From Trueperaceae bacterium (GTDB taxonomy: Bacteria > Deinococcota > Deinococci > Deinococcales > Trueperaceae): a stretch of DNA of 64,000 nucleotides. The stretch lies in assembly GCA_040905465.1 (NCBI GenBank), contig JBBDRK010000049.1, positions 96,001 through 160,000 of the forward strand, given 5' to 3'. Below are positions 1 to 64,000 of the stretch, one piece after another (positions within the stretch are counted from its first letter, which is position 1; every line of letters starts with the position of its first letter). The notes beneath the pieces were generated by a model, which worked only from the letters and a program-made list of their open reading frames with translations, made no database searches and had not been told where the DNA came from. The position numbers and the translations under genes were made by a program.

Positions 1-1008
1 GCTCACACAGGGCTCCGGCAGGGCTGCCCAGTGAAACGACGGTATCGGGCCGCCGTACAGCGGTTCCCCCATGCCCTCGACCGCCGCCTCCGTTATCTCT
101 TCCCGGTTCAGGGCCCAGTTGATCGCCTGGCGCACCTGCTGGTTGTCGAGCGGCTCTTTCTCCATGTGCAGCATCAGCCACCGCCAGTTGCCGGTGGCTC
201 CACCTTCGACCTTGATGTCCAGATTCATCTCCATTACACGAACGATTGCGGCTTGAGCGGTATCGACAAAGTCGACCTCGCCAACTCGCAGCGCTGCTGA
301 GCGAGCGGACTCGTCTGGCATCACCAGGAAGACCAATGAGTCCAGATAGGGCCGGTCGGGTACGAAGTAATTTTCGTTTCTGACCAAGACCTGTCTTTGG
401 TCCGGCAACCTCTCGCTCACCTCGAATGGGCCGGTCCCGATGATCGCTTCGCTCAGATCGTTCGATTCGGCCACATTGCGCGAGACAATGTTCACGAATG
501 GATTCGCAAGTCCAGCGAGGAACGGCGCAGCGGCCTCGCTCAACACGAATACGATCTCGTTGTCTTCTGTTGCCCGAACTTCTCTCACCGAATCGAAGAA
601 TCGTGCATAGGGGGATCCGGTCTCGGGATCGCGGATCCGTTCGAAGCTGTAGACAATGTCATCGAGCGTGAGGTCGCTGCCGTCGTGGAACTTTACTCCG
701 TCGCGGATCTTGAAGGTCCAGGTGATCCCGTCCTTACTCTCCGACCAGGACTCTGCCAAGTCGGGAACGACCTCCATCGACTCGTTGAACTTCACCAAAC
801 CGCTATAGACGTGCCGGCCCAGCATTGTCCTACAGGCCTTTTCGTTCGACTTGTGCGGATCCACCACCAGGCACTCGGTGTTGGTGCCAATGGTAAGGGT
901 GCCACCGGGTTGGGGTGCTTGTGCCAACACCGATCCCAGTAGCAATACGATAAAGCTGATTACCGTTAAGAGGAGGAGGTTCTTGTCTCGTCTTGATACC
1001 GCTTCCAT
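1..1008 (-). CDS. ABC transporter substrate-binding protein, peptide/nickel family 5 (3' end runs off the window)
   Basis: My translation from ATG 1008: MEAVSRRDKNLLLLTVISFIVLLLGSVLAQAPQPGGTLTIG...VYSGLVKFNESMEVVPDLAESWSESKDGITWTFKIRDGVKFHDGSDLT. Signal peptide plus SBP_bac_5 motif; GGAGAA RBS upstream. Not in the ORF track because its stop lies outside the window. Confidence 0.9.
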   Translation of the reverse strand, partial: MEAVSRRDKNLLLLTVISFIVLLLGSVLAQAPQPGGTLTIGTNTECLVVDPHKSNEKACRTMLGRHVYSGLVKFNESMEVVPDLAESWSESKDGITWTFKIRDGVKFHDGSDLTLDDIVYSFERIRDPETGSPYARFFDSVREVRATEDNEIVFVLSEAAAPFLAGLANPFVNIVSRNVAESNDLSEAIIGTGPFEVSERLPDQRQVLVRNENYFVPDRPYLDSLVFLVMPDESARSAALRVGEVDFVDTAQAAIVRVMEMNLDIKVEGGATGNWRWLMLHMEKEPLDNQQVRQAINWALNREEITEAAVEGMGEPLYGGPIPSFHWAALPEPCVS

Positions 1009-1089
1009 CACATGTTCTCCCGTTCGAATGCCCCCATGCTTGATTTCCGAGTAGCCAGCCCAAGTGGGCGCCTGACGATCCGCACCTCC

Positions 1090-1815
1090 TCAGGTCACAA
1101 ACTTAGAAGCGTAGTAGAGTTCGAGCTCGTCGAAGTGCTCTAGCATGGCCTTCCTGGCCCACTGTTCGTCTCTTGCAAGGAGAGCCGAGACTATCGCCTG
1201 GTGTTTTGCCAGGGATTCTTCGAGGAACTCGGCCAAGTGAGCAGGATTGACTCTTGCCGAGAGATCGACTTTGATGAAGCTGAGGAGAGACTCGATTGTG
1301 CTGACCAGGAGTCCGTTCCCGGTAATACGGGCAATGTTGATGTGCAGTGCGGCGTTGGTCTCGATGTAGCCCTTGTAGTCTTCCTGGGACGCTGTCTTTT
1401 TCATTTCAAACAGGCTTGCTCTTAATTGCTCTAGTTCCTTCTCACCCTGTCCTAGCTTGAGTTGCTTAACGGCCAGCGCCACGACGCCGTCCTCGATCGC
1501 GCTGCGAGCCTCCCAGGCCTCGGCCGACGCACTGCCGTCATTTGTTGCGTAGAGCGTTGAAGAGGCAATCTGAATGCCCGAGAGCTCCTTCGCAACGAAG
1601 GTTCCTGCGCCGGGTACGCTGTCGAGGATTCCGCCGAGCCTTAACGCGCTTACCGCCTCCCGAATCGCAGTACGACTCACTCCCATCTGCGCTCCCAGTT
1701 CCGCCTCGGTCGGGAGCTTGTCCCCGATTCCGTAGTGACCCTCGGCAATCGCCTTGATGATTTGCTCTGCAGCAAATGTGCTCTTCTTCTTCGAAGGCAT
1801 TGCGGTGAATACCAT
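1090..1815 (-). CDS. GntR/FadR-family transcriptional regulator (FCD domain)
   Basis: wHTH GDKLPTEAELGAQMGVSRTAIREAVSAL; FCD features (LHINIARITGN, H..IVSAL, AMLEH). Confidence 0.92.
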   Translation of the reverse strand: MVFTAMPSKKKSTFAAEQIIKAIAEGHYGIGDKLPTEAELGAQMGVSRTAIREAVSALRLGGILDSVPGAGTFVAKELSGIQIASSTLYATNDGSASAEAWEARSAIEDGVVALAVKQLKLGQGEKELEQLRASLFEMKKTASQEDYKGYIETNAALHINIARITGNGLLVSTIESLLSFIKVDLSARVNPAHLAEFLEESLAKHQAIVSALLARDEQWARKAMLEHFDELELYYASKFVT

Positions 1816-1829
1816 GGTGTTTGCACTAT

Positions 1830-1843
1830 GTCATACATATGAT
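1830..1843. promoter_or_regulatory. Putative FadR-type operator, inverted repeat TCATA-CA-TATGA
   Basis: AT-rich inverted repeat in the divergent gap between the regulator and the proline-racemase-like gene. Confidence 0.55.
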
Positions 1844-1946
1844 AGGTTTGGCAACGGCGGTTGCCGTTGCCAATCAGCCGGCACGACTGTCTGGGGAGAG
1901 CGATGATGCCAACGCGCCGACACACTCCCCCTCTGGAGGTAAAGAG

Positions 1947-2954
1947 ATGCGCCTTAGGCACGTGGTTACGACTTACGACTACCATCACGGCCAGAGCACC
2001 CGAATTCTGGCAGCCGGCATCCCACCCGTCCTCGGGAAGTCGATGCAGCAGAAGCAGGACAACTTTGCTCGCGCTCACGACAACATTCGAGCCAGCCTCA
2101 TGCTCGAACCCAGGGGCCACAAGAACATGCTCGGGGCCGTAATCACTCCGGCCGTAAGACCCGATGCCCACCTTGGAGTGCTGTTTCTACACGGCAACGG
2201 TTACTTCGACATGTGCGGCGACAGCGCCTTTAGCACGGCCGCGGCTGCCGTCGAACTGGGGCTCGTGCCTAAAGAAGAGGGAGTAGTCGAGGTACTGATG
2301 GACACGGTCGCCGGTCCTCTCAGCGCCCGAGTGTGCATCGAGGGAGGAGTAGTGTGTTCGATCGGTATCGAGAACGTGCGCTCGTACTTCTGCGAAACCC
2401 AATCACTTGCGGTACCTTCACTTGGTGAGATAACGGTCGATCTTGCATACGGCGGCCTGATCTACGCCTTCGTAGAAGTGCATGACTTGAAGGCGCCCGC
2501 GCTGTCGCAGATAAACAGGGACGAACTGACCAAGCTCGGCAGCCTGATCCTTACCGAGGCGAAGGAGAGGATCCGTCTGACGGATCCGGTAACCGGCAAG
2601 GAGCGCGGCGTCGACCTGGTGACGCTCGTCGAACCTCTGGAAGGTCGCCTTGGCCAAAGAGTTGCCAACTTCTACGCCCCTCTGACGATGGGTCGCACTC
2701 CATCCGGAACCGGCCTCTCTGCTCGAATGGCGACTATGCATGCAAAAGGCAAGCTCAAGGTGGGTGAGCATTTCATACACGAAAGCGTTCTCGGTCTCGA
2801 ATTCACGGGCACAATAAGCGACGTCCAGCCAGCGGAGAACAGTAAAGGAACCAGGACAGTCAGGCCGATGATCGAAACGCGTTCTTACCTCATGGGTATT
2901 CAGCAGTTCATCATCGATGATGATGACCCGTTCAAGTACGGCTTCTCGCTCTAG
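1947..2954 (+). CDS. Proline racemase family protein with non-canonical catalytic residues
   Basis: LMLEPRGH, MCG and RTPSGTG motifs; C-terminal DDPFKYGF; GGAGG RBS before ATG 1947. Confidence 0.88.
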   Translation: MRLRHVVTTYDYHHGQSTRILAAGIPPVLGKSMQQKQDNFARAHDNIRASLMLEPRGHKNMLGAVITPAVRPDAHLGVLFLHGNGYFDMCGDSAFSTAAAAVELGLVPKEEGVVEVLMDTVAGPLSARVCIEGGVVCSIGIENVRSYFCETQSLAVPSLGEITVDLAYGGLIYAFVEVHDLKAPALSQINRDELTKLGSLILTEAKERIRLTDPVTGKERGVDLVTLVEPLEGRLGQRVANFYAPLTMGRTPSGTGLSARMATMHAKGKLKVGEHFIHESVLGLEFTGTISDVQPAENSKGTRTVRPMIETRSYLMGIQQFIIDDDDPFKYGFSL

Positions 2955-3044
2955 GATTCACGATCCAAAGGCCGGATCAGTAACCAGCTACTGTGCCTGC
3001 TGATCGGTCGAAAACCCCCGCCCTGTAGCGTGAGGAGTCGAGCA

Positions 3045-3986
3045 ATGCCCGACACGGACAAAACGAGAGAACCGACTGACAGCAACAGAGAACTCGAACG
3101 AGTACTGAGCGAACTGATGAGCCGCTACAGCGAGCGCGTACCCGACGTCGCCCGCGTCCTGACGGCACTCACCGAAGCCGGCCACATTACCTCGCCCCAG
3201 GAGGTCGAGAACGACCACATCGCCTTTAGAACCATGGGCGTTCCCCATCTGGGCATCCAATCCCTGGAAAAGATCTGGCTCCACTACGGCTACCAACGGC
3301 GCGACCACTACGACTTCCCCGCCAAAAAACTCGACGCCCACTGGTACAGCCCACCCGAGCCACGCTACCCACGAATCTTCATCAGCGAACTACGCGTAGA
3401 CGAGCTCTCGCAAGAGGCCCAGGCGATCATCCACAGCTACACCGACCAGGTCGAACGCGACCCCGTAAACGGCCTGGACCTGGGCGACGGCAGGCAGGTC
3501 GGGAAGTTCCTCCACCACCCGCTCTGGCCCATGCCCACCTGGGACGACTACCAACTCCTCGCCGCCGAATCAGAGTACGCCGCCTGGGTCATCTACAACC
3601 GCTACTACCTCAACCACTTCACCATCTCCGTGCACAACCTATCCGAAGAGGTCGACACCATCCCCAAGTTCAACGGCTTCATCGAACGACACGGCATCCG
3701 ACTCAACGACTCCGGCGGCAAGGTCAAGACCAGCCCAGACGACCTGCTACGGCAAAGCTCCACCGTCGCCCAGCTGGTAACTAGCCAATTCGCCGATGCC
3801 GACCCGCACCAGATAAGCGGCTCCTACGTAGAGTTCGCCGAGCGCCGCCCCCTCCCAGAGCACGCCCACCTGCCCAAGACGAAACTCACTCGCGAGCAAC
3901 GCCGCGAAGGTTTCGAAGCCGGCAACGCCGACAAGATCTTCGAATCAACCTACAGCGAGCAGACCAAGGGCAACTCGGCGGCGTGA
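3045..3986 (+). CDS. DUF1338 family protein (2-oxoadipate dioxygenase/decarboxylase, HglS-like)
   Basis: NDHIAFRT, PRIFISEL, SEYAAW, NHFTISV and SYVEFAER metal-binding motifs; GAGGAG RBS. Confidence 0.8.
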   Translation: MPDTDKTREPTDSNRELERVLSELMSRYSERVPDVARVLTALTEAGHITSPQEVENDHIAFRTMGVPHLGIQSLEKIWLHYGYQRRDHYDFPAKKLDAHWYSPPEPRYPRIFISELRVDELSQEAQAIIHSYTDQVERDPVNGLDLGDGRQVGKFLHHPLWPMPTWDDYQLLAAESEYAAWVIYNRYYLNHFTISVHNLSEEVDTIPKFNGFIERHGIRLNDSGGKVKTSPDDLLRQSSTVAQLVTSQFADADPHQISGSYVEFAERRPLPEHAHLPKTKLTREQRREGFEAGNADKIFESTYSEQTKGNSAA

Positions 3987-4009
3987 GTTGAACCGGCCAC
4001 GGCGAATGC

Positions 4010-4651
4010 TCAGGTGGCTCCCGCCGACACCGTCTCCTCTGCCCCCTCGACCTCGAGTGCGGCGGTGAAGAAGGGCAGGAAGAACTGGGTAATGGGCCCG
4101 ATGCCCACCGCGAACAGCAGGGTGCCCAAGCCCACGACCCCACCCAGGAGCCAGCCGGCAACCACCACGACCACCTCGAGGCCGGTTCGGACCAGCCGGA
4201 TGCTTCCCCCGGTAACCCTGGAAAACCCGGTCATCAGCCCGTCACGTGGTCCGGGTCTCAGCTGCGCGCCGATGTACATCGCGGTCGACACTCCGTTGAG
4301 AACGATCCCGGCCAGCATGAAGGTGATCTGCCAAGCCAGCGTCGACGCCTGCGGCAGGTAGAGCAAGGTCGCGTCGGTGGCGATTCCGATCCAGATTGCG
4401 TTGGCGATAGTCCCCAAGCCCGGCGCCTGCCACAGGGGGATCCAGCCGAGCAGGACCATCAAGCTGGCCAGGATGATGATCGTGCCTAAACTGAGCGGCA
4501 GGTGAATCGCGACACCGTAGTGCAGCACGTCCCAGGGGAGCATGCCCAGGCCACTGCGGATCATCAACGACGTCGCGAAGCCGAAAATGGTGAGGCCAAC
4601 AACGAGCTGAAGCAGCCGCAGCGGCAGTCGCCCGGCGCGAAGTTGCGCCAT
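4010..4651 (-). CDS. YczE/YyaS/YitT family membrane protein
   Basis: GM.PWDVLH.G, GLGTIAN, GPRDGLM and VGLGT motifs; multiple hydrophobic segments. Confidence 0.88.
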   Translation of the reverse strand: MAQLRAGRLPLRLLQLVVGLTIFGFATSLMIRSGLGMLPWDVLHYGVAIHLPLSLGTIIILASLMVLLGWIPLWQAPGLGTIANAIWIGIATDATLLYLPQASTLAWQITFMLAGIVLNGVSTAMYIGAQLRPGPRDGLMTGFSRVTGGSIRLVRTGLEVVVVVAGWLLGGVVGLGTLLFAVGIGPITQFFLPFFTAALEVEGAEETVSAGAT

Positions 4652-4808
4652 CGGCGAGAGGTTGAGCAGGGCGGCACGAGCCTTCCGCAGATGATCGCAC
4701 TTGGCGAGCCCGAATACCTGTCACCACGTAACCCTGCGCCCCTAAGAGGAGAGTCGGAGGTGAGACTGGCGCGCAGCGATGGTGAGAGCTCGCGATCGCC
4801 AACAACGG

Positions 4809-5696
4809 CTAAAGCATGTCATCCAACGCCCAGTGGTTGCCCCACCGAGCGTCGATCTCGTCCCTGACGCTCTGGTAGCGGATATCGGTCGACAGCCGGA
4901 TACGCCCGCCGGGATCGACGTTATCGGTGGCAGCGTGGATCATGTAGGCGCTATGCACCACGATGTCACCTGCCTCGTAATCGGCCATTAGCCAGCGGGC
5001 GTCGAAGCGCTCGGCCATTGCCGGCAGGTCCCTGCCGATCCAGCCGCCCTCGGCCATGTTCTTGTTGTAGGCACTTATCCGCTCATCAGGTGGCAGATCG
5101 GCGTTACGCTCGGCGAACTCCCGCTCCATCTTGCGGCCCAGTGCATCGGAGCCCTCCAGATAGATGACGCCGCCCATCGCCACGGGCACATCGCCGATCG
5201 GTATCCAGGCGGTACAGACGCTGTCGCTCCCGCCCCGCAGGTAGATCAGGTCGTAGTGGGCCGGCGTGGTGAACCCCTTGCCCGGCGCCGTGTAACGGAT
5301 GATCTTGCGCTTGTGAAGGTACGACGGCCCCTGCAGGAAGTCGTCGAAGAAGCGCCATAAGCGCGGCTGAAGGCAAAACGACTCGAAGGCCGCGGTGCGG
5401 GCGAACTCCATCAAAACCTTCTCCGTTTCGCTCTGGGTCTCGCCGCCGCCATGGATGCCCAGTCCGGGATCGCTGCCTTCCGCAAGTAGTCCGGTGCCGA
5501 CCAAGGCGCTGAAGAAGCGCTCGCGGAACGCCAACACCTCGCCGCGGTTCAGGAATCTCTTCAGCCACAAGTAGCCATGCTGGCGGTAACGCGTCCGCAG
5601 CTCGGCCATGGGTGTGCCACTCTCGGTGGGCTCCAAACGGCCCAAGCGCTCCGGCGCAGCGGAGAGCCGGTGGCCGTTACTGATCAATTCATTCAA
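4809..5696 (-). CDS. Phytanoyl-CoA dioxygenase (PhyH) family Fe(II)/2-oxoglutarate oxygenase
   Basis: TPAHYD (HxD), TAWIPIGD, GDIVVHSAYMIHA and RLSTDIRY; TTG start overlaps the stop of the GH42 gene (TTGA). Confidence 0.88.
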   Translation of the reverse strand: MNELISNGHRLSAAPERLGRLEPTESGTPMAELRTRYRQHGYLWLKRFLNRGEVLAFRERFFSALVGTGLLAEGSDPGLGIHGGGETQSETEKVLMEFARTAAFESFCLQPRLWRFFDDFLQGPSYLHKRKIIRYTAPGKGFTTPAHYDLIYLRGGSDSVCTAWIPIGDVPVAMGGVIYLEGSDALGRKMEREFAERNADLPPDERISAYNKNMAEGGWIGRDLPAMAERFDARWLMADYEAGDIVVHSAYMIHAATDNVDPGGRIRLSTDIRYQSVRDEIDARWGNHWALDDML

Positions 5697-7858
5697 CCGG
5701 TCGCGGCTTCCGATCGAGCGCCGTCGCCCTCGATGATTGCCAGCTCTTTCGGCGGCAGGGTGAGTCGCCCGTCCCGCACTTCCGGCCCGACCAGCGTTCG
5801 ACCCGAGTCCGGCAAGTTCACTTCCCGCTCCTCGCCCGCATGGTTGAGCACGAACAGTAGCTGAGTGTCGCCCTGAAAGCGGCGAACGATCTCGATGCCT
5901 TCGGGAAACCGCTGCGCATTCTGAACCCCACTCGGCACAATCGCCGCCGTCGCGCCCTCTGCCGCCGCGCCTGCCGCCGCAACCCCCATCGGCTCGACCT
6001 CCGCCCGTTCTAACAACAGCTTGGCCACTCCTTCCAGCAGCACCCGGTCGCCGACCGTTCCCAGATAGAAGGCGGCGCCGCGACCAACCCGGTTCACGGT
6101 CAGCGCCGGCTTGCCCGAGTAGTACTGCCCACCGTAACGCGCCAGCACCTTGGCGCCGTCAGCGGCCAGGATGTCGCACCACACTGAACCCGAACCGGCG
6201 CTCGAAGCAGCGCCCGAAGCGGCGACGACTGATCCCGCACCCGAACCAGCGTCCGCACCATTGCGCGCGCCGCTCACGTTGACGCCAGCAACGAACGCAC
6301 CAGTCAACTCGATCGGAACGCTCACGCCTGCCGGCAGCGAGTCGTATTCCTCGACCGTCACGCCGCACAGTTCGGCCAGCAATCCGGGCAGCGGCCGCTC
6401 GACTACGGCGTTCGTCTCGTCCTTGACGCCGCTCCGCGCGGTCACCAGCAGCACCCCGCCCGCCGTCACGAAACGCTCCAGGTTGGCGGCGGTCTCGGCG
6501 GACAGGACGTAGAGGCTGGGCACGATGACCAACCGGTAGCGGGCCAGGTCGGTCTTCGGCGAGACGATGTCGACGGCGACCTGTTCTCGCGTCAACGCCC
6601 GGTAGAGGTCGTGGAACTGCGCGGCGTAATCGAACCTGGGGTTGTTGGGCTGGACCTGGAGGGCGAAACGGCTGTCGTAACAGAGCACCATCGCCACCTC
6701 GGCCCTGGTCTCGGACCCAGCGATCCGCTCCCCGATGGCCTTGATCTCGCTCCCCATGCGCTGAATCTCCCGGTAGCGCCGGCCGGGCCGGCCGTCGTGC
6801 TCGAGCAGCCCGTGCCAGTACTGTTCGGTTCCGTGCCGCGCGGTGCGCCAGCGAAAGAACACGATTCCGTCGGCCCCGTGGCCGATAGCCTGGTAAGCCC
6901 ACAACCGCAGCTCGCCCGGCCGGGGGGTAGCGCCGACGATGTCCCAGCCGCCCGGGCCGGCCTGCTGCTCCATCACCCAGAACGGCTTCCCTTTCAGCCC
7001 TCGCATGGCGTCGTGCCCCAGGGCCATGCGGCTGTGGTCGACGTCGCTCTCGATGTTCCAGAAGCCGCGCGGGTAGTTGTCCCACGACACCAGGTCGAGG
7101 TCGCGGACCAGTTCGAAGTAGTCGATCAGGTCGTACTTGAAGCCCATCAGGTTGTGGGTGATGAAGTGCTCGGGGCAGATCTCCCGCAGGATCTCCACCT
7201 GCTCACGTTGATAGTCGACATAGGAGTCCGAACAGAATCGACAGAAGTCGAGCGCCAGCCCCGGATTGGGCTTGCCGCCGGTGTCCAGCGGTACCGGGAT
7301 CTGCTCCCAGGCAGTGTACTCGTGGCTCCAGAAGGCCGTCCCCCAGCGCTCGTTGATCGCCTCCAGGGAGCCGAACCGCTCCCCGAGCCAGGTCCGGAAC
7401 GCTTCCGCCTGGTAGTCGCGGTCGCCGAACTCGTTGTCTACCTGCCAACCGATCACCGCCGGATGGTCGCGGTACCGCTCCGCCATGGCCGTGACGATCC
7501 GTCGGCTGTGCTCGCGGTAGGCGGCGTTGGTGGGACTGTAGTTGCGCCGGTGTCCATAGGTCACCCGCCGGCCGTCGGCGCGAGTCAGGAAGGAGTCCTG
7601 ATGCTCGGTCATCAGCCACGGCGGAGCGGATGCAGTGGGCGTGCCGAGGACGACCCGTATCTCCTGCTCGGCCAGGATCCCGATGGCGCTATCGAGCCAT
7701 TCGAACTCGAACTCGCCTTCGCGCGGCTCCATTCTCGACCAGGCGAACTCGGCCAGCCGCGCGACGTTCATTCCGGCCGCGGCCATCAGCCGCGCGTCCT
7801 CGCGCCACCTCTGTTCCGGCCAGTGCTCAGGATAGTAGTCGACACCGAAGTAGAACAT
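5693..7858 (-). CDS. GH42 glycoside hydrolase (beta-galactosidase / alpha-L-arabinopyranosidase-like)
   Basis: FGVDYYPEHW, AEFAWSRMEP, WQVDNE (acid/base) and WVMEQQ (nucleophile), FFRWR..GTEQYWHG. Start is ATG 7858; the ORF-track extension is spurious. Confidence 0.93.
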   Translation of the reverse strand: MFYFGVDYYPEHWPEQRWREDARLMAAAGMNVARLAEFAWSRMEPREGEFEFEWLDSAIGILAEQEIRVVLGTPTASAPPWLMTEHQDSFLTRADGRRVTYGHRRNYSPTNAAYREHSRRIVTAMAERYRDHPAVIGWQVDNEFGDRDYQAEAFRTWLGERFGSLEAINERWGTAFWSHEYTAWEQIPVPLDTGGKPNPGLALDFCRFCSDSYVDYQREQVEILREICPEHFITHNLMGFKYDLIDYFELVRDLDLVSWDNYPRGFWNIESDVDHSRMALGHDAMRGLKGKPFWVMEQQAGPGGWDIVGATPRPGELRLWAYQAIGHGADGIVFFRWRTARHGTEQYWHGLLEHDGRPGRRYREIQRMGSEIKAIGERIAGSETRAEVAMVLCYDSRFALQVQPNNPRFDYAAQFHDLYRALTREQVAVDIVSPKTDLARYRLVIVPSLYVLSAETAANLERFVTAGGVLLVTARSGVKDETNAVVERPLPGLLAELCGVTVEEYDSLPAGVSVPIELTGAFVAGVNVSGARNGADAGSGAGSVVAASGAASSAGSGSVWCDILAADGAKVLARYGGQYYSGKPALTVNRVGRGAAFYLGTVGDRVLLEGVAKLLLERAEVEPMGVAAAGAAAEGATAAIVPSGVQNAQRFPEGIEIVRRFQGDTQLLFVLNHAGEEREVNLPDSGRTLVGPEVRDGRLTLPPKELAIIEGDGARSEAATG

Positions 7859-7868
7859 CGTTTTCCCT

Positions 7869-7896
7869 TTCGTTCCCTCGTTTTCGTTCCCTCGTT
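7869..7896. repeat. Perfect 14-bp tandem duplication (TTCGTTCCCTCGTT x2)
   Basis: Read directly; lies in the RBS region upstream of the GH42 gene. Confidence 0.85.
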
Positions 7897-7980
7897 CGCG
7901 GAGCGGCGAAACGGCTCGGCAGGTTAGCTGGAGCACCTGGCCTTCGCTCCCCCGCGCCCGACCGATCGCCGATCCGCGAC

Positions 7981-8838
7981 CTAGCCCTTTACCGATCCGG
8001 TCATGATGCCCGCCACCAGGTAGCGCTGCAGCAGGAAGAAAACCACCAGCATCGGTATCACGCTGGCCACCGAACCTGCCATCAGCAGATCGAACGCCGT
8101 CCTGCCGGGCGGTCCCTGGAGCGAGTTGAGCATTATCGGCACGGTGTGCATCGAATCGGAACGCAGTACCGCCAGCGGCCACAGGAAGTTGTTCCAGGAT
8201 GCCATGAAGAAGATGATCCCGAGGCTGGCGAGCCCGGGCAGGCTGATGGGCAGGACTACACGCAGGAAGATACCGAACTCCGAAGCACCGTCGATACGGG
8301 CGGCGTCGAGCAGCTCCTCCGACACGGACAACATGTACTGACGCATGAAGAAGATGCCGAACGCGTTGGCTGCGCTGGGGACGATCAGCGGCCACGGTGT
8401 GTCTATCCAGCCGAAGGTGTTGCGCATCATCACGAACAGCGGCACCAGCAGAACGGCGAATGGGATCGTCATGGAGGCGAGCATGATGGTGAACAGCACG
8501 TTACGTCCGGGAAACCTGAATTTCGCGAAGGCGTAGCCACCGAGGGCACAGAGGAAGACAGACAGGCCGGTGGCGGCCGTCGCTATGTAGAAGGAGTTCC
8601 AGAACTTGCGCAGTGCATTGTGCTCCGCGAAGAGCCTCACGTAGTTGTCCAGGCTCGCGTTCTGCGGCAGGAACGTGCGGCCGGCGAAGATCTCCTCGAA
8701 CGGTTTGAGCGAGGACACCAGCATCCAGGTGAACGGGAATACCATGAACACGCACAAGGCCGTCAGCGCGGCGTAGCTGACGCCTTTGACCAGCAGGTCG
8801 CCGTGCCTGCGGCGGAGTCGGTGCCGGCTCGCCAGCAC
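7981..8838 (-). CDS. Carbohydrate ABC transporter permease (MalG-type)
   Basis: EAA motif ELLDAARIDGASE; WNNFLWP. Confidence 0.93.
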   Translation of the reverse strand: MLASRHRLRRRHGDLLVKGVSYAALTALCVFMVFPFTWMLVSSLKPFEEIFAGRTFLPQNASLDNYVRLFAEHNALRKFWNSFYIATAATGLSVFLCALGGYAFAKFRFPGRNVLFTIMLASMTIPFAVLLVPLFVMMRNTFGWIDTPWPLIVPSAANAFGIFFMRQYMLSVSEELLDAARIDGASEFGIFLRVVLPISLPGLASLGIIFFMASWNNFLWPLAVLRSDSMHTVPIMLNSLQGPPGRTAFDLLMAGSVASVIPMLVVFFLLQRYLVAGIMTGSVKG

Positions 8839-9777
8839 TTAGTCACCTCCCCTGTTCACCACGCGGAACTGCAATACCGCCAGCACGATTATGGTGATGA
8901 AGTAGACGTAGCTCATGGCGGCGGCGTACCCGAACCTGAGGCTGCCGAAGGTGTTGCTGAATATCTGCATCACCGGCGTCTCGGTCGCCCTGGTAGGTCC
9001 GCCTCGAGTGAGGATGTAGGGCTCGGTGAAAAGCTGAAAGGTCCCGATCACCGAGAGCGTTAGGGCGAAGACAATTACCGGCCGCAGCAACGGGACCGTG
9101 ATCCTCCAGAACACCTGAAGCCGGTTGGCGCCGTCGACCCGGGCCGCTTCGTTCACCTCGTTGGGAATCGTCTGCAGGCCGGAGAGCATGATTATCGTGT
9201 TGTAGCCGAGCCACGCCCAGATCATCAGCAGGCCCAGCGAGATCCTCGCCCACCAGGTGTCGTCGAGCCAGGGGACCGGGGAAACACCTAGCCAGGCCAG
9301 CGCAGTGTTGGCGAAACCGCTGTGGGTATCGAGGATGAGCCGGAATGTGAATCCGGCCGCCACCATCGAGGTGAGGTGAGGAAGGAATATCAGGGCGCGC
9401 CACATCCCCTGCAGTCGCAGGAAGCGGCCGTGGAGCATGGTGGCGATCACTACCGCCAGGAAAGTCATCAGCGGAACGTAGATGAAGAACAGGATGAGCG
9501 CGTTCAGCATCGAGTTCCAGAAGATACGGTCGCCCCACAGTCGGGCGTAGTTTGCCAGGCCGACAGGGCGCATTTCGCCCACACCACGCCAGTCGTGGAA
9601 ACTGAGATACAGCGAGAAGAAGATCGGGTAGAGGAGGAAGACGGCGAACAGGATGAAAAACGGGGAGATGAACAGGTAGGCCCAGCGGGACCGCCACATG
9701 GTTCCCAGCCTAACCCTGGGGGCGCCGGCCGCCCCGAGGGGGGCCGGCGATTTCCGTTGGTGACCGAGCTGGCTCAC
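8839..9777 (-). CDS. Carbohydrate ABC transporter permease (MalF-type)
   Basis: EAARVDGAN..FWRITVPLLRP; LT.GGP; FGYAAA. Confidence 0.93.
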   Translation of the reverse strand: MSQLGHQRKSPAPLGAAGAPRVRLGTMWRSRWAYLFISPFFILFAVFLLYPIFFSLYLSFHDWRGVGEMRPVGLANYARLWGDRIFWNSMLNALILFFIYVPLMTFLAVVIATMLHGRFLRLQGMWRALIFLPHLTSMVAAGFTFRLILDTHSGFANTALAWLGVSPVPWLDDTWWARISLGLLMIWAWLGYNTIIMLSGLQTIPNEVNEAARVDGANRLQVFWRITVPLLRPVIVFALTLSVIGTFQLFTEPYILTRGGPTRATETPVMQIFSNTFGSLRFGYAAAMSYVYFITIIVLAVLQFRVVNRGGD

Positions 9778-9798
9778 GGTACCGGCCGGGTAGCCTGG

Positions 9799-11094
9799 TT
9801 AGCGGCGGCCGGTTCTCGACCGAATTTCGCGGGCGGCGCGAGCCAGGGCCTCCTCGGCCGTCTGGTCGCCTGCCGCGAAGCGCTGCAGCTCGGCGGACAT
9901 CAGGCTGTTCATCTCGGCGTAGTCGGCGCTGTAAACGCCGGCCTCAGGTATCTCCTGCACGACTTCGGCGAAGATTTCCCGCACCGCCTGATCCCCGTAG
10001 TACGGGTCGGGCTCGCTGAACAGTGCGGCGTCGTAGGTGGTGGCGAGGCTGGGGAAGAGGTCGAACTGGCGGTACATTTCCAGTTGCGATTCGGTACGAC
10101 CGAGGTGAAACTCCACGTACGCCCACGCCGCCTCCTGTTGGTCGCTCTCGGCGAAGATCGCCAGCGACGAGCCACCGTCGTTGCTGGCCTGCGAGCCACC
10201 GGCCTCCCAGGCCGGCAAGCGCATCACGCCCCAATTGCCTCCGGCATCGGGAGCAATCCAGCTCTTGAAAAAGGTGCCCATCCAGACGGCTCCGGGATGG
10301 CTGGCCACGCCACCGTCCGCGAAGTTCCGGTACCACGGGTCGGTCCACTCCTCGACGTCGACCGCGAGATCTTCATCCCAGAAACGATCCATGAACTCGA
10401 GGATCTCCCGGATCTCCGGCTCCTGGTCGAGGATCACGTTGCCGTCGGCATCCAGGTAGCCCAGGCCGCGCTGCCACATGAGCGTCTCGAAGGTCCGGCC
10501 GGTGTTGCGGGCGGTGGCCTGCTGCCACATCGGCACGCCGGTCTTCTCCTTGATGACCTTGGCGGCTTGGTAGTAGTCCTCCCAGGTCTCGATCGAGGCG
10601 GCGTCCACACCGGCCTGCTCGAAAACGTCGCGACGGTAGAAGAGCACCACCGGTCCGCTGTCCCAAGGCAGCGCGTAGTAGCGCCCGTCCACCCGCGCCT
10701 CGTCCCACTTGAACTCGTTCATGAGCGGCACGTACGGTTCGACCTGTTCGGTCAGGTCGCTGAGTATTCCCAGCTCGGCGAACTGCCGAAGGTGGGAGTT
10801 CTCGATCAGCGAGACGTCGGGCGCCCCGCCGGCAACGGCGGCCAACTGGATCTGCTGGTAGGTGTCCGTCGTGGGGCGAGCCACGTACTCGAGCTCGATG
10901 TTGGGGTAGAACTCCTGGAACTCGGCATCCAGCGCCTGAAGCGCTTCCAGCGGCCCTTCCCAAACCCAGATCTCGAGATTGGCCTCGATGTCCGGGGCAG
11001 GTGCCAGGTCGTCGGCCGGCGTCTGCGCCAGCGTCGTTGCTGCGAGCGCGAGCGAAAGAAGCAAGGCTGGCAGTCTCAACGTCATTCCGTGCAT
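9799..11094 (-). CDS. Sugar ABC transporter substrate-binding protein (family 1)
   Basis: Signal peptide; APDV, YALPWD, LFYRRDVF and GGSSLAI motifs. Confidence 0.92.
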   Translation of the reverse strand: MHGMTLRLPALLLSLALAATTLAQTPADDLAPAPDIEANLEIWVWEGPLEALQALDAEFQEFYPNIELEYVARPTTDTYQQIQLAAVAGGAPDVSLIENSHLRQFAELGILSDLTEQVEPYVPLMNEFKWDEARVDGRYYALPWDSGPVVLFYRRDVFEQAGVDAASIETWEDYYQAAKVIKEKTGVPMWQQATARNTGRTFETLMWQRGLGYLDADGNVILDQEPEIREILEFMDRFWDEDLAVDVEEWTDPWYRNFADGGVASHPGAVWMGTFFKSWIAPDAGGNWGVMRLPAWEAGGSQASNDGGSSLAIFAESDQQEAAWAYVEFHLGRTESQLEMYRQFDLFPSLATTYDAALFSEPDPYYGDQAVREIFAEVVQEIPEAGVYSADYAEMNSLMSAELQRFAAGDQTAEEALARAAREIRSRTGRR

Positions 11095-11265
11095 GGCTAC
11101 TCCCGTCTGTGGACGTACCTGTCGTCCAGCTACCTGGTCGAAATTTCTAGCGGGCGAACTGCGGGACTACCTGCTATCTACCTCCATCTCCTGCTGCTCT
11201 ACGCTGGGCAGAACGAAAAGGCCGAACGCGTCGAAAACCTGTCGCCATGAGAGTGCGCCATTGAT

Positions 11266-11279
11266 TGTGAACGCCCACA
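11266..11279. promoter_or_regulatory. Second, imperfect LacI-type operator TGTGAACGCCCACA
   Basis: 12/14 match to the perfect site at 11467. Sits just downstream of a minus-strand TATACT (11279-11284), with TTGACA at 11304-11309 (19-bp spacer, long). Confidence 0.7.
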
Positions 11280-11438
11280 GTATAGAGGGTGTAACGGAGA
11301 GTTTGTCAAGACACGCAGCCCAGCCTTGCAAACACCAGGAGAAGCCCCGGCTGCGCCCGCTTCACCTCCGTCCACCAATACTTTGTCCGTCGGGTACGCA
11401 GCGCCCTTCCGGCGATGCGCCTGCTGAATCTGGTAACA

Positions 11439-11467
11439 TTGACGCTCGCAAAGGGTCATGCTAGCCT
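11439..11467 (+). promoter_or_regulatory. Sigma70-type promoter for lacI-araBDA (TTGACG-17 bp-TAGCCT, extended TG)
   Basis: -35 at 11439-11444 and -10 at 11462-11467, directly abutting the operator. Confidence 0.65.
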
Positions 11468-11480
11468 GTGAGCGCTCACA
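11467..11480. promoter_or_regulatory. Perfect palindromic LacI operator TGTGAGCGCTCACA
   Basis: Perfect 14-bp palindrome equal to the core of the symmetric lac operator; upstream of the LacI-family gene. Confidence 0.9.
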
Positions 11481-11549
11481 GTATCCAGCCGAAGCAGGAA
11501 CGACTACAGGCATGGCCGCGCGAGCAGAGAGGCCCAAGAAATCAGGTCG

Positions 11550-12575
11550 ATGAAGCAGATTCGAGCCGGCTCAACTACTCTGAACGATGTCGCCGAGGAC
11601 GCGGGCGTCTCCTATCAGACCGTTTCGCGAGTGATCAACGGCCATCCGCATGTTGCGGCGGTGACGCGGCAACGGGTCCTCGACTCCGTCCGCAAGCTCG
11701 ACTACCGCCCCAACCTGATGGCCCGGGGCCTGGTAACCCGGCGCTCGCACACCATCGGCATCGTCACCTTCGGCTCCACCTATTACGGCCCGGCACAGAT
11801 GGTCGCGAACATCGATCGGGCTATCCAGGAGCGGGGATACCGGTTCGCCCCGACGACGATCCCCGAGATGAGCTTCGAGAGCCTGGCGGGAGCCGTCCAG
11901 GAACTACGGGAACGGGGCGTCGAAGGGATCGTGATGATCACGCCCATTCTCGACATCAACCTCGACCAGGTGCGCAACCTGTGCGCGGGCACTCCCTTCG
12001 TGATGATCGACATCGCCGTGGGCGCCCAGTTGCCGTCGGTCGTGATCGAGCAGCAACGCGGCGGCCGGCTGGCGACCGAGCACCTCCTGCAACTGGGGCA
12101 CAGACGACTGGCAGAGATCAGCGGCCCGCTGAACTGGTGCGATGCCAAACTGCGGCACGATGGCTGGATAGACGCCCACCGTGCGGCAGGGCTCTCGCCC
12201 GGGACGAGCGTCGAGAGCGACTGGAGTCCGCGCGGCGGCTACCTCGCTGCCAGGAGGCTGCTGGACGGCGGGACCACCTTCTCCGGCCTGGTGGTCGGGA
12301 ACGATCAGATGGCGCTGGGAGCCGTTCGCGCCCTCCGAGAACAGGGCGTGCGGATCCCGGAGGACGTGTCGGTAATCGGCTTCGACAACATTCCGGAGTC
12401 GGCTTTCTTCGAGCCGCCGCTCACCACGGTCGTACAGGACTTCGAGGCACTGGGCAGGCAGAGCGCGGAGTACCTCATCGCGCTGATCGAGTACCCCAAC
12501 ACGCCCGTCCATCAGCGGGTGCTCTATCCCGAGCTGGTGGTGCGCGGCAGTACCGGGAGATTGACCGAGCGGTGA
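11550..12575 (+). CDS. LacI family transcriptional repressor
   Basis: HTH TLNDVAEDAGVSYQTVSRVIN; YRPN.MARGL; NDQMALG; DVSVIGFD; PPLTTV.Q. Confidence 0.95.
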   Translation: MKQIRAGSTTLNDVAEDAGVSYQTVSRVINGHPHVAAVTRQRVLDSVRKLDYRPNLMARGLVTRRSHTIGIVTFGSTYYGPAQMVANIDRAIQERGYRFAPTTIPEMSFESLAGAVQELRERGVEGIVMITPILDINLDQVRNLCAGTPFVMIDIAVGAQLPSVVIEQQRGGRLATEHLLQLGHRRLAEISGPLNWCDAKLRHDGWIDAHRAAGLSPGTSVESDWSPRGGYLAARRLLDGGTTFSGLVVGNDQMALGAVRALREQGVRIPEDVSVIGFDNIPESAFFEPPLTTVVQDFEALGRQSAEYLIALIEYPNTPVHQRVLYPELVVRGSTGRLTER

Positions 12576-12604
12576 CATCACCAGCGGACACCAAGGAGGG
12601 CGAT

Positions 12605-14299
12605 GTGCCAACCGACCGATTCACGATAGGACTCGACTTCGGCACTGAATCCGGGAGGGCGCTGCTGGTGCGCGTAAGCGACGGTGAGGAGGTCGCTACC
12701 TCGGTCCACCCGTATCGCCATGGGGTGATAGCGGAGCGACTGCCCAACGGCGGCCAGCGGCTGCCTCCGGACTGGGCGCTGCAGCACCCCGGTGACTATC
12801 TCGAGGTGGTGAAGCGTACCGTTCCCGAGGTGCTCGCCCGTTCGGGGGTTGCGCCCGAGCAGGTGATCGGCGTGGGGATAGACTTCACCTCCTGCACCAT
12901 GCTCCCCACCAAGCGAGACGGGACCCCGCTGTGTGAGCTCGAGGAGTTTCGCGACCGGCCGCATGCCTGGGTGAAGCTCTGGAAGCACCACGCCGCCCAG
13001 CCGCAGGCCGACCGGATCAACGAGGTCGCCCGGCAGCGGGGTGAAGAGTGGCTGACGCGTTACGGCGGCAAGATCAGCAGCGAGTGGTTTTTCAGCAAGG
13101 CCCTGCAGATCCTCGAGGAGGCCCCGGAGATCTACGCTGCAGCCGATCGGCTGATCGAGGCAGCCGACTGGCTGGTGTGGCAACTAACCGGCGTGGAGAC
13201 TCGAAACTCCTGCACTGCCGGATACAAGGCGATGCGCCAGGACGGAGAATTTCCGTCTCCCGATTACTTCGCCGCCCTCCACCCAGAATTCGCGCACGTC
13301 GTCGACGAAAAGATGATGCGCGAGCTGCTCGACCTGGGCGAGCGCGCAGGCGGCCTGAGCGATGTTGCGGCCGGCTGGACCGGGTTGCCGCCAGGGATAG
13401 CCATCGCGGTAGCCAATGTCGACGCCCACGTAACAGTGCCGGCTACCGGGACGGTCGAGCCGGGCACTATGGTGATGATCATGGGAACCAGTACCTGCGA
13501 CGTGCTGGTGAGTGACGAGCGCCGCGAGGTGGAAGGCATGTGTGGAGTAGTCAGCGACGGGATCGTACCGGGGCATTACGGCTACGAGGCGGGGCAGAGC
13601 GGCGTAGGCGACATCTTCGCCTGGTACCTGGAGAACGCGGTGCCTGCCGAGTATCACGAGCGGGCGACGCAGGAAGGAATCGACCTGCACGAGTTGCTGG
13701 AGCGGGAAGCCGGCGGCCAGTTGCCGGGACAGCACGGACTTCTGGCCCTCGATTGGCACGGCGGCAATCGCAGCGTGCTGGTTGACGCCGAACTGAGCGG
13801 GCTACTCGTGGGAATGACCTTGGCCACGACGGCGCCCGATATCTACCGAGCCCTGCTGGAAGCGACCGCCTTCGGCACCAGAGTGATCATCGAGGCGTTC
13901 GAAACCGGCGGGGTTCCGGTCCGCAAACTGGTAGCGGCAGGCGGCCTGCCTGCCCGGAATCCGCTGATGATGCAGATCTACGCCGACGTGCTGAACCGAG
14001 AAATCTCGGTTATCCGCAGCGAGCAGGGCCCGGCGCTCGGTTCGGCAATTCACGCCGCGGTAGCGGCAGGCGCCTACCCGGATATCGCCGCAGCAGCCAG
14101 GCACATGGGTGGGCTCAGCGACAAGACGTACCGGCCGAGGGCCGAAGACACCTCGATCTATGACGGGCTGTACCGCGACTACCGCTACCTGCACGACCTT
14201 TTCGGCCGTAGCGATCAGAGAGAACCGGGCGGCGTGATGAAGCGCTTGCGGGAACAGCGGCGCACAGCCATCCGTTCTCGCGAAGGAGCGACGGTGTGA
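12605..14299 (+). CDS. araB: Ribulokinase (FGGY family)
   Basis: IGLDFGTESGRA, DFTSCT, VKLWKHHAAQ, YGGKISSEW, VDAH and MGTSTC; AAGGAGG RBS before GTG 12605. Confidence 0.93.
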   Translation: MPTDRFTIGLDFGTESGRALLVRVSDGEEVATSVHPYRHGVIAERLPNGGQRLPPDWALQHPGDYLEVVKRTVPEVLARSGVAPEQVIGVGIDFTSCTMLPTKRDGTPLCELEEFRDRPHAWVKLWKHHAAQPQADRINEVARQRGEEWLTRYGGKISSEWFFSKALQILEEAPEIYAAADRLIEAADWLVWQLTGVETRNSCTAGYKAMRQDGEFPSPDYFAALHPEFAHVVDEKMMRELLDLGERAGGLSDVAAGWTGLPPGIAIAVANVDAHVTVPATGTVEPGTMVMIMGTSTCDVLVSDERREVEGMCGVVSDGIVPGHYGYEAGQSGVGDIFAWYLENAVPAEYHERATQEGIDLHELLEREAGGQLPGQHGLLALDWHGGNRSVLVDAELSGLLVGMTLATTAPDIYRALLEATAFGTRVIIEAFETGGVPVRKLVAAGGLPARNPLMMQIYADVLNREISVIRSEQGPALGSAIHAAVAAGAYPDIAAAARHMGGLSDKTYRPRAEDTSIYDGLYRDYRYLHDLFGRSDQREPGGVMKRLREQRRTAIRSREGATV

Positions 14300-14341
14300 T
14301 GCGCTGGCGAAGAGAGCCCGCGATCCAGACGAGGTGGTGGT

Positions 14342-14992
14342 GTGAGCATCGATGATCTGGCGCAGGAGGTGTGCGCCTTGCACGCCTACCTCCCAGCCAA
14401 CAACCTCGTCGCCTGGACCAGTGGCAACATAAGCGGCCGCGATCCCGGCGGCGACACCATGGTGATCAAACCCAGCGGGGTGATGTTCGAAGATCTGACA
14501 CCGGAAAACATGTGCCGCATCGACACGACCAGCCTCGAGCACGCCGGTTCGCACAAGCCCAGCTCCGACGCGGCCACGCACGCCCACATCTACCGACACA
14601 TGCCCGCCGTGGGCGGGATCGTGCATTCGCATAGCCCCTATGCCACTGCCTGGGCGGTCCTCGGGCGGGAGATACCGTGCGTGCTCACGGCCATGGCCGA
14701 CGAGTTCGGCGGCCCAATACCCTGCGCCGGTTTCGCCCGTATCGGCGGCGAAGAGATCGGCCGAGAGGTGGTGCGGACGCTGACCGGGCACAGTTCTCCC
14801 GCGGTGCTGTTGCAGAACCACGGCGTTTTCGCTATCGGCCAGACTCCCCGAGACGCCGTCAAGGCCGCGGTGATGTGCGAGGATGCCGCCAGGACGGTTT
14901 ATCTGGCAATGCAGTTGGGCGTACCGAGAACTATCGAGCCGGAGGACATCGCCAGCCTCCACCGCCGCTACATCGACGACTATGGTCAATAG
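14342..14992 (+). CDS. araD: L-ribulose-5-phosphate 4-epimerase (class II aldolase family)
   Basis: WTSGNIS, IKPSG, PSSD, HSHS and LQNHG; lies between araB and araA. Confidence 0.9.
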
Positions 14993-15008
14993 CACCCCGG
15001 GGAGACAG

Positions 15009-16514
15009 GTGAACGGATTCGAGAAGCTGGAGGTCTGGTTCCTGACCGGCAGCCAGCACCTCTATGGCGAGGGGGCGCTGCGACAGGTAGCGAGCGACGC
15101 AAGCGAGATCGCCGGCTCCCTGGGAAACGACGACGGCATCGCGATACGTATCGTTCCCAAGCCGGTGCTCACTACCTCCGATGAGATCTATCGGCTGTGC
15201 CTGGAGGCCAACTCCGACGCCGGCTGCATTGGGCTCATGACCTGGATGCACACCTTCTCTCCGGCCAAGATGTGGATCAGGGGCCTGAAGGCTCTCCACA
15301 AGCCGTTCATGCAGCTTCACACTCAATACGGCCGGGACATTCCGTGGGCGTCGCTGGACATGGACTTCATGAACCTGCACCAGACCGCTCACGGCGGACG
15401 CGAGTTCGGCTTCGTCGGCGAGCGGCTGCGGCTCTCACCGAAAGTAGTGGTGGGTCATTGGCGGAGCGAATCGGTGCGCAGGCAGCTGGACACCTGGTGC
15501 CGGGCGGCGGCCGCCTGGCACGACTCGCAGGAGCTGAAGATCGCGCGCTTCGGCGACAATATGCGCAACGTCGCGGTTAGCGATGGGGACAAGGTATCCG
15601 CCGAGATCGGTTTCGGCTACTCGGTGATCGGTTACGGCGTCGGCGATCTGGCGGAGCGGGTCGTCGCCGCGGCACCGTCGGCGGTGGACGAGCTGCTCGA
15701 GGTATACGACGCGAGCTACCGGGTAGCGCCGGAACTGCGGCCGAACGGCGCTCGGCGCGGCGAGCTGCGCGAGGCAGCCCGTATCGAGATCGGGCTGCGG
15801 TCGTTTCTCGTGTCGGGCGGCTTCAAGGGGTTCACCACCACTTTCGAAGACCTCCACGGCCTGTCCCAACTGCCCGGCCTGGCGGTCCAGCGCCTGATGG
15901 CCGACGGGTACGGCTTCGGCGCCGAAGGGGACTGGAAGACGGCCGCGCTGCTCCGCTCCATGAAGGTCATGGCGCAGGGCCTTGACGGTGGTACCTCGTT
16001 CATGGAGGATTACACCTACCATCTCGACCCTGACCGTCCGGCGGTTCTGGGAGCGCATATGCTCGAGGTGTGCCCGTCGACGGCCGGCGACACGCCCACC
16101 CTGGAGATGCACCCACTATCGATCGGCGGCAAAGCCGATCCTGCCCGGCTGGTGTTCGACGTTACCGCGGGGCCCGCCGTCAACGCTTCGGTGATCGACC
16201 TGGGCGACCGCTTCCGGATGATAGTGGGTGAGGTCGACGTGGTTGCCGCCGAGCAACCGCTGCCCAAACTGCCGGTCGCCCGCGCCCTGTGGCAACCCAG
16301 GCCCGACCTCGAAACGGCGACAGCCGCTTGGATCATGGCCGGAGGCGCTCATCACACCGGCTTCAGCAAGGCTCTGAAGGTGGAGCATCTCGAGGACTTC
16401 GCCGAGATGGCCGGCGTCGAACTCTTCGTGATCGACGAGCGTACCCGTCTGCGGGACGTTCGCAGTGAGTTGCGCTGGAACTCGGCCTTCTATCGACTGG
16501 CCGGATCACCGTGA
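15009..16514 (+). CDS. araA: L-arabinose isomerase
   Basis: [52 protein letters not shown] and GGAHH. Confidence 0.96.
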
Positions 16515-16545
16515 GCGGACTGCTGGCGTGGGTCGCGGCGGCCCC

Positions 16546-17592
16546 GTGATAGCGGCGCGACTCTACGGGCCGGCGGACCTTCGGATCGACGAGATTCCGA
16601 TGGTCGGCGGGCCCGGACCCGGAGAGGTAGCGATCCGGGTAACGGCAGTGGGCATCTGCGGATCCGATCTCCACACCTACAACGAGGGCAGGATCGGCAC
16701 CACCAGGGTCGAAACACCGTTGGTGTTGGGCCACGAGTTCGGCGGAACGGTAAGCGCCGTCGGCGATAGTCCCATCAGCGGCAGCGGCGAGCGGTTGAGC
16801 CCGGGGATGCGCGTGGCGGTGGACCCGCACGTGCCCTGCCGGCAGTGCGAGATGTGCCAGCGGGGGCATCCCAACCTTTGTCCCCACCACAAGTTCTACG
16901 GGGTATGGCCGCACGACGGTGCTCTCGTGGAGACGATGGTCTGTGACGCCCAAAGCTGTTTTCCGGTACCGGACTCGCTCAGCGATGTCGATGCGGCCCT
17001 GCTCGAGCCCCTCGGCGTCGCGCTGCATGCCGTTGACCTGGGCAAGATTCGAGTCGGCGACACCGTGACCGTCCTGGGTTGCGGCCCGATCGGACTGCTC
17101 GTCGCGCAACTCGCCCGGCTGGCCGGCGCCGCAACGGTGCTCGCATTCGACCCGTTGGACTGGCGGGCGGAGGAGGCGGTCCACTGGGGGGCTAGCGGGG
17201 GGATCGACGGTTCAGGAGCGGATGCCGCTGCTGCCGTCGGCGAGCAGACCCGGGGACGCGGTGCCGACGTGGTCTTCGAGGTCGCCTGGGCAGGCGCTTC
17301 GGTTCAGAGCGCGGTGGAAGCCGCGCGTCCAGGCGGACGCGTGGTGCTGGTGGGGATACCGGAGGACGACCGACTGGAACTGCAACACTCCACCGCGCGC
17401 AGGAAGGGCCTGACACTTAGCTTCGCCAGGCGCATGAAACACACCTATCCCAGGGCGATCGGGCTGGCTGATGGCCAACTCGAGCTCGAGCGCCTTGTTA
17501 CCCACCGCTTCCCGCTGGAGCGGGCGTCGGAGGGGTTTGCCATGAACGCCGGGTACCGGGACGGGGTGATGAAGGCAGTGATATTGCCGTAG
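16546..17592 (+). CDS. Zn-dependent polyol/sugar alcohol dehydrogenase (sorbitol-DH-like MDR)
   Basis: GICGSDLH, LGHE, C..C..C.......C structural Zn site, LEPLGVALH and GCGPIG. Confidence 0.88.
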   Translation: MIAARLYGPADLRIDEIPMVGGPGPGEVAIRVTAVGICGSDLHTYNEGRIGTTRVETPLVLGHEFGGTVSAVGDSPISGSGERLSPGMRVAVDPHVPCRQCEMCQRGHPNLCPHHKFYGVWPHDGALVETMVCDAQSCFPVPDSLSDVDAALLEPLGVALHAVDLGKIRVGDTVTVLGCGPIGLLVAQLARLAGAATVLAFDPLDWRAEEAVHWGASGGIDGSGADAAAAVGEQTRGRGADVVFEVAWAGASVQSAVEAARPGGRVVLVGIPEDDRLELQHSTARRKGLTLSFARRMKHTYPRAIGLADGQLELERLVTHRFPLERASEGFAMNAGYRDGVMKAVILP

Positions 17593-17661
17593 GAGAGCGG
17601 CGCTCGTGCTGCTGCGCAAACGCTGTCGGAATGGACCGCGAGATCAGCGCGCACAATGCCC

Positions 17662-18875
17662 TCAATTCCTCTCGTGGAAAGGCGCCAGTTCCGTTACTAC
17701 CACGTGCATGTCGCCGTCCGTTTCCCGCACCGCCCCGGTCACCAAGTACGGGCCAGGGGTGGTGAGCCGCTCGCCGACACGTGCATTGGCTTCCGGGAAC
17801 AGCACGGCCTCGACGAGCCCCGCCTCGTCCTCGAAGGTGAGGAACCGCAGCTCGCCATTGCTGGCGGGAACGCGGCGCGCGGCGGCCAGAAGGCCAACGA
17901 ACCTCACCGGGTGCCCGACACGAGAAGCCAACTCGCTCGAGCGCAGGCAGCCGAGCTTGTCCGCTTCCGCTCGGAGCAGGCGCATCGGGTGCTCGGAAAC
18001 GTGCATGTCCAGGAAGCGGATCTCGTTACGGACGCGCACAAGCGCCTGATACGCGAGAAACTCCTCCGCCAGGCTGCCCCTCTTTACTCGCTCCAGCACG
18101 TCGCTCAGGGCGCCGTGGCCCGCTTCTCCCGCCATCCCCTCGAGGACGACGTCGTGTACCAGCGGGTAGCCGGCGGGTGAGAGCGGCGGCAGCTCGTCGC
18201 ACGCCCCTGAGAGCAGCAGTGCCCTGAACTCCCGCTTCACGGGACGGGCACTTTCCAGCAGTTGGCCCAGATCGGCGAACGGCCTCCCGTCCAGCAGATC
18301 GTTCGCGGTGCGCCGGGTCAGCCCTTTGATGGCGGTCAAGCCGATGCGCACGGCCGGCGAAGGCTCTCTTTCGACCGTTGACGCCAACTGCGATCGGTTC
18401 ACGTCGGGCGGGAGCAGGGTTACTCCCCAGCGCTCGACGGCCGCGGCCGTGGTGCGGAGCGGGTAGAGCCCGCGGTGTTGGTTGATGAGGGCGCAGCCGA
18501 ATTCCAGAGGAGCGTGCGTCCGGAGCCAGGCCGCCTGCCAGGCGAGGACCGCATAGCTGGCTGCGTGCGCCTCGGCGAACGAGTACGAGGCGAAGCGAGC
18601 CGCCGCTTCCCAAGCTCGCTCGGCCACGCTGCGCTTCGCTCCCGAGCCGAGCGAGCGCTCGAGGAAGTCTGCTCGTAGCCCGGCCAGCGCATCGGGCCGC
18701 TCGCCAGCCGCCACCACTGCCGTGCGCAGCGCATCGGCCGAGGCCAGGTCCATGCCTCCGACGGTCGCCAGCAGCCGGATGATGTCCTCGTCGAAGAGGA
18801 GAACACCGCGCGAGTGCGCCAGTCGCGCGCGCAACTCCCCGTAGCGGCCGTCCTGCTCGCCGCCTATCGCATCGC
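17662..18875 (-). pseudogene. dnaE2: C-terminal fragment of a DNA polymerase III alpha subunit (DnaE2-like), lacking the PHP and catalytic palm regions
   Basis: GVLLFDED, ADALR, FASYSFAEAHAASYA, LLPPDVNRS, VRIGL.AIKGL and an OB fold (RFLTFEDEAG). Resemblance stops abruptly near 18875; no credible start. Confidence 0.8.
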
Positions 18876-18877
18876 TC

Positions 18878-19231
18878 GTAGTGAAGCACTTCAAGTGGGA
18901 GCCGCGCGGCCGCAGGAGGCTGCACCGTACCCCATCACAACGGGAGATAGACGCCTGCCTGCCTTGGCTGGACGCCGAGATCGAACGGATCCGGCCGCGG
19001 GTGCTGGTGGCGATGGGGGCGACCGCGGCGAAGGCGCTGTACGGGCCGGGCCACCGGGTCTCCCGCCAGCACGGTGAACTGGTCGAGTCCGACCGGGCCG
19101 AGTTGGCCACCTCGACGTTCCACCCGTCGGCGATCCTCCGGCGTCGCGGAGACGATGAACGCCGCGCGGAGATGGAGCGGTTCGTGAGGGACCTGCGGTA
19201 CGCGTGGGGGTTGCTGGAGTCGAACGGCTGA
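18878..19231 (+). pseudogene. udgX: C-terminal fragment of a UdgX-type family-4 uracil-DNA glycosylase
   Basis: VKHFKW..RGRRRLH.TP (KRRIH-like loop), ACLPWL..E, MGATAA and TFHPSAILR. The N-terminal CxxC and GEQPG motifs are absent. Confidence 0.82.
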
Positions 19232-19291
19232 GCGAGTCGAGGCAAAACGAGAGGTACCCAGGATCCTCGGTCAGCCCGCGGGCTCGCGGGC

Positions 19292-19342
19292 TTGACAGGC
19301 GCGCCCTTTTCCCAATACAGTCACTCTTACTTGTACGGACAA
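19292..19342 (+). promoter_or_regulatory. Promoter TTGACA-18 bp-TACAGT followed by HutC/UTRA-type operator TTGT-ACGG-ACAA (19331-19342)
   Basis: Consensus -35 at 19292, -10 at 19316-19321, and an inverted repeat just downstream, ahead of the GntR gene. Confidence 0.65.
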
Positions 19343-19381
19343 CCGGAAGACAGGACCACCTTCGTGAGCGACAGGACGAGT

Positions 19382-20146
19382 ATGTCCATGAGTATCAGCC
19401 GAGACAACCCCCTCCCTCTTTACCATCAGCTGCGCGAACTCTTTCTAGCCGAGATTTCGAACGGCCGTTGGCAGGTTGGTGGAGTGATACCCTCCGAGAT
19501 TCAGTTGGCGAAGGGGTTCGGGGTTAGCCGCGCTACTGTGCGTCAAGCCCTGCTCGAGTTGGTACAGACCAACCACCTGCGCCGGATCCAGGGCAAGGGC
19601 ACGATAGTGACCGAACCGAAGGTCGAACCGCTGGGCGCCCTGACGAGCTTCACGGAAAACATGAAAGCAGCGGGTATCACTCCCACTCGAACAACATTCT
19701 TCGCCGAATGGAGACGCCCGCCTCCGGCGATCGCTAAAGCCTTGCCCAGCAGCAAGAACCGTGCCTATTATGTCGAGCGGCTGCTGATAGCCGAGAGCAT
19801 TCCCCTCGGCTTGCAGCGCGCCTGGTATCCCGACTGGCTCATATCCGGCAATGAGAGTTACTTTTCCCGCAAGAGCCTGGACAAAAACTCCCTGTACGAA
19901 CTCCTCCAGATTCACTGCGGCATAACCCTCGACACGGCAGAGGAAACGATCGACGTTCTCATGCCCGCCGCGAACGACGCCAAGCTCCTCGACCTCGCTC
20001 CCGACCAGCCGATCATGCTCATTCAGCGCGACACTTTCGACCCCAGCGACAGACTGATCGAATCGGTCGAGTTGCTGTTCCGCTCCGACCGGTATCGATA
20101 TCGCGTGATCCTGTCGCGATCACAACGAACGGGAGGTGGCCGCTGA
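19382..20146 (+). CDS. GntR family regulator, HutC/UTRA subfamily
   Basis: PLYHQL, IPSE..LA..FGVSRATVRQAL, QGKGT, SFTE, SLYELL and FRSDRY. Confidence 0.93.
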   Translation: MSMSISRDNPLPLYHQLRELFLAEISNGRWQVGGVIPSEIQLAKGFGVSRATVRQALLELVQTNHLRRIQGKGTIVTEPKVEPLGALTSFTENMKAAGITPTRTTFFAEWRRPPPAIAKALPSSKNRAYYVERLLIAESIPLGLQRAWYPDWLISGNESYFSRKSLDKNSLYELLQIHCGITLDTAEETIDVLMPAANDAKLLDLAPDQPIMLIQRDTFDPSDRLIESVELLFRSDRYRYRVILSRSQRTGGGR

Positions 20147-20188
20147 CATCGAAGTCGACCCCGCCGTCCATACCCCGACCACCGTTCT

Positions 20189-21298
20189 ATGAAAACGAGG
20201 GACAAGATGAAAAGACTCGCTGTTCTCGCATTCGTCCTCTTCTGTTTCGTGGGGCTGGCCCAGCAACGCGAGCCGATAACCCGGATGACCTGCGAGGAGC
20301 TCCTCGACTTCTACGACCAGCTCCCCTTCACCGATATCCTCCCCCTTCCCGAAGGTCCGATCGCAATCGACGGTGAGGAGCGGGACATCACCATCGGCTT
20401 CTCGCAGACGGGATTCAATCATCCGTGGCGGGTCTCGATGCTCCAGGCGCTGCAAGCCGAGGCGTGCCGCCATCCGAACGTTGAACTAATCGTGCTCGAC
20501 GGTAACGTCGACATCGCCAAGCAGAACAACGACGTGCGCGATCTCCTAGCGCGGGGTGTCGATGGCGTAATCATGAGTCCGGTGGAGTCTGCGGGCCTGG
20601 TGCCCGCCTCTCGCGAGGTGTTGCGGCAAGGGCTGCCTCTGGTCGTGCTCGACCGCGACGTTCCCACCGACAAGACCCTGTTCATCGGGCAGAGCAACGT
20701 GACGATGGCAGAACAGGTTGCCCAGCGCATGGTCGAAGACTTAGGCGGCACAGGAAAGATAGTCGCCATCACCGGACTGCTCGGGTCTTCTCCCGCCGTT
20801 GACCGCAATCAGGGAATGCTCAACGTAATCGCCGATCACCCCGGCATCGAGGTTCTGGTTACCGGCGACGGCGAGTGGATCCGCGAACCGGCTGTTCGCT
20901 TGATGGACGACTGGCTTACCGCCTACCCCGAAATCGACGCGGTCTTCTCCCATGCCGAGGAGTCCTCGTGGGGCGCGCAACTCGCAATAGCGCGAGCAGG
21001 CCGCTGCGACGACGACATCAAGCATTACACCTTCGACGGCTCCAACGCTGGTTTCAAGTCGGTGGGAGTCGAAACCTTCCAGGCCGACGGAAACTACACT
21101 CCATTCATCGCCGACATCGGACTCCGGGCCGTGCTCTACGAACTAACCGGCATGGAGATCCCAGACAAGCAGGAGTACGAACTCCCCGGCTGGCTTCTTC
21201 GCCTGCCCGATTCTCCCACCGTGGTCCCGGAAAACGCCGAAGAGTGGATCGGGCGTGGTTGGGGCGAATTCGAGCCGCCGTCCGACCCCTGTCAATAG
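20189..21298 (+). CDS. Monosaccharide ABC transporter substrate-binding protein (RbsB-like)
   Basis: Signal peptide; IGFSQ...NHPWR, PLVVLDR, SSPAVDR and G.W motifs. The start could be ATG 20207. Confidence 0.88.
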   Translation: MKTRDKMKRLAVLAFVLFCFVGLAQQREPITRMTCEELLDFYDQLPFTDILPLPEGPIAIDGEERDITIGFSQTGFNHPWRVSMLQALQAEACRHPNVELIVLDGNVDIAKQNNDVRDLLARGVDGVIMSPVESAGLVPASREVLRQGLPLVVLDRDVPTDKTLFIGQSNVTMAEQVAQRMVEDLGGTGKIVAITGLLGSSPAVDRNQGMLNVIADHPGIEVLVTGDGEWIREPAVRLMDDWLTAYPEIDAVFSHAEESSWGAQLAIARAGRCDDDIKHYTFDGSNAGFKSVGVETFQADGNYTPFIADIGLRAVLYELTGMEIPDKQEYELPGWLLRLPDSPTVVPENAEEWIGRGWGEFEPPSDPCQ

Positions 21299-21357
21299 GT
21301 GAAGCTAATGGGTTCCGGTACAGGAACCCACCCGGCTACCGTTCGAACGGTTGAGAG

Positions 21358-22881
21358 GTGAGGCTTGTGTCGAGCGAAGACCGCAAACCCACCCACCTGC
21401 AGGCGCGCGGCGTCAGCAAATCGTTCGAAGGCAATACCGTCCTCAGGGAAGTGGATCTCGCCGTAGCAAGCGGCGAGATCCACGCGGTCGTGGGCGAGAA
21501 CGGCGCAGGCAAGTCCACGCTTATGAAGATCCTCGGAGGAGTGTACGCACCAGACTCCGGCAACCTCGCCATCGCCAACCAGCCGTACCGACCGCGTTCA
21601 CCCAAGGACGCGATCGATCACGGCCTGGTGGTCATCCACCAGGAATTCTCCCTGACCCCCCACTTGTCTGCCGAGGAAAATATCTTTCTGGGACACTACC
21701 CGGTTACACGTTACGGAACTGTGGATCGCCGGGCGATGCGGGAGCGCACTCTGCAACTGCTCGAGCGGCTCTCGATCCGAATCGATCCGGGAACCCCCGT
21801 GACCAGCCTGAGTGTCGCTCAACAGCAGATGGTCGAGATCGCCAAAGCGCTCTCCCTAGACGCTCGCGCGCTCATCCTCGACGAGCCGACCGCGGTACTG
21901 GACGAGGAGAACGTCGAGGTGTTGTTTCGGGTTCTGCGTCGCCTGCGGGAGGAGGGCTTGGCGATCGTGTACATCTCCCACCACCTCGAAGAGATCTTCG
22001 AGATCGCCGACAAGGTCACCGTCCTCAGGGACGGTGCCAAGACGGGTTCAGCGGACGTGAACGAAATCGATCACGACTGGCTTGTTGCACGCATGATCGG
22101 CCGCGGATTTCCGGATCACCGCAGCCAGTCCAGGAAGCATGGCGAGGTCGCTCTGGAGGTGTCCGGCCTCACCCGAAAGGGTAAATTCGAGGACATCTCG
22201 TTTTTCGTCCGTCGAGGTGAGATAGTCGCACTCGCTGGACTGGTGGGCGCAGGGAGGAGCGAAATAGCTCAGGCTATCTTTGGGCTGCATCGCCCCGATG
22301 CTGGCACGATGCGCGTCTTCGGGCGGGTGCGGCGGATACGCAATCCAGGCGCCGCAACCAGGCTCGGCATCGCGTACACCCCGGAGGACCGCAAAAGTCA
22401 CGGGTTGTTTCTCAACCGTCCAACATCAGAGAACATCACCATGTCGGTCCTGAAGCGCTTCTACCGCTTTCCGATCATGAGGCTGAGACATGAACGGGCG
22501 TTCGTGGAGAGGATGGTCGCTTCGTTGGACGTCCGCCTGCCCGGACTGGGCGCGGAGGTGCGCAACCTCAGCGGCGGCAACCAACAAAAGGTCCTGCTCG
22601 CCCGGTCCTTGGCGGCGGAACCTAAAATACTGCTGCTCGACGAGCCCACGCGTGGCGTGGACATCGGTGCCAAGCAGGAGATTTATGACTTCATAGAGCA
22701 GCTCGTTGGCCAAGGCATGGCAATAGTCCTCATCTCATCCGAGATGGAGGAAATCCTGCGGCTCGCGGACCGGATCATCGTGCTGAGGCGTGGCCGCATC
22801 GCCAGGACTATGGACCGAACCGAGGCCAGCGAGGACGCCATGATGAAGGCGGCAGCGCTATCTCAAGCGACACCGGCGTGA
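21358..22881 (+). CDS. Monosaccharide ABC transporter ATP-binding protein (tandem NBD, RbsA-like)
   Basis: GENGAGKST, LILDEPT, EDRK, LSGGNQQK and DEPTRGVDIGAK. Confidence 0.96.
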   Translation: MRLVSSEDRKPTHLQARGVSKSFEGNTVLREVDLAVASGEIHAVVGENGAGKSTLMKILGGVYAPDSGNLAIANQPYRPRSPKDAIDHGLVVIHQEFSLTPHLSAEENIFLGHYPVTRYGTVDRRAMRERTLQLLERLSIRIDPGTPVTSLSVAQQQMVEIAKALSLDARALILDEPTAVLDEENVEVLFRVLRRLREEGLAIVYISHHLEEIFEIADKVTVLRDGAKTGSADVNEIDHDWLVARMIGRGFPDHRSQSRKHGEVALEVSGLTRKGKFEDISFFVRRGEIVALAGLVGAGRSEIAQAIFGLHRPDAGTMRVFGRVRRIRNPGAATRLGIAYTPEDRKSHGLFLNRPTSENITMSVLKRFYRFPIMRLRHERAFVERMVASLDVRLPGLGAEVRNLSGGNQQKVLLARSLAAEPKILLLDEPTRGVDIGAKQEIYDFIEQLVGQGMAIVLISSEMEEILRLADRIIVLRRGRIARTMDRTEASEDAMMKAAALSQATPA

Positions 22882-22891
22882 AGGAGAACTG

Positions 22892-23860
22892 ATGGCACAG
22901 AGCGCCACAATGACTCGGTCTGGGATCGGAATCGCCGCTTTGCGGGGTGTAAGACAGCAACTAGGCATCATCCTCGCCCTGGTCCTGCTGTTGATCGTGT
23001 CGTCGCTGCTCAACGATCGCTTTCTCACCGTTCCCAACCTCCTCAATGTACTCCGCCAGGTTGCGATAGTGGGAATCCTCGCCATCGGCCAGACCTACGT
23101 GATCCTCACCAAGGGTATCGACCTTTCCGTTGGCTCGATCCTTGGGTTATCGGTAGTGCTATTCGCCGGCCTGATCGAAGGCCAGGCTTTAGCCGTTGCG
23201 ATCCCGCTCGGGCTGGCCGCTGGTGTCGTGATGGGTGCCCTGAACGGTCTCGGCGTAGCCTTCGCCCGGATCCCAGCTTTCATCATGACGCTCGGAATGC
23301 TCTCGTTCGCCCGCGGTCTCGCCTTCATTTATACTGGCGGTACGCCGATCCCCATCCTCAACGAGACCTACTATTACATTGGCAACGGCCGTATCTTCGG
23401 CCTCCCGATCCCCGCAATCATCCTGTTAGCCACCCTGGTGGTAGCCGCGCTGAGTCTCCGAGTCACCCCATTCGGACGATGCGTTTACGGTATCGGCTCG
23501 AACGAGGACGCCGCCCGCCTCTCGGGCGTGCCCGTACGCCGCTACACCTTGGCGGTCTACGTAATCTCCGGCCTTTGCGCGGCAATCGCCGGGCTGGTGT
23601 ACTCCTCGCAACTCGGTGTCGGCACGCCGATCGCAGGTCAGGCGTATGAACTGGACTCGATCGCTGCGGTAGTAGTAGGCGGTACCTCGCTGTTCGGCGG
23701 GAAAGGCTCGGTGATCGGCACCTTCATTGGTACCCTCATAATCGGGGTACTTGCCAACATCCTCAACCTCACGGGCGTAGACCCGTTCGTACAGCAGCTC
23801 TTCAAGGGGGCCCTTATCGTCGTCGCCGTCTACATAATGAGCCGCTCCGGCCAAAGCTGA
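22892..23860 (+). CDS. Monosaccharide ABC transporter permease (RbsC-like)
   Basis: GIDLSVGS, PAFIMTLG, GSNE.AARLSG and YELDSIAAVVVGGTSL.GG.G. Confidence 0.95.
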   Translation: MAQSATMTRSGIGIAALRGVRQQLGIILALVLLLIVSSLLNDRFLTVPNLLNVLRQVAIVGILAIGQTYVILTKGIDLSVGSILGLSVVLFAGLIEGQALAVAIPLGLAAGVVMGALNGLGVAFARIPAFIMTLGMLSFARGLAFIYTGGTPIPILNETYYYIGNGRIFGLPIPAIILLATLVVAALSLRVTPFGRCVYGIGSNEDAARLSGVPVRRYTLAVYVISGLCAAIAGLVYSSQLGVGTPIAGQAYELDSIAAVVVGGTSLFGGKGSVIGTFIGTLIIGVLANILNLTGVDPFVQQLFKGALIVVAVYIMSRSGQS

Positions 23861-23878
23861 GGCTCGGATGAGTTCTGT

Positions 23879-25066
23879 ATGTTGAATCTGGACATAGGCG
23901 TTGCACTAAACAGCGAAGTCGAACGTCTCCGTCCACTCGTCGATGAGCACATTACGCTGGCTCGAGTTCGCAAATACCTGCGAGCTCTTGCCGACGTGCC
24001 GGCGCCATCCACCGCCGCTTCGGCGCTCCGTTCGCCGATCCTCAAGGAGCTGCTGACTAGAGACCTAGCACTGCCGGATCCGCGACTGCATTACATCGAC
24101 AACTTCGAGCTTACCGGAAACACGGTGATACTCACCGGCTCCGACTCGTCGGCGAAACCGCTCTGGTACTTCACCCACCTGGACACCATCAGCTACCTAA
24201 TGCAGACCCGCCGAGGAGACCGATATCCGCTCGTTCCATTCGGGCAGCACCTGGTCCGCAAGGGAGAAAGGGACGCTCTTGTCTACCGCTTCGACCTTGA
24301 AGCATGCCGCTATCGAGTGGTCGCGAGGGGGATCATCGGGACAGAGGAGGAGGACCCGTATCTCCGCTGCGAAGACGATGAGATCGAGCTCAGACCCGGC
24401 GACAGGGTCGTCCTCGCGAGCGAGTACCGCGAGGATCCTAAAACGGGCGAGGTGATTGCGCACCTCGACAACGCCGGGGCCGTCGCCGCCCTTGCAGTGG
24501 CCGCGCCCGTGCTGGCCCGGGCCAACATCGACGCGCTCCTGGCCTTCCCCGACGAGGAGGAGGGCCCTCACGGATCGGGCAACCAGATAATCGGCAGAGG
24601 GGGAAGCCGGATAGTGAGCCTCCTCCAACCTCCCGAAATCGCAATCGTCGCGGATGTTCAGCAGTCGGGAGGCAGCGAGCAGGCCGATACCCGCGGTGGC
24701 GCAGAGAACTCCACCCGTCTCGGATCAGGCGCCGTACTCGCCGAGTTCGCCAGTCTCGGCCGCGGAGCGGTTACACCGCCACATCTCTACGCACTGGCGA
24801 GTCGGCACGCCGCCAGCTTGGTGGATGTCGGGGTCCTCGTGCAGGAGTCCAACAACGCCTACACCTCGCGCAGTGACGACGTAAGCGTGATGCTGCGAAC
24901 CCCAAACGTGTTATTGCTGGGCTTCCCGGGCTTCAACCGTCACTTTGATATGGGTCAGCCCAAGGCTAACCTTCACGATCTGGTTCACCTGGCCAAATCG
25001 TACGTGTACTTCTCGGCACTCCAACCCGCCCTCCGCGATATCCTGGCCGAGTTGGCCGGCGGCTGA
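23879..25066 (+). CDS. Divergent M42/M28-like dimetal hydrolase (SgcX/FrvX-like)
   Basis: Candidate ligands in M42 order: THLDT, HLDN, DEEEG, ADV, SRSDD and NRH. Confidence 0.6.
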   Translation: MLNLDIGVALNSEVERLRPLVDEHITLARVRKYLRALADVPAPSTAASALRSPILKELLTRDLALPDPRLHYIDNFELTGNTVILTGSDSSAKPLWYFTHLDTISYLMQTRRGDRYPLVPFGQHLVRKGERDALVYRFDLEACRYRVVARGIIGTEEEDPYLRCEDDEIELRPGDRVVLASEYREDPKTGEVIAHLDNAGAVAALAVAAPVLARANIDALLAFPDEEEGPHGSGNQIIGRGGSRIVSLLQPPEIAIVADVQQSGGSEQADTRGGAENSTRLGSGAVLAEFASLGRGAVTPPHLYALASRHAASLVDVGVLVQESNNAYTSRSDDVSVMLRTPNVLLLGFPGFNRHFDMGQPKANLHDLVHLAKSYVYFSALQPALRDILAELAGG

Positions 25067-25069
25067 GCC

Positions 25070-25993
25070 GTGCCTGAACTGGTCACCAGCGGCTGGCTCA
25101 CCATCGATGATGTCGTCCTCCCGGACGGCAGCTACACGCAGAAGGTGCTGGGCGGTGGCGCGCTCTACTCGGCGGTGGGAGCCGCAATCTGGAACGAGGA
25201 CGTCGGGGTGCACTCCGTGACCGGGAAGAAGTACCTCGCGGCGGCGAAACGTGAGATTGGTCGGGCGGGCCTGGATGCGGCCGGTTTAAACGGGATTGTC
25301 GGCAACGGGCTAGAGCTTTGGCTGCTACACGAGAGCGAGTCGGAGAAGCAGCAGGTCCCAAAGTTGACGTCGTCGACGGCAGACGAGATGGACCAAGGAC
25401 GAGCCGAACTGCCAGAGCCGTACCTTCGGGCCCGCGGATTCCACATCGCCCCGCAGACTCCCGACGGCTCCTTCCCGACTCTGAAGGTCCTCGCCGCCAT
25501 CGCTAACCGGCCTGTGATCACTCTCGATATCCTCGTCGACCCTTACGTGGATGTCTCCCGCTACGCCGATCTTGGCTTCCTCGAAAAGGTCACCGCATTC
25601 CTGCCCAGCCGAGAGGAAGTCGCCCGCCTCTGGCGACCGGCCAGCCTTACGGAGTGGCTCCGGACGAACACCGACCGTCACGGGCGCATTTTGGCAATCA
25701 AGATGGGAAGTGAAGGTTCCCTTGTTTGCGCCGGGAAGGACGCACCGATTCATCGCGTTCCTGCGCTTCCGGTGAGCGCCCGCGACACTACCGGGGCCGG
25801 GGACGCTTTCTGCGGCGGCTTCCTCGCCGGCCTGGTGGAGCACCGTCCGGTTCCGGAATGCGCAGCGATGGCCACCGTTTCGGCCTCCTACGTCGTAGAG
25901 GCTAGGGGCGCCCTTGCTACCGTTTTCCCCGACCCGAAAGAGCGCGGCGAGCGTCTCAAGCAGGTGTTGAAGAGGATCAGCATACATGGATGA
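25070..25993 (+). CDS. PfkB family carbohydrate kinase
   Basis: TIDD..., GGGALYSA, IKMGSEGS and DTTGAGDAFCGGF. Confidence 0.92.
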   Translation: MPELVTSGWLTIDDVVLPDGSYTQKVLGGGALYSAVGAAIWNEDVGVHSVTGKKYLAAAKREIGRAGLDAAGLNGIVGNGLELWLLHESESEKQQVPKLTSSTADEMDQGRAELPEPYLRARGFHIAPQTPDGSFPTLKVLAAIANRPVITLDILVDPYVDVSRYADLGFLEKVTAFLPSREEVARLWRPASLTEWLRTNTDRHGRILAIKMGSEGSLVCAGKDAPIHRVPALPVSARDTTGAGDAFCGGFLAGLVEHRPVPECAAMATVSASYVVEARGALATVFPDPKERGERLKQVLKRISIHG

Positions 25994-26789
25994 CAATCTG
26001 TCCAGCCTGTTCGTCTTCGATGTCGACGGCACGCTCCTCGACAGCGGGCTGCGGATTCTGCCGAGCACCAGGGCGTGCGTGCAGCAGCTCCTCCGAGCGG
26101 GGCATCGAATCGCGCTGGCCAGCGCCCGGCCGCCCAGGAGCGTCATGCAGCTCTCACAACAACTCCTGGGCACTGTGACCGAGATCATCTCGCTCAACGG
26201 AGCCTTCGTAACTCACGAGCGGGAGGTCCTCCTCGAGCGAACGATCCCGGCGATGGCCGTCACCGCATTAATTCGCAAGGGGCGCGAGTTTGGCATTGAG
26301 ACGAACCTGCTGGCAGGCTGGGAGTGGCTGGTGGAGGAGCGCGGACCGGGCGTGGAGGCCGAGACTGGCATCGTCGGCTTTGAACCGACCGTCGTCGCCG
26401 ACCTGGAACGGTGGTCGGGCCAGAGCGTGCACAAGGTCTTGCTGATAGGCGAGCACGACAAGGTCGCAGCGCTGCGGGAGTGGGCGCTCAAGAGTGCAAT
26501 GGGAATCGACGCCTCGCTGTCCAAGGAAACGTATTGCGAGGTGGTCGCCGATGGTACATCGAAGGCCGGGGCCGTGTTGTTCCTTGCCGAGAAACTTGCG
26601 ATCCCGCGCGAGCGCTTGATCACCTTTGGCGACGGCGAAAACGACCTGCCTATGATCGAAGCGGCGGGTGTGGGAGTCGCCATGGGCAACGCCATGGAGG
26701 CGGTAAAGGTGGCTGCAGGAGTGGTGACGGAAAGCAATGACGAAGACGGCATCGCCAATGCTCTGCGGCGCCTTGGATTCATCGAGTAA
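25986..26789 (+). CDS. Cof-type HAD-IIB phosphatase
   Basis: FDVDGTLL, LASAR, SLNGA, SKA and FGDGENDLPM...G.GVAMGNA. Confidence 0.93.
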   Translation: MDDNLSSLFVFDVDGTLLDSGLRILPSTRACVQQLLRAGHRIALASARPPRSVMQLSQQLLGTVTEIISLNGAFVTHEREVLLERTIPAMAVTALIRKGREFGIETNLLAGWEWLVEERGPGVEAETGIVGFEPTVVADLERWSGQSVHKVLLIGEHDKVAALREWALKSAMGIDASLSKETYCEVVADGTSKAGAVLFLAEKLAIPRERLITFGDGENDLPMIEAAGVGVAMGNAMEAVKVAAGVVTESNDEDGIANALRRLGFIE

Positions 26790-26815
26790 CAACTGAAAGT
26801 CGAGTGGAGGCAAGG

Positions 26816-27667
26816 ATGCCCGTTGCGCCTGAGAAGAGAAACAGCCTGAACGAAATCTTCGGCTCTGTTAAGCCGCTGATAGGGAACGTCCACTGCTTGC
26901 CTCTGCCGGGGGCGCCCAAATACCGGAATGAGCAGATGCACGAGCTCATCGAAAGGGCGATTGCGGACGCCAGGAACTACGCCATGGGCGGTATGGACGG
27001 CCTGCTGATCGAGAACCATGGCGATATCCCGTTCGTACAGCCCCACGAGATCGGCCACGAGACGGTCGCCGCTCTGACGGTGATCGCCAAAGCGGTCGGC
27101 GAGGAAACCGGCTTGCCATTCGGCATCAGCCTCCTGGCGAACTGTTCGATCGGCGCCCTGGCGGTCGCGAAGGCAAGCGGCGCGCGTTTCATTAGAGTGA
27201 ATCAATGGGTGAACGCCTATGTTAGCAATGAGGGGCTGATCCAGGGGGAGAGCGGCAAGGCTCTTCGCTACCGCAGGTCGATCGGAGCCGAAAACGTGGC
27301 TATATTTGCCGATGTGCACGTCAAACACGGGGCACACGCGATAGTTGCCGACCGGCCCGTGAGCGAACAGGCGAGCGACGTCGAGTTCTACGAAGCCGAC
27401 GTGGCGATCGCGACAGGCAACCGGACCGGCGACGCGGTGCCCGACAGCGAGATCGAGGAGATTCGCAGTGGCACGCGCCTGCCCATCATCGCCGGCAGCG
27501 GGGTCACCGTCGCCAACGCTTCGCAGGTGCTCGCACGAACCGACGGTGCGATAATCGGCTCGAGCCTGAAGCGGGATGGAATGTGGTGGAACGAGGTCGA
27601 GTTGAGCAGAGTGAAGGCATTGGTTGCAACGGTCCACGAGGTTCGCGGCAGAGCCGCAAAGCGTTGA
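26816..27667 (+). CDS. BtpA/SgcQ family TIM-barrel protein
   Basis: IG.VH..PLPG.P, DGLLIENHGDIPF, FIRVN, FADVHVKH, TG..TG, GSGVT and IGSSLK.DG. Confidence 0.9.
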   Translation: MPVAPEKRNSLNEIFGSVKPLIGNVHCLPLPGAPKYRNEQMHELIERAIADARNYAMGGMDGLLIENHGDIPFVQPHEIGHETVAALTVIAKAVGEETGLPFGISLLANCSIGALAVAKASGARFIRVNQWVNAYVSNEGLIQGESGKALRYRRSIGAENVAIFADVHVKHGAHAIVADRPVSEQASDVEFYEADVAIATGNRTGDAVPDSEIEEIRSGTRLPIIAGSGVTVANASQVLARTDGAIIGSSLKRDGMWWNEVELSRVKALVATVHEVRGRAAKR

Positions 27668-27716
27668 CCGACGGTTTACCATTTCGCCACTTGGCCGTGC
27701 TACAATGCCACTTGAC

Positions 27717-28169
27717 ATGGCAGACGCCATCCCGAACCTTTACCGTGCACAAGCGCCCGCTCCGACTCCATTCGGCGAGAACATCGGCCTTTGCGAGACC
27801 GACGTGCACGGACTCATCGGCGCGCTCAAGCGGGGGCTGCCGGTAGCGGCGTTCGATAAACTGCGCGGCACGCTCGAGATGACAAGGGTGGAGTTGGCAA
27901 CCGTTATCGGCATCAGCGAACGCACACTGGCTCGGCGACTCAAGGCTGGGCGATTCAACTCCGACGAGAGCGAGCGCATCTACCGGATGGCTCGGCTGCT
28001 GGCGATGGCCACTGACGTACTCGAGTCAGGCAAGGAGGCGTCGGTCTGGCTGAAAACTCCCAAACGCTACTTGAAGGGGACGGCGCCGCTCTCTTACGCC
28101 GACACGGAGGTAGGCGCGCAGGCGGTCGAGCGGCTACTGGGCAGAATCGAGCACGGCGTCTTCAGTTGA
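27717..28169 (+). CDS. Type II TA antitoxin, Xre/MbcA/ParS family
   Basis: HTH LATVIGISERTLARR, ESERIYR, WL..P..L.G..PL and C-terminal LLGRIEHGVFS; extended -10 TGcTACAAT at 27698-27706. Alternative start at 27705. Confidence 0.9.
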   Translation: MADAIPNLYRAQAPAPTPFGENIGLCETDVHGLIGALKRGLPVAAFDKLRGTLEMTRVELATVIGISERTLARRLKAGRFNSDESERIYRMARLLAMATDVLESGKEASVWLKTPKRYLKGTAPLSYADTEVGAQAVERLLGRIEHGVFS

Positions 28170-28209
28170 CCGTCACCATCGCCGACTCTCACCACGTCAT
28201 CATCTCGCG

Positions 28210-28671
28210 TTGATCCTGACGGCCTACCGCCTCATCAAAGCCAAGTACGCGGACACCGCCTTCAGCGGCGAAGGCTCCCGGCTCAATGGTGGCCGCTGGA
28301 GCCCGCCCGGACTCCCGGTCGTCTATCTGGCCGGCTCGCTGCCGCTGGCGGTGCTCGAAATCCTGGTTCACCTGGAACGGCCAACAGTTCTCGGTAGCTA
28401 CGTCTTCTTCGAGGTCAGCTTTTCGGAAGAAACGGTGCTCGCGCTCGACGATGACGACCTGCCCGAAGGCTGGCGCTCGGACCCGGAACCTCTCGCGACC
28501 GCCACCATAGGTGCAAACTGGATCTCAGGGCAAGCTTCGCTGCTGTTGCGGGTTCCCAGCGCGGTCGTACCGCAGAACCACAACTACCTGCTTAATCCGG
28601 CTCATCCCGACATCACTCGGGCCGAGATCGCCGGACCGTTTCCGTTCGATGTGGACCACCGGCTCGGATAG
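28210..28671 (+). CDS. Type II TA toxin, RES domain (NAD+-consuming family)
   Basis: YR, FSGEG...GGRW, VY, LE.LVH, VPS.V and NYLLNP.HP. Confidence 0.92.
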   Translation: MILTAYRLIKAKYADTAFSGEGSRLNGGRWSPPGLPVVYLAGSLPLAVLEILVHLERPTVLGSYVFFEVSFSEETVLALDDDDLPEGWRSDPEPLATATIGANWISGQASLLLRVPSAVVPQNHNYLLNPAHPDITRAEIAGPFPFDVDHRLG

Positions 28672-28701
28672 CAGGTCTGGCAGCGTCCGAAGTCGTGATC
28701 G

Positions 28702-29376
28702 CTAGCGACCAACCACCAGAACCTCGAGGTTACGCGGCCCATGGACACCCTCCACACGCTGCAACTCGATGTCCGACGTCGCCGAGGGACCGCTGATGAA
28801 GGTGAGCGCCCGGCCACCAGCTACCGCCTCCCGCAGGCTCCGTACCGCCTCCGGCACCGAGCCGAGGATCTGCTCGTCCCGCACGATGCACAGGTGGTAG
28901 TCGGGGATCAACGACAATGCGCGGCGGCCCTGACCGGGGCCGCCGTCCAGCACTATCGTTCCGGTGGGAGCGATCGCAAGTGCACAGGTCGTGATCACTC
29001 CGTCGACAGACGCCAGGGTCTCCAGGTCGACGGAGTCCCCCAACAGTTCGGGGCCGGCTGGTCGCCAGGCCTCCGGGAAGCCGGCGGGAACCAGCAACCG
29101 CGTGAAACGCCGGTCGGCGCAAGCAGTTGCGGCGATCTCGGCGATCTCGGTCTCCTCGACCACCCGAACGCCGGCGCGGTACTCGCCGACCATCTCGACG
29201 AATTGGGCCACCCGGACTTCCGTCGCCCGTTCGTCCCGCATCAGATAGGAACGCTCCACGGGCTCGCCAAGGTCGTCTGCGCTGCCGGCACCTCTGCCCG
29301 CCCCGGCGCCGGCGCCACCGCCTGTGCCCGCCAGTGCCGACCGGATCCTTGCCAGCATCGCCTCCCTGGTACTCAC
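28702..29376 (-). CDS. lutC: Lactate utilization protein C (LUD domain)
   Basis: [12 protein letters not shown] and [22 protein letters not shown]. Confidence 0.92.
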
Positions 29377-30812
29377 TGCCGATCACCGTGGCGTTTCTTC
29401 CACCACTCCCTGAAAAACTCCTTCGGCACCGCCCGCAGGTCCCGCGTGGCACTCCAGCCGCGCAGGTAACCGGGCAGGCTCTCGATCCGGCCCCGGCGTA
29501 CGAAGGGCAGCTGCGCCACCCGGCTCACTCGCTGCGCCCGCTCGTACAGTCGCGGGCTGGCGAAAACCCGCGCGGCCGCCCGCATGGCCAGCCGCTCGGG
29601 ATCCAGCGAGGACCGCAACCCGCCCCGCTCGCTTCTCGCTGCCACCACCTGCCCGCGCAGGTGCACCAGCAGCTCCGGAATGTTTATCTTCACCGGGCAG
29701 GCGTCGAAGCACGCGCCGCACAGCGTCGATGCGTAGGGAAGCGATTCGAAGCGGGCCAGCTCGCGCAGCTGCGGTGTGAGCACGGCCCCGATCGGACCGG
29801 GGTAGACCGAGCCGTACGCGTGCCCGCCGGTACGCTCGTAGACCGGGCAGGCGTTGAGGCAGGCGCTGCAGCGGATGCAGTGCAATGCTTCGCGGCCGAC
29901 CTCGTTCGCCAGCACCTTGCTGCGGCCGTTGTCGAGCAGCACCAGGTGGAACTCCCGGGGACCGTCGACCTGATGGACTCCCGTCCAGAACGAGGTGTAG
30001 GGGTTCATCCGTTCGCCGGTGGAGGAGCGCGGCAGCAGTTGCAGGAACACCTCCATGTCCTGCCAGGACGGCACTAGCTTCTCGATCCCCATGACGGTGA
30101 TCAGGGTTCGGGGCAGCGTGATGCACATGCGACCGTTGCCCTCCGACTCCACCACGCATACTGTGCCGGTTTCGGCCACCGCGAAGTTGGCGCCGCTGAT
30201 GCCGACCGTCGTGCTCAGGAACTTCTGGCGCAAGTACTTGCGGGCGGCGCGGGTGAGGTCGGCGGGGTCGTCGCTCAACCCGGTCTCTCCCAGGGTCCGG
30301 GCGAACAGCTCCCTGATTTCCGAGCGATTCTTGTGGATCGCCGGAACCAGGATGTGGCTGGATGCCTCGCCGGCCAACTGGATTATCAGCTCGGCGAGAT
30401 CGGTCTCGATGGCCTGCACGCCAGCGTCCGCCAGAGCGTCGTTGAGGCGGATCTCGTCGGTAGTGAGCGACTTGACCTTGATCGCCTCGGAAGAACCGGT
30501 TCGCCGCACCAGCTCACCGACGATGCGATTCGCCTCGTCGCCATCCTCGGCCCAGTGCACGGTGCCGCCGGCGGCAGTCACCCGCTCCTCCAGTTGCAAC
30601 AGGTAGGAGTCGAGGTTTCGCATCGTCTGCGCCTTGATGCGCCGGCCGGCCTCGCGCAACTGCTCCCAGTCGGGCAGTTCGGCGGTCAGTGCAAGGCGCT
30701 TGGCACGGATTGCGCTGGTGGCCTTGCCCAGGTTGCGCCTCAACTGGGAGTCTTCGAGCGCCACCTTCGCCGCGTCGGGAAACGGCACCATCGGTAGCTC
30801 AAGGCGTGACAT
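29373..30812 (-). CDS. lutB: Lactate utilization protein B (Fe-S protein)
   Basis: [36 protein letters not shown] and [13 protein letters not shown]. Confidence 0.93.
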
Positions 30813-31698
30813 CGGCGCCCTCCACCCGGCCGCTGCGACTGTGGCCGATCCCGCCAGCGCCATCCGCGTCCCCGCTCACATCTCGAGTGCGGCCGATCCA
30901 GCCACCATCGATCCCGCCCCTGTTCTCCTCAGTACGGCCGCCACTATCCGCCGGCGCCTCCGCTGCATCATCCATCGTGCTGGCGAGGATCTCGGCGAGA
31001 TGGACTGCCCGCACGCCGGTTCGGCCCCGCGACAACGCTCCACCAATGTGCATCAGGCAGGAGTTGTCGGCCGCCACGCACGCTTCCGCTTTGGTGGAGA
31101 GCACGTTGGCCACCTTGTCGCTCAGCATCGCCATGCTCGTATCGGAATTCTTCACGGCGAAGGTGCCGCCGAAGCCACAGCACGTTTCGGCATCGGGCAA
31201 CTGCACGATCTCGATACCGCGCACCGCCCGAAGCAGCTTCAGCGGAGCGTCACCCACCCGAATCGCACGCAGGCTGTGACATGTGGGGTGATAGGTCACG
31301 CGGTGCGGGTAGTAGGCGCCCACGTCCTCAACCCCCAGTTGCCCCACCAGGAACTCCGAGAGTTCGAAGGTGCGCTCCCCCACCGCTTCGACGGCCGCAA
31401 CCAGTTCTTCGTCACCAACCTGCCGGGCGAGGTACGGGTAGAACTCGCGTACCATCCCCACGCATGAAGCCGACGGCGCCACGACCGCGTCGCCGCCGGC
31501 GAATACCTCGACGAAACGGCGGGCCAAGGTCAGGGCCTCCTGCTGGTAACCGGTGTTGAAGTGCATCTGCCCGCAGCACGTTTGCGCGGCCGGGAAGTCC
31601 ACCTGCAAGCCGACTCGTTCCAGCACCCGCGTCATTGCCACCGCCGCCTCGGGATAGAGCGTGTCTACATAGCAGGGGACGAAGAGTGAGACTTGCAA
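30799..31698 (-). CDS. lutA: Lactate utilization protein A (CCG domains) with a low-complexity C-terminal tail
   Basis: QTCCGQMHFN, YHPTCH, CCGFGGTF and SCLMHI; AAGGAG RBS before TTG. Confidence 0.93.
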   Translation of the reverse strand: MQVSLFVPCYVDTLYPEAAVAMTRVLERVGLQVDFPAAQTCCGQMHFNTGYQQEALTLARRFVEVFAGGDAVVAPSASCVGMVREFYPYLARQVGDEELVAAVEAVGERTFELSEFLVGQLGVEDVGAYYPHRVTYHPTCHSLRAIRVGDAPLKLLRAVRGIEIVQLPDAETCCGFGGTFAVKNSDTSMAMLSDKVANVLSTKAEACVAADNSCLMHIGGALSRGRTGVRAVHLAEILASTMDDAAEAPADSGGRTEENRGGIDGGWIGRTRDVSGDADGAGGIGHSRSGRVEGADVTP

Positions 31699-31745
31699 GA
31701 GCGGCTCCTTCCAGCAAGCGGCAGGATCAGGTATCGGCGTCTACA

Positions 31746-32729
31746 TTACCGCGGCACCGTAAGCACGATCTTGCCGATGTTCCTGTTCGCTTCCATGTAG
31801 GCGTGAGCCTCCTCGGCCTGGTCGATCGGAAAGGTTCGGTCGATCACCGGCCGCAGCACCCCGCTCTGCAGGTCGGCACCGAATCGCGCCAGGAACTCGT
31901 CCTTGAGAGAGATCTTCTCTGCAACCGGTCTGCTTCGCAGCGTCGCGCCGACCAGTTCCAGTCGTTTGCGGGTCAGGCTGTAGATGTCGAGCTCGAGCTT
32001 GCTCCCGCTCAACGCCGCCACGAAAACCAGCCGCCCCCGGACGTTCATGAGCCGCAGGTTTCGGTCGAAGTACTCCCTGCCCACCATGTCGACGACGACA
32101 TCGACGCCACCCCCCGAGAGGAGCGCGCCGAGCCTCTCTTCGAAATCCTCTTCCCGGTAATTGACGGCAATCTCCGCGCCCAACGCCTCGCACGCCTCGG
32201 TCTTCGCCCGGCTTCCTGCCGTCGCGAACACCCGGCAGCCGGCCCTGTGGGCCATCTGGATTGCAGCCGTGCCCACGCCGCTCGCTCCGGCGTGGATCAG
32301 AACCGTCTCCCCAGGCTTGAGTCGGCCCTCCCAGAACAACGCGGAGAACGCCGTAAGGAACACCTCCGGAACCGCGGCGGCCTCCGTGAGCGTGAGTGAG
32401 GCGGGAACCGGAATCAGCATGGCAGCCGGCACCACCGCCTCTTCGGCGTAGCCGCCGCCCGGCAGGAGGGCACACACCCGGTCCCCCACCGACCAACCGC
32501 CGACCTCCGCGCCCAGTTCGCGGACCAGCCCCGCCATTTCCAGGCCCATGATCTCGCTGGCACCCGGCGGCGGGGGATAGTTGCCCGCCCGCTGCAGCAG
32601 GTCGGCACGGTTGAGTGCGGCGGCGTGCACGTCCACCCGAACCTCGTCGGGGGCGAGTTTCGGGGCCGCGACCTCCGACCAGCGCAGAGGTGCGCCCGCC
32701 TCCTGTTCACCGACGATGATCGCCTTCAC
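31746..32729 (-). CDS. NAD(P)H-quinone oxidoreductase, PIG3/zeta-crystallin family
   Basis: NRADLLQRAG.YPPP.GAS, GLE.AG, LIHAGASGVG and GKIVL. Confidence 0.92.
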   Translation of the reverse strand: MKAIIVGEQEAGAPLRWSEVAAPKLAPDEVRVDVHAAALNRADLLQRAGNYPPPPGASEIMGLEMAGLVRELGAEVGGWSVGDRVCALLPGGGYAEEAVVPAAMLIPVPASLTLTEAAAVPEVFLTAFSALFWEGRLKPGETVLIHAGASGVGTAAIQMAHRAGCRVFATAGSRAKTEACEALGAEIAVNYREEDFEERLGALLSGGGVDVVVDMVGREYFDRNLRLMNVRGRLVFVAALSGSKLELDIYSLTRKRLELVGATLRSRPVAEKISLKDEFLARFGADLQSGVLRPVIDRTFPIDQAEEAHAYMEANRNIGKIVLTVPR

Positions 32730-32760
32730 AGTTCGACTCCTTTCGAACTCCGCCGCATCG

Positions 32761-32940
32761 GGGTCGTTCGCGCATGGGTCATTCGCGTCCGGGTCATTCG
32801 CAACCTCGCCGGAAGCGGGCGGGTCGGATGCGGGCGGACTGTTCGCGCCACGGTCGGTAGCGGCCGGGTCATCCGCGCCCGCGTCGGTAGTGGGCGGGTC
32901 GGTAGCGCCGGGGTCATTCGCGCCCGCGTCGGTAACGCGC
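32761..32940. repeat. Degenerate 15-bp tandem repeat, 12 units (consensus approx. GGGTCRTTCGCGCCC)
   Basis: Units in register from 32761: gggtcgttcgcgcat / gggtcattcgcgtcc / gggtcattcgcaacc / ... / gggtcattcgcgccc / gcgtcggtaacgcgc. Confidence 0.85.
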
Positions 32941-34587
32941 AGCGCCTGCCTCGGTAACGTACCCTTCGTTCAGGTCGCGCTCAAGCAGCTCCGGAGCGCG
33001 CTCCTCCGGCAAGCCGAAGCCGCTTCCTCCCGGCATGTCAATGGTGACGACATCCGCCGGCGTCCTCAACTCCGCCATGCCGTGCAGCTCGCCGTTCTCG
33101 AGCCGCCCTTCGGGAGTGTCCAGCGCGACTCCGGCCAGGCTGCCCGCCTGCCCGCCGTGCAAGCCCGGCGTCGCTACGATCATTCCTTGCGGATGAAGCG
33201 AGAGCAGGGAGGCCTGGCCGTCATCGAACAGCTTGCGCAGCCGCAACCGCTGACCGAGTCCGCCGCGGTGCCGGCCCGGGCCGCCGCTGTCGGCGATGAA
33301 CGCCTTCTCCTCCACCAATAACGGCGTGCGCGTTTCGAACATCTCGATCGAGGTGTTGCCTGCCGACGTGGGGTAGAGCAGCGCGCTCTGGCCGTCACCT
33401 GAGAGGCTGGCGCCTTGCCCGCCACCCTGGAATACGTGATCGTTGTAAACGTTGCCCTCGGCGTCCCGGCCGTAGGCGGCGGCTCCCATCGGCAGCCCGG
33501 TAAACGCCTGCACCCGCTCCGGCAGGACCTCTGCTAGCGCGGCGAAGATCGCCGGAGCACAGTACCAGCCCGTCTGGGTGCGTTGGTTCACGGCCGCCGG
33601 ATAGACGCAGTTGAGGACGCTACCTTCAGGCGCCGTCACCTCGATCGGCCGGAAGCAGCCGGCGTTCGACGGTATGTCGGGCGTGAGAATGCACTTAAGT
33701 GCGTAAACGGTATGAGCAGCGGTGTAGTTCATGGTGCAGTTGATTCCGCCCATAGGCTGCTCGGGGGGCGCCTCCCAGTCGACATGCAGCGTTTCCCCGG
33801 CGACCGTGATCGATACCGCCAGCTCGAGCGGCTCGGCGTGGCCGTCGAACTTCACCCGACTGCGGTACACGCCGTCGGGAACCGCCGCAACCGCCTCGCG
33901 CATGGCGCCCTCGGCGCGCGACTGTACCTCGTAGGCCAGGGCCCGCAGGTCGTTCAGCTCGTAGGCTTCCATGAACGACAGCAACCGGTGCATCGCCACC
34001 TTGTTGGCGCTGTGTTGCGCCTGGATGTCGCCCAGCACCATCTCGCCCTTGCGCACGTTGCGCTCGATGAGGGCGAACAGGCTCGCGTTCGGGACGCCGG
34101 CCTCGTAGAGCTTCATAGGTGGAATCTGCAGCCCCTCCTCATACACCTCGCGAACCGACTGGTAGTGCCTGGTACCGCCGATATCCGAACAGTGAGCGAT
34201 TGAGCCCACCAGCGCAACCAGGTCGCCGTGGCGGAAGACAGGAGTGACCAGCGCCACGTCGAAGAGGTGGCCGGCGCACAGCCACGGATCGTTGGTGACG
34301 AGTACGTCACCCTCACGCAGCGTCTCCTTCGGAAACTGCTCGAGCAGCGCCTTCACCGCCCGCGGCAGGGTGAGGTTGAAGACCGGCATCGAGCGAGGTG
34401 AGTGGGCCAACGACTCGCCGTCGGCATCGAGCAGTTCGCAGCCGAAATCCTGAGCTTCGCCGATGATGGTGCTGAAAGCGGTCCGCCAGATCGTGATCCA
34501 GCACTCCTCGGTAATGTTTACCAGACGGCTCCACATCACCTCCAGGCTCACCGGATCGAAGGCGGGCTTGGGGGTTGCTCCACTCAT
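32914..34587 (-). CDS. Hydantoinase B/oxoprolinase family protein
   Basis: DPVSLEV.W.RL, RTAFS.II.E..D, NDP...GHL.D, H..DIGG, EEGL.IPP and GG.G..RGGLG. Alternative start at 34641. Confidence 0.92.
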   Translation of the reverse strand: MSGATPKPAFDPVSLEVMWSRLVNITEECWITIWRTAFSTIIGEAQDFGCELLDADGESLAHSPRSMPVFNLTLPRAVKALLEQFPKETLREGDVLVTNDPWLCAGHLFDVALVTPVFRHGDLVALVGSIAHCSDIGGTRHYQSVREVYEEGLQIPPMKLYEAGVPNASLFALIERNVRKGEMVLGDIQAQHSANKVAMHRLLSFMEAYELNDLRALAYEVQSRAEGAMREAVAAVPDGVYRSRVKFDGHAEPLELAVSITVAGETLHVDWEAPPEQPMGGINCTMNYTAAHTVYALKCILTPDIPSNAGCFRPIEVTAPEGSVLNCVYPAAVNQRTQTGWYCAPAIFAALAEVLPERVQAFTGLPMGAAAYGRDAEGNVYNDHVFQGGGQGASLSGDGQSALLYPTSAGNTSIEMFETRTPLLVEEKAFIADSGGPGRHRGGLGQRLRLRKLFDDGQASLLSLHPQGMIVATPGLHGGQAGSLAGVALDTPEGRLENGELHGMAELRTPADVVTIDMPGGSGFGLPEERAPELLERDLNEGYVTEAGAARYRRGRE

Positions 34588-34615
34588 CTGTGCACTTCCG
34601 AAATCTTCACGTGAG

Positions 34616-36754
34616 TCATCCTTCGTTCTTTCGAAGCGCATGGACCGGCCGCCCGGCAGCGACGTCGATAGACACCCTCAGGTTGCCGGCGTCGTCCACC
34701 TGCAACAGGTCGCCGGGGGGAATCACGGTGGTGCTTTCGCGCTCCTCGACTATGAGCGGACCATCGATCCGAGCGCCCAAGGGCAGGGCTTCGCGGCCGT
34801 AGACCGGCGTCTCGACAAAACCGCGCGTTTCCGGGAAGTACGCCGAGCGCATCCCCTTGGGCGCCAACGGCGCGGCGGCCCGTGAAGGGTCGGCATGCAG
34901 GTCTACCCGCGGCTCCGGCCCGATGCCGCGCAGCCGCCAGCTCATCGCCATCGGCCGGTATCCCGCCAGCACATTGTGGTAGCGCTCGCCGTATACGCGC
35001 TCGAAGGCCTCGCTGAGGGCCGGGCCGATCGACTCATCTATCGGCCCGCCCGGCAAAGGCACCTCGATCTCATGGAACTGGCCGATCAGGCGAGCCTCCA
35101 CGGAGCGTTCGATGCGCACGTCGCCGCCGTTCACGCCGGCACGCCCGAGCAGCGCTCGCGCCTCGCGTTCCATCTCGGCGAACAGTTCGGCAATGGCAGT
35201 CCAGGTGAGGGTGTCGAATGCGCCGGGGTAGGAACGGACGATCTCGAAGCTGGTGGGCGCAACCAGGAAGCCGAGCGCCGACGCCACCCCCGACACCGGC
35301 GGAACAAGCATGCTCCGGGCGCCGAGGATTCGAGCGACCCGCGCCGCATGGGCCGGTCCCGCACCCCCGAAGGCCAATAGCGGAAAATCGCGCGGGTCCT
35401 GATCCTTCTCGATGATGTGTACCCTCGCGGCCCGCGCCATGCTCTCGCATACCACTTGGTGGACACCCCAGGCAGCCTCCACTGCGTCCATTTCCAGGTC
35501 GCGCCCGAGCGCCCCCAGACTGCGCCGTGATGCATCGGCGTCGAGCCGCATGCTCCCGCCCAGAAAGAACTCCGGGTCGTAGTAACCCAGCAGAAGGCAG
35601 GCGTCGGTTACCGTCGGTTCGGTACCGCCTCGACCGTAGCAGGCCGGTCCGGGATCGGCGGATGCGCTCTGCGGCCCCACTTTCAGCAGGCCCAACTGAT
35701 CGCGGCGGGCGATCGAACCGCCTCCTGCCCCGATCTCGATCATGTCCACCACCGGCGCCCTTATCGGCAGACCGGAACCCCGCTTGAACCGGTGCACCCG
35801 GCCTGCTTCCATCTCGGCGGCGATGTCGGGCCTCCCGTTTTGAATGAGGCAGGCCTTGGCGGTGGTGCCGCCCATATCGAAAGACAGCAGGTTCCGCTCG
35901 CCGGCCCTGCGCCCAAGATAGGCGGTCGCCAAAGCCCCGCCGGCCGGCCCGGACTCGAGCAGGCGGATCGGGTAGCGACGGGCGATCTCCGGTGAGGCGA
36001 TGCCGCCGCTGCTGAGCATCAGCGAGAAGCGGCCCAGGAAACCGCTCTCAGCCAAGGCTGCCTCGATGCGCGCGAGGTAACGGTCCATCAAGGGCTGTAC
36101 GTAGGCGTTGCAGGCGGTCGTGTTGGTCCGCTCGTACTCGCGTATCTCCGGCACCACGTCGTACGACGCGCTCACGTAGAGGCCAGGGTGACGCCGGCTG
36201 ACCCGCTCTGCGACGGCCCGCTCATGATCCGGGTTGCGGTAGCTGTGGAGCAGGCAGATCGCCAGCGCCTCGACACCGTCATCAACCAGTCGGTCGACCA
36301 GGGCGTCGACCTGCTCGAGGTCGATCGGCCGGAGGACCTCCCCGTCGCGGCTGAGGCGCTCGTCCAGCTCGAGGCGGTGTCTGCGCGGAACGACCGGTTC
36401 AGGGTAGTTCAGGAACAGGTCGTATATGTCGTAGCGCTGCTCGTGCCCCATCTCGAGCACGTCGCGGAATCCGCGGGTGGTCAAGAGGCCGGTCGGACGT
36501 CCGCGACGCTCGATGACGGCGTTGGTCACGAGCGTGGTTCCGTGGATCACGGCGTCTACCTGGGTAAGCTCCACGCCGGCCATGGCGAGCAGTTCCTGCA
36601 ACCCCTGCAGGGCACCGACCGCCGGATCGTCGGGGGTGGTCAGGCACTTGTGCAACTGCAGTTGATCGTTCGTGCGGTCGAGCAGAACCAGGTCGGTAAA
36701 GGTTCCGCCGATGTCGAGACCTACCTGAAAGTCTTGCCGTCCGGCGCTGCTCAC
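34616..36754 (-). CDS. Hydantoinase A/oxoprolinase family protein (ATP-binding subunit)
   Basis: DIGGTFTD, HGTT..TNA, ESGPAGG, DMGGTT, IGAGGGSI, PGPACYG and FGGAGP. Confidence 0.94.
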   Translation of the reverse strand: MSSAGRQDFQVGLDIGGTFTDLVLLDRTNDQLQLHKCLTTPDDPAVGALQGLQELLAMAGVELTQVDAVIHGTTLVTNAVIERRGRPTGLLTTRGFRDVLEMGHEQRYDIYDLFLNYPEPVVPRRHRLELDERLSRDGEVLRPIDLEQVDALVDRLVDDGVEALAICLLHSYRNPDHERAVAERVSRRHPGLYVSASYDVVPEIREYERTNTTACNAYVQPLMDRYLARIEAALAESGFLGRFSLMLSSGGIASPEIARRYPIRLLESGPAGGALATAYLGRRAGERNLLSFDMGGTTAKACLIQNGRPDIAAEMEAGRVHRFKRGSGLPIRAPVVDMIEIGAGGGSIARRDQLGLLKVGPQSASADPGPACYGRGGTEPTVTDACLLLGYYDPEFFLGGSMRLDADASRRSLGALGRDLEMDAVEAAWGVHQVVCESMARAARVHIIEKDQDPRDFPLLAFGGAGPAHAARVARILGARSMLVPPVSGVASALGFLVAPTSFEIVRSYPGAFDTLTWTAIAELFAEMEREARALLGRAGVNGGDVRIERSVEARLIGQFHEIEVPLPGGPIDESIGPALSEAFERVYGERYHNVLAGYRPMAMSWRLRGIGPEPRVDLHADPSRAAAPLAPKGMRSAYFPETRGFVETPVYGREALPLGARIDGPLIVEERESTTVIPPGDLLQVDDAGNLRVSIDVAAGRPVHALRKNEG

Positions 36755-37686
36755 TTGTTGGCCACCCGCTGCAACTGCGTCATCGGTCCGTACAGGCCAA
36801 CCAGCCGTTCGAACTCCACCGGATCGTAGAAACTGAGTTCACCCGCGCCGAAGCGCTTTGCGACTTCGATCGCGAACTGGCCCGCCGCGGCGGCGTCTTC
36901 GGGCTGGGTAGCGCCGGTGGCGCAACCCGGCACCGGCACCTCGGCGGTCAGGGCAACGCCGACCACCGGAGCGTTCGTGGAGACGGCGGGTTGCATTATC
37001 GAGTTGATGTGGAACACCTCGTTCCCATAAGGGGTGATGTCCTGCATGGTGATGGGTAACACCAGCGGACGTTTGCCGGTGACCCAGCCAAGCGTGTCGA
37101 GCAGGTCATCCGCCACGCGTACGATCCAGCCCTGTACCACCGTTGCGGTGATCGCCACGCCGCGCTGGTTGATCACCCGGTTACCGCGGGTGGTGTCGAT
37201 GGAAAGCACCGCGTCCATCTCGGGCACGACCTCGTGGTCGTTCATGAGAGCCGAGTCGACGGGCGAGCCCATCAGCGGAACCGGTTGGTGCGGCCGCACC
37301 GGAGCGTCGGGGCAAACGTGGGTAGTGATGATCACGTCCCCGGCAAGCCGGTCTCCGGCCGCGACCATCTCTATCAGCTTGCGGGCGGCGGCCAGCGCTG
37401 CCAGCGCGCCGTCACCGTCGGATACGTGACCGACAAGCGCCGGCCGAGCTCCCGAACCACCCAGCCGGCCGATTACGCCGAGAGTCGGGGCGTCTCCCCC
37501 GGCCGTTTTGCCTTTCAGTCCCGGAATCCGCACGCTCACGTGATCGGTCCCGCCGATTTCGCCTCGCAGGCGGCGTACCGTAACCTCCGCCAGGCCGCTC
37601 GCCTGCAGCGCGTCTTTTACTGTCTCTCCGCTGGCGTCGGGTCGGTCCAGAACGTCCAGGAGCTCGATGACCTGGCGCAGGATCAT
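36751..37686 (-). CDS. DUF1177 family protein
   Basis: PTLGVIGRLGG.GARP, VSDGDGA, LSIDTT.GN, QDITPYGN..HINSIMQP and C.TGA; YG.M at the C-terminus. Confidence 0.8.
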   Translation of the reverse strand: MILRQVIELLDVLDRPDASGETVKDALQASGLAEVTVRRLRGEIGGTDHVSVRIPGLKGKTAGGDAPTLGVIGRLGGSGARPALVGHVSDGDGALAALAAARKLIEMVAAGDRLAGDVIITTHVCPDAPVRPHQPVPLMGSPVDSALMNDHEVVPEMDAVLSIDTTRGNRVINQRGVAITATVVQGWIVRVADDLLDTLGWVTGKRPLVLPITMQDITPYGNEVFHINSIMQPAVSTNAPVVGVALTAEVPVPGCATGATQPEDAAAAGQFAIEVAKRFGAGELSFYDPVEFERLVGLYGPMTQLQRVANK

Positions 37687-37741
37687 GGGGCTGCCGCTAC
37701 GGCGCGCTGCGCTTTCGTGCAGTCGTGGTCTCGACCAAGAA

Positions 37742-38422
37742 TCACAGGGCCACCTCGGCCGCCAGCCTGGCGGCCAACGAGCGCGCAAGCACTACCTGCC
37801 CCGGAAACGCCTCTCTTGCCGCGTCGCGCATCCGGAGGTCGTAACCGAAGCAGTCGAGGAAGCAGACCGCGGCTCCAGCGTCCGCCGCCCTCCCCGCGGC
37901 AGCGGCGACTCCCGGCACCGGATCGCTGCAATACGGGTCGGCATCCACGACGAAAGCGTCCACTCCCATCGACGACCACTTGCGCCGCGCCTGCGTGACC
38001 TGACTGGCCAGCGGCGTCAGCGAAGCTACCCGCCCACCAGCCGCCAGTGCCGTCACTACCGCGTACAAAGCCGACTGAGGCGCAAGCAGCGGACGACGAT
38101 GGCGGAAACTGGGGAACTCGCCGGTGCACATGAGGAGCGTTACCCCCACTCCCTCGTCCTCGAGGTCTTCTATCTGAGCCTGCAGACGCGGCAGCAGGTG
38201 GCGCTTGGCGACCTCGACCGAGCGACCGTCCTGCAAAAGCGTGATCAGCCGATAGTCGTCTTCGCTCGGCGACATCTCCGCAATTTCACCGTCGGTGACG
38301 CCGTCGAGGGCCCCGCGTTCGAGAACCCGCACATCGCCGAGCACCTTGCGCACGTCGCTGGCAAGCCCGTCCCGCCTGGGCGCCTGGCCGATCGTCAGCA
38401 AACCGATGGTAGGTGAGCTCAT
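37742..38422 (-). CDS. aroM: AroM family protein
   Basis: LTIGQAPR, G.LDG, L.T.L.DG, LMCTGEF, A.PY and LDCFGY. Confidence 0.85.
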   Translation of the reverse strand: MSSPTIGLLTIGQAPRRDGLASDVRKVLGDVRVLERGALDGVTDGEIAEMSPSEDDYRLITLLQDGRSVEVAKRHLLPRLQAQIEDLEDEGVGVTLLMCTGEFPSFRHRRPLLAPQSALYAVVTALAAGGRVASLTPLASQVTQARRKWSSMGVDAFVVDADPYCSDPVPGVAAAAGRAADAGAAVCFLDCFGYDLRMRDAAREAFPGQVVLARSLAARLAAEVAL

Positions 38423-39219
38423 CGTTTCTCTCCGTAAACGGACCCCAGGCCCACGAAACGCTCGGTGAGGATGACGGCCAGCACGGTTATAGCTACGCTC
38501 ACGGTCGATGCCGCGGCGGCGGTCGGGTCGAACGAGAACCGCAGGTAGTCGAACAGTTGCACCGGCAGGGTCGTGGTGCCGATGCCTGAGAGAAGCAGCG
38601 AGATCGGGAACTGGTCGAAGCTGGTGATGAATGCCAGCACCGCCCCGGAAACCACGCCGCCCTTGATCATCGGCAGCGTGATCCTCCGGAAGGTAGTGAA
38701 GGGTCCGGCGCCCAGGCTACGCGACGCCTCTTCTATCGACGAGTCGAAGCGAACCAGCACCGAGGTCACGGAGATGAAAACGAACGGCGTACACACCAGA
38801 ACGTGACCCACCCCCAGTGCGAAACCGCCGCTGGTACCGACACCGATGGCGTAGAAGTAGATGAGCAGGGCGATGCCGGTGAGGATGGACGGGAAGGCGA
38901 GGGGCGCCACGAACAGCACGCGCAGGAAATCGCGCAGGCGGCGCGCATGGCGCACCACGAACAGGCTGGCCAGGGTGCCGAGAACGGTTGCCACGAAGGT
39001 GACCCAGAGCGCCAGCCGCAACGAGAAGCCCAGCGCCCTCATGAACGGCCGGTTCTGAAAGAAGTTCTCGAACCAGCGCAGCGAGAAACCTTCGGGCGGG
39101 AACGTCAGGTACTCACCGGAGTTGAATGCCGCCAGCACCACGATCACTATCGGGGCCAGCAGGAAGGCGAACATCAACGTCACGAAGGCCGGAAACAGCA
39201 GTCTTCCGGGTCCGGCCAT
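38419..39219 (-). CDS. ABC permease, PotC-like
   Basis: FPPEGFSLRW, EEASRSLGA, SFD and TTLPV. ATG 39219 overlaps the upstream stop (TGATG). Confidence 0.92.
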   Translation of the reverse strand: MAGPGRLLFPAFVTLMFAFLLAPIVIVVLAAFNSGEYLTFPPEGFSLRWFENFFQNRPFMRALGFSLRLALWVTFVATVLGTLASLFVVRHARRLRDFLRVLFVAPLAFPSILTGIALLIYFYAIGVGTSGGFALGVGHVLVCTPFVFISVTSVLVRFDSSIEEASRSLGAGPFTTFRRITLPMIKGGVVSGAVLAFITSFDQFPISLLLSGIGTTTLPVQLFDYLRFSFDPTAAAASTVSVAITVLAVILTERFVGLGSVYGEKR

Positions 39220-40112
39220 CACGCGATCCCCTTCATCGCGCGAGACATTATCCGGTTGAACAGCGTGATCGTCCCGACGGTAACGGCGAACAAGACCATG
39301 GCGAGGGCACTGCCGAGCGGCCAATTGAACAGATCCATCACCGCCTGCACGATCAGGAGAGGAGCGGTGAGAACGTTGTAGCCGCCAAGCAGGGAAGGGA
39401 TAACATAGGCGCTCACGGACAGCACGAATACCAGCACGGTGCCTGCTGCCACGCCCGGCAGGCTGAGGGGCCACACTACCCGCCAGAACGTGGTCCAGGC
39501 CGAGGCGCCGAGACTGCGCGACGCCTTCTCGAGCTCGGGATCGACATCGGAGAGGGCGTTCATGAGCGAGATCACCATGAACGGCATGTAGACGTGGATC
39601 AGGCCTATCCAGACCCCGGTCTGGTTGTACATCAGCTTGCGCGCGCCGATCCCCATCCAGTTCAGGAACTGGTTCACCAATCCGGTGTCGGACAGCAGGA
39701 TCATCCAGCCGTAACTGCGCACCACCACGCCTACCAACAGCGGCGCAAGGACCAGCGCCAGAAGTATGCCTTTCCGTTTGCTCGACGAGCGTGCCATGAA
39801 ATAGGCGACCGGATAACTCAGCGCCAGGGTCGCCGCAGCGGTGACGATGGCGAACCAGAAGGTGAGCCCGATAATCTCCCAGTTGAAGCCGTCGCTGAGG
39901 ACATTGGCGTAGTTGGCGAGGGTGGCGACGTGATAGTACGGCTCGTCGTATGCGCGTGTGAGGAAGCTGATGTAGAGCATGTTGGCGTAAGGCAGAACGA
40001 AGAAGAAGAACAGCATCACCATGCCCGGAAGCAGCAACAACCATGAGCGCCAGTTGCGATCAGGCGCAGCCGGGCGCTGCGGCCGACGGGGCACCGAAGC
40101 GGCGGCGCTCAC
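39219..40112 (-). CDS. ABC permease, PotB-like
   Basis: YPVAY, VVRSYGW, EKASRSLGA, P.LLGG and NWPLGSA. Confidence 0.92.
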   Translation of the reverse strand: MSAAASVPRRPQRPAAPDRNWRSWLLLLPGMVMLFFFFVLPYANMLYISFLTRAYDEPYYHVATLANYANVLSDGFNWEIIGLTFWFAIVTAAATLALSYPVAYFMARSSSKRKGILLALVLAPLLVGVVVRSYGWMILLSDTGLVNQFLNWMGIGARKLMYNQTGVWIGLIHVYMPFMVISLMNALSDVDPELEKASRSLGASAWTTFWRVVWPLSLPGVAAGTVLVFVLSVSAYVIPSLLGGYNVLTAPLLIVQAVMDLFNWPLGSALAMVLFAVTVGTITLFNRIMSRAMKGIA

Positions 40113-41221
40113 ACCGACGGACCGTTTCCGGAAACAGGCTTGGAGCCCACCACCCAGGTCTTGTGCGCCGGGAAACGAAGCTCGACCGGCGAACCGGGCG
40201 GGAACTCCTCGCCGGCAACCGCCTGGACTCGCAGCGACAGCCCGCCCGCGGCCTCCACCTGGTAATCGACGATGCTGCCGAGATAGGCCAGTTCACGCAC
40301 CTGCCCGGTGACGACGGTGAAATCGCCTTCGCGCCGCAATCCCGGCGCGCCGCTGCCTTCGCTCATGGTGAACGCCTCCGGCCGAACGCAAACCAGCACA
40401 TCCTTGCCCGCCCCGAGCTCACTGCCGCCGCGCGCGGCGATCTCGCCCCACTGCGAGGCGATAGTCACGGCTCCGTCCCGGTTGGAAGTGACCTGACCGG
40501 CGATCAGATTGGCGAGCCCGATGAAGTCGGCTACCCGCGCCGAGGCGGGCCGCTCGTAGATCTCCTTGGGGGCGCCGAGCTGGTGCAGCTCGCCATCCAT
40601 CATTACGGCGATGCGGTCCGCCAACACCAGCGCCTCGGACTGGTCGTGTGTCACATAAATAGTGGTGATTCCGAACTCCCGCTGCAACTCACGGATATAG
40701 AAGCGCATCTCTTCGCGCAGCTTGGCGTCGAGGTTGGCCAGCGGTTCGTCCAGGAGAAGCACCGAGGGATTGATAACCAGGGCTCGAGCCAAAGCTGTTC
40801 GCTGCTGTTGGCCGCCCGAGATCTGGCGAGTGTAGCGGTCGCCCAGGCCGTTGAGTTGGACCTTGGCGAGCATGGCTTCGACCCGGCGGGTGACCTCGGA
40901 CGCGTCGACGGCACGCATCTGAAGTCCATAGGCGACATTCTGGGTCACCGTCATATGGGGAAACAGGGCGTAGTTCTGAAAGACCATGCCGACGTTGCGC
41001 CGTTCGGGCGCCAGGTTGGTGACGTCCTGCTCGCCGAAGCGGATTGCGCCGGCGGTCGGGCGTTCAAAGCCCGCCACCATCCGCAGCGTCGTGGTCTTGC
41101 CGCACCCCGAGGGCCCCAGGAAGGCGATCAGCTCGCCCTCCTGGAGATCGAGGCGCATCCTGTCTACAGCGGTGATGGCGCCAAAGCGCTTGGTCACCTC
41201 TTCGATATGGATACTTGCCAC
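40109..41221 (-). CDS. ABC ATP-binding protein, PotA-like (C-terminal TOBE)
   Basis: [32 protein letters not shown] and YVTHDQ.EA. Confidence 0.95.
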
Positions 41222-41228
41222 CGTAGCT

Positions 41229-42290
41229 TCAGTTCCCCCTGATTTCACGGTTCCAGCGGTTCACCATGTCCTCGCGGGGGCCGGCGTTGAGCCACAACCA
41301 GTCCCACTGGTGGATCTGATCGACCTCGGCGGCGGTTACCGGGATGAGGTTGGCGAGCTCACCCTCGATGGCTACCTCGGTGTTGGCCGGGGTGACGTAG
41401 TAGTTCTCGGCCCATACCTGTTGGGTCTCGGTGTCCAGCATGTAGTCGATGAACGCGAAAGCCAGGTCCTCGACGTCCGTGCCGGCGGTGACGTTCATGT
41501 TCTGTTCGAACATGAAGAGGCCTTCGGAGGGGATCACGAATTCGAGCGGCACCCCTTGCAGCTTCAGGCGAGCCACGGCGGCGGCGTCGAGGATTCCCAG
41601 GTGGACTTCGCCTTGCACGAGAAGGTTCTCCATGTCACCGGAGAAGTCGGTCTGCTTGAACGGACGAAGTTCCTGGAGCAGGTCGAAGCCAACGTCGTAG
41701 TTCTTGGGGTCGCCGGTCTGTATTTCCGCGAGCATCATAAGGAACATCGGAGCGGCCGAGTTGGCGATGTTGTAGATGCCGACATTGCCGCGGTATTCCT
41801 CGTTCCAGAGGTCCATCCAGGACTCCGGCGGGTTCTCGACCAGGTCGGTGCGGTAAGCGATCCCCAGCGGCTGCAGCAGGCCGAGCACGCCGATGTCGTC
41901 CGGAAGCCGGAGTGCGGGATGCACCTTTTCGAGGTTGGGCACCTTCTCCTCGTTGAGCGGAACGAAGCGGTTCTCCAGGCGGCCGGAGCTGATCCAGGTC
42001 TCGTTGGCGATCACCACGTCGTAGGGCGGGTTGGTTCGACCGGCGGCACGAAGGTTCGCCATCCAGTCACGGGAGAGACCGGTGGCCAGCTCGACGGTTG
42101 CGCCGGTTTCCTCCTCGAACGGGGGGAGGATAGTGTCGTTCAGGAACTCCTGCCAGCTGCCGCCGTAACTGGTGACAACCAGCGTCTGGCCCTGGAATGG
42201 TTTGTCCTGCGCCAGAGCGCTGCCGGCCAGCCCGAACAGAGCGATGGTTGTGGCGAAGGCGAGGTTCTTCACGAGCGATTTCGGGTGCAT
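41229..42290 (-). CDS. ABC substrate-binding protein, PotD/AfuA-like
   Basis: Signal peptide; LVVTSYGG, PESW.DLW and P.EG; AAGGAG RBS. Confidence 0.9.
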   Translation of the reverse strand: MHPKSLVKNLAFATTIALFGLAGSALAQDKPFQGQTLVVTSYGGSWQEFLNDTILPPFEEETGATVELATGLSRDWMANLRAAGRTNPPYDVVIANETWISSGRLENRFVPLNEEKVPNLEKVHPALRLPDDIGVLGLLQPLGIAYRTDLVENPPESWMDLWNEEYRGNVGIYNIANSAAPMFLMMLAEIQTGDPKNYDVGFDLLQELRPFKQTDFSGDMENLLVQGEVHLGILDAAAVARLKLQGVPLEFVIPSEGLFMFEQNMNVTAGTDVEDLAFAFIDYMLDTETQQVWAENYYVTPANTEVAIEGELANLIPVTAAEVDQIHQWDWLWLNAGPREDMVNRWNREIRGN

Positions 42291-42376
42291 GCGTTCTCCT
42301 TTGGGGTAATTGCGAATGAAGCCACTTACTTGACGTCCTGCGGTCTACTCCTTCCTGGCATCGAGCCCGAATCGGC

Positions 42377-43213
42377 TCAATCTGCCATGCGACGGTCTGG
42401 CTGTTGCCCTCGACCGAACCGTCGAGCGAGGGAATCTGCGGCGTGCTGCAGCGAGGGCAGCATCGTGAGGGCGCGCTCCCGATCGAATCGATAGGCGGGG
42501 GCTCCGATGGATAGGCCGGCCAATACGCGGCCATCGGCGCCGCGAACCGGCACACCGATTGCGGCTGCGCCGGGGGTGAGCTGGGAGGAGGTGTAGGCGA
42601 AGCCGGCGCGGGCGACCGAACGCATCTCCTGCTTCGCCTGCGCCCGAAGCTCCGGCTGGACCACGGTGCGCGCCAGGATCGACGACCGCTCCGCGTCCTC
42701 CAGAAACGCGAGCACCACCGAGTTCGAGGCCCCGAGGTGGAGCGGGCTGGCAGTCCCAACATCGATGAGCAGTCGCACCTCCTGAGGGGTGTTGACGCGG
42801 GCGATGCAGAGCGCATGCAGACCGTCCCGAACCATCATGAACGCGGTCTCGCCGGTCCTGTCGACCAGGTCCTGAAGGATGGGCTGGGCGGCGGCGGCCA
42901 GCGCATCGAAGTCTCGCGAGCGCCGGGCCAAGGTCCACAGTCGAAAGCCGAGATGGTATCGCGAGTCACTCGGGTCCTGATCGATGAACTGCATCGACTT
43001 GAGAGTGCCGAGCAGCCGGTGCACAGTACTTTTGGGCATTCCCAGGTGGCCGGCCAGGTCTTGCAACGCCCAGTGGGAGCGCTGCTCGAAGGCGGTCAGC
43101 ACGTATAGCACCTTCTCGGCCGCGGAGGCGCTGGAGGCGTCCCGCGGAGTTCGGTCGCCCGTGTCCAGCGACGTCGCGCCGGTTCCGCCTGATAGAACCT
43201 CAATTCCATTCAT
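42377..43213 (-). CDS. IclR family transcriptional regulator
   Basis: LGMPKSTVHRLL.TL, Y.LG, TGET, PLH.GAS and AIGVPV. Confidence 0.93.
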   Translation of the reverse strand: MNGIEVLSGGTGATSLDTGDRTPRDASSASAAEKVLYVLTAFEQRSHWALQDLAGHLGMPKSTVHRLLGTLKSMQFIDQDPSDSRYHLGFRLWTLARRSRDFDALAAAAQPILQDLVDRTGETAFMMVRDGLHALCIARVNTPQEVRLLIDVGTASPLHLGASNSVVLAFLEDAERSSILARTVVQPELRAQAKQEMRSVARAGFAYTSSQLTPGAAAIGVPVRGADGRVLAGLSIGAPAYRFDRERALTMLPSLQHAADSLARRFGRGQQPDRRMAD

Positions 43214-43221
43214 GTGGTTGC

Positions 43222-43250
43222 ACGATAATGCGTAGCGGTAGCGCTGTCAA
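43222..43250 (-). promoter_or_regulatory. Sigma70 promoter TTGACA-17 bp-TATCGT directly upstream of the IclR ATG
   Basis: -35 at 43250-43245 and -10 at 43227-43222; the ATG is at 43213. Confidence 0.65.
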
Positions 43251-43301
43251 CTCAGCTGTCGCGGCCGGTCGGGTCATCGAGACGCAGTACCACGCGGTAC
43301 T

Positions 43302-44465
43302 TCAGTGTGACTGGACCACCTGTTCGAGAACGTCCGGGTCGGACATCAGGTCGGCTGCTATCGACGCCAGTATCCGTGCCCCATCCAGAACGGTGCGATC
43401 TCCACGAGCACTTCGGGCAGCTTCACGGAAAGCCTCCGTGTGCGGCAGCGCGGTGTCGTCGATGGCCAGCATCGCGTGGAGAGAAGGTAGTTGCTGGGAC
43501 ACGTTGCCCATGTCCGTAGATCCGGCCGCGTCACTCTGACTCCACGACGAAACCTTGCGGCCGACCCTGGCGGAATGCGCCTCGAACCGTGACGCGAGAG
43601 CGGTGTTGGTGCGCAACTCTCGATAAGCGGGTGAGGCATCGGCGACCTCGACGGTGGCGCCCGTCATCAACGCGGCGCCCTCGACCACGTTTCGCAGGCG
43701 CGGAGCCAGATCGTCGAAGAGATAGGCGCCGTCCGAGGCCCGTCCCACCAGCAGCATCTCGGCCCGCTCGGGGATGATGTTCGCTGCGTCGCCTCCGTGG
43801 GTGACGATGGCATGCATTCGCACGTCGGGCCGGACCTGCTGGCGGAGCGCGTCGAGGCCGCTGAACGCCAGGCGGACGGCGTCCAACGCGTTCACACCCA
43901 GGTGTGGCGCCAGCGCGGCATGCGCCGGCTTTCCGCGAAATCGGACGTGCCACTTGAAACTGGCGAGCATGGCGATTCCCGACTGGTCCAGGTGGTACGG
44001 ATGAATCATCATCGCGGCGTCGACGTCGTCGAAGACGCCCGCTTCAATCAGGATCGCCTTGCCGCCGCCGCCCTCTTCGGCGGGCGTTCCGATTACCAGT
44101 AACTTGCCGGGCAGCTTACCCATCAACGGAGCAAGTGCGAGACCTGCGCCGATCGCCGCGGTGGCGATGATGTTGTGACCGCAGCCGTGTCCCAGGCCCT
44201 CCAGTGCGTCGTACTCCGCGAGCACCGCCACCGTGGGTCCAGCTCCCGTGCCCGGCAACTCCGCTCGAAAGGCCGTGGCCAGGCCGCCGACTCCTCGCTC
44301 GAGCTGGAAACCTGCCTCTTCGAGCGTGCCGGCAAGGACCGAGCTCGCCTGAATCTCCTGGAACCTGATCTCCGGATTCGCGTGAATTCGGTGGCTCAGC
44401 TCGAGCAGTTCCGCTTCTCGAGCGGCGACAAAGGTATCGATGGCGGCATAGCCTTCGTTTGTCAC
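43302..44465 (-). CDS. M20 family amidohydrolase (AbgB/PM20D2-like)
   Basis: H..PE..FQE, EYDAL..GHGCGHN, GTPAEEGGGGK, HP, AHA..P..G.NALDA, GSTDMGNVS and HT; GGAGGAG RBS before GTG 44465. Confidence 0.92.
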   Translation of the reverse strand: MTNEGYAAIDTFVAAREAELLELSHRIHANPEIRFQEIQASSVLAGTLEEAGFQLERGVGGLATAFRAELPGTGAGPTVAVLAEYDALEGLGHGCGHNIIATAAIGAGLALAPLMGKLPGKLLVIGTPAEEGGGGKAILIEAGVFDDVDAAMMIHPYHLDQSGIAMLASFKWHVRFRGKPAHAALAPHLGVNALDAVRLAFSGLDALRQQVRPDVRMHAIVTHGGDAANIIPERAEMLLVGRASDGAYLFDDLAPRLRNVVEGAALMTGATVEVADASPAYRELRTNTALASRFEAHSARVGRKVSSWSQSDAAGSTDMGNVSQQLPSLHAMLAIDDTALPHTEAFREAARSARGDRTVLDGARILASIAADLMSDPDVLEQVVQSH

Positions 44466-44601
44466 GATGTTCTCCTCCGGTTCACCACCGCTCGATACGG
44501 CAGATGTGGCGTCAGCGATAGCGGGTAGGATAATGCATGCCGAGCACTCCAGCGCCATTCGCCCCGCGGGCTTCCTGCGCATGCGGCGGACGCGGTCGCT
44601 G

Positions 44602-45858
44602 ATGAAAAGAACTCGAAGCGACGGAACTACAACCGTCACCGCCACACTCCCGGCATCCACTAATCGAGCGCGCTACCGCGCCTTCAGGGGCGAGCGCCTC
44701 ACCGCCTACCTGTTCATACTGCCGGCGGTCTTCCTGATCGCCATCTTCGGCATCTTCCCGATCGGCTATACGTTCTACATGAGCCTCTATCGCTGGCGGA
44801 TTCGCAAGGGGTCGTTCATCGGCTTCGACCATTACAGCGATCTGGTGGGCAACTGGGCGGCGGCGCTGGCGTTCATGGTGGGCTTGGCGGCCTTGCTGGT
44901 GGCTCACTGGCTGTGGACGAGCGCTTTCGCCCGCGAAGGATGGCGTCGCTGGCGCAGGTTGGCCGTCTCGCTCACGCTAATGGCGGCCGGCGTGTCGATC
45001 GCCCTTGGCTGGCGCACGATGATGGCCCTGGGAGACGACGAGTTCCTCGGATCCCTGGTGGTAACGCTCTACTATGCGCTCGGCACGGTACCTGTTCAGA
45101 TCGCGCTGGCGCTCGTACTGGCAACCTTGCTGTTTCAGAAAATCCGCGGGAAGGAGGGGTTCCGAATGATCTACTTCCTCCCTTACGTCACGCCGCAGGT
45201 GGCCGCCGCAGTGGTGTTCGCGCAGATCTTCAGCCCCAGAGGCAGCAGCCTGGCGCCCGGCAGCAACAGCGTCGCCAATCAGGTGCTCGCCTGGTTTCGC
45301 ATCGAACCGCAACGGTGGCTGTTCGAGCCGCGACCCCTCACCGAACTACTGTTCGGCGATCAGATCGCGGTTTTCAACGGCTGGCTCGCCGACTCGGGAG
45401 TCGCATGGCAACTGGGCGGACTGTGGCTGGGACCCAGCCTGGCCCTGGTGAGCATCATTCTGTTCGGCGTCTGGACCTACACGGGGCTGAACGTGGTGAT
45501 TTTCCTGGCCGGCCTGGGCGGCATTCCGGTGGAGCTGTATGAGGCCGCCGAGATCGACGGAGCCAATTCACGGCAACGCTTCTGGAGCATCACGATTCCG
45601 CTTCTCTCGCCGGTGACCTACTACCTCACGCTGCTGGGCTTCATCGGCACATTGCAGGCTTTCAGCCAACTGTACGTGATGCGCTCGCCGTTCGCCCGAG
45701 GGACGGTCGATACCGCCAGCATCATGATCTTCGACACCTTCTACAAATCGAACAACTTCAGCCTGGCGGCGGCTCAGTCGTTCCTGCTCTTCTTCGTAAT
45801 CCTGTTCGTGACCATCACCCAACAGCGGGTGATGGGGCGCAAGGTGTTCTATGGCTAG
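44602..45858 (+). CDS. Carbohydrate ABC permease (UgpA/MalF-type) with extra transmembrane insert; start uncertain
   Basis: AYLFILPA, FLPYVTP and ELYEAAEIDGA..RF..ITIPLLSP. Confidence 0.88.
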   Translation: MKRTRSDGTTTVTATLPASTNRARYRAFRGERLTAYLFILPAVFLIAIFGIFPIGYTFYMSLYRWRIRKGSFIGFDHYSDLVGNWAAALAFMVGLAALLVAHWLWTSAFAREGWRRWRRLAVSLTLMAAGVSIALGWRTMMALGDDEFLGSLVVTLYYALGTVPVQIALALVLATLLFQKIRGKEGFRMIYFLPYVTPQVAAAVVFAQIFSPRGSSLAPGSNSVANQVLAWFRIEPQRWLFEPRPLTELLFGDQIAVFNGWLADSGVAWQLGGLWLGPSLALVSIILFGVWTYTGLNVVIFLAGLGGIPVELYEAAEIDGANSRQRFWSITIPLLSPVTYYLTLLGFIGTLQAFSQLYVMRSPFARGTVDTASIMIFDTFYKSNNFSLAAAQSFLLFFVILFVTITQQRVMGRKVFYG

Positions 45859-46720
45859 GGCGCTTGGCGGAGGAGCCTCCGGCCTGGGCTTCAGGCTCCG
45901 TCACCTACCGGTGTATTTCGTGCTGTTGCTCGGTGCGGTCGTCGCCATAACTCCCTTCTTCTACATGCTGTCGACATCTTTCATGACGCTCGGCGAGGCG
46001 ATCAACCGGCAGTGGCTGCCGGCACAACCGCAGGTCGTGAACTTTGAACGCGCCTGGAACGAGGCCGACTTCGCCCGTTATTTCATGAACAGCGTGATCA
46101 TCACCGCCACAACCATCGCCGGACTGCTGATTACCTCCACCCTTGCGGCCTACGCCTTCGCACGCATCCGCTTCCCTGCTCGCGACCTGATCTTCACGAT
46201 CTTGCTGGCCACGCTGATGATCCCTGAAACGGTCACGTTCATCCCCCAGTACCTGATAATCCGCGGCGACGTCTTCCCACTACCCGGCGGCTCTTGGATC
46301 AATACCCTGCAGGCGCTCACCGTGCCGTTCATGGCCAATGCGGTGAGCATCTTCCTGTTGCGCCAGTTCTTCGCGCGCATCCCGTTCGACCTGTGGGACG
46401 CCGCCCGTATGGATGGCGCCGGACATCTGCGCTTCCTGGTGGCGGTGGTGGTGCCGATGAGCAAGCCGGTGATGCTCACCGTCACCCTGCTCGCTTTCAT
46501 CACCTCCTGGAACGCCTTCCTGTGGCCGATCCTGGTGACCAACAACCCGACCTGGCGACCGCTGATGGTGGGCCTCTACAACTTCATGGGCGAGGCAGGG
46601 CCGGAGACGCACCTGCTGATGGCTGGCGCCATGATCACAATCGTGCCGGTGCTGGTGCTCTACTTCATCGCCCAGAAACAGTTCACCGAGGGGATCGCTA
46701 CCTCCGGGCTGAAGGGCTGA
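45851..46720 (+). CDS. Carbohydrate ABC permease (UgpE/MalG-type)
   Basis: AYAFAR..F, IFLLRQFF, DAARMDGA and WNAFLWP. Confidence 0.93.
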   Translation: MARALGGGASGLGFRLRHLPVYFVLLLGAVVAITPFFYMLSTSFMTLGEAINRQWLPAQPQVVNFERAWNEADFARYFMNSVIITATTIAGLLITSTLAAYAFARIRFPARDLIFTILLATLMIPETVTFIPQYLIIRGDVFPLPGGSWINTLQALTVPFMANAVSIFLLRQFFARIPFDLWDAARMDGAGHLRFLVAVVVPMSKPVMLTVTLLAFITSWNAFLWPILVTNNPTWRPLMVGLYNFMGEAGPETHLLMAGAMITIVPVLVLYFIAQKQFTEGIATSGLKG

Positions 46721-46928
46721 GCGTCAGCTCGCCGACGATCCCTCGGAAGGCCAACTCCAGTTTCCTGTGCGCCTCGTCGAAGCGCTCCCCGCGCCAGTCC
46801 GGTGGCGACACTCCGCCGAGGTCTTCGCCGGCGGCCCGAAATGCGGGCGGGCGCCACGAATCTGACAGTTCCCTGACCTCCAGCCGGTAGAGTGAGGGGA
46901 ACTACTCGCAAGCTTGAAGGGAGAGGGA

Positions 46929-48254
46929 ATGAAGCGATTGAGGTGGATGCTGGGTCTGCTGGTTGCACTATCGCTCACGGCGGCAGTGGCCCAAGGCAAC
47001 CGATACGAGAACGTCGATCCGAGCGGCCAGGAAGTGGTGTTCTGGCACGTTCACAGCGGTCCGAACGGCGAACTGCTGGAATCGATAGTCCAGGACTTCA
47101 ACGAGACGAACGAGTACGGCATCACCGTGGTGGCCGAGCATCAGGGCAGCTATCCGGACATCTTCCAGAAGATTCTGCCGATCCTCGGCAGCGACGACAT
47201 GCCCAACTTGCTCATCGCCTACCAGAACCAGGCCGCCACCTATCAGTTGGCGGATGCCCTGGTCGACATGCGGCCGTTGGTGGAGAGCGACCAGTGGGGC
47301 TTCGGCGAAGCCCGAGCCGACTTCTTCGAGGGCTTCGTGCAGTCGGACGTGTTCCCCAGCTTCGGTGGCGCTCAGCTTGGTTGGCCGCCGAACCGTTCTA
47401 TGGAGGTCCTCTTCTACAACCAGCAGTGGCTCGAGGAGCTGGGCTTCGACAAGGCTCCCACCACGCCGGAAGAGTTTCGGGAAGTGACCTGCGCTGCCTC
47501 ACAGAACCCGTTCAGCGAGGCGGCCGGCCAGGGGGCGATAGGCTTCGAGATGACCGTCGGCGCCAGCACCTTCGCCTCCATGGTCTTCGCCTTCGGCGGC
47601 AACGTCTACGACACGGAGAACAACCGCTACACCTACGACAGCCCTGAGGCGATCGAAGCGATGACCTTCGTGCAGGGCCTGATCGAGGACGGCTGCGCCG
47701 CCATCGAGACCGAACGCTACGGCGCTCAGGCGAACTTCGGGGTCGGTACCACCTTCTCCACCACCGGCTCCTCGGTGGGCATTCCCTACTACGAGCGGGC
47801 GGTAGAGGCGGGAGCTCAGTTCGAGTTCGACGTTGCAGCGATGCCGCACGCCACCCCGAATCCGGTGATGAACGTCTACGGCCCCTCGATCAGCATGGCC
47901 GACGTTGGCGGTCCCGAGGCGCACGTGGCCTCGTGGCTGTTCATCAAGCACCTGAGCACGCCCGAGGCGCAGGCCGAGTGGGCCCGCTTCACCAACTACT
48001 TCCCGGTGCGTGAGAGCGTTGCCCGCGAGCTGGACGAGTACTTCACCGCCAATCCCAAGTTCGAGACGGCCTTCGAGCTGCTGCCGTACGGGGTAGCCGA
48101 GCCGGCCACCCCCGGCTACGACTTCGTACGCGACCTGGTCGGCGACGCCATGGCCGCGATGTTCACCGGCGAGGACGTCGCCGAGACCTTGGCCGACCTG
48201 AACGAAGAGGCGAACGAGATCCTGCAGGACCAGCTCGCCGAGATGCAGAACTAA
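46929..48254 (+). CDS. ABC substrate-binding protein, UgpB-like
   Basis: Signal peptide; FWH, QGSY, P.NRS..LFYN, AP.T.EE and T.Y.PVR. Confidence 0.88.
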   Translation: MKRLRWMLGLLVALSLTAAVAQGNRYENVDPSGQEVVFWHVHSGPNGELLESIVQDFNETNEYGITVVAEHQGSYPDIFQKILPILGSDDMPNLLIAYQNQAATYQLADALVDMRPLVESDQWGFGEARADFFEGFVQSDVFPSFGGAQLGWPPNRSMEVLFYNQQWLEELGFDKAPTTPEEFREVTCAASQNPFSEAAGQGAIGFEMTVGASTFASMVFAFGGNVYDTENNRYTYDSPEAIEAMTFVQGLIEDGCAAIETERYGAQANFGVGTTFSTTGSSVGIPYYERAVEAGAQFEFDVAAMPHATPNPVMNVYGPSISMADVGGPEAHVASWLFIKHLSTPEAQAEWARFTNYFPVRESVARELDEYFTANPKFETAFELLPYGVAEPATPGYDFVRDLVGDAMAAMFTGEDVAETLADLNEEANEILQDQLAEMQN

Positions 48255-48255
48255 C

Positions 48256-48283
48256 AGGCGCAGACTCAAAGGCGCAGACTCAA
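48256..48283. repeat. Perfect 14-bp tandem duplication (AGGCGCAGACTCAA x2)
   Basis: Read directly, immediately after the stop codon of the binding-protein gene. Confidence 0.85.
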
Positions 48284-48461
48284 AGGGCTTGCAAGCCTGC
48301 GTCGAGCCGCAAGCCAACCGGTGTGCCGCGAGTTCGGCCCACCGGTTTTCGTCTGTCGCGTTCGATCGAATCAGGTCCAGCGCACCGCCAGACCGCAGCG
48401 GAAACCGCACCTGAGGTAGCCCTCTACCGCCGCACGTCCCGACGGTGTCGGCCGGACCCGG

Positions 48462-48620
48462 CTACAACGCCACCAGCACGATGAGCAGGACCACCACTGC
48501 CGCCAGCAGCAAGTAGAACAGGATCTTCGCCGCTCCCGCAGCCACACTGGCGACTCCGGTGAAACCGAGGGCGCCGGCGATGACCGCGACGATTGCGAGT
48601 CCGATAATCCATCCGAGCAT
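48462..48620 (-). CDS. DUF1328 (YtjA-like) small membrane protein, 52 aa
   Basis: My translation: MLGWIIGLAIVAVIAGALGFTGVASVAAGAAKILFYLLLAAVVVLLIVLVAL*; GGAGGGG RBS. Below the ORF-track length cutoff. Confidence 0.85.
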   Translation of the reverse strand: MLGWIIGLAIVAVIAGALGFTGVASVAAGAAKILFYLLLAAVVVLLIVLVAL

Positions 48621-48698
48621 TGCACCCCTCCTGCAGCTACGGTAGACCGGTACGCCCGTACCGTTTGTGCCCGGTCATCCGCTGCGAGGGGCAAGCGC

Positions 48699-49877
48699 CT
48701 ACTCCTTGACGAAGAGTCTCCTCGGCACGTTGCTCAGGCACTCCGACCCGTTCTCCGCGATGAGGATGCTCTCGGTGATCTCCATCCCCCAGTCGTCGAA
48801 CCACAGGCCCGGCATCAGGTGGAAGGTCATCCCCGGCTGCAATACGGTCTTGTCACCTGGCCGGAAGCTCATGGTCCGCTCCCCCCAGTCCGGTGGATAG
48901 CTCAGGCCGATCGGATAGCCGGCTCGACTCTCGCGCTCGATGCCGTAGCAGGCTATCGTCCGGGCGAAGGCCGCTTCCACCTCCTCGCAGGTATTTCCCG
49001 GCCGTGCCGCCTCCAGCGCCGCCTCGATACCTTCGAGCAGCGCGCCTTCGGCATGCGTGAACCTCTCGTCCGGCTTGCCGAGGAAGATCGTGCGCGACAG
49101 CGGGCAGTGGTAGCGTTTGTAACAGCCCGCGACCTCGAAATAGGTGCCGTAGCCCCGCTCCATCGGAGCATCGTCCCACGTCAGGTGGGGCGCGCATGCC
49201 TGAACGCCGGTAGGCAGGAGCGGCACTATCGAGGGGTAGTCGCCGCCGAATTCGTCGGTGCCCCGCACGGTAGTGGCGTAGATCTCGGCGACCAGGTCGT
49301 TCTTGCGCATTCCCGGCTCGATCACCTCGAGGATTCGCTGGTGCACCCGCTCCACGATACGCGCTGCCTTGCGCATGTATTCGATCTCCTGCTCCGACTT
49401 GATCGCTCGCTGCCAGTTCACCAGGCAGGTCGCATCCAGCAGGCGGCCATTCGGCAGGTTGCACTCGAGCGCGCGGAAGGCGGCGGCGCTGAAGTAGTAG
49501 TTGTCCATCTCCACGCCGATCGCCAGTTGGTCCCAGCCCCAATCGCGAATGATCAGCGCGAGGTACTCCATCGGGTGGCACTCGGAGGACTGTACGAAGC
49601 GGTCGGGGTAGCCCATCACCCGGTCATCGTTCATGTAGACCGTGTGCTTGGCACCGGTGACGTCGTGCATGCGGCCGTACCAGAGTGGCTCGCCCTGGTC
49701 CGGGACGAGGACACACTGGTGGACGTAGAAGGACCAGCCGTCGTAGCCGGTCAACCAGGCCATGTTCGAAGGGTCGCTGACGATGAGCAGGTTGATCCCT
49801 CGCTCGCTCATCGCGCGTTGCGTCTTGCTGAGACGCTGAGCATATTCCTGCCGGCTGAAGTTGAGCTTGTCGTTCAT
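48699..49877 (-). CDS. eutD: Ectoine hydrolase (M24 family, EutD/DoeA)
   Basis: F...EY..RL, DPSNM.WLTGYDGWSFYVHQ, HPM, EMDNYYF, LVNWQRAIKS, GGDYP, APHLTW and YPPDWGERTMS.RPGD. Confidence 0.92.
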   Translation of the reverse strand: MNDKLNFSRQEYAQRLSKTQRAMSERGINLLIVSDPSNMAWLTGYDGWSFYVHQCVLVPDQGEPLWYGRMHDVTGAKHTVYMNDDRVMGYPDRFVQSSECHPMEYLALIIRDWGWDQLAIGVEMDNYYFSAAAFRALECNLPNGRLLDATCLVNWQRAIKSEQEIEYMRKAARIVERVHQRILEVIEPGMRKNDLVAEIYATTVRGTDEFGGDYPSIVPLLPTGVQACAPHLTWDDAPMERGYGTYFEVAGCYKRYHCPLSRTIFLGKPDERFTHAEGALLEGIEAALEAARPGNTCEEVEAAFARTIACYGIERESRAGYPIGLSYPPDWGERTMSFRPGDKTVLQPGMTFHLMPGLWFDDWGMEITESILIAENGSECLSNVPRRLFVKE

Positions 49878-49917
49878 GCCCGTTCCTTCGGAGGCCGCAC
49901 GCGGCCATGTGATGTGA

Positions 49918-50928
49918 TCACGCATCGAACGTGACCCCTTTGCTGCCAGCACCGACTGGGGTGCTACCAACCGCCCTGGCGTAGGCCAGAGCGGCAATGG
50001 CCGTGTCTTGGGCACCGGTGCCGGTAAGGTCGCACACGGTGATCTGCCGCGCGCCGGTTCGGCCCGCCACTTTGCCGGCGATGACCTCGCCGAGCTCGGG
50101 AAAACTGCTGTCCTCCGGAACCACTCCGGCCAGAACGGCATGGTGCAGCTCGCCCAGCTTGCGGCTTTGGCTCAGCCGGTCGCAAACGAACCGGTCCGCC
50201 CGCACGAGCACGCTCGGGTCGAGCTCGTTCTTGTGCTCGGAGTCCGAGCCCATGGCTGTGACGTGCACGCCGGGCTGCAGCCACTCGCCGCGCACCAGCG
50301 GTTCCCGGCTGGGCGTGGTGGTGACGACGATGTCGCTCTCCCGTACCGCACGTTCGGGCGAACCGACCGGTACCACGCCGATGCCCAGCCTCTCGCTCAT
50401 CTCTTCGGCGTACTGCCGTGCCTTGTCCTCACGCCGCGCCCACACCAGAGCCCGTTCTATCGGCCGCACCAGAGTCAGGGCCTCCAGTTGCAGCCGAGCC
50501 TGAGCGCCGGCGCCGATGATTCCGGCCGTACCGCTCTCCGGACGTGACAGCGAGCGCGCGGCAACTGCGCCGGCCGCGGCGGTTCGCACATCGGTGAGAT
50601 AGCCGTTGTCGAGAAGGAGGGCCAGCACCTGACCGGTCGTGCTGCTCAGCAAAATCATCAGCCCGCCCAGGCTGGGTAGCCCCAGCTTCGGATTGTCGAA
50701 GAAGCCCGGACTCACCTTTATGGCGAAGCTGTCCAGCCCCGGCAGGTAGGCGCTCTTCACGTCGACCTCGCCGTTGTGCTCGCGGATGTCGAGCCTCATT
50801 ACCGGCGGCATCACCACGTCGCTGGTCGCCAGCAACCGAAAGCACTCCTCTACGGCATCAACGGCCCTCCTGTCGAGCGGCACCAGCGACCTGAGTTCCG
50901 ATTCGTTCAGAAGCCGCACGCTCGCCAT
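49918..50928 (-). CDS. eutC: Ectoine utilization protein EutC (ornithine cyclodeaminase/mu-crystallin family)
   Basis: GEVDVK.AY.PG, SPGFFDNP.LGLPS, LLDNGYLTDVRTA, AMGSD..HKNE and DLTGTG.QDTAIA. Confidence 0.9.
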   Translation of the reverse strand: MASVRLLNESELRSLVPLDRRAVDAVEECFRLLATSDVVMPPVMRLDIREHNGEVDVKSAYLPGLDSFAIKVSPGFFDNPKLGLPSLGGLMILLSSTTGQVLALLLDNGYLTDVRTAAAGAVAARSLSRPESGTAGIIGAGAQARLQLEALTLVRPIERALVWARREDKARQYAEEMSERLGIGVVPVGSPERAVRESDIVVTTTPSREPLVRGEWLQPGVHVTAMGSDSEHKNELDPSVLVRADRFVCDRLSQSRKLGELHHAVLAGVVPEDSSFPELGEVIAGKVAGRTGARQITVCDLTGTGAQDTAIAALAYARAVGSTPVGAGSKGVTFDA

Positions 50929-50929
50929 G

Positions 50930-52087
50930 TCAATCGCCTCCCCGGTCAGGCCGCGACCCTTTGGTTGGCGCCGTCCTCGTTACTCCGGCGCGTCCCTGCT
51001 GCTCCGCCGCACTGCCGTCGTATGCCGCTGTCAGCCGGGCGTGCAGTTCGCCGTCTATGTTCCCGCCGCTGAGCAGGACTACCGTCGTCTCGAAACGCCC
51101 ATGGTCCCGGTGGCGGCTGTCGGACACGTTGGTCGAATAGACTCCAGGCGCAGCTTTGCGACCAGCGGCCTCGGCAAGCAGTCCCGCGATTCCCACCGCC
51201 CCGGCGCCCTCGACGACCTGCCCCTCCATCCAGTGGGCATGCCCGATGGCGGCCGCCAGCGACTCTTCGCCCACCAGCAGGTGCTCATCCACCAGTGAGC
51301 GCACCATCTCGAAGGTGAAGCGGTTATCGCGGCCGATACCCCCGCCGAGCGAGTCCGCCAGGCTCTCCGGCTCCTCCACCTCGACCGGCTTGCCGGCCTC
51401 CAGGCTTCGGTACATCGCGCAGCCCCGTTCCATGCTCACTGCGGTGATGGTGACCCGAGGATCGAGCGACTTGAGCGCCAAGGCGACTCCGGCGATCAGC
51501 CCACCACCGGAGAGCGGCACGATCATGCGCAGCAGACCGCCGTTCCGGTCGGCGCCCGCGAGTTCCGCCAACTGCTCGTTTACTTCGGTTCCGATTGTCC
51601 CCTGTCCCGCTATGACCTCGGCGTGGTCGAAGGGAGGTATCAGCGCCATTCCCTGCTCGCTCACCAGCCGCGCCGCTTCTCGCTGGGCTTCGTCCTGGCT
51701 GGCGCCGACTACCCGCACTTCGGCTCCCTGCTCCTCGACAGCAGAGACCTTGTTGCGAGGCACCAACCGAGACAGGCATACGACCGCACGGGCTCCTGCC
51801 TGACTGCAGGCAAAGGCGACGGCCCGACCGTGGTTACCGGTCGACACCGTGACCACGCCCCGGGAGCGTTGCTCGTCGCTGAGTGCCAGGACGGCGTTCA
51901 GCGCACCGCGCAGCTTGAAGCTGCCGGTACGTTGCAGGTTCTCGAGTTTCAGGTAGACGTCGGCACCCGTCAGCCGGCTCAGCTCGGCGGAGCGTACCAA
52001 CGGCGTTCGCACGACGTGAGCAGCCAGCCGCGCCCTCGCACGGTCCACGTCCTGCAACGACAACCCGCCGGGCAACGGGCCCCTCAT
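50930..52087 (-). CDS. eutB: Hydroxyectoine utilization dehydratase EutB (PLP, threonine dehydratase family)
   Basis: LKLE..Q.TGSFKLRG, STGNHGRA, SQDEAQ, IPPFDH, PLSGGGL, SLADSLGGGIG and LSG.NID. Confidence 0.9.
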   Translation of the reverse strand: MRGPLPGGLSLQDVDRARARLAAHVVRTPLVRSAELSRLTGADVYLKLENLQRTGSFKLRGALNAVLALSDEQRSRGVVTVSTGNHGRAVAFACSQAGARAVVCLSRLVPRNKVSAVEEQGAEVRVVGASQDEAQREAARLVSEQGMALIPPFDHAEVIAGQGTIGTEVNEQLAELAGADRNGGLLRMIVPLSGGGLIAGVALALKSLDPRVTITAVSMERGCAMYRSLEAGKPVEVEEPESLADSLGGGIGRDNRFTFEMVRSLVDEHLLVGEESLAAAIGHAHWMEGQVVEGAGAVGIAGLLAEAAGRKAAPGVYSTNVSDSRHRDHGRFETTVVLLSGGNIDGELHARLTAAYDGSAAEQQGRAGVTRTAPTKGSRPDRGGD

Positions 52088-52090
52088 CGC

Positions 52091-53602
52091 TCAGCCGGCT
52101 CCGGGTCCACGTTCGTCTGATCCTCGCTGCGGTTCTCTGCGCGGGTCCAGATGCTCGGAGCGGTCGGAGGAGCTGTCGACCCGTACGCCCTTCAAGCGGA
52201 AGCTCAGCAGCTTCGGCTCGCTCATCTCCTCCATCGCGAACCTCACTCCCTCACGGCCGAGGCCCGATCCCTTGGGCCCGCCGAACGGCATAGCGTCGAT
52301 GCGGTAATCGCTGCTGTCGTTGACTATCACCCCACCGTAGTCGAGCTCGTCGCTCACCTGGAAAGCGGTGTCGAGGTCCTGCGTGAAGATCGCTGCCTGG
52401 AGGCCGAACTCGACCGCGTTGGCCTGCTCGATCGCCTCGTTCAGCACGGCGAAAGGCTGCACCAGACTCACCGGACCGTAGACCTCTTCCCGGTAGAGCC
52501 GCGCCGTCGGAGAGACTCGGTCCAGCAACGTCGGCTGGAAGAAGCTCCCTTCCCGCCGTCCGCCCGTGAGGCAGCGGGCTCCCTGGGACAACGCATCCTC
52601 GACCATCTCCTCGACCCTGGCCGCCGCAGCTTCATCGATCATCGGACCCATGTCGGTTGTCTCGTCCAGCTTGTCGCCCATTCGCAGGTGCTCGGCTCCG
52701 GCCACCAGCTTCGGAATTAGCCGGTCGAACACACTTTCGTGAACCAGAATCCGCTGTGCATGCAGGCAGTTCTGACCGGCCGCCCAGAAGGCCCCGCTCA
52801 CTATCGACTCGGCGGCCTCCGCTAGATCGGCGTCGCCCAACACGATCACTGGAGCGTTGTTCCCCAGCTCCATGGCGTACTTCTTGAAGCCGCCATCGCG
52901 CATGATCCGCTCGCCGGTCTCTCGTCCCCCGGTGAAGGAGATCAGGCGAACCCGTGGGTCCCGCACCAGCTCCACGCCCACGCTGCTGCCCGGTCCGGTC
53001 ACCACCTGCAAGACGCCGGTCGGAACTCCAGCCTCATGGAGCGCCGCCGCCAGCTTCAGGGCGGATAGCGGCGTGCGGCTGTCGGGCTTGACGATCACCG
53101 CATTACCGGCTGCCAGCGCCGGTCCCACCTTGTGGGCGACAAGGTTGAGCGGATCGTTGAAAGGAGTGATGGCGCCAACGATCCCGATAGGCTCGCGCGT
53201 CCAGAACCCCTTGCGCCGCTCGCTGCCCGGAACCTGATCGAAACGGATGGTCTCGCCGTCGAGCCGCCTGGCCTCCTCCGCGCTGATCCGGAGCGTCTCC
53301 ACGCAACGCGCCACCTCGGCTCGCGCCTCACGAATTGTCTTTATGCCCTCCAGCGCGATGGTTCGGGCGAACGCCTCGCTCTCCCTTGCGATGGTGGCGG
53401 CAGCCTCGCTGAGGACACGCATTCGTTCATGGGTCGGCGCCTTGCGCCAGTGACGCCCACCTTCCACCGCACAGTCGATCGCGTGCCGCATCTGGCCGGC
53501 GTTGGCCATGGGGACTGTGTCGACCAAGGTGCCGTCCTGTGGATTTCGCACCTCGATGACCTTCACCGCTTGCTCCCAACGACCGGCGATCAGCATGTTC
53601 AC
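52091..53602 (-). CDS. Aldehyde dehydrogenase (lactaldehyde-DH/GAPN-like subfamily)
   Basis: ITPFNDPLNLVAHK, SFTGG, MELG, AGQNC (catalytic Cys), EE.YGP and MPFGG.K.SGLGREG. Confidence 0.92.
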   Translation of the reverse strand: MNMLIAGRWEQAVKVIEVRNPQDGTLVDTVPMANAGQMRHAIDCAVEGGRHWRKAPTHERMRVLSEAAATIARESEAFARTIALEGIKTIREARAEVARCVETLRISAEEARRLDGETIRFDQVPGSERRKGFWTREPIGIVGAITPFNDPLNLVAHKVGPALAAGNAVIVKPDSRTPLSALKLAAALHEAGVPTGVLQVVTGPGSSVGVELVRDPRVRLISFTGGRETGERIMRDGGFKKYAMELGNNAPVIVLGDADLAEAAESIVSGAFWAAGQNCLHAQRILVHESVFDRLIPKLVAGAEHLRMGDKLDETTDMGPMIDEAAAARVEEMVEDALSQGARCLTGGRREGSFFQPTLLDRVSPTARLYREEVYGPVSLVQPFAVLNEAIEQANAVEFGLQAAIFTQDLDTAFQVSDELDYGGVIVNDSSDYRIDAMPFGGPKGSGLGREGVRFAMEEMSEPKLLSFRLKGVRVDSSSDRSEHLDPRREPQRGSDERGPGAG

Positions 53603-54696
53603 GACACCCGCACGCCCTTCAGCCCACCTCTCGAGCCTGGACTGGCCGCAAAGTTGCCGGAGGCCCGCCGGTGGATCTTAAGCAGATCGGCGATCATCGC
53701 GTAGCCTGTTTCCAGCCTGCCGGCGCCGGGGCCGACCAGAGTCACGTCGCCCAGGTAGTCGGTCGTGAAGGTGACAGCGTTGGTAGCGCCGCTGATGCCA
53801 GCCAACGGATGATCCTTGGCCACCCGTTGCGGCGCCACCCGAGCAACGAAGCTCCCGGCGGCCCGCTCGCCGGCAGCCCGTTCTACCGTGCCGATCAGCT
53901 TCCAGACCTGCCCGTCCGCTTCCGCCTGCGCCAGATCTTCGGCTGTGAGTTCGCTGATTCCCCGACGCTCGACGTCGCCGATTCCGATCGGCAGGTCCAT
54001 TACCAGATTGGCCAGGATAGCCACCTTGCCGGCGGCGTCGATTCCCTCTACGTCCCCGGTCGGGTCGGCCTCTGCGTACCCCTTCTCCTGCGCCTCGCTG
54101 AGCGCGGCGGCGTACTCGAGTCCCTCGCCCATTCGAGTGAGGACGTAGTTGGTCGTGCCGTTGAGGATCCCTTCGATCTTTCGGACGCCCGCGCCCTTGA
54201 GCATCTCGGTGCCGAGAGCCAAGGTGGGCGTTCCGCTCATCACGGTAGCTTCAACGCCGATGGTCCGCCCCTTGTTGCGGGCCAGCTCGAGCAGTTCGGG
54301 AAAGCGTAGCGCCACCGGTCCCTTGTTCGACATGACGACGTGCTTGCCGCTGGCCAGGGCTCCCTGGGCATGGGTGTAACCCGGCTCACCTGTCTCCAGA
54401 TTGGTGTAGGCCATCTCGAGGACGGCGTCGGCGTCGCACTCCATGATCGTCCTGATCGCGTCCCAGCCTTTGTGCGGAGCGTCGATGCGCTCCAGGTCGT
54501 CGGCGTTCTGCAGCAGTGTCTGGGCGTCCAGCCCTGACGGCCGGTACACGCTGCCACGCTTGATGTCGCTCACCGCCACGATCTCGAAGTCCGCGCCGAA
54601 CTCGTTCCAGTAGCTGTCGCGCCGCTCGGCCAGGATCTCCGCTACGCCCTGGCCCACCGTGCCGAAGCCGATAAGGGCGAGCCGGTAAGTGGTCAC
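53599..54696 (-). CDS. hom: Homoserine dehydrogenase (short form, no ACT domain)
   Basis: IGFGTVG, HVV.SNKGP, EATVMSG.P, GILNGTTNY, GYAEADP..DVEG.DAA.K and GPGAG..ET. GTG start overlaps the upstream stop. Confidence 0.9.
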   Translation of the reverse strand: MTTYRLALIGFGTVGQGVAEILAERRDSYWNEFGADFEIVAVSDIKRGSVYRPSGLDAQTLLQNADDLERIDAPHKGWDAIRTIMECDADAVLEMAYTNLETGEPGYTHAQGALASGKHVVMSNKGPVALRFPELLELARNKGRTIGVEATVMSGTPTLALGTEMLKGAGVRKIEGILNGTTNYVLTRMGEGLEYAAALSEAQEKGYAEADPTGDVEGIDAAGKVAILANLVMDLPIGIGDVERRGISELTAEDLAQAEADGQVWKLIGTVERAAGERAAGSFVARVAPQRVAKDHPLAGISGATNAVTFTTDYLGDVTLVGPGAGRLETGYAMIADLLKIHRRASGNFAASPGSRGGLKGVRVS

Positions 54697-55967
54697 TGGA
54701 GTGCACCTTCCCTCTTGTCGACCGTGTTGCCGAAGCGCTCCATGGTCGCGGCCAGCGCCTGGTCGAGGTCGGCGATGAGATCGTCGGCGTGCTCTATTCC
54801 AGCCGAGTAGCGCACCAGGGTCTCGGGAATGCCGGCGGCGGCACGCTCCTCGGCGGTGAGCTCGACGTGGGAGCCGGTCGCGGGCGGCGCCACTATCGTT
54901 TCCACCGCGCCCAGGTTGGCGGCACGGTGCACGCGCTGCAGCTTCGGCAGAAAGGTCCGGATAGCGTCGAAATCGTCGGTCGCCAACTGGAACGAGAGCA
55001 TGCCGCCGTAACCGCGCATCTGCTTGCGGGCGATGTCGTGGTTGTGGTGGGTTTCCAGGCCCGGATAGAAGACCTCGCCGATGAACGGGTGTGCCGCCAG
55101 CCAGCGAGACACCTTCATGGCGTTGGCGTTCTGGCGTTCGACCCGCAAGTCGAGGGTTTTCATTCCCCTGAGGAGCAGGTAGGCCGCCTCCGGGTGAAGG
55201 GTGGCGCCGTTGATCTCCCGGAAGTGATAGATGTCGTGGATCACGCCGGCCGGCCCGCACACGACACCGCCGAGCGCATCGGCATGGCCTCCCAGGAACT
55301 TGGTGGCCGAGTGCAGCACCAGGTCGGCGCCGAGCTGCAGCGGGTTCTGGTTGATGGGCGTGGCGAACGTGTTGTCCACCACCACCAGCGCTCCCACCTC
55401 GTGGGCCCTGGCCGCCAACCGTTCGATGTCGAGGACCTTGCAGGTGGGGTTGGTGGGCGTCTCCAGGTAAAGGATCTTGCAGCCCTTGGCGACCTCGGCT
55501 TCGATGGCCGCGAAGTCGGAAGTGTTGCACAGGGTAACGTCGAATCCGAACTTGGGGAAGAACTCGGTAAAGATCTTATGGGTGCCGCCGTAGGTGTCCT
55601 TCACGCTCACGCACCGGTCACCCGGGTCCATCAGGGTGAATAGCGTGTTGCTGATGGCAGCCATGCCGGTGGAGAAGCTGGTGGCCGCCTCGGCCCCCGC
55701 CGATTCTCCACCTTCCAACAGTCGCACCTTCTCCTCGAATACCTCTACCGTCGGATTGGTGTTGCGCCCGTAGATGTGACCCTTGCGCTCTCCCAGGGCG
55801 ACCTCTCGCCAGGTGTCGACATCCTGGTAGCCGAAACTGACGCTGTGCACGACCGGCACCTGGGTCACGCTTTCCATCAGGTACTGTTCTTCCCCGCCCC
55901 ATACGGCAACGGTTGCCTTGCTCAGGTGCGACGGCGACTTTTCCACTGGCTTGTTGTCATCAGGCAT
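54693..55967 (-). CDS. Cystathionine gamma-synthase/lyase family PLP enzyme (MetB-like)
   Basis: Y.R..NPT, STGMAAI, YGGT, ETPTNPT, VDNTFATP, HSATKFLGGH, LRGMKTL and ANLG..ET. Confidence 0.92.
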   Translation of the reverse strand: MPDDNKPVEKSPSHLSKATVAVWGGEEQYLMESVTQVPVVHSVSFGYQDVDTWREVALGERKGHIYGRNTNPTVEVFEEKVRLLEGGESAGAEAATSFSTGMAAISNTLFTLMDPGDRCVSVKDTYGGTHKIFTEFFPKFGFDVTLCNTSDFAAIEAEVAKGCKILYLETPTNPTCKVLDIERLAARAHEVGALVVVDNTFATPINQNPLQLGADLVLHSATKFLGGHADALGGVVCGPAGVIHDIYHFREINGATLHPEAAYLLLRGMKTLDLRVERQNANAMKVSRWLAAHPFIGEVFYPGLETHHNHDIARKQMRGYGGMLSFQLATDDFDAIRTFLPKLQRVHRAANLGAVETIVAPPATGSHVELTAEERAAAGIPETLVRYSAGIEHADDLIADLDQALAATMERFGNTVDKREGALQ

Positions 55968-56694
55968 CGAATTCGAACTCCTTCGTTGTGTCCACGTCGA
56001 ATATGGCGCTGCTCAGGTAGTGGTTGAAGCGCTGGAGATTCCAGGCCATGTGATAGCGGCGGATCCGGGCTACCTCCTGCATGTCCTTGGCGTCCATCGC
56101 CGCTGCGATCTCGCGCATCTCCTGCACCGCGATCCCGACTTCCTGCTCCCACTCCATGTCGGGGAGAACCTGCAAGTACATGCGCGAGGTCTGATAGAAC
56201 AGTCGGTCCATGATCTCGAGGAACGGGCGGTTGCCGATGGCGAGCCCGAACTCCTGGGCGAAGTACATATAGATACGGGCGAGCTCCCGATAGTCTCGGG
56301 TCGGCAGCAACGCCTCGACTGCGTCGGCGAGCTCGGACATTCGCTGAAGGTTTTCTTCGGTAACCCTGCCGGCGGAAAAGTCGGCCACCAGCTCCGTCAG
56401 CTTGAAGCGCAGTGCGTAGACCTGCTGCAGGTACACCAGATCGATGCTGGTCACTATCGTGCCCACGCCGGCGATGCTCTCCACCAGTCCGTCGTATTCC
56501 AGGCCGTAGAAGACCCGCTTGATAACGGTGCGACTGGTATCGAAGCGCTTGGCCATGGCGTTCTCGCTCAGGGCGCTGCCCGGTGCGTGGTCGAGGAGAC
56601 AGATCTCTTCTCGCAGGACACGAGCGATCGCCTCCGTTCCTTCCGCGGCGTCGGCATCGAGGGTTGGGATAGCTGCTTCTGTCATCGTTTCCAC
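55960..56694 (-). CDS. GntR family transcriptional regulator (FCD)
   Basis: LREEI...PGS.LSE..A.RF..SRT.I, GVGT.VT and GN..L. Confidence 0.88.
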   Translation of the reverse strand: METMTEAAIPTLDADAAEGTEAIARVLREEICLLDHAPGSALSENAMAKRFDTSRTVIKRVFYGLEYDGLVESIAGVGTIVTSIDLVYLQQVYALRFKLTELVADFSAGRVTEENLQRMSELADAVEALLPTRDYRELARIYMYFAQEFGLAIGNRPFLEIMDRLFYQTSRMYLQVLPDMEWEQEVGIAVQEMREIAAAMDAKDMQEVARIRRYHMAWNLQRFNHYLSSAIFDVDTTKEFEFDA

Positions 56695-56763
56695 TCTTCC
56701 GGGACGGTGGATCGAGGGCCCGCCTGGCGAATTTCCGAGGGCCGATTGAAGGCTTGCTTACAA

Positions 56764-56775
56764 GTTGAGTACAAC
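56764..56775. promoter_or_regulatory. Putative GntR operator GTTG-AGTA-CAAC
   Basis: Inverted repeat about 70 bp upstream of the GntR gene that heads the ectoine operon. Confidence 0.5.
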
Positions 56776-56947
56776 CTGTGAACATGCTAGGTGCCCGGCG
56801 GGATGATGTCAATAGGCGCGCGTGTAAGAAGCCAGCTTTGCGCGAAAATGGACGTTTGCCGTCCGCCGTCCCCTTGCTATGGCGGTGTAGTCGGCGACCT
56901 TGCCTCTATGGTAGAATTGCCATGGGGCTCAGGAGCGATGCTGACAC

Positions 56948-57309
56948 ATGCGACAGCAGAAGCCCGTCAGATGGGTAGGTTCGTCACTCAAGGACCTGCA
57001 GGCGATGCCCGAGGAAGTCAAGGACGAAATCGGCTTCGTTCTCGGTCGCGTTCAAGAGGGAAAGGGTCATCAGAGCATCAGGCCGCTCTGTCCGGATTTC
57101 AGGGCGTGTCGGAGATCAAGTCCGACCTTAGTTCGGACACCTTTCGCCTCGTATACGTCGCCGATCTGCCTGACGCAATCTATGTTCTACATGCTTTCAA
57201 GAAGAAGTCCAAGAAGGGAATTAGTATCCCGAAGCACGAGATTGACGTCATCCGAGCCCGGGTGATGAGAGCGCAGGAGGCATCCGATGAAGAAGGAAAA
57301 CAACGATAG
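56948..57309 (+). pseudogene. Frameshifted RelE/ParE (Gp49/HigB-like) toxin
   Basis: N-half MRQQKPVRWVGSSLKDL..PEEVKDEIGFVLGRVQEG..SIRPL is in one frame; C-half SGFQGVSEI...TFRLVY....IYVLHAFKKKS is in another. The shift maps to CTCT at 57086-57089. Confidence 0.85.
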
Positions 57310-57613
57310 CGTCGTTAGCGGCAGCGGGAACGTGTTTGCCGACCTGGGGCTGTCGAACCCAGAAGAACGAAGCGTAAAAGCGAGGCTCGCGAGCAAGATA
57401 TACGACAAGATCGAGGCGAGTGACTGGACGCAAACACAAGCTGCCCACGAGCTCGGTATTAGTCAACCGGACGTTTCTCGCCTGACTCGTGGCATCCTCA
57501 ATGACTTCTCGATAGACCGCTTAATGATGCTTCTGGGGAGACTCAACTACCGTGTAAGCATTCATCTCCAAAGCGAGAACGAGCAATCGGACGAGATCCT
57601 CGTTTCGGCCTAA
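57287..57613 (+). CDS. HigA-like XRE/HTH antitoxin
   Basis: SGNVFADLGL, K..LA..I, TQ..AA..LGISQP.VS.L and FS.DRL. Confidence 0.9.
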   Translation: MKKENNDSVVSGSGNVFADLGLSNPEERSVKARLASKIYDKIEASDWTQTQAAHELGISQPDVSRLTRGILNDFSIDRLMMLLGRLNYRVSIHLQSENEQSDEILVSA

Positions 57614-58157
57614 GAAACGCACGTCCGCGCCGGTTCGCGTCTCTTGTGGCGACGAGGTCGCGGAGGATTATTGTGTTGAACCCTTCGGCCGACGCTCGTC
57701 GTGCTGTCGCATCGACGCAGATCTCCGTTCTTACCCCGCTGACCAAGAGGTTCCTGACACCTCGAGAAAGCAGCTCCCCTGAGAGCATGGTGTGAGCGAA
57801 GGCATCGAAGTGCGGCTTCTCGACGATTACCGAACCTGCCGGAATCTTCATTTCGCAGAGTTCCTCGCCGCCCGTGCCTCTTCTCACCGGTGGATTCACT
57901 CCCATGACCTGGCGGAAGAGTTTCAGGTTCCACGGCATTGTTTGCTCGTCAACGATCGCCTTCGTAAACACTACGAAGACGCCAAGGTCGCTCAATCTCC
58001 GGACGACTTTTTCAATCCTGCTGGGTAGGAGGAGCATGTCGGTTACGGGATGACTCGACTTTGCGCTCTTCCCTTGCGGCGAGCAGAAGTCAACCTGTAG
58101 GTCCACCACGATCAGGGCGGTCTGCGTGGCAAGCAAGTGGAGTTCAGGAGGAAGCAT
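57543..58157 (-). pseudogene. Isochorismatase-family cysteine hydrolase, probably C-terminally truncated
   Basis: TALIVVDLQ.DF, EK..FDAF and G..TEICVD.TAR (D-K-C triad). After LRDLVATRD the frame runs antisense into higA for 71 bp instead of the usual final helix/strand. Confidence 0.6.
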
Positions 58158-58511
58158 CAAGGCCACGTGCCACTGGGAGGTTCCACGCGCACAGACCAAC
58201 AAAGACCAGGACTAGAACGACCTTGGTTACTGCAGAATGGACTGCGTCTGACCACAGAGTCATAAAAACCTTGTCTTCCTTTGCCGAGGGGCATCGGCGC
58301 ATGAAGGTCGAAGTGGAACTGAGCAACCCTGCTCAACTGGCTCACGTCAACAGGAATGCGTTGAAGGAATCTCGACTCGAACGACATCCGGGGCCTCCGA
58401 CAATGTGGGGGTGAAACGTAGAAACAGGGTAGTTTCTTCGCACAGACCACCACGTTTATTCGTTTCGATGCTCAATTCTCGAGACGGTTGAATCGCAATG
58501 GAGGTGAAACA

Positions 58512-58796
58512 ATGATCATTGTGTCCGGAAAACTTTACGTCGATCCAATCGTTCGCGACTCGTACCTTGCGGACTGCCGCGACATAATCGAGAAGGCGAG
58601 AAGCACGGATGGTTGCATTGACTTCCACATTGCTGCCGATCCCTTGGAAAGTGACCGCATAAACGTGTTCGAGCAGTGGGCGTCGATTGCCGACCTAGAG
58701 GTTTTTCGCGGCTCTGGACCATCATCTGAGCAGGCCGCTCAGATCCGCGAGGCACAGGTATCTCAGCATGAGGTTGGCTCGTCACAGAAGCTGTGA
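58512..58796 (+). CDS. Antibiotic biosynthesis monooxygenase (ABM) family / putative quinol monooxygenase
   Basis: MIIVSG.L.V, R...GC.DF...D and VFE.W; GGAGGTG RBS. Confidence 0.85.
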   Translation: MIIVSGKLYVDPIVRDSYLADCRDIIEKARSTDGCIDFHIAADPLESDRINVFEQWASIADLEVFRGSGPSSEQAAQIREAQVSQHEVGSSQKL

Positions 58797-58931
58797 AACT
58801 CGCGAAGAAGCTGGCCGGATACTTTGGAGTCGTCGTCGGGCTCTTCGTCTGACATTGTTGTACGGCACGGGACCAGTCAAATTGCGCCCACAGAGTCAAT
58901 ATTCGCTTCGGGGAGCCAGCCGGTTCTCCCT

Positions 58932-60470
58932 TCAGCCATTCATCCAGACGAACCTCACCCGGCTCCCTGCCGCCAGTTGCCCTGCCTTGTGCAGGTCGCC
59001 GGGATGCAGCAGAGCCGGCTTTACATATCCGCCCAGGGTCCCGCGGTCGTTCAGCAGGAGAATCGGCGAGCCGCCGGGAGGAACCTGGATCGCGCCGAGA
59101 GGGACGGCCTCTGAGAGGATCTCGCCGCCCGGAACGAGGTCCCCGTCGAACCGGACGCCCAGCCGATCGGCCGACGCCACCCGGAAGCGCCCCCTCGATG
59201 GGCCGGCGGTAAGCGCTTCGGCCGCCTCCTTCGATTCCTGCGGTCCGGGCAACAAGCGCAGGACGACCGGATCCTCCGGCCGGCGGTGAGGCCTGAACGA
59301 GAATCCCGGCCGAGCCGAGCTTCGAGCCGCAACAGCAAGCAGGTCACCGGCTGCGAGGCGACTTCCGATCATGCCCCTCAAGTCGGTCGAGGAACTCCCG
59401 GAGAAAGAGTTGGCAGCAATGCCTCCGGCGAGTGCCAGATAGCCCCGGCAGCCCACCCGCTCTCTCCCGCGGCCGAACCTTGCGTCGGCAAACGAGAGAA
59501 CGTCGCCCCGGCTTACCGTGAAAGAGCGGAAGGGATCGACTTCCTGGCCGTTCAACAGGGGCGACAGGCCCCATCCGGCATAGGCCAGAACGCCCGGAGC
59601 GACCACCTCGAGCACAGGACCCCGCAAGTTCATCTCCAGCAAGGGGGCGGCGGCGACGTTGCCCAACAGGGCGTTGGCCAGCGCGGCGGAACGAGGATCC
59701 AGCGGCCCGCCACGGCTGAGACCGAATCGGCCCACCAGGAAGCGGCCGCGGTCGACCACCAGATCGAGCAGTCCCGGCTCGCGTACCAGCAGGAGGGGCA
59801 GTTTCGGTTCGGCAGGCAGGAGAGCTACCGGAGCCGGCTCGTCGGGCGGTATGCCCTCCGCGGGATTGAAACGGACCCTGTCGCCCGGCCGCAGCAGGAA
59901 CGGCTCCTCACGATGCGGGTCATACACCCTGACCAATGCCCGGCCGACAAGCTGCCAGCCGCCGGGCGACGCCAGCGGGTATATCCCGGTCTGGGGGCCT
60001 GCGATGGCGACCGAGTGCGCGGGGACGCGTTTGCGGGGGGACGGGTGGCGGGGCACTCGAATTTCGGCCGGTACCTCGCCCATGAACGGGAATCCCGGCG
60101 AGAATCCCATGGCGTACACACGGTACTGCTCGGCGCTGTGGCGCTCGATCACCTGGGCGGAAGTCAGCCCGGAGCGCTCGGCGACGTTCGGCAGATCTTC
60201 TCCGCCATATGCCACCGGAATCTCGACATCACTGCCGGAGTGGGACAATTCGTTCTCGGCATGGCGCTCCACCCACCTGCGAACGCGGCCTTCGCTCACC
60301 CGCCAGGCGTCATACTCCACGTACAGCGACGCGTAGCCGGGTAGCAGGTCGGTGACTCCCGCTGGTACGTCTGCCAACAGGCTAGCCGCAAGAGCGTGAA
60401 CCCGAGCGTTGGCGAGCGGGTCCATCGACTCGGAGAATCGCAGGTAGATGCCACGCGGGTAGTGGTTCAG
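58932..60470 (-). CDS. pxpB: Fused 5-oxoprolinase subunits B and C (PxpB-PxpC / KipI-KipA)
   Basis: P.Y.SL, IPV.YG..DL, GF.PGF, YP..SPGGW..GR (PxpB); D.GR, G..D, AN.LLGN, DR.G, GAIQVP and T.GGY (PxpC). The open frame extends to CTG 60470; the first ATG is at 60425. Confidence 0.88.
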   Translation of the reverse strand: MNHYPRGIYLRFSESMDPLANARVHALAASLLADVPAGVTDLLPGYASLYVEYDAWRVSEGRVRRWVERHAENELSHSGSDVEIPVAYGGEDLPNVAERSGLTSAQVIERHSAEQYRVYAMGFSPGFPFMGEVPAEIRVPRHPSPRKRVPAHSVAIAGPQTGIYPLASPGGWQLVGRALVRVYDPHREEPFLLRPGDRVRFNPAEGIPPDEPAPVALLPAEPKLPLLLVREPGLLDLVVDRGRFLVGRFGLSRGGPLDPRSAALANALLGNVAAAPLLEMNLRGPVLEVVAPGVLAYAGWGLSPLLNGQEVDPFRSFTVSRGDVLSFADARFGRGRERVGCRGYLALAGGIAANSFSGSSSTDLRGMIGSRLAAGDLLAVAARSSARPGFSFRPHRRPEDPVVLRLLPGPQESKEAAEALTAGPSRGRFRVASADRLGVRFDGDLVPGGEILSEAVPLGAIQVPPGGSPILLLNDRGTLGGYVKPALLHPGDLHKAGQLAAGSRVRFVWMNG

Positions 60471-60479
60471 GCGTCTCCC

Positions 60480-61241
60480 CTAATACGCCCGGACGCTTAC
60501 GCCGGCCGATTCGAGCGTCTCCCGGACCGCCTTGGCGATCTCGACCGACTCGGGATTGTCGCCGTGGATGCACAGTGTCTGTGGCTCGAGTACAATGCTG
60601 CCGCCGTCGAGGGTCTCGACCGGCTCGCCCCGCGCCATCCGCAAGGCGCGCTCGCCTGCGAGGCGGGGCTCGCGAATCAGCGAACCGGCAACGCTGCGAG
60701 GAGCAAGCAGACCGTTGGCAAGGTAGCCACGGTCGGGGAACGCCTCGCGAACCACCCACGCCCCTTCGGCCTCTGCCGCCCGCTGCATGGCAGTGCCGGC
60801 CAGAACTACCAGGGGCAGCGAGCGCTGGAAGGCTCTGACCGCGGCTGCCACCGCGCGCGTGAGTTCGTCATCGCCGAGCATCTGCATATAAAGCGCCCCG
60901 TGCGGCTTCACGTGATGGAGCGTGAGCCCCTCCGAGCGGACGAACGCGTCGAGAGCGCCGACCTGATAGAGGACGTCGGCATACGCCTCCTCCGCTGCCA
61001 GGCTCAACTCGCGCCGCCCGAAACCGACCCGGTCGGCATGGCCGGGATGCGCGCCAACGGCGACTCGGTGTTGCCCGGCCAGCCGTACCGAGCGGCGCAT
61101 GGTGAGCGGGTCGCCGGCATGGAAGCCGCACGCGAGATTCACCGAGCTGACCAGCGGGTAGAGTTGCTCGTCTCGTCCCATCGGCCAGGGCCCGAAAGAC
61201 TCGCCGGCGTCGGCATTGATGTCGATAGCGTCTGCCGCCAT
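60480..61241 (-). CDS. pxpA: 5-oxoprolinase subunit A (LamB/YcsF family)
   Basis: DIN.D.GESFG, N.ACGFHAGD, GAHP...D..GFGRR, HVKPHGALY, E.F.DR.Y and CIHGD. Confidence 0.94.
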   Translation of the reverse strand: MAADAIDINADAGESFGPWPMGRDEQLYPLVSSVNLACGFHAGDPLTMRRSVRLAGQHRVAVGAHPGHADRVGFGRRELSLAAEEAYADVLYQVGALDAFVRSEGLTLHHVKPHGALYMQMLGDDELTRAVAAAVRAFQRSLPLVVLAGTAMQRAAEAEGAWVVREAFPDRGYLANGLLAPRSVAGSLIREPRLAGERALRMARGEPVETLDGGSIVLEPQTLCIHGDNPESVEIAKAVRETLESAGVSVRAY

Positions 61242-61430
61242 GCCCTCAGTATCCTCCCGATCGTCCGCAGCCTACGGTAGTCGCTTCGGCCGCTGCAGCG
61301 GTAGCACGAACGCGTGGGCCTTGGGAGGCCGTTGTCCCTGCCGCCGCGAGTTTCGCCGCAAAGAACTGTCCATTCATGCTAGCTTGAAACTGCATACTGA
61401 GGAGTCAGGAACAAGGGGAGGGAGAGACAC

Positions 61431-62408
61431 ATGAAAGTTCTGTTTTCAGGCTTGGCAACGGCGCTCGTGCTACTTGCCGGAACCGCTGCCGCCCAGGACG
61501 ACCGTTTGGTCAATGTGGGCATGGAGGCGGTCGGGACGTTCTCCTGGATCAACTTCGCTATGGAGCACTACGGCATCGATGAGGAGCTCGGCTTCGACAT
61601 CGAAACCACCAGTTATGCGACGAAACAGGCCAAGCAGTTGGCGCTGCAGTCCGGAGAGTCCGACCTGGTTGTCGACGACATCACCGGCGTTGCGCTATGG
61701 CACGAACAGGGGCTCGACGTGAAGGGCGTCTACCCATACAGCCTCGCTACCGGCGGGGTGGTGGTAAGGGCCGACAGCGACATCCATAGTATTGCCGACC
61801 TTCGCGGGCGCACCATCGCCGCCACAGACCTCGGCGACAAGAGCCTGCTGATCCTGCGCTCGCTGGCGGTCGGAGAGCACGGCTTCGACCCACAGGAAGA
61901 CGGCGAAGTCGTGGCCGCCGCGCCACCGCTGATGTCGGAGTTGCTGGCGCGCGGCGAAATCGACGCCGCCATTCCGCCCTGGCACTTCGTCGCCCGAATG
62001 GTCGGCACCGGCGATTTCCGCGAGATCGTCTCGGCAGTGGACATGCTCGGCGAGCTCGGAGCTTCGCAAGACATGCCGATCCTTATGGTCGCCGCGCGCA
62101 CCGACATGGACCCGGCGCTGCTCAGCGACTACCTTCAGGCGATGAACATGACCATCGAACGCATGCGAGGCGACGACGAGATCTTCGAACTGATCCTCGA
62201 GGAGGAGCTTTACAGCCTGCCCGATCGGTCGGTGTTCCCACAGGTGATCGAACGCTGGGAGGCGGGGATTCCGCAACGCTGGGACCAGGACGTGATTGAC
62301 GGTATCGTCGAGCTCATCGACGACATGGTCGACCTGGCGGGAACCGAGGTCGTGGGCGTTCAGGGTGGCGACGCTGACGCGTTCACGGCGGAGTTCAATC
62401 CGGAGTAA
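61431..62408 (+). CDS. ABC substrate-binding protein, SsuA/TauA/NMT1-like
   Basis: Signal peptide; AL..G..D, I.SIADLRG.TIA and L..GEIDAA; followed by matching permease and ATPase genes. Confidence 0.85.
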   Translation: MKVLFSGLATALVLLAGTAAAQDDRLVNVGMEAVGTFSWINFAMEHYGIDEELGFDIETTSYATKQAKQLALQSGESDLVVDDITGVALWHEQGLDVKGVYPYSLATGGVVVRADSDIHSIADLRGRTIAATDLGDKSLLILRSLAVGEHGFDPQEDGEVVAAAPPLMSELLARGEIDAAIPPWHFVARMVGTGDFREIVSAVDMLGELGASQDMPILMVAARTDMDPALLSDYLQAMNMTIERMRGDDEIFELILEEELYSLPDRSVFPQVIERWEAGIPQRWDQDVIDGIVELIDDMVDLAGTEVVGVQGGDADAFTAEFNPE

Positions 62409-62520
62409 CCGTCGTGGCAAGAGAGGGACCGGGACTGGCTGAACCGGGCATGAGCACATGATGGCGCTCTGGCAGCGAACGCGCCGGGACAGTTCATCGT
62501 TTCTACAACCTGAACGATTT

Positions 62521-62552
62521 TCGCGGGACCTCCTGGCCACGAGGTCCCGCGA
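62521..62552 (+). other. Perfect 12-bp stem-loop in the binding protein-permease spacer
   Basis: TCGCGGGACCTC-ctggccac-GAGGTCCCGCGA; no U-tract follows. Confidence 0.7.
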
Positions 62553-62640
62553 GTCGGCTACGCGAGACACACGCGCTTCTCTCCTGACGCCTCCGCCGGA
62601 TGCGGCCATCGCACGGATTGCGTGATAGCTTTTTAGCGAG

Positions 62641-63507
62641 GTGCCCCGAAGCGAGGTTGGGTTGAGACAGGCAAGCCGGAGCGAGCAGCGGAGCGGGGGC
62701 GAGAACTCGAACCGAGCCGGTAAACGGCCGAAGATCGACCCGCTGACATTGGAGAACTGGCTCTATCGGCCGGCGTCGTTGCTCTCCATCGTCCTGGTCT
62801 GGCTGGTGCTCGCGCGGATACTGGGCGAACAGATACTGCCCGGTCCCGTGAGTACATTCGAGTTCCTGTGGAGTCAATTGGAGCGCGGCGCGTTGACGCG
62901 CCACATAGGCATCACCATGTACCGGGTACTCGTGGCATTCAGCGTCGCCATGGTGCTCGGCGTCGTCCTCGGCATGCTGATGGGTTTATCGCGCGTCGTG
63001 GACCGGCTGATGGAGGCATGGCTGATCGTCGGCCTCACGGTTCCCAGGATAATGCTCTTCGTGGTCGCCTATCTCATGCTCGGCCTCAACGACACCTCCG
63101 CGATCGTCGCACTGGTGTTCACCGTCATTCCCACGATCATCGTGCAGTTGCGCGAGGGCACCCGTGCCGTCGACCAGAAACTGGTGGAGATGGCGCGAGC
63201 CTACCGCCGATCGGACTTCACGATCTGGCGCCAGGTAATCTTCCCCCAACTGCTGCCTTACTTCATCGGAACGGCGCGCGGCGCCTTGTCGCTGGCCTGG
63301 AAGATGGTCATCCTCGCCGAACTGCTGGGGCGAACCAGCGGAGTCGGCTACCAGATCACCTTCTACTTCCAGATGTTCAACATGCGGGGGATCCTTGCCT
63401 ACGGGGTTGCCATGATGCTGGTGCTGGCCGTTATCGACCTGACGTTTGTCGGCCTTACCCAGCGCTTCGGCTTCCGCTGGCGGCGCTCCGGAAGGTACAC
63501 CGGTTAG
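62641..63507 (+). CDS. ABC permease, SsuC/TauC-like (start uncertain)
   Basis: LPGP, T.YRV, G.RAVD..LVEMAR, P.LLP and W..VI.AEL.G...GVGY. Confidence 0.88.
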   Translation: MPRSEVGLRQASRSEQRSGGENSNRAGKRPKIDPLTLENWLYRPASLLSIVLVWLVLARILGEQILPGPVSTFEFLWSQLERGALTRHIGITMYRVLVAFSVAMVLGVVLGMLMGLSRVVDRLMEAWLIVGLTVPRIMLFVVAYLMLGLNDTSAIVALVFTVIPTIIVQLREGTRAVDQKLVEMARAYRRSDFTIWRQVIFPQLLPYFIGTARGALSLAWKMVILAELLGRTSGVGYQITFYFQMFNMRGILAYGVAMMLVLAVIDLTFVGLTQRFGFRWRRSGRYTG

Positions 63508-63514
63508 TCGCGCG

Positions 63515-64000
63515 ATGGCCGGGATCCTGGTTTCAGGCGTAAGCAAGAGTTACATTCTGCCCGACGGCAGCGAGCGGCAGGCTCTCGACGAGATCGACCT
63601 GAAGATCGACGACGGCGAGTTCGTATGCCTGCTCGGACCCTCGGGCTGCGGCAAGACGACACTGCTGAACATCCTCAGCGGTCTCGACCGCGACTACCGG
63701 GGGAGCGTGGAGTTCACCGGTACCGGGGAGCCGGTATTCAGCTATATGTTCCAGGAGTCTCGGCTGTTGCCCTGGCTCACCGTTCGGGAGAACCTGCGCT
63801 TCGTTCTGGACCAGGAACAGCGAGGACAGCCGGGCCGGACCATGATCGACGACTGGCTCGAGCGGGTCGGCCTGGCAGCCTCCGGCGGAGACTACCCGTC
63901 ACAACTGTCCGTGGGAATGCAGCAGCGCGTGGCGCTGGTCCGGGCGTTGATAGTGGGACCGGAAGCGCTGTACATGGACGAGCCGCTCAGCTCCCTCGAT
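63515..64000 (+). CDS. ABC ATP-binding protein, SsuB/TauB-like (runs off the window)
   Basis: My translation: MAGILVSGVSKSY...[16 protein letters not shown]...FQESRLLPWLTV..N...YPSQLSVGMQQRVALVRAL...MDEPLSSLD. Confidence 0.93.
   Translation, partial: MAGILVSGVSKSYILPDGSERQALDEIDLKIDDGEFVCLLGPSGCGKTTLLNILSGLDRDYRGSVEFTGTGEPVFSYMFQESRLLPWLTVRENLRFVLDQEQRGQPGRTMIDDWLERVGLAASGGDYPSQLSVGMQQRVALVRALIVGPEALYMDEPLSSLD

Follow-up and report, generated by a model that had tools for sequence, protein, structure and literature searches.

The window analysed here, a stretch of 64,000 nucleotides from a Trueperaceae bacterium, carries a nine-gene cluster on the minus strand in which Pfam identified an importer, AroM, a DUF1177 protein, HyuAB, an IclR regulator and an M20 enzyme. 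At its upstream end lie an M20D amidohydrolase or dipeptidase (43302..44465; TIGR01891) and an IclR-family regulator (42377..43213; HTH_IclR and IclR_C). These are followed by a periplasmic solute-binding protein (SBP) of a distant PotD type (41229..42290; SBP_bac_8), a PotA/PhnT-like ABC ATPase with a TOBE domain (40109..41248; PF00005 and PF08402) and two ABC permeases with one BPD_transp_1 domain each, namely permease 1 (39219..40112; E-value 9.2e-15, junction sequence inspected) and the PotC-like permease 2 (38419..39222). Next come AroM, a protein with a two-cysteine racemase/epimerase fold (37742..38422; PF07302, E-value 2.7e-65), and a DUF1177 protein of 311 aa (36751..37686; PF06675, E-value 5.4e-121). 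The cluster closes with HyuA, the alpha (ATP-binding) subunit (34616..36754; PF01968, PF05378 and PF19278), and HyuB, the beta subunit of an ATP-dependent hydantoinase/oxoprolinase/lactamase (32914..34641; PF02538, E-value 2.1e-139).

A preliminary description of this locus had proposed a contiguous minus-strand cluster with stop/start overlaps from the ATPase through both permeases to aroM, and between DUF1177 and hyuA. Pfam and open reading frame (ORF) calls confirmed all nine genes, and each of the proposed overlaps is 4 nt long: ATPase/permease 1 (40109-40112), permease 1/permease 2 (39219-39222), permease 2/AroM (38419-38422) and DUF1177/HyuA (36751-36754). A longer overlap of 26 nt joins HyuA and HyuB, and AroM lies upstream of DUF1177 with a gap of 55 nt. 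We placed the DUF1177 start at the ATG at 37686, agreeing with a 311-aa record (P0004). A 541-aa ORF at 38419-40044, where the two permeases are encoded, was discarded as a long alternative-frame artefact. DUF1177, AroM and HyuB each occur as a single copy in this 95%-complete genome. Between positions 32000 and 45200, we found one promoter-like site (43250-43222, minus strand; 1.2 expected by chance) and six terminator-like sites (6.5 expected), numbers close to chance that carry no information.

The HyuAB pair has the full domain set (Hydant_A_N, Hydantoinase_A, Hydant_A_C and Hydantoinase_B). HyuA scored 493 bits against the NCBIfam equivalog for the caprolactamase subunit CapA, and the best NCBIfam match of HyuB was caprolactamase beta with 212 bits, both far under the cut-off of 1000. 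Among solved relatives, N-methylhydantoinase (7hk5) matched HyuA with 424 bits and HyuB with 194 bits, the best hit for HyuB, while Pseudomonas jessenii caprolactamase CapAB (6yra) matched them with 365 and 176 bits, respectively. The two-subunit HyuA/HyuB architecture is shared with both of these enzymes and with OplAB-type 5-oxoprolinases. The usual prokaryotic 5-oxoprolinase is PxpABC. As the genome encodes PxpA and a fused PxpBC (58932-61241 in the window), HyuAB would not be needed for routine disposal of 5-oxoproline, and we judged a housekeeping 5-oxoprolinase role less likely. Among six loci with HyuA homologues (56-74% identity), those in G237, G185, G218 and G171 had no AroM or DUF1177 nearby.

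The SBP, permease 2 and the ATPase scored below the NCBIfam cut-offs for the Pot equivalogs. The SBP reached 65 of 582 bits for PotD, permease 2 reached 155 of 326 bits for PotC and the ATPase reached 352 of 482 bits for PotA, and every other equivalog score of the ATPase was likewise under its cut-off. The best solved relatives of the SBP are polyamine-binding proteins (70-90 bits). Its PotD type hints at a solute resembling an amine, whereas peptide transporters serve the wider DUF1177-AroM family, a point against a cyclic-amide substrate. The IclR gene is syntenic in three relatives (L125, L162 and L192). The M20 protein scored 230 bits against TIGR01891 (cut-off 154), and among solved structures it is closest to HmrA (3ram) and the Xaa-Arg dipeptidase PM20D2. 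M20 had been proposed as a member of the pathway. Among relatives, only L125, a genome of the same genus, has it next to IclR, and no M20 match was present in the sequence examined for L162 and L192, so its synteny is confined to the genus and its membership is weak.

AroM has been known in Escherichia coli for decades. In the window protein, both motifs noted previously (LMCTG and LDCFG) were found, and the expectation that AroM adopts the fold of Asp/Glu/hydantoin racemases was borne out. The predicted model (pLDDT 96.3) has a two-domain alpha/beta racemase fold according to Foldseek and VIA. Its best Foldseek match was the hydantoin racemase 2eq5 (E-value 7.8e-07), with which it aligned over 196 residues (VIA Z 18.0, rmsd 3.0 Å). 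The two cysteines, C99 and C191, are invariant in 44/44 aligned AroM sequences and correspond to C79 and C179, both invariant among 22 PF01177 hydantoin-racemase-like neighbours (hhalign probability 90%, E-value 1.7e-6), placing them like the racemase pair, as had been suggested. Single-sequence searches of the PDB with AroM gave nothing significant, and an AroM profile retrieved 2eq5 only at an E-value of 1.2. PF07302 was the sole Pfam family matched by the window AroM, with no PF01177 match; three among the 120 AroM homologues listed had a precomputed PF01177 match besides. From the model and the conserved cysteines, we infer that AroM is probably a cofactor-free two-Cys racemase or epimerase. 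Predicted AroM structures have been described as resembling hydantoin and Asp/Glu racemases in a preprint by Andreas & Giessen (10.1101/2023.09.25.559410), so a racemase-like AroM is not new. This preprint, on cyclodipeptide oxidases, was the sole relevant find in our literature search for the AroM family, PF07302 and PF06675.

Arylmalonate decarboxylases and maleate isomerases are other occupants of the AroM superfamily.

AroM might instead act as a decarboxylase or cis-trans isomerase, and the substrate of the operon would then be an acid amide of the unsaturated or malonate type. Structural comparison leaves some room for this, as the arylmalonate decarboxylases 3ixl (Z 17.7) and 3dg9 (Z 17.4) and the maleate isomerase 2xed (Z 16.4) all lie within about 1.6 Z units of the hydantoin racemase. 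However, arylmalonate decarboxylase retains only one of the two cysteines, whereas in AroM both are invariant and aligned to the hydantoin-racemase-like pair. AroM is, moreover, surrounded by amide hydrolases and by importers for peptides or amines rather than by dicarboxylate pathways. We consider such an activity highly improbable.

The predicted DUF1177 model (pLDDT 90.7) has a peptidase fold of the M28/M20/M42/M17 type, superposing on the catalytic domains of these families with Z 15-18 over about 230-260 residues (VIA). Its best structural relatives in a wider comparison (VIA-wide) were LapB (5gne, Z 18.0), 1rtq (17.6), 2q43 (17.5) and 5ds0 (17.4), and Foldseek matched 1qq9 at an E-value of 7e-09. 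The SDGDG, SIDTT and HINS motifs, in which the preliminary description had seen conserved-looking D/D/H residues, are present in the window protein and contain near-invariant polar residues. Among 137 distinct DUF1177 sequences, S89, D90 and D92 are each kept in 134 and G93 in all 137; S162 is kept in 128, D164 in 130 and D216 in 137, and H226, N228 and S229 in 130, 132 and 128, respectively. Taken with H123 and C125, the residues D90, D92, D164, D216 and H226 are kept in 122-137 of the 137 sequences. The metallopeptidase-type fold and the motif conservation agree with the proposed metallo-hydrolase, in which these residues are candidate metal ligands, but profile homology was lacking: hhalign found no similarity to an M20 profile of 20 sequences (probability 0.2%) or an M28 profile of four sequences (0.4%), and a PDB sequence search gave no significant match. 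We interpret DUF1177 as a putative peptidase-fold hydrolase, a role predicted from its fold. Our literature search on DUF1177 returned no relevant paper.

Prediction of an AroM-DUF1177 complex reached 0.00, with the mark at 0.32, which is evidence neither way. We did not count a 532-aa protein (P0247) that Pfam reads as a Rosetta-stone fusion of DUF1177 and AroM. This fusion was seen once, on a 3,991-bp contig, and could be the product of a one-base error, given how often the two genes share a 4-nt overlap.

DUF1177 and AroM form a widespread pair. AroM is present in 57 of 80 DUF1177 genome loci, and the pair retains about 60% identity across carriers that range from hyperthermophilic archaea to bacteria of soil and gut. 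Haloferax volcanii, a control genome, has matches to all of DUF1177, AroM, DUF917 and HyuB. HyuA, by contrast, is a rare neighbour. It was found near DUF1177 in 5/80 genome loci and in 0/34 metagenome loci, the latter representing relatives at ≤63% identity, with homologues at 70-83% identity falling outside the set. Of the 54 DUF1177 loci flanked by 5 kb or more on each side, three have HyuA within 10 kb. A general link between DUF1177 and HyuAB, as implied by the preliminary description, is therefore not supported, and in two close relatives of the window the operon lacks DUF1177.

The usual neighbours of DUF1177 are peptide transporters, peptidases and DUF917. In the same 54 loci, peptide transporters of the OPT or Opp type lie within 10 kb in 45 cases, AroM is present in 43 and a further peptidase (M29-like, M20 or S51) in 38, and DUF917 accompanies the DUF1177-AroM pair in 25. 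This company indicates peptide-derived substrates as much as lactams. The core function could accordingly be salvage of linear peptides with D- or unusual residues, in which AroM would epimerise a dipeptide or amino acid, DUF1177 would be a stereospecific dipeptidase or aminopeptidase, and HyuAB would be a separate add-on that, instead of acting on the imported compound, removes a lactam formed on the side, for example a ring of the pyroglutamyl type. The transporter, peptidase and AroM counts fit this reading, as do the other AroM paralogues in the phylum, whose neighbours are a genuine M28 peptidase, an MR_MLE protein of the enolase superfamily and Opp genes, and the dipeptidases that are the nearest solved relatives of M20. 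In the window's own lineage, however, the constant partner of AroM is HyuAB rather than DUF1177, and the importer is PotD-type, not peptide-type. DUF917, hydantoinase-like according to the preprint (10.1101/2023.09.25.559410), also points to ring chemistry in the 25 loci that contain it. On balance, linear-peptide salvage seems to us unlikely, though with a real chance of being correct.

The lineage-specific arrangement was resolved with an 87-row AroM tree, which placed the window in a clade of five (the window, L125, L192, L162 and L015; SH-aLRT 100). AroM adjoins HyuA and the Pot-like ABC importer in all five members, while DUF1177 occurs in three and is lacking in two. The genomes G152 and G231 share the order IclR-SBP-ATPase-permeases-AroM-HyuA, so that HyuA directly follows AroM, and DUF1177 was not found anywhere in either genome (95% and 97% completeness). 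DUF1177 is thus dispensable in this operon type. The preliminary description had also expected the genes to be co-conserved, which holds for AroM, HyuAB, the Pot-like ABC importer and IclR (together in 5/5 clade members) but not for the nine genes as one set.

This patchiness raises the question of whether the genes share a pathway at all, or whether a mobile AroM-DUF1177 pair was dropped into a pre-existing HyuAB/ABC operon. DUF1177 is present in only 6 of 301 genomes of the phylum, the operon lacks it in two genera, and HyuAB homologues occur in other contexts. An insertion by chance would, however, have needed to preserve translational coupling, given the overlap between the stop codon of DUF1177 and the start codon of HyuA. 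It would also have to account for AroM accompanying HyuAB throughout the clade, and for G073 and G118, two other genomes from the phylum, in which HyuAB, IclR and DUF917-DUF1177-AroM are again gathered in one cluster, in a different order. We regard chance insertion as improbable.

Classical hyu systems comprise a hydantoin racemase, a hydantoinase, an M20 N-carbamoyl-amino-acid amidohydrolase and a permease. The window cluster is built on the same scheme, in which a racemase is combined with a ring-opening amidase, a hydrolase of the MH clan and an importer, and AroM has the fold and Cys pair of hydantoin racemase. The components nevertheless differ. The racemase here belongs to PF07302 rather than PF01177, the ring-opener is the ATP-dependent HyuAB rather than a dihydropyrimidinase-type hydantoinase, DUF1177 has no sequence-profile link to M20, and transport falls to an ABC importer of the PotD type. 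For the ATP-dependent lactam hydrolases, among them the P. jessenii caprolactamase (PMC8453981), the literature we found reports no AroM or DUF1177 partner. Among the papers listed in our searches, none joined diketopiperazines with ATP-dependent hydantoinases/oxoprolinases, and none linked thiohydantoin, ergothioneine and desulfurase.

Another parallel is provided by non-CDPS cyclodipeptide-oxidase (CDO) clusters, which are described as enriched in AroM, DUF917, hydantoin racemases, OPT/Opp transporters and peptidases (10.1101/2023.09.25.559410), the same neighbour types as at the DUF1177 loci studied here. The main-text section of that preprint on CDO clusters does not name DUF1177, which its supplementary cluster tables may list. 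Unlike the clusters as described there, the window has HyuAB and a Pot-like importer, and DUF917 was not found in its genome. Pfam identified no CDO-like gene (nitroreductase-like CDOA plus CDOB) among the nine genes of the cluster. The window cluster is a variant of the DUF1177-AroM module with a two-subunit HyuAB and a PotD-type ABC importer, and with relatives that lack DUF1177.

The genes present, their folds, the residues they conserve and the synteny observed above lead us to read the cluster as an operon under IclR control for the catabolism of a small, chiral cyclic amide taken up from outside (for example a lactam, a hydantoin or a diketopiperazine-like peptide derivative), a reading we consider about evenly balanced between right and wrong. 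The compound would be taken up by the PotD-type ABC system, after which AroM would interconvert its stereoisomers, making both available for use. HyuAB would then open the ring at the expense of ATP, and DUF1177 would cut the linear product to amino acids, a step to which the M20D amidohydrolase may also contribute in this genus. These activities, their order and the substrate class are all predicted. A cascade of racemase, ring-opening enzyme and deacylase had been proposed for the locus. The fold and Cys pair of AroM, together with the synteny of AroM, HyuA and the importer in the window's clade, make its racemase and ring-opening part plausible, whereas the deacylase step is putative and co-conservation does not hold for the nine genes as a whole.

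More speculatively, AroM and DUF1177 might be an unrecognised, near-universal repair or salvage pair for spontaneously cyclised or racemised products of peptide breakdown, with the window variant wiring HyuAB ring opening to the racemase. Diketopiperazines, amino-lactams and D-residue dipeptides would then be candidate substrates. Such a role would explain why the pair is so well conserved across archaea and bacteria, but we think it has a rather small chance of being correct.

A racemase combined with a lactam or hydantoin hydrolase is the industrial design for dynamic kinetic resolution of amino acids, so a new pair of this type could serve as a biocatalyst. The window lineage also offers a natural experiment: the operon exists with and without DUF1177, with AroM always beside the ATP-dependent lactamase, which narrows the search for the substrate. 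AroM and DUF1177 are orphan families with no reported function and are among the more strongly conserved unexplained gene pairs common to Bacteria and Archaea. Our analysis offers concrete, testable roles for both, with AroM as a predicted two-Cys racemase or epimerase and DUF1177 as a predicted peptidase-fold hydrolase.

Nine minus-strand genes, annotated with Pfam and NCBIfam, fill window positions 32914–44465. In transcription order they begin with an M20D amidohydrolase (43302–44465), an IclR regulator (42377–43213), a PotD-type binding protein (41229–42290) and an ABC ATPase (40109–41248), followed by two permeases (39219–40112 and 38419–39222). A 541-aa ORF from the mechanical ORF list (38419–40044) was rejected as an artefact, its place being occupied by the two real permeases. 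Next come AroM (37742–38422) and DUF1177 (36751–37686), then HyuA (34616–36754) and lastly HyuB (32914–34641). Stop/start overlaps of 4 nt join the ATPase to permease 1, permease 1 to permease 2, permease 2 to AroM, and DUF1177 to HyuA; the overlap between HyuA and HyuB is longer, at 26 nt, whereas AroM and DUF1177 are spaced by 55 nt. DUF1177, AroM and HyuB each occur once in this 95%-complete genome, and the closest homologues carry Trueperaceae MAG labels.

The cluster is flanked by further genes on either side. Immediately downstream of HyuB, the minus-strand stretch 29373–32729 encodes a zinc-type alcohol dehydrogenase/quinone reductase (31746–32729), a CCG-domain LutA-like protein (30799–31698) and a LutB-like LUD/4Fe-4S protein (29373–30863). 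Divergent from the M20 gene, a second ABC system lies on the plus strand (44467–48254) and comprises a pair of permeases plus a binding protein of SBP_bac_8 type. As listed, it begins at 44467, directly against the start of M20, so the true start is probably later.

Every sequence motif that the preliminary description had pointed out in AroM and DUF1177 was found. In a Foldseek search, the solved structure that best matched the AlphaFold model of AroM (pLDDT 96.3, alignment of 44 sequences) was 2eq5, a hydantoin racemase from Pyrococcus horikoshii (E 7.8e-07); next came arylmalonate decarboxylases, allantoin racemases and Asp/Glu racemases. VIA-align superposed AroM and 2eq5 with a Z of 18.0 and an rmsd of 3.0 Å over 196 aligned residues. 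C99 (LMCTG) and C191 (LDCFG) were invariant in 44/44 AroM sequences. For comparison with racemases, we built a profile from 22 PF01177 racemase-like proteins that adjoin DUF1177 in other genomes, whose invariant cysteines are C79 and C179. The AroM profile aligned to it with a probability of 90% (E 1.7e-6), and in this alignment C99 falls opposite C79 and C191 opposite C179. The racemase fold and cysteine placement, on which the original proposal had been staked, thus hold as far as fold and alignment can show. Decarboxylases and maleate isomerases share this fold, so AroM is a putative racemase. The resemblance of predicted AroM structures to hydantoin and Asp/Glu racemases was already stated by Andreas & Giessen (10.1101/2023.09.25.559410).

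The DUF1177 model (pLDDT 90.7) matched the catalytic domains of M28, M20, M42 and M17 peptidases with Z scores of 15–18 over about 220–260 residues, and Foldseek matched it to peptidase structures at E about 1e-8. A DUF1177 profile lacked similarity to 20 M20 and four M28 neighbours, and a PDB sequence search with DUF1177 gave no match, so that the modelled protein has the fold alone in common with these peptidases. The family is small and under strong constraint, with 464 representatives (50% clustering, E ≤ 0.001) out of 1.84 billion cluster representatives. Conservation across domains is unusually high, the window protein being 60–62% identical to Pyrococcus and Thermococcus proteins. G93 and D216 do not vary among 137 distinct sequences, in which S89, D90 and D92 are each conserved in 134, T122 in 135, N228 in 132, D164 and H226 in 130 each, H123 in 127 and C125 in 122. 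The most economical reading is that DUF1177 would be a hydrolase whose site is unusual and rich in Asp, His and Cys. A search of the available literature found no relevant paper mentioning DUF1177. In two 733-aa proteins (P0268 and P0274, both alone in their clusters, one of them known from the NCBI record of a Clostridia MAG), a DUF1177 domain forms the C-terminus of a PucR-type regulator (GGDEF_2 + HTH_30), where it might act as a ligand sensor.

We determined which genes accompany DUF1177 in 80 loci from species-representative genomes. AroM was present in 57 of these, downstream on the same strand in 48 (with a gap of ≤100 nt in 32/48, often a 4-nt overlap) and upstream, in the window-like order, in five. 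Fifty-four loci had 5 kb or more of sequence on each side; in these, AroM lay within 2.5 kb of DUF1177 in 39 cases and within 10 kb in 43 cases. Also within 10 kb were an OPT or Opp-type peptide transporter (45/54), a further peptidase of M29-like, M20 or S51 type (38/54), a DUF917/S-Me-THD-like protein (25/54), a PF01177 racemase (19/54) and a PucR regulator (17/54), with HyuA in just 3/54. The whole set of 80 contained HyuA in five loci and HyuB in three. Of 34 metagenome loci, 20 had AroM alongside DUF1177 and none had HyuA or HyuB nearby. As AroM is frequent and HyuA and HyuB are rare around DUF1177, the deeply conserved unit is DUF1177–AroM amid peptide uptake and peptidases, not the nine-gene set. 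Ten of the 80 loci have a 283-aa soluble protein between DUF1177 and AroM (e.g., locus L017:10949–11800), which matched no Pfam family at E ≤ 0.01 and adds a further conserved protein of unknown role to the module. Two loci from Enterobacter MAG and Serratia records (L047, L070) show the order IclR–OPT–DUF1177–AroM, then a Peptidase_S51 (dipeptidase E-like) gene.

Within the phylum, 301 genomes including the window's own contained six DUF1177 carriers, 16 AroM carriers and 37 carriers of HyuA homologues (E ≤ 1e-30). Synteny from M20 through HyuB was complete in G247, of the same genus (locus L125). G073 and G118 hold IclR, HyuA, HyuB, Opp genes and DUF917–DUF1177–AroM in a single cluster of different order, the contig of G157 ends right after IclR of its cluster, and in G115 a pair of DUF917 genes and a weak HyuA-like gene lie divergent from DUF1177. 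Two other genera (G152, locus L162; G231, locus L192 continuing on L161) have IclR–SBP–ATPase–permease–permease–AroM–HyuA(–HyuB), with HyuA directly after AroM; DUF1177 was absent both from these loci and from the searched genomes. A quick tree by maximum likelihood, built from 87 AroM rows sampled mostly through DUF1177 so that DUF1177 linkage is inflated by design, placed the window's AroM in a clade of five (SH-aLRT 100) with L125, L192, L162 and L015, a MAG labelled Bacillota with the window's gene order. This clade is nested among DUF1177-linked AroMs. HyuA and Pot-like ABC genes adjoin AroM in 5/5 members, so the suggested co-occurrence of the three holds within this clade, while DUF1177 is present in three and absent from two. 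DUF1177 is therefore dispensable in the HyuAB/Pot-linked variant, where AroM–HyuAB is constant.

Other observations argue against tight coupling. Of six retrieved loci carrying HyuA homologues at 56–74% identity, four (in G237, G185, G218 and G171) had no AroM or DUF1177 nearby. Outside the window and G247, no M20 gene adjoins IclR, and the available sequence of L162 and L192 contained no M20 match, making M20 a weak member of the pathway. The phylum's other AroM paralogues form a separate clade, whose neighbours are either an M28 peptidase of 600 aa together with an enolase-superfamily protein and Opp genes, or Amidohydro_1 enzymes. Five such loci (L185, L186, L188, L191 and L193) have AroM beside an M28-domain peptidase of ~600 aa, along with Opp genes and a regulator of the RpiR or IclR type, and L188 and L191 additionally an MR_MLE enolase-superfamily protein. 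Even where DUF1177 is lacking, then, AroM is repeatedly found with an MH-fold peptidase, and these settings fit a general pattern in which AroM is joined by a stereospecific amide hydrolase.

The nearest solved relatives of HyuA and HyuB are N-methylhydantoinase (424 and 194 bits, respectively) and the lactamase 6yra (365 and 176 bits), and both subunits score well under the caprolactamase equivalog cut-offs. The M20 protein is closest to HmrA and the Xaa-Arg dipeptidase PM20D2, the binding protein is of a distant polyamine type, and the window's genome contains no DUF917. In the best-supported scheme, of uptake, stereo-inversion, ring opening and cleavage, the PotD-type ABC system would import a compound, AroM would invert its stereochemistry, HyuAB would open the ring at the expense of ATP, and DUF1177, perhaps with M20D, would cleave the linear product. 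The racemase, ring-opening and deacylase cascade first proposed is supported in part: AroM has the racemase fold and cysteine pair, but the nine genes are not conserved together and M20 is a weak member. The data are compatible with chiral hydantoins, amino-lactams, diketopiperazines or 5-oxoproline derivatives as candidate substrates. PxpA (LamB_YcsF, 60480–61241) and, following it, a fused PxpB–PxpC-like protein (CT_C_D + CT_A_B, 58932–60425), both on the minus strand, are probably the housekeeping prokaryotic 5-oxoprolinase, so HyuAB would be unneeded as a routine 5-oxoprolinase.

The cluster follows the same logic as hydantoin utilisation, but none of its components is of the same family or subfamily as there. 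That AroM, DUF917 and hydantoin racemase cluster with peptide transporters is already in print, as a bioinformatic result only (10.1101/2023.09.25.559410). To this the window adds a HyuAB- and Pot-linked variant, in which DUF1177 is dispensable and AroM–HyuAB is the constant pairing.

Follow-up and report, generated by a model that had tools for sequence, protein, structure and literature searches.

A variant ectoine-type operon joining ectoine hydrolase to a cystathionine-gamma-synthase-family enzyme and homoserine dehydrogenase, with a possible homoserine route to aspartate

Introduction

Ectoines rank among the most plentiful nitrogen-rich osmolytes of saline soils and the sea. To our knowledge, only one pathway, established in Proteobacteria, has so far been invoked to explain their turnover; it is represented by DoeABCD-EutBC of Halomonas elongata and by EutABCDE-Ssd-Atf, with EnuR/AsnC, of Ruegeria pomeroyi and Sinorhizobium meliloti. 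In the canonical clusters, the gene for EutE/DoeB, the N-alpha-acetyl-2,4-diaminobutyrate (N-alpha-acetyl-DABA) deacetylase, is normally adjacent to that for EutD/DoeA. The window analysed here, a stretch of 64,000 nucleotides, carries an operon that shares EutD/DoeA, EutB and EutC with this pathway, as well as an aldehyde dehydrogenase as the presumed last step to aspartate and, elsewhere in the genome, an Ehu-type importer. Unlike the canonical systems, it has no EutE/DoeB, DoeD/Atf, EnuR or AsnC; instead, it has a GntR/FCD regulator and, as insertions, a PRK08249-type PLP enzyme together with a homoserine dehydrogenase, and its transporter is unlinked. How could such a gene set carry ectoine to aspartate? 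We put at roughly 45% the probability that ectoine and 5-hydroxyectoine are converted to aspartate via homoserine, with neither an EutE/DoeB deacetylase nor a DABA transaminase. This would imply a second lower pathway, running through homoserine and freeing ammonia or acetamide, and would for the first time place a large part of the cystathionine-gamma-synthase (CGS) family, so far uncharacterised, in a functional context. Annotation pipelines and marker surveys that demand EutD plus EutE would overlook such ectoine consumers.

Seven coupled genes under a GntR-type regulator

Seven genes, all on the minus strand and each supported by profile matches, follow one another in the order gntR-cgs-hom-ALDH-eutB-eutC-eutD, as the preliminary description had listed them. 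The stop of gntR overlaps the start of cgs by 8 nt, 4-nt overlaps (GTGA) join cgs to hom and hom to ALDH, and the remaining intergenic gaps measure 3 nt (ALDH-eutB), 1 nt (eutB-eutC) and 40 nt (eutC-eutD). The set is confirmed as a genuine, tightly coupled operon for ectoine/hydroxyectoine breakdown. It contains no eutE, class-III aminotransferase, MocR regulator or transporter gene, in agreement with the initial account of an ectoine-type operon devoid of EutE, DABA transaminase, EnuR and transporter.

The first gene, gntR (55960..56694, with an alternative ATG start at 56685), encodes a GntR/FCD-family regulator (PF00392 and PF07729), orthologues of which, 42-88% identical, head related clusters. 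Upstream of it lies a promoter-like site, TTGACA-17 nt-TAGCAT (56784..56812, minus strand; 10/12 consensus matches), the sole minus-strand match within 48200-57300. Two tandem TTGTAnnCAA motifs (56754..56774, minus strand), which start 10 nt past the -10 box, form a candidate operator at which the GntR/FCD protein may repress the operon. These are the only two matches in the window, with 0.24 expected, a partly circular comparison since the pattern was taken from the site itself; with this same site-derived pattern, 12 matches were found across the 3.5-Mb genome and the tandem pair nowhere else. Similar motifs precede gntR in 5 related loci. As for the canonical regulators, a tblastn search of the genome with Klebsiella EnuR gave only a 25% partial match and hence no EnuR-like protein. 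TIGR02990 (EutA) matched nothing in the genome, a weak absence, as the control for the same search was also blank.

At the distal end, eutD/doeA (48699..49877) encodes an ectoine hydrolase of the M24/creatinase fold (TIGR02993, 695.3 bits versus a cut-off of 613), which scores 548.8 bits against the solved H. elongata DoeA structures (6TWK/6YO9) and is 64% identical to Klebsiella plasmid DoeA. Given this strong homology to a characterised enzyme, EutD would open the ring to give N-acetyl-2,4-diaminobutyrate. The products of eutC (49918..50928; ornithine-cyclodeaminase/mu-crystallin family; NF006141, 515.1 versus 408; TIGR02992, 502.6 versus 471.65) and eutB (50930..52087; threonine-dehydratase-like PLP enzyme of hydroxyectoine utilisation; NF005680, 431.8 versus 413) would handle the hydroxylated intermediates.

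It could be argued that the operon serves some other cyclic amidine or amino-acid derivative, or that cgs and hom are ordinary Met/Thr biosynthesis genes beside eutBCD: PRK08249 genes also occur alone in housekeeping-like contexts, and neither the ALDH nor the GntR protein has an assigned specificity. We consider this very improbable, since EutD, EutC and EutB all pass equivalog cut-offs, EutD reaching 549 bits to a solved ectoine hydrolase, and since Ehu genes are embedded in the orthologous clusters. Moreover, the genome has a separate housekeeping Hom and other CGS-family paralogues, and the seven genes form one translationally coupled series controlled by a single regulator.

Deacetylase, transaminase and uptake genes elsewhere in the genome

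No EutE/DoeB match above the cut-off was found in the genome; the best one (139.3 bits versus 402.7) lies 52 kb from the operon, beside Opp-like permeases, and has no counterpart in 3 of the 4 operon-bearing sister genomes. EutE is likewise above the cut-off in none of these 4 genomes, three of which are devoid of any match. On the other hand, a DABA transaminase does exist: the only above-cut-off match is EctB, within ectABCD-ask on another contig. With ectA, ectB, ectC, ectD and ask all assigned, the genome makes ectoine and hydroxyectoine. A complete ehuA/B/C/D set, all above equivalog cut-offs, is unlinked to the operon and split across two contig ends; uptake would proceed through this EhuABCD system.

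A conserved variant across the phylum and beyond

The gene set is conserved in the phylum of the window (nearest named homologues Deinococcales, Trueperaceae), and also found in Bacillota and on Klebsiella plasmids. Within the phylum, 364 genomes were surveyed, 40 cgs loci were sampled, and genomes with an M24 hydrolase were sampled independently. EutD is above the cut-off in 5 of the 364 genomes, and cgs lies within the operon in 4 of these 5. A DoeA2-like M24 hydrolase is present in 41/364 genomes, with cgs within 3.5 kb in 30 of the 41 and on another short contig in 5 further ones. Among the sampled cgs loci, 26/40 are clusters with the Ehu transporter, the M24 hydrolase and mostly EutB/EutC; cgs stands alone in 12/40. 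Indeed, ehuABCD is embedded in the same operon in relatives, namely in genome G340 and in the 26 cgs-linked clusters. Six genomes have a minimal form, in which panel matches are limited to M24, gntR, ehuB, cgs and ehuCDA; the neighbouring genes are unrelated, as examined with Pfam for 3 of the 6. Collectively, cgs is the enzyme that consistently accompanies the ring hydrolase, and the genes form a conserved variant rather than neighbours by chance.

The survey also favoured the deacetylase independence that had been put forward. No DoeB, EutE-like or M20 panel match was obtained in the 26 cgs-linked clusters or in the 4 sister EutD-type loci, and DoeB-like genes appear only where cgs and hom are missing. 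In two resolved sister clusters, those of G314 and G316, a full-length DoeB-like gene directly follows M24 (320.9 and 320.5 bits); gntR, ALDH and ehu are kept, together with eutBC in G314, and neither cgs nor hom is present. An ALDH orthologue (64%) is thus retained in DoeB-type sister clusters without hom. Since DoeB and cgs plus hom are swapped within one lineage, the hypothesis is directly testable. The hom-ALDH pair is facultative, being absent from 13/26 cgs-linked clusters.

Outside the phylum, the Klebsiella plasmids carry doeA-doeB-cgs, with no doeD or doeC and no hom-ALDH. Putative Gram-positive clusters, described as 'pucR-eutBCD-atf / abgB-thrA-adh', have been reported with no mechanism given in the available text (Boas Lichty et al., AEM 2026, PMC13188858). 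Their example on Priestia megaterium pBMV_1 has the same enzyme set as the window (eutB, eutC, an eutD-like M24 gene, a CGS-family gene, hom and ALDH) and also lacks eutE; identities to the pBMV_1 genes are 66% for cgs, 48% for hom, 57% for ALDH, 48% for eutB, 54% for eutC and 49% for eutD. Judging from the pBMV_1 annotation and not from any statement in the accessible part of the paper, 'atf' is probably the CGS-family gene. These clusters differ from ours in gene order, in their PucR regulator and in an in-cluster M20 'abgB', located between cgs and hom in Priestia, whereas our operon has GntR and no amidohydrolase.

The substrate of the PRK08249-type PLP enzyme

The cgs gene (54693..55967) encodes a PRK08249-type Cys/Met-metabolism PLP enzyme (NF006097, 652.3 bits versus 600; PF01053, 418 bits) of full length, the NF006097 match spanning positions 8-396 of 402. 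It shares the fold and PLP-lysine motif of the PF01053 family (cystathionine gamma-synthase/gamma-lyase, methionine gamma-lyase, O-acylhomoserine sulfhydrylase) but differs from the characterised members by its PRK08249 subfamily and its catabolic genomic role, in an ectoine operon. Its sequence contains SATK, which we take to be the PLP-lysine motif, and YGGT, in which Gly presumably takes the place of the Cys found in the YGCT of methionine gamma-lyases. The protein is 58-81% identical to those of other ectoine-type clusters; among solved structures, gamma-lyases and gamma-synthases come closest to it, at about 300 bits.

O-acetylhomoserine has its aza-analogue in N-gamma-acetyl-DABA. We therefore propose, tentatively and with more doubt than confidence, that cgs is a new PLP-dependent C-gamma-N lyase converting N-gamma-acetyl-DABA to homoserine, expelling acetamide and adding water. 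The enzyme would take a ring-opened product with a free alpha-amino group, most likely, in this lineage, N-gamma-acetyl-DABA directly and maybe DABA too, and could cleave its C-gamma-N bond by gamma-elimination and addition of water, like canavanine gamma-lyase, to give homoserine and acetamide (or ammonia). According to the available text of PMC3187862, DoeA expressed in E. coli yields N-alpha and N-gamma acetyl-DABA at 2:1; since the N-gamma form is made there, it is a real product. The accessible part of PMC8739950 reports that gamma-ADABA accumulates, unexplained, in ectoine-fed R. pomeroyi. If cgs were such a lyase, it would account for the unexplained gamma-ADABA pool of ectoine-fed bacteria, and ectoine would need just two dedicated enzymes to enter central metabolism, and neither a deacetylase nor a transaminase.

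Several observations count against this substrate. The DoeA/EutD enzymes most similar to this EutD are reported to form mainly the alpha isomer (in R. pomeroyi, only that one), and the DoeB-type sister clusters imply N-alpha-acetyl-DABA as the product of the orthologous M24; PLP enzymes of the cgs family cannot bind this compound through its alpha-amine. Furthermore, acetamide release is disfavoured, as an amide nitrogen leaves poorly and the ammonium group of DABA would leave more readily.

The homoserine route could instead be one in which the transaminase alone is replaced: an unlinked amidohydrolase or a bifunctional hydrolase would deacetylate, and cgs would act on free DABA with release of NH3, the chemically easier leaving group. 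The doeB gene directly preceding cgs on the Klebsiella plasmids, without doeD/doeC, and the M20 amidohydrolase inside the Priestia cluster suit DABA as the substrate just as well and accord with an action of cgs after deacetylation, as does the 'abgB' reported in Bacillales clusters (available text of PMC13188858). In addition, unlinked CpsA-like M20 amidohydrolases, scoring 307-362 bits to DoeB2 (cut-off 550), are encoded by the genome itself and by all 4 sister genomes, so that in all five EutD-carrying genomes of the phylum such proteins could deacetylate. However, they also occur in Deinococcus radiodurans and other control genomes and are thus not specific. Another M20 amidohydrolase lies in the window, 4 kb from eutD, but reaches only 45.9 bits to DoeB2, belongs with a hydantoinase/IclR cluster and, in G287 and G243, is not conserved beside the operon. 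It shares just 28% identity with the Priestia M20, compared with 37-39% for the unlinked M20s. Since deacetylase-type genes are found in 0/26 cgs-linked clusters and 0/4 sister loci, while clusters of this lineage that lack cgs do include a DoeB-like gene, we regard action on free DABA as somewhat unlikely, though a serious possibility.

Homoserine dehydrogenase and aldehyde dehydrogenase

In the proposed homoserine route, Hom would oxidise homoserine to aspartate semialdehyde and the ALDH would convert the latter to aspartate. The hom gene (53599..54696, GTG start) encodes a short, catabolic-type homoserine dehydrogenase without an ACT domain (NF004912, 408.3 versus 373). It is 45-48% identical to ALDH-paired hom genes of rhizobial plasmids (pRL8; R. 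acidisoli pRapFH23b) and shares with them an A(V/I)(S/T)D end of beta-2, in which the housekeeping Hom of the genome differs. The ALDH (52091..53602; PF00171, 519 bits), a putative non-phosphorylating aspartate-semialdehyde dehydrogenase, has lactaldehyde dehydrogenase as its best NCBIfam match, at 505.8 versus a cut-off of 650, hence no NCBIfam assignment. It is 49-50% identical to the hom-paired ALDHs of the Rhizobium plasmids and 57-61% identical to the Priestia and L010 ALDHs. As in the window, the two genes of the rhizobial loci overlap one another.

The canavanine gamma-lyase pathway follows the same logic: as described in the available portion of Hauth et al. 2022 (PMC9533460), a CGS-family PLP lyase turns a gamma-substituted 2-aminobutyrate into homoserine, from which an NAD-type Hom and an ALDH, reconstituted biochemically as a pair for Pseudomonas, form aspartate. 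Together with the identities to the rhizobial pairs, this backs the earlier suggestion that Hom and ALDH may take homoserine to aspartate. Nevertheless, the leaving group in the canavanine pathway is an oxygen-linked hydroxyguanidine, whereas here it would be nitrogen-linked (acetamide or ammonia); the PLP enzyme of the window belongs to another subfamily, with no CanGL orthologue, and the operon has no aspartate ammonia-lyase.

Is homoserine necessarily the product? Given the lack of hom-ALDH in 13/26 linked clusters and in G340, whose sole Hom match is 39% identical, this conclusion is not forced. Together with the Klebsiella plasmids, which have cgs without hom-ALDH, with G243, which carries hom-ALDH-eutBCD and no cgs, and with the gamma-lyases and gamma-synthases nearest to cgs, these clusters could suggest a plain gamma-lyase, modelled on methionine/cystathionine gamma-lyases, that turns DABA or N-acetyl-DABA into 2-oxobutyrate and ammonia, Hom and ALDH serving a side branch, for example hydroxyectoine-derived intermediates from EutB and EutC. 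This seems improbable to us, since cgs directly adjoins and precedes hom in 17/18 hom-bearing clusters, with the 4-nt overlap in the window, and since the DoeB-type clusters drop hom along with cgs while ALDH stays. Where a cluster has no hom, threonine synthesis would still provide an outlet for homoserine.

Breadth of the PRK08249 subfamily

PRK08249 homologues 64-67% identical to cgs stand alone in 5 genomes, with EutD in 0/5. In the tree, the ectoine-linked copies do not form one clade, and no active-site signature was found that sets them apart; taken together, these observations suggest that the family has some other general activity. The CanGL-like PLP gene of the R. acidisoli locus, to which cgs is 37% identical, falls outside the PRK08249 clade. 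Besides cgs, paralogues of the wider CGS family are also encoded in the genome.

Organization and control of the ectoine operon

The operon represents a genuine and conserved variant of ectoine/hydroxyectoine catabolism that lacks EutE and the transaminase; its central cgs step is putative. Its seven open frames, identified with Pfam and NCBIfam models, occupy positions 48699-56694 of the minus strand. They are gntR (55960-56694), coding for a GntR/FCD regulator (PF00392 and PF07729), cgs (54693-55967), coding for a Cys/Met-metabolism PLP enzyme (NF006097, PRK08249; 652.3 bits, cut-off 600), hom (53599-54696), coding for a short homoserine dehydrogenase (NF004912; 408.3, cut-off 373), ALDH (52091-53602; PF00171, 519 bits), eutB (50930-52087; NF005680; 431.8, cut-off 413), eutC (49918-50928; NF006141; 515.1, cut-off 408) and eutD (48699-49877; TIGR02993; 695.3, cut-off 613). 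ALDH carries no NCBIfam assignment, since its top model, lactaldehyde dehydrogenase, stays below the cut-off (505.8 versus 650 bits). EutD is most likely an ectoine hydrolase, given its strong homology to the solved Halomonas elongata enzyme DoeA (548.8 bits). The junctions gntR/cgs, cgs/hom and hom/ALDH overlap by 8, 4 and 4 nt, and the gaps ALDH-eutB, eutB-eutC and eutC-eutD measure 3, 1 and 40 nt; these junctions are of the type found in translationally coupled operons. The preliminary description of the operon was right on every checkable point.

The only promoter-like site, TTGACA-17-TAGCAT, lies ahead of gntR, and two tandem TTGTAnnCAA motifs (56754-56774) follow 10 bases downstream of the -10 box. 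This motif occurs twice in the 64-kb window (0.24 expected), both times at the tandem site, and 12 times genome-wide, with the tandem pair found at the operon site only. Similar motifs precede the orthologous gntR genes of five relatives. Since the pattern was derived from the site itself, it is an operator lead rather than proof. A regulon search of the whole genome with the motif revealed no second tandem site. Neither ehuABCD nor any amidohydrolase gene is preceded by a copy, and the single sites are located near an inositol-type cluster and unrelated genes.

Proposed roles of the enzymes

Hom and ALDH are 45-48% and 49-50% identical, respectively, to overlapping hom-ALDH pairs of the Rhizobium plasmids pRL8 and pRapFH23b. 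An Asp at the beta-2 end, which may mark NAD preference, is common to the catabolic Hom proteins, and the housekeeping Hom of the source genome differs at this position. By gene layout, the pRapFH23b locus has the architecture given for the rhizobial canavanine locus by Hauth et al. (PMC9533460), who describe the reconstitution of homoserine-to-aspartate conversion from two enzymes, one a homoserine dehydrogenase and the other an aldehyde dehydrogenase, as well as a CGS-family lyase forming homoserine from canavanine. Because Hom and ALDH resemble such homoserine-to-aspartate pairs, cgs is best read as the homoserine-delivering enzyme. Its identity to the CanGL-like gene of the pRapFH23b locus is only 37%. 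Its substrate would be a 2-amino-4-(N-substituted)butyrate, in which it would cut the C-gamma-N bond and then add water. The enzyme carries the PLP-lysine motif, and its similarity to gamma-lyases is about the same as that to gamma-synthases; that it acts as a 2-oxobutyrate-forming lyase is unlikely.

The hydroxylated branch is presumably where EutB and EutC act. An eutB/eutC deletion in H. elongata is described as leaving growth on ectoine unimpaired (PMC3187862), and another paper terms the EutB and EutC steps unknown (PMC8739950).

Missing steps, synthesis and uptake in the source genome

The source assembly comprises 3.5 Mb in 81 contigs and is 95% complete (window at C49:96001-160000). 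The absence of eutE, which the preliminary description had noted for the operon, extends to this whole genome, where profile search for EutE/DoeB gave nothing above cut-off (best match 139.3 bits versus 402.7). The best match, an ORF just upstream of the window and 52 kb from eutD, adjoins Opp-like permeases; it was rejected as the deacetylase on account of its weak score, this permease context and the lack of a counterpart in three EutD-carrying relatives (G287, G288 and G243). No EnuR-like MocR regulator was detected by tblastn of the genome, and the EutA model found no match, a weak negative, since its control search was blank too. Two CpsA-like M20 amidohydrolases on contigs C29 and C50 reach 333-337 bits with the DoeB2 model (cut-off 550) and are candidate general deacylases.

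The source organism makes ectoines: ectA, ectB, ectC, ectD and the gene of a dedicated aspartate kinase are grouped on contig C50 (7600-14300; 3626-10260 of locus L041). EctB is therefore the sole DABA transaminase above cut-off in the genome. The operon itself contains no class-III aminotransferase. Just upstream of ectA lies a gene of the diaminopropionate-ammonia-lyase family (NF006058; 338.8 bits, cut-off 276). The ehuABCD importer is complete, with 4/4 genes above equivalog cut-offs. Since it is split between the end of contig C51 (ehuA and ehuB, 24347-26331) and the start of contig C74 (ehuC and ehuD, 1-1417), these contigs very probably follow one another in the genome.

Distribution of eutD and cgs loci in the phylum

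The survey covered 364 genomes of the phylum, including one unpublished genome (G324) that enters the tallies but supports no individual claim. DoeA-type EutD exceeded the cut-off in 5/364 genomes, the source genome included, all from one family. Two congeners possess the identical seven-gene operon set. In the other two relatives, G340 has gntR-cgs-ehuBCDA-eutBCD without hom-ALDH, and G243 has gntR-hom-ALDH-eutBCD without cgs. The single Hom match of G340 is 39% identical and of housekeeping type. The 94% complete genome G243 holds no PRK08249 gene above cut-off; its hom directly follows gntR (contig C56; 13548-15322 of locus L055). EutE was above cut-off in none of the four other EutD genomes, three of which gave no match at all.

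PRK08249 genes exceeded the cut-off in 63/364 genomes. We sampled 40 of the 59 loci outside EutD-type genomes. Each was scored against a panel of queries by tblastn, a match requiring E below 1e-15 and coverage of at least half of the query. Linkage to a DoeA2-like M24 hydrolase gene, gntR and ehuABCD was found at 26/40 loci, in which the presence of cgs is by construction, since the clusters were found through cgs. Half of them (13/26) carry hom-ALDH directly after cgs, and the other 13 lack the pair. No DoeB, EutE-like or M20 panel member matched in any of the 26 linked clusters. Another 12/40 copies stand alone, and one contig was too short to judge. At the remaining locus (L109, G245:C279), cgs (62%), hom (55%) and ALDH (60%) lie on an atypical 47% G+C contig of a GC-rich lineage, with no Ehu or M24 genes within reach; this contig may be foreign or mis-binned DNA.

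A minimal cluster, M24, gntR, ehuB, cgs and ehuCDA, is present in six genomes, with unrelated flanks in the three whose flanks were checked with Pfam. In one minimal cluster (L123 9410-11611, G298:C6), ehuB and cgs share a 733-aa frame with SBP_bac_3 and Cys_Met_Meta_PP domains, which could be a true fusion or merely reflect the lack of an intervening stop in very GC-rich DNA. Genomes of genus g34 (L099, L117-L121, L127) carry a second member of the CGS family, a paralogue with 31-36% identity to cgs, at a distance of 3-5 kb from the PRK08249 gene; this holds for linked and stand-alone contexts alike.

A second sample was drawn through M24, independently of cgs, and the positions of the two genes were cross-read by hand. 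DoeA2-like M24 genes occur in 41/364 genomes. In 30 of these, cgs shares the contig with M24 and is no more than 3.5 kb away; in five it lies on another short contig, and six give no PRK08249 match. These six comprise two contig breaks, one M24 pseudogene and three genomes of a single genus with a DoeB-like gene directly after M24, full-length in the two that were scored (320.9 and 320.5 bits). In the two DoeB-type clusters with enough sequence, M24-doeB diverges from gntR-ALDH-ehuA, with neither cgs nor hom; one of them, in G314, extends into -ehuABCD-eutB-eutC. Hence otherwise orthologous clusters of one lineage carry either DoeB or cgs, the latter with or without hom, and ALDH is retained in both types. 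Hom has an adjacent cgs in 17 of 18 hom-containing clusters, G243 being the exception. Another substrate for the operon or chance adjacency of its genes is highly improbable.

Two further candidates for deacetylation or acetamide release were discarded. The amidase beside M24 in clusters of the L010 type (L010 being from a metagenomic genome) is orthologous to the only above-cut-off GatA of the source genome and belongs to a larger syntenic block, and is therefore housekeeping. The acetamidase/formamidase family PF03069 is uninformative as a marker, since it is present in 220/364 genomes.

Recurrence outside the phylum and the nature of cgs

A tblastn search of plasmids with cgs revealed PRK08249 members on Priestia megaterium plasmids (65% identity) and on many Klebsiella plasmids (58%). 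The gene order is pucR, eutB, pdxS, M24, cyclodeaminase, cgs, M20, hom, ALDH on pBMV_1, and ehuABCD, MocR gene, doeA, doeB, cgs on one Klebsiella plasmid. In L010, the DoeA2-like M24 gene diverges from gntR-cgs-hom-ALDH-ehuABCD-eutB-eutC. Stand-alone homologues, 64-70% identical, occur in Desulfovibrio, Acidobacteriales, Caldilineaceae, Pseudodesulfovibrio, Rubrobacteraceae and Acidimicrobiia; none of the five searched genomes with a stand-alone copy has an EutD-like gene.

In the tree, the linked cgs copies are not monophyletic. A single alignment column, Glu/Asp at residue 190, separates seven linked from six stand-alone copies. We rejected this residue as a specificity mark: none of the PLP motifs includes it, and Glu is also present in a stand-alone copy with a frameshift and in a paralogue. 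These findings, together with stand-alone copies in genomes that have no EutD, speak against a dedicated new enzyme; the PRK08249 family appears to have a general activity that ectoine clusters recruit.

Substrate of the cgs step

We give a probability of roughly 45% to a deacetylase-independent homoserine route. Several points favor direct use of N-gamma-acetyl-DABA by cgs, as the preliminary description proposed. This compound is the aza-analogue of O-acetylhomoserine; no sampled cgs-type cluster of the phylum contains a deacetylase, the two-enzyme minimal form included, and a cluster of the phylum with DoeB has no cgs and vice versa. Also in favor, DoeA is reported to yield both ADABA isomers, 2:1, in E. 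coli (PMC3187862), and gamma-ADABA to accumulate, unexplained, in R. pomeroyi (PMC8739950). Action of cgs on DABA, released by an unlinked deacetylase, is a weaker contender and somewhat doubtful. In its favor, ammonia would leave more readily, the genome has unlinked M20 amidohydrolases, Klebsiella has doeB ahead of cgs, the Priestia cluster contains an M20, and the DoeB-type sister clusters imply the alpha isomer as the M24 product. An enzyme accepting both N-gamma-acetyl-DABA and DABA would reconcile all patterns.

The canonical pathway is described as DoeA/EutD, DoeB/EutE, DoeD/Atf and DoeC/Ssd (PMC3187862, PMC8739950). A 2026 paper presents Bacillales clusters 'pucR-eutBCD-atf / abgB-thrA-adh' with eutE absent, terms them tentative and, in its text on them, lists them without chemistry (PMC13188858). 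Our search of the open-access literature found no paper on DoeB2 and no description of an ectoine-to-homoserine route via diaminobutyrate and a gamma-lyase. The present analysis adds the sampling of one phylum in two independent ways, the minimal cluster with its two enzymes, the swap between DoeB and cgs plus hom, the homology of Hom-ALDH to the rhizobial pairs and the candidate operator.

Genes neighboring the operon

Another catabolic cluster, distinct from the operon, occupies 32914-44660 of the minus strand and encodes hydantoinase/oxoprolinase B and A, DUF1177, an IclR regulator, a Pot-type ABC transporter (two permeases, ATPase and binding protein) and an M20 amidohydrolase (43302-44660; TIGR01891, 229.8 bits). 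The latter, thus grouped, was rejected as a conserved deacetylase partner: it reaches 45.9 bits with DoeB2 and is absent from the syntenic G287 and G243 regions.

A CUT1-type ABC transporter (44467-48254; two permeases and an SBP_bac_8 protein) is convergent with eutD and adjoins it in G287 and G243 too. The synteny is kept, but in G287 the transporter is followed by ROK, DeoC, GFO/IDH/MocA, PfkB and lyxose-isomerase-like genes; it was discarded as the ectoine importer and is probably a sugar system.

Upstream of the operon, 57543-61241 encodes an isochorismatase-family hydrolase (weakly biuret-amidohydrolase-like), PxpA and a fused PxpB/PxpC 5-oxoprolinase subunit of 497 aa. Finally, an Xre-like antitoxin and a RES-domain toxin are encoded at 27624-28671, and a similar pair lies near the ectoine genes of a Klebsiella plasmid (L008).
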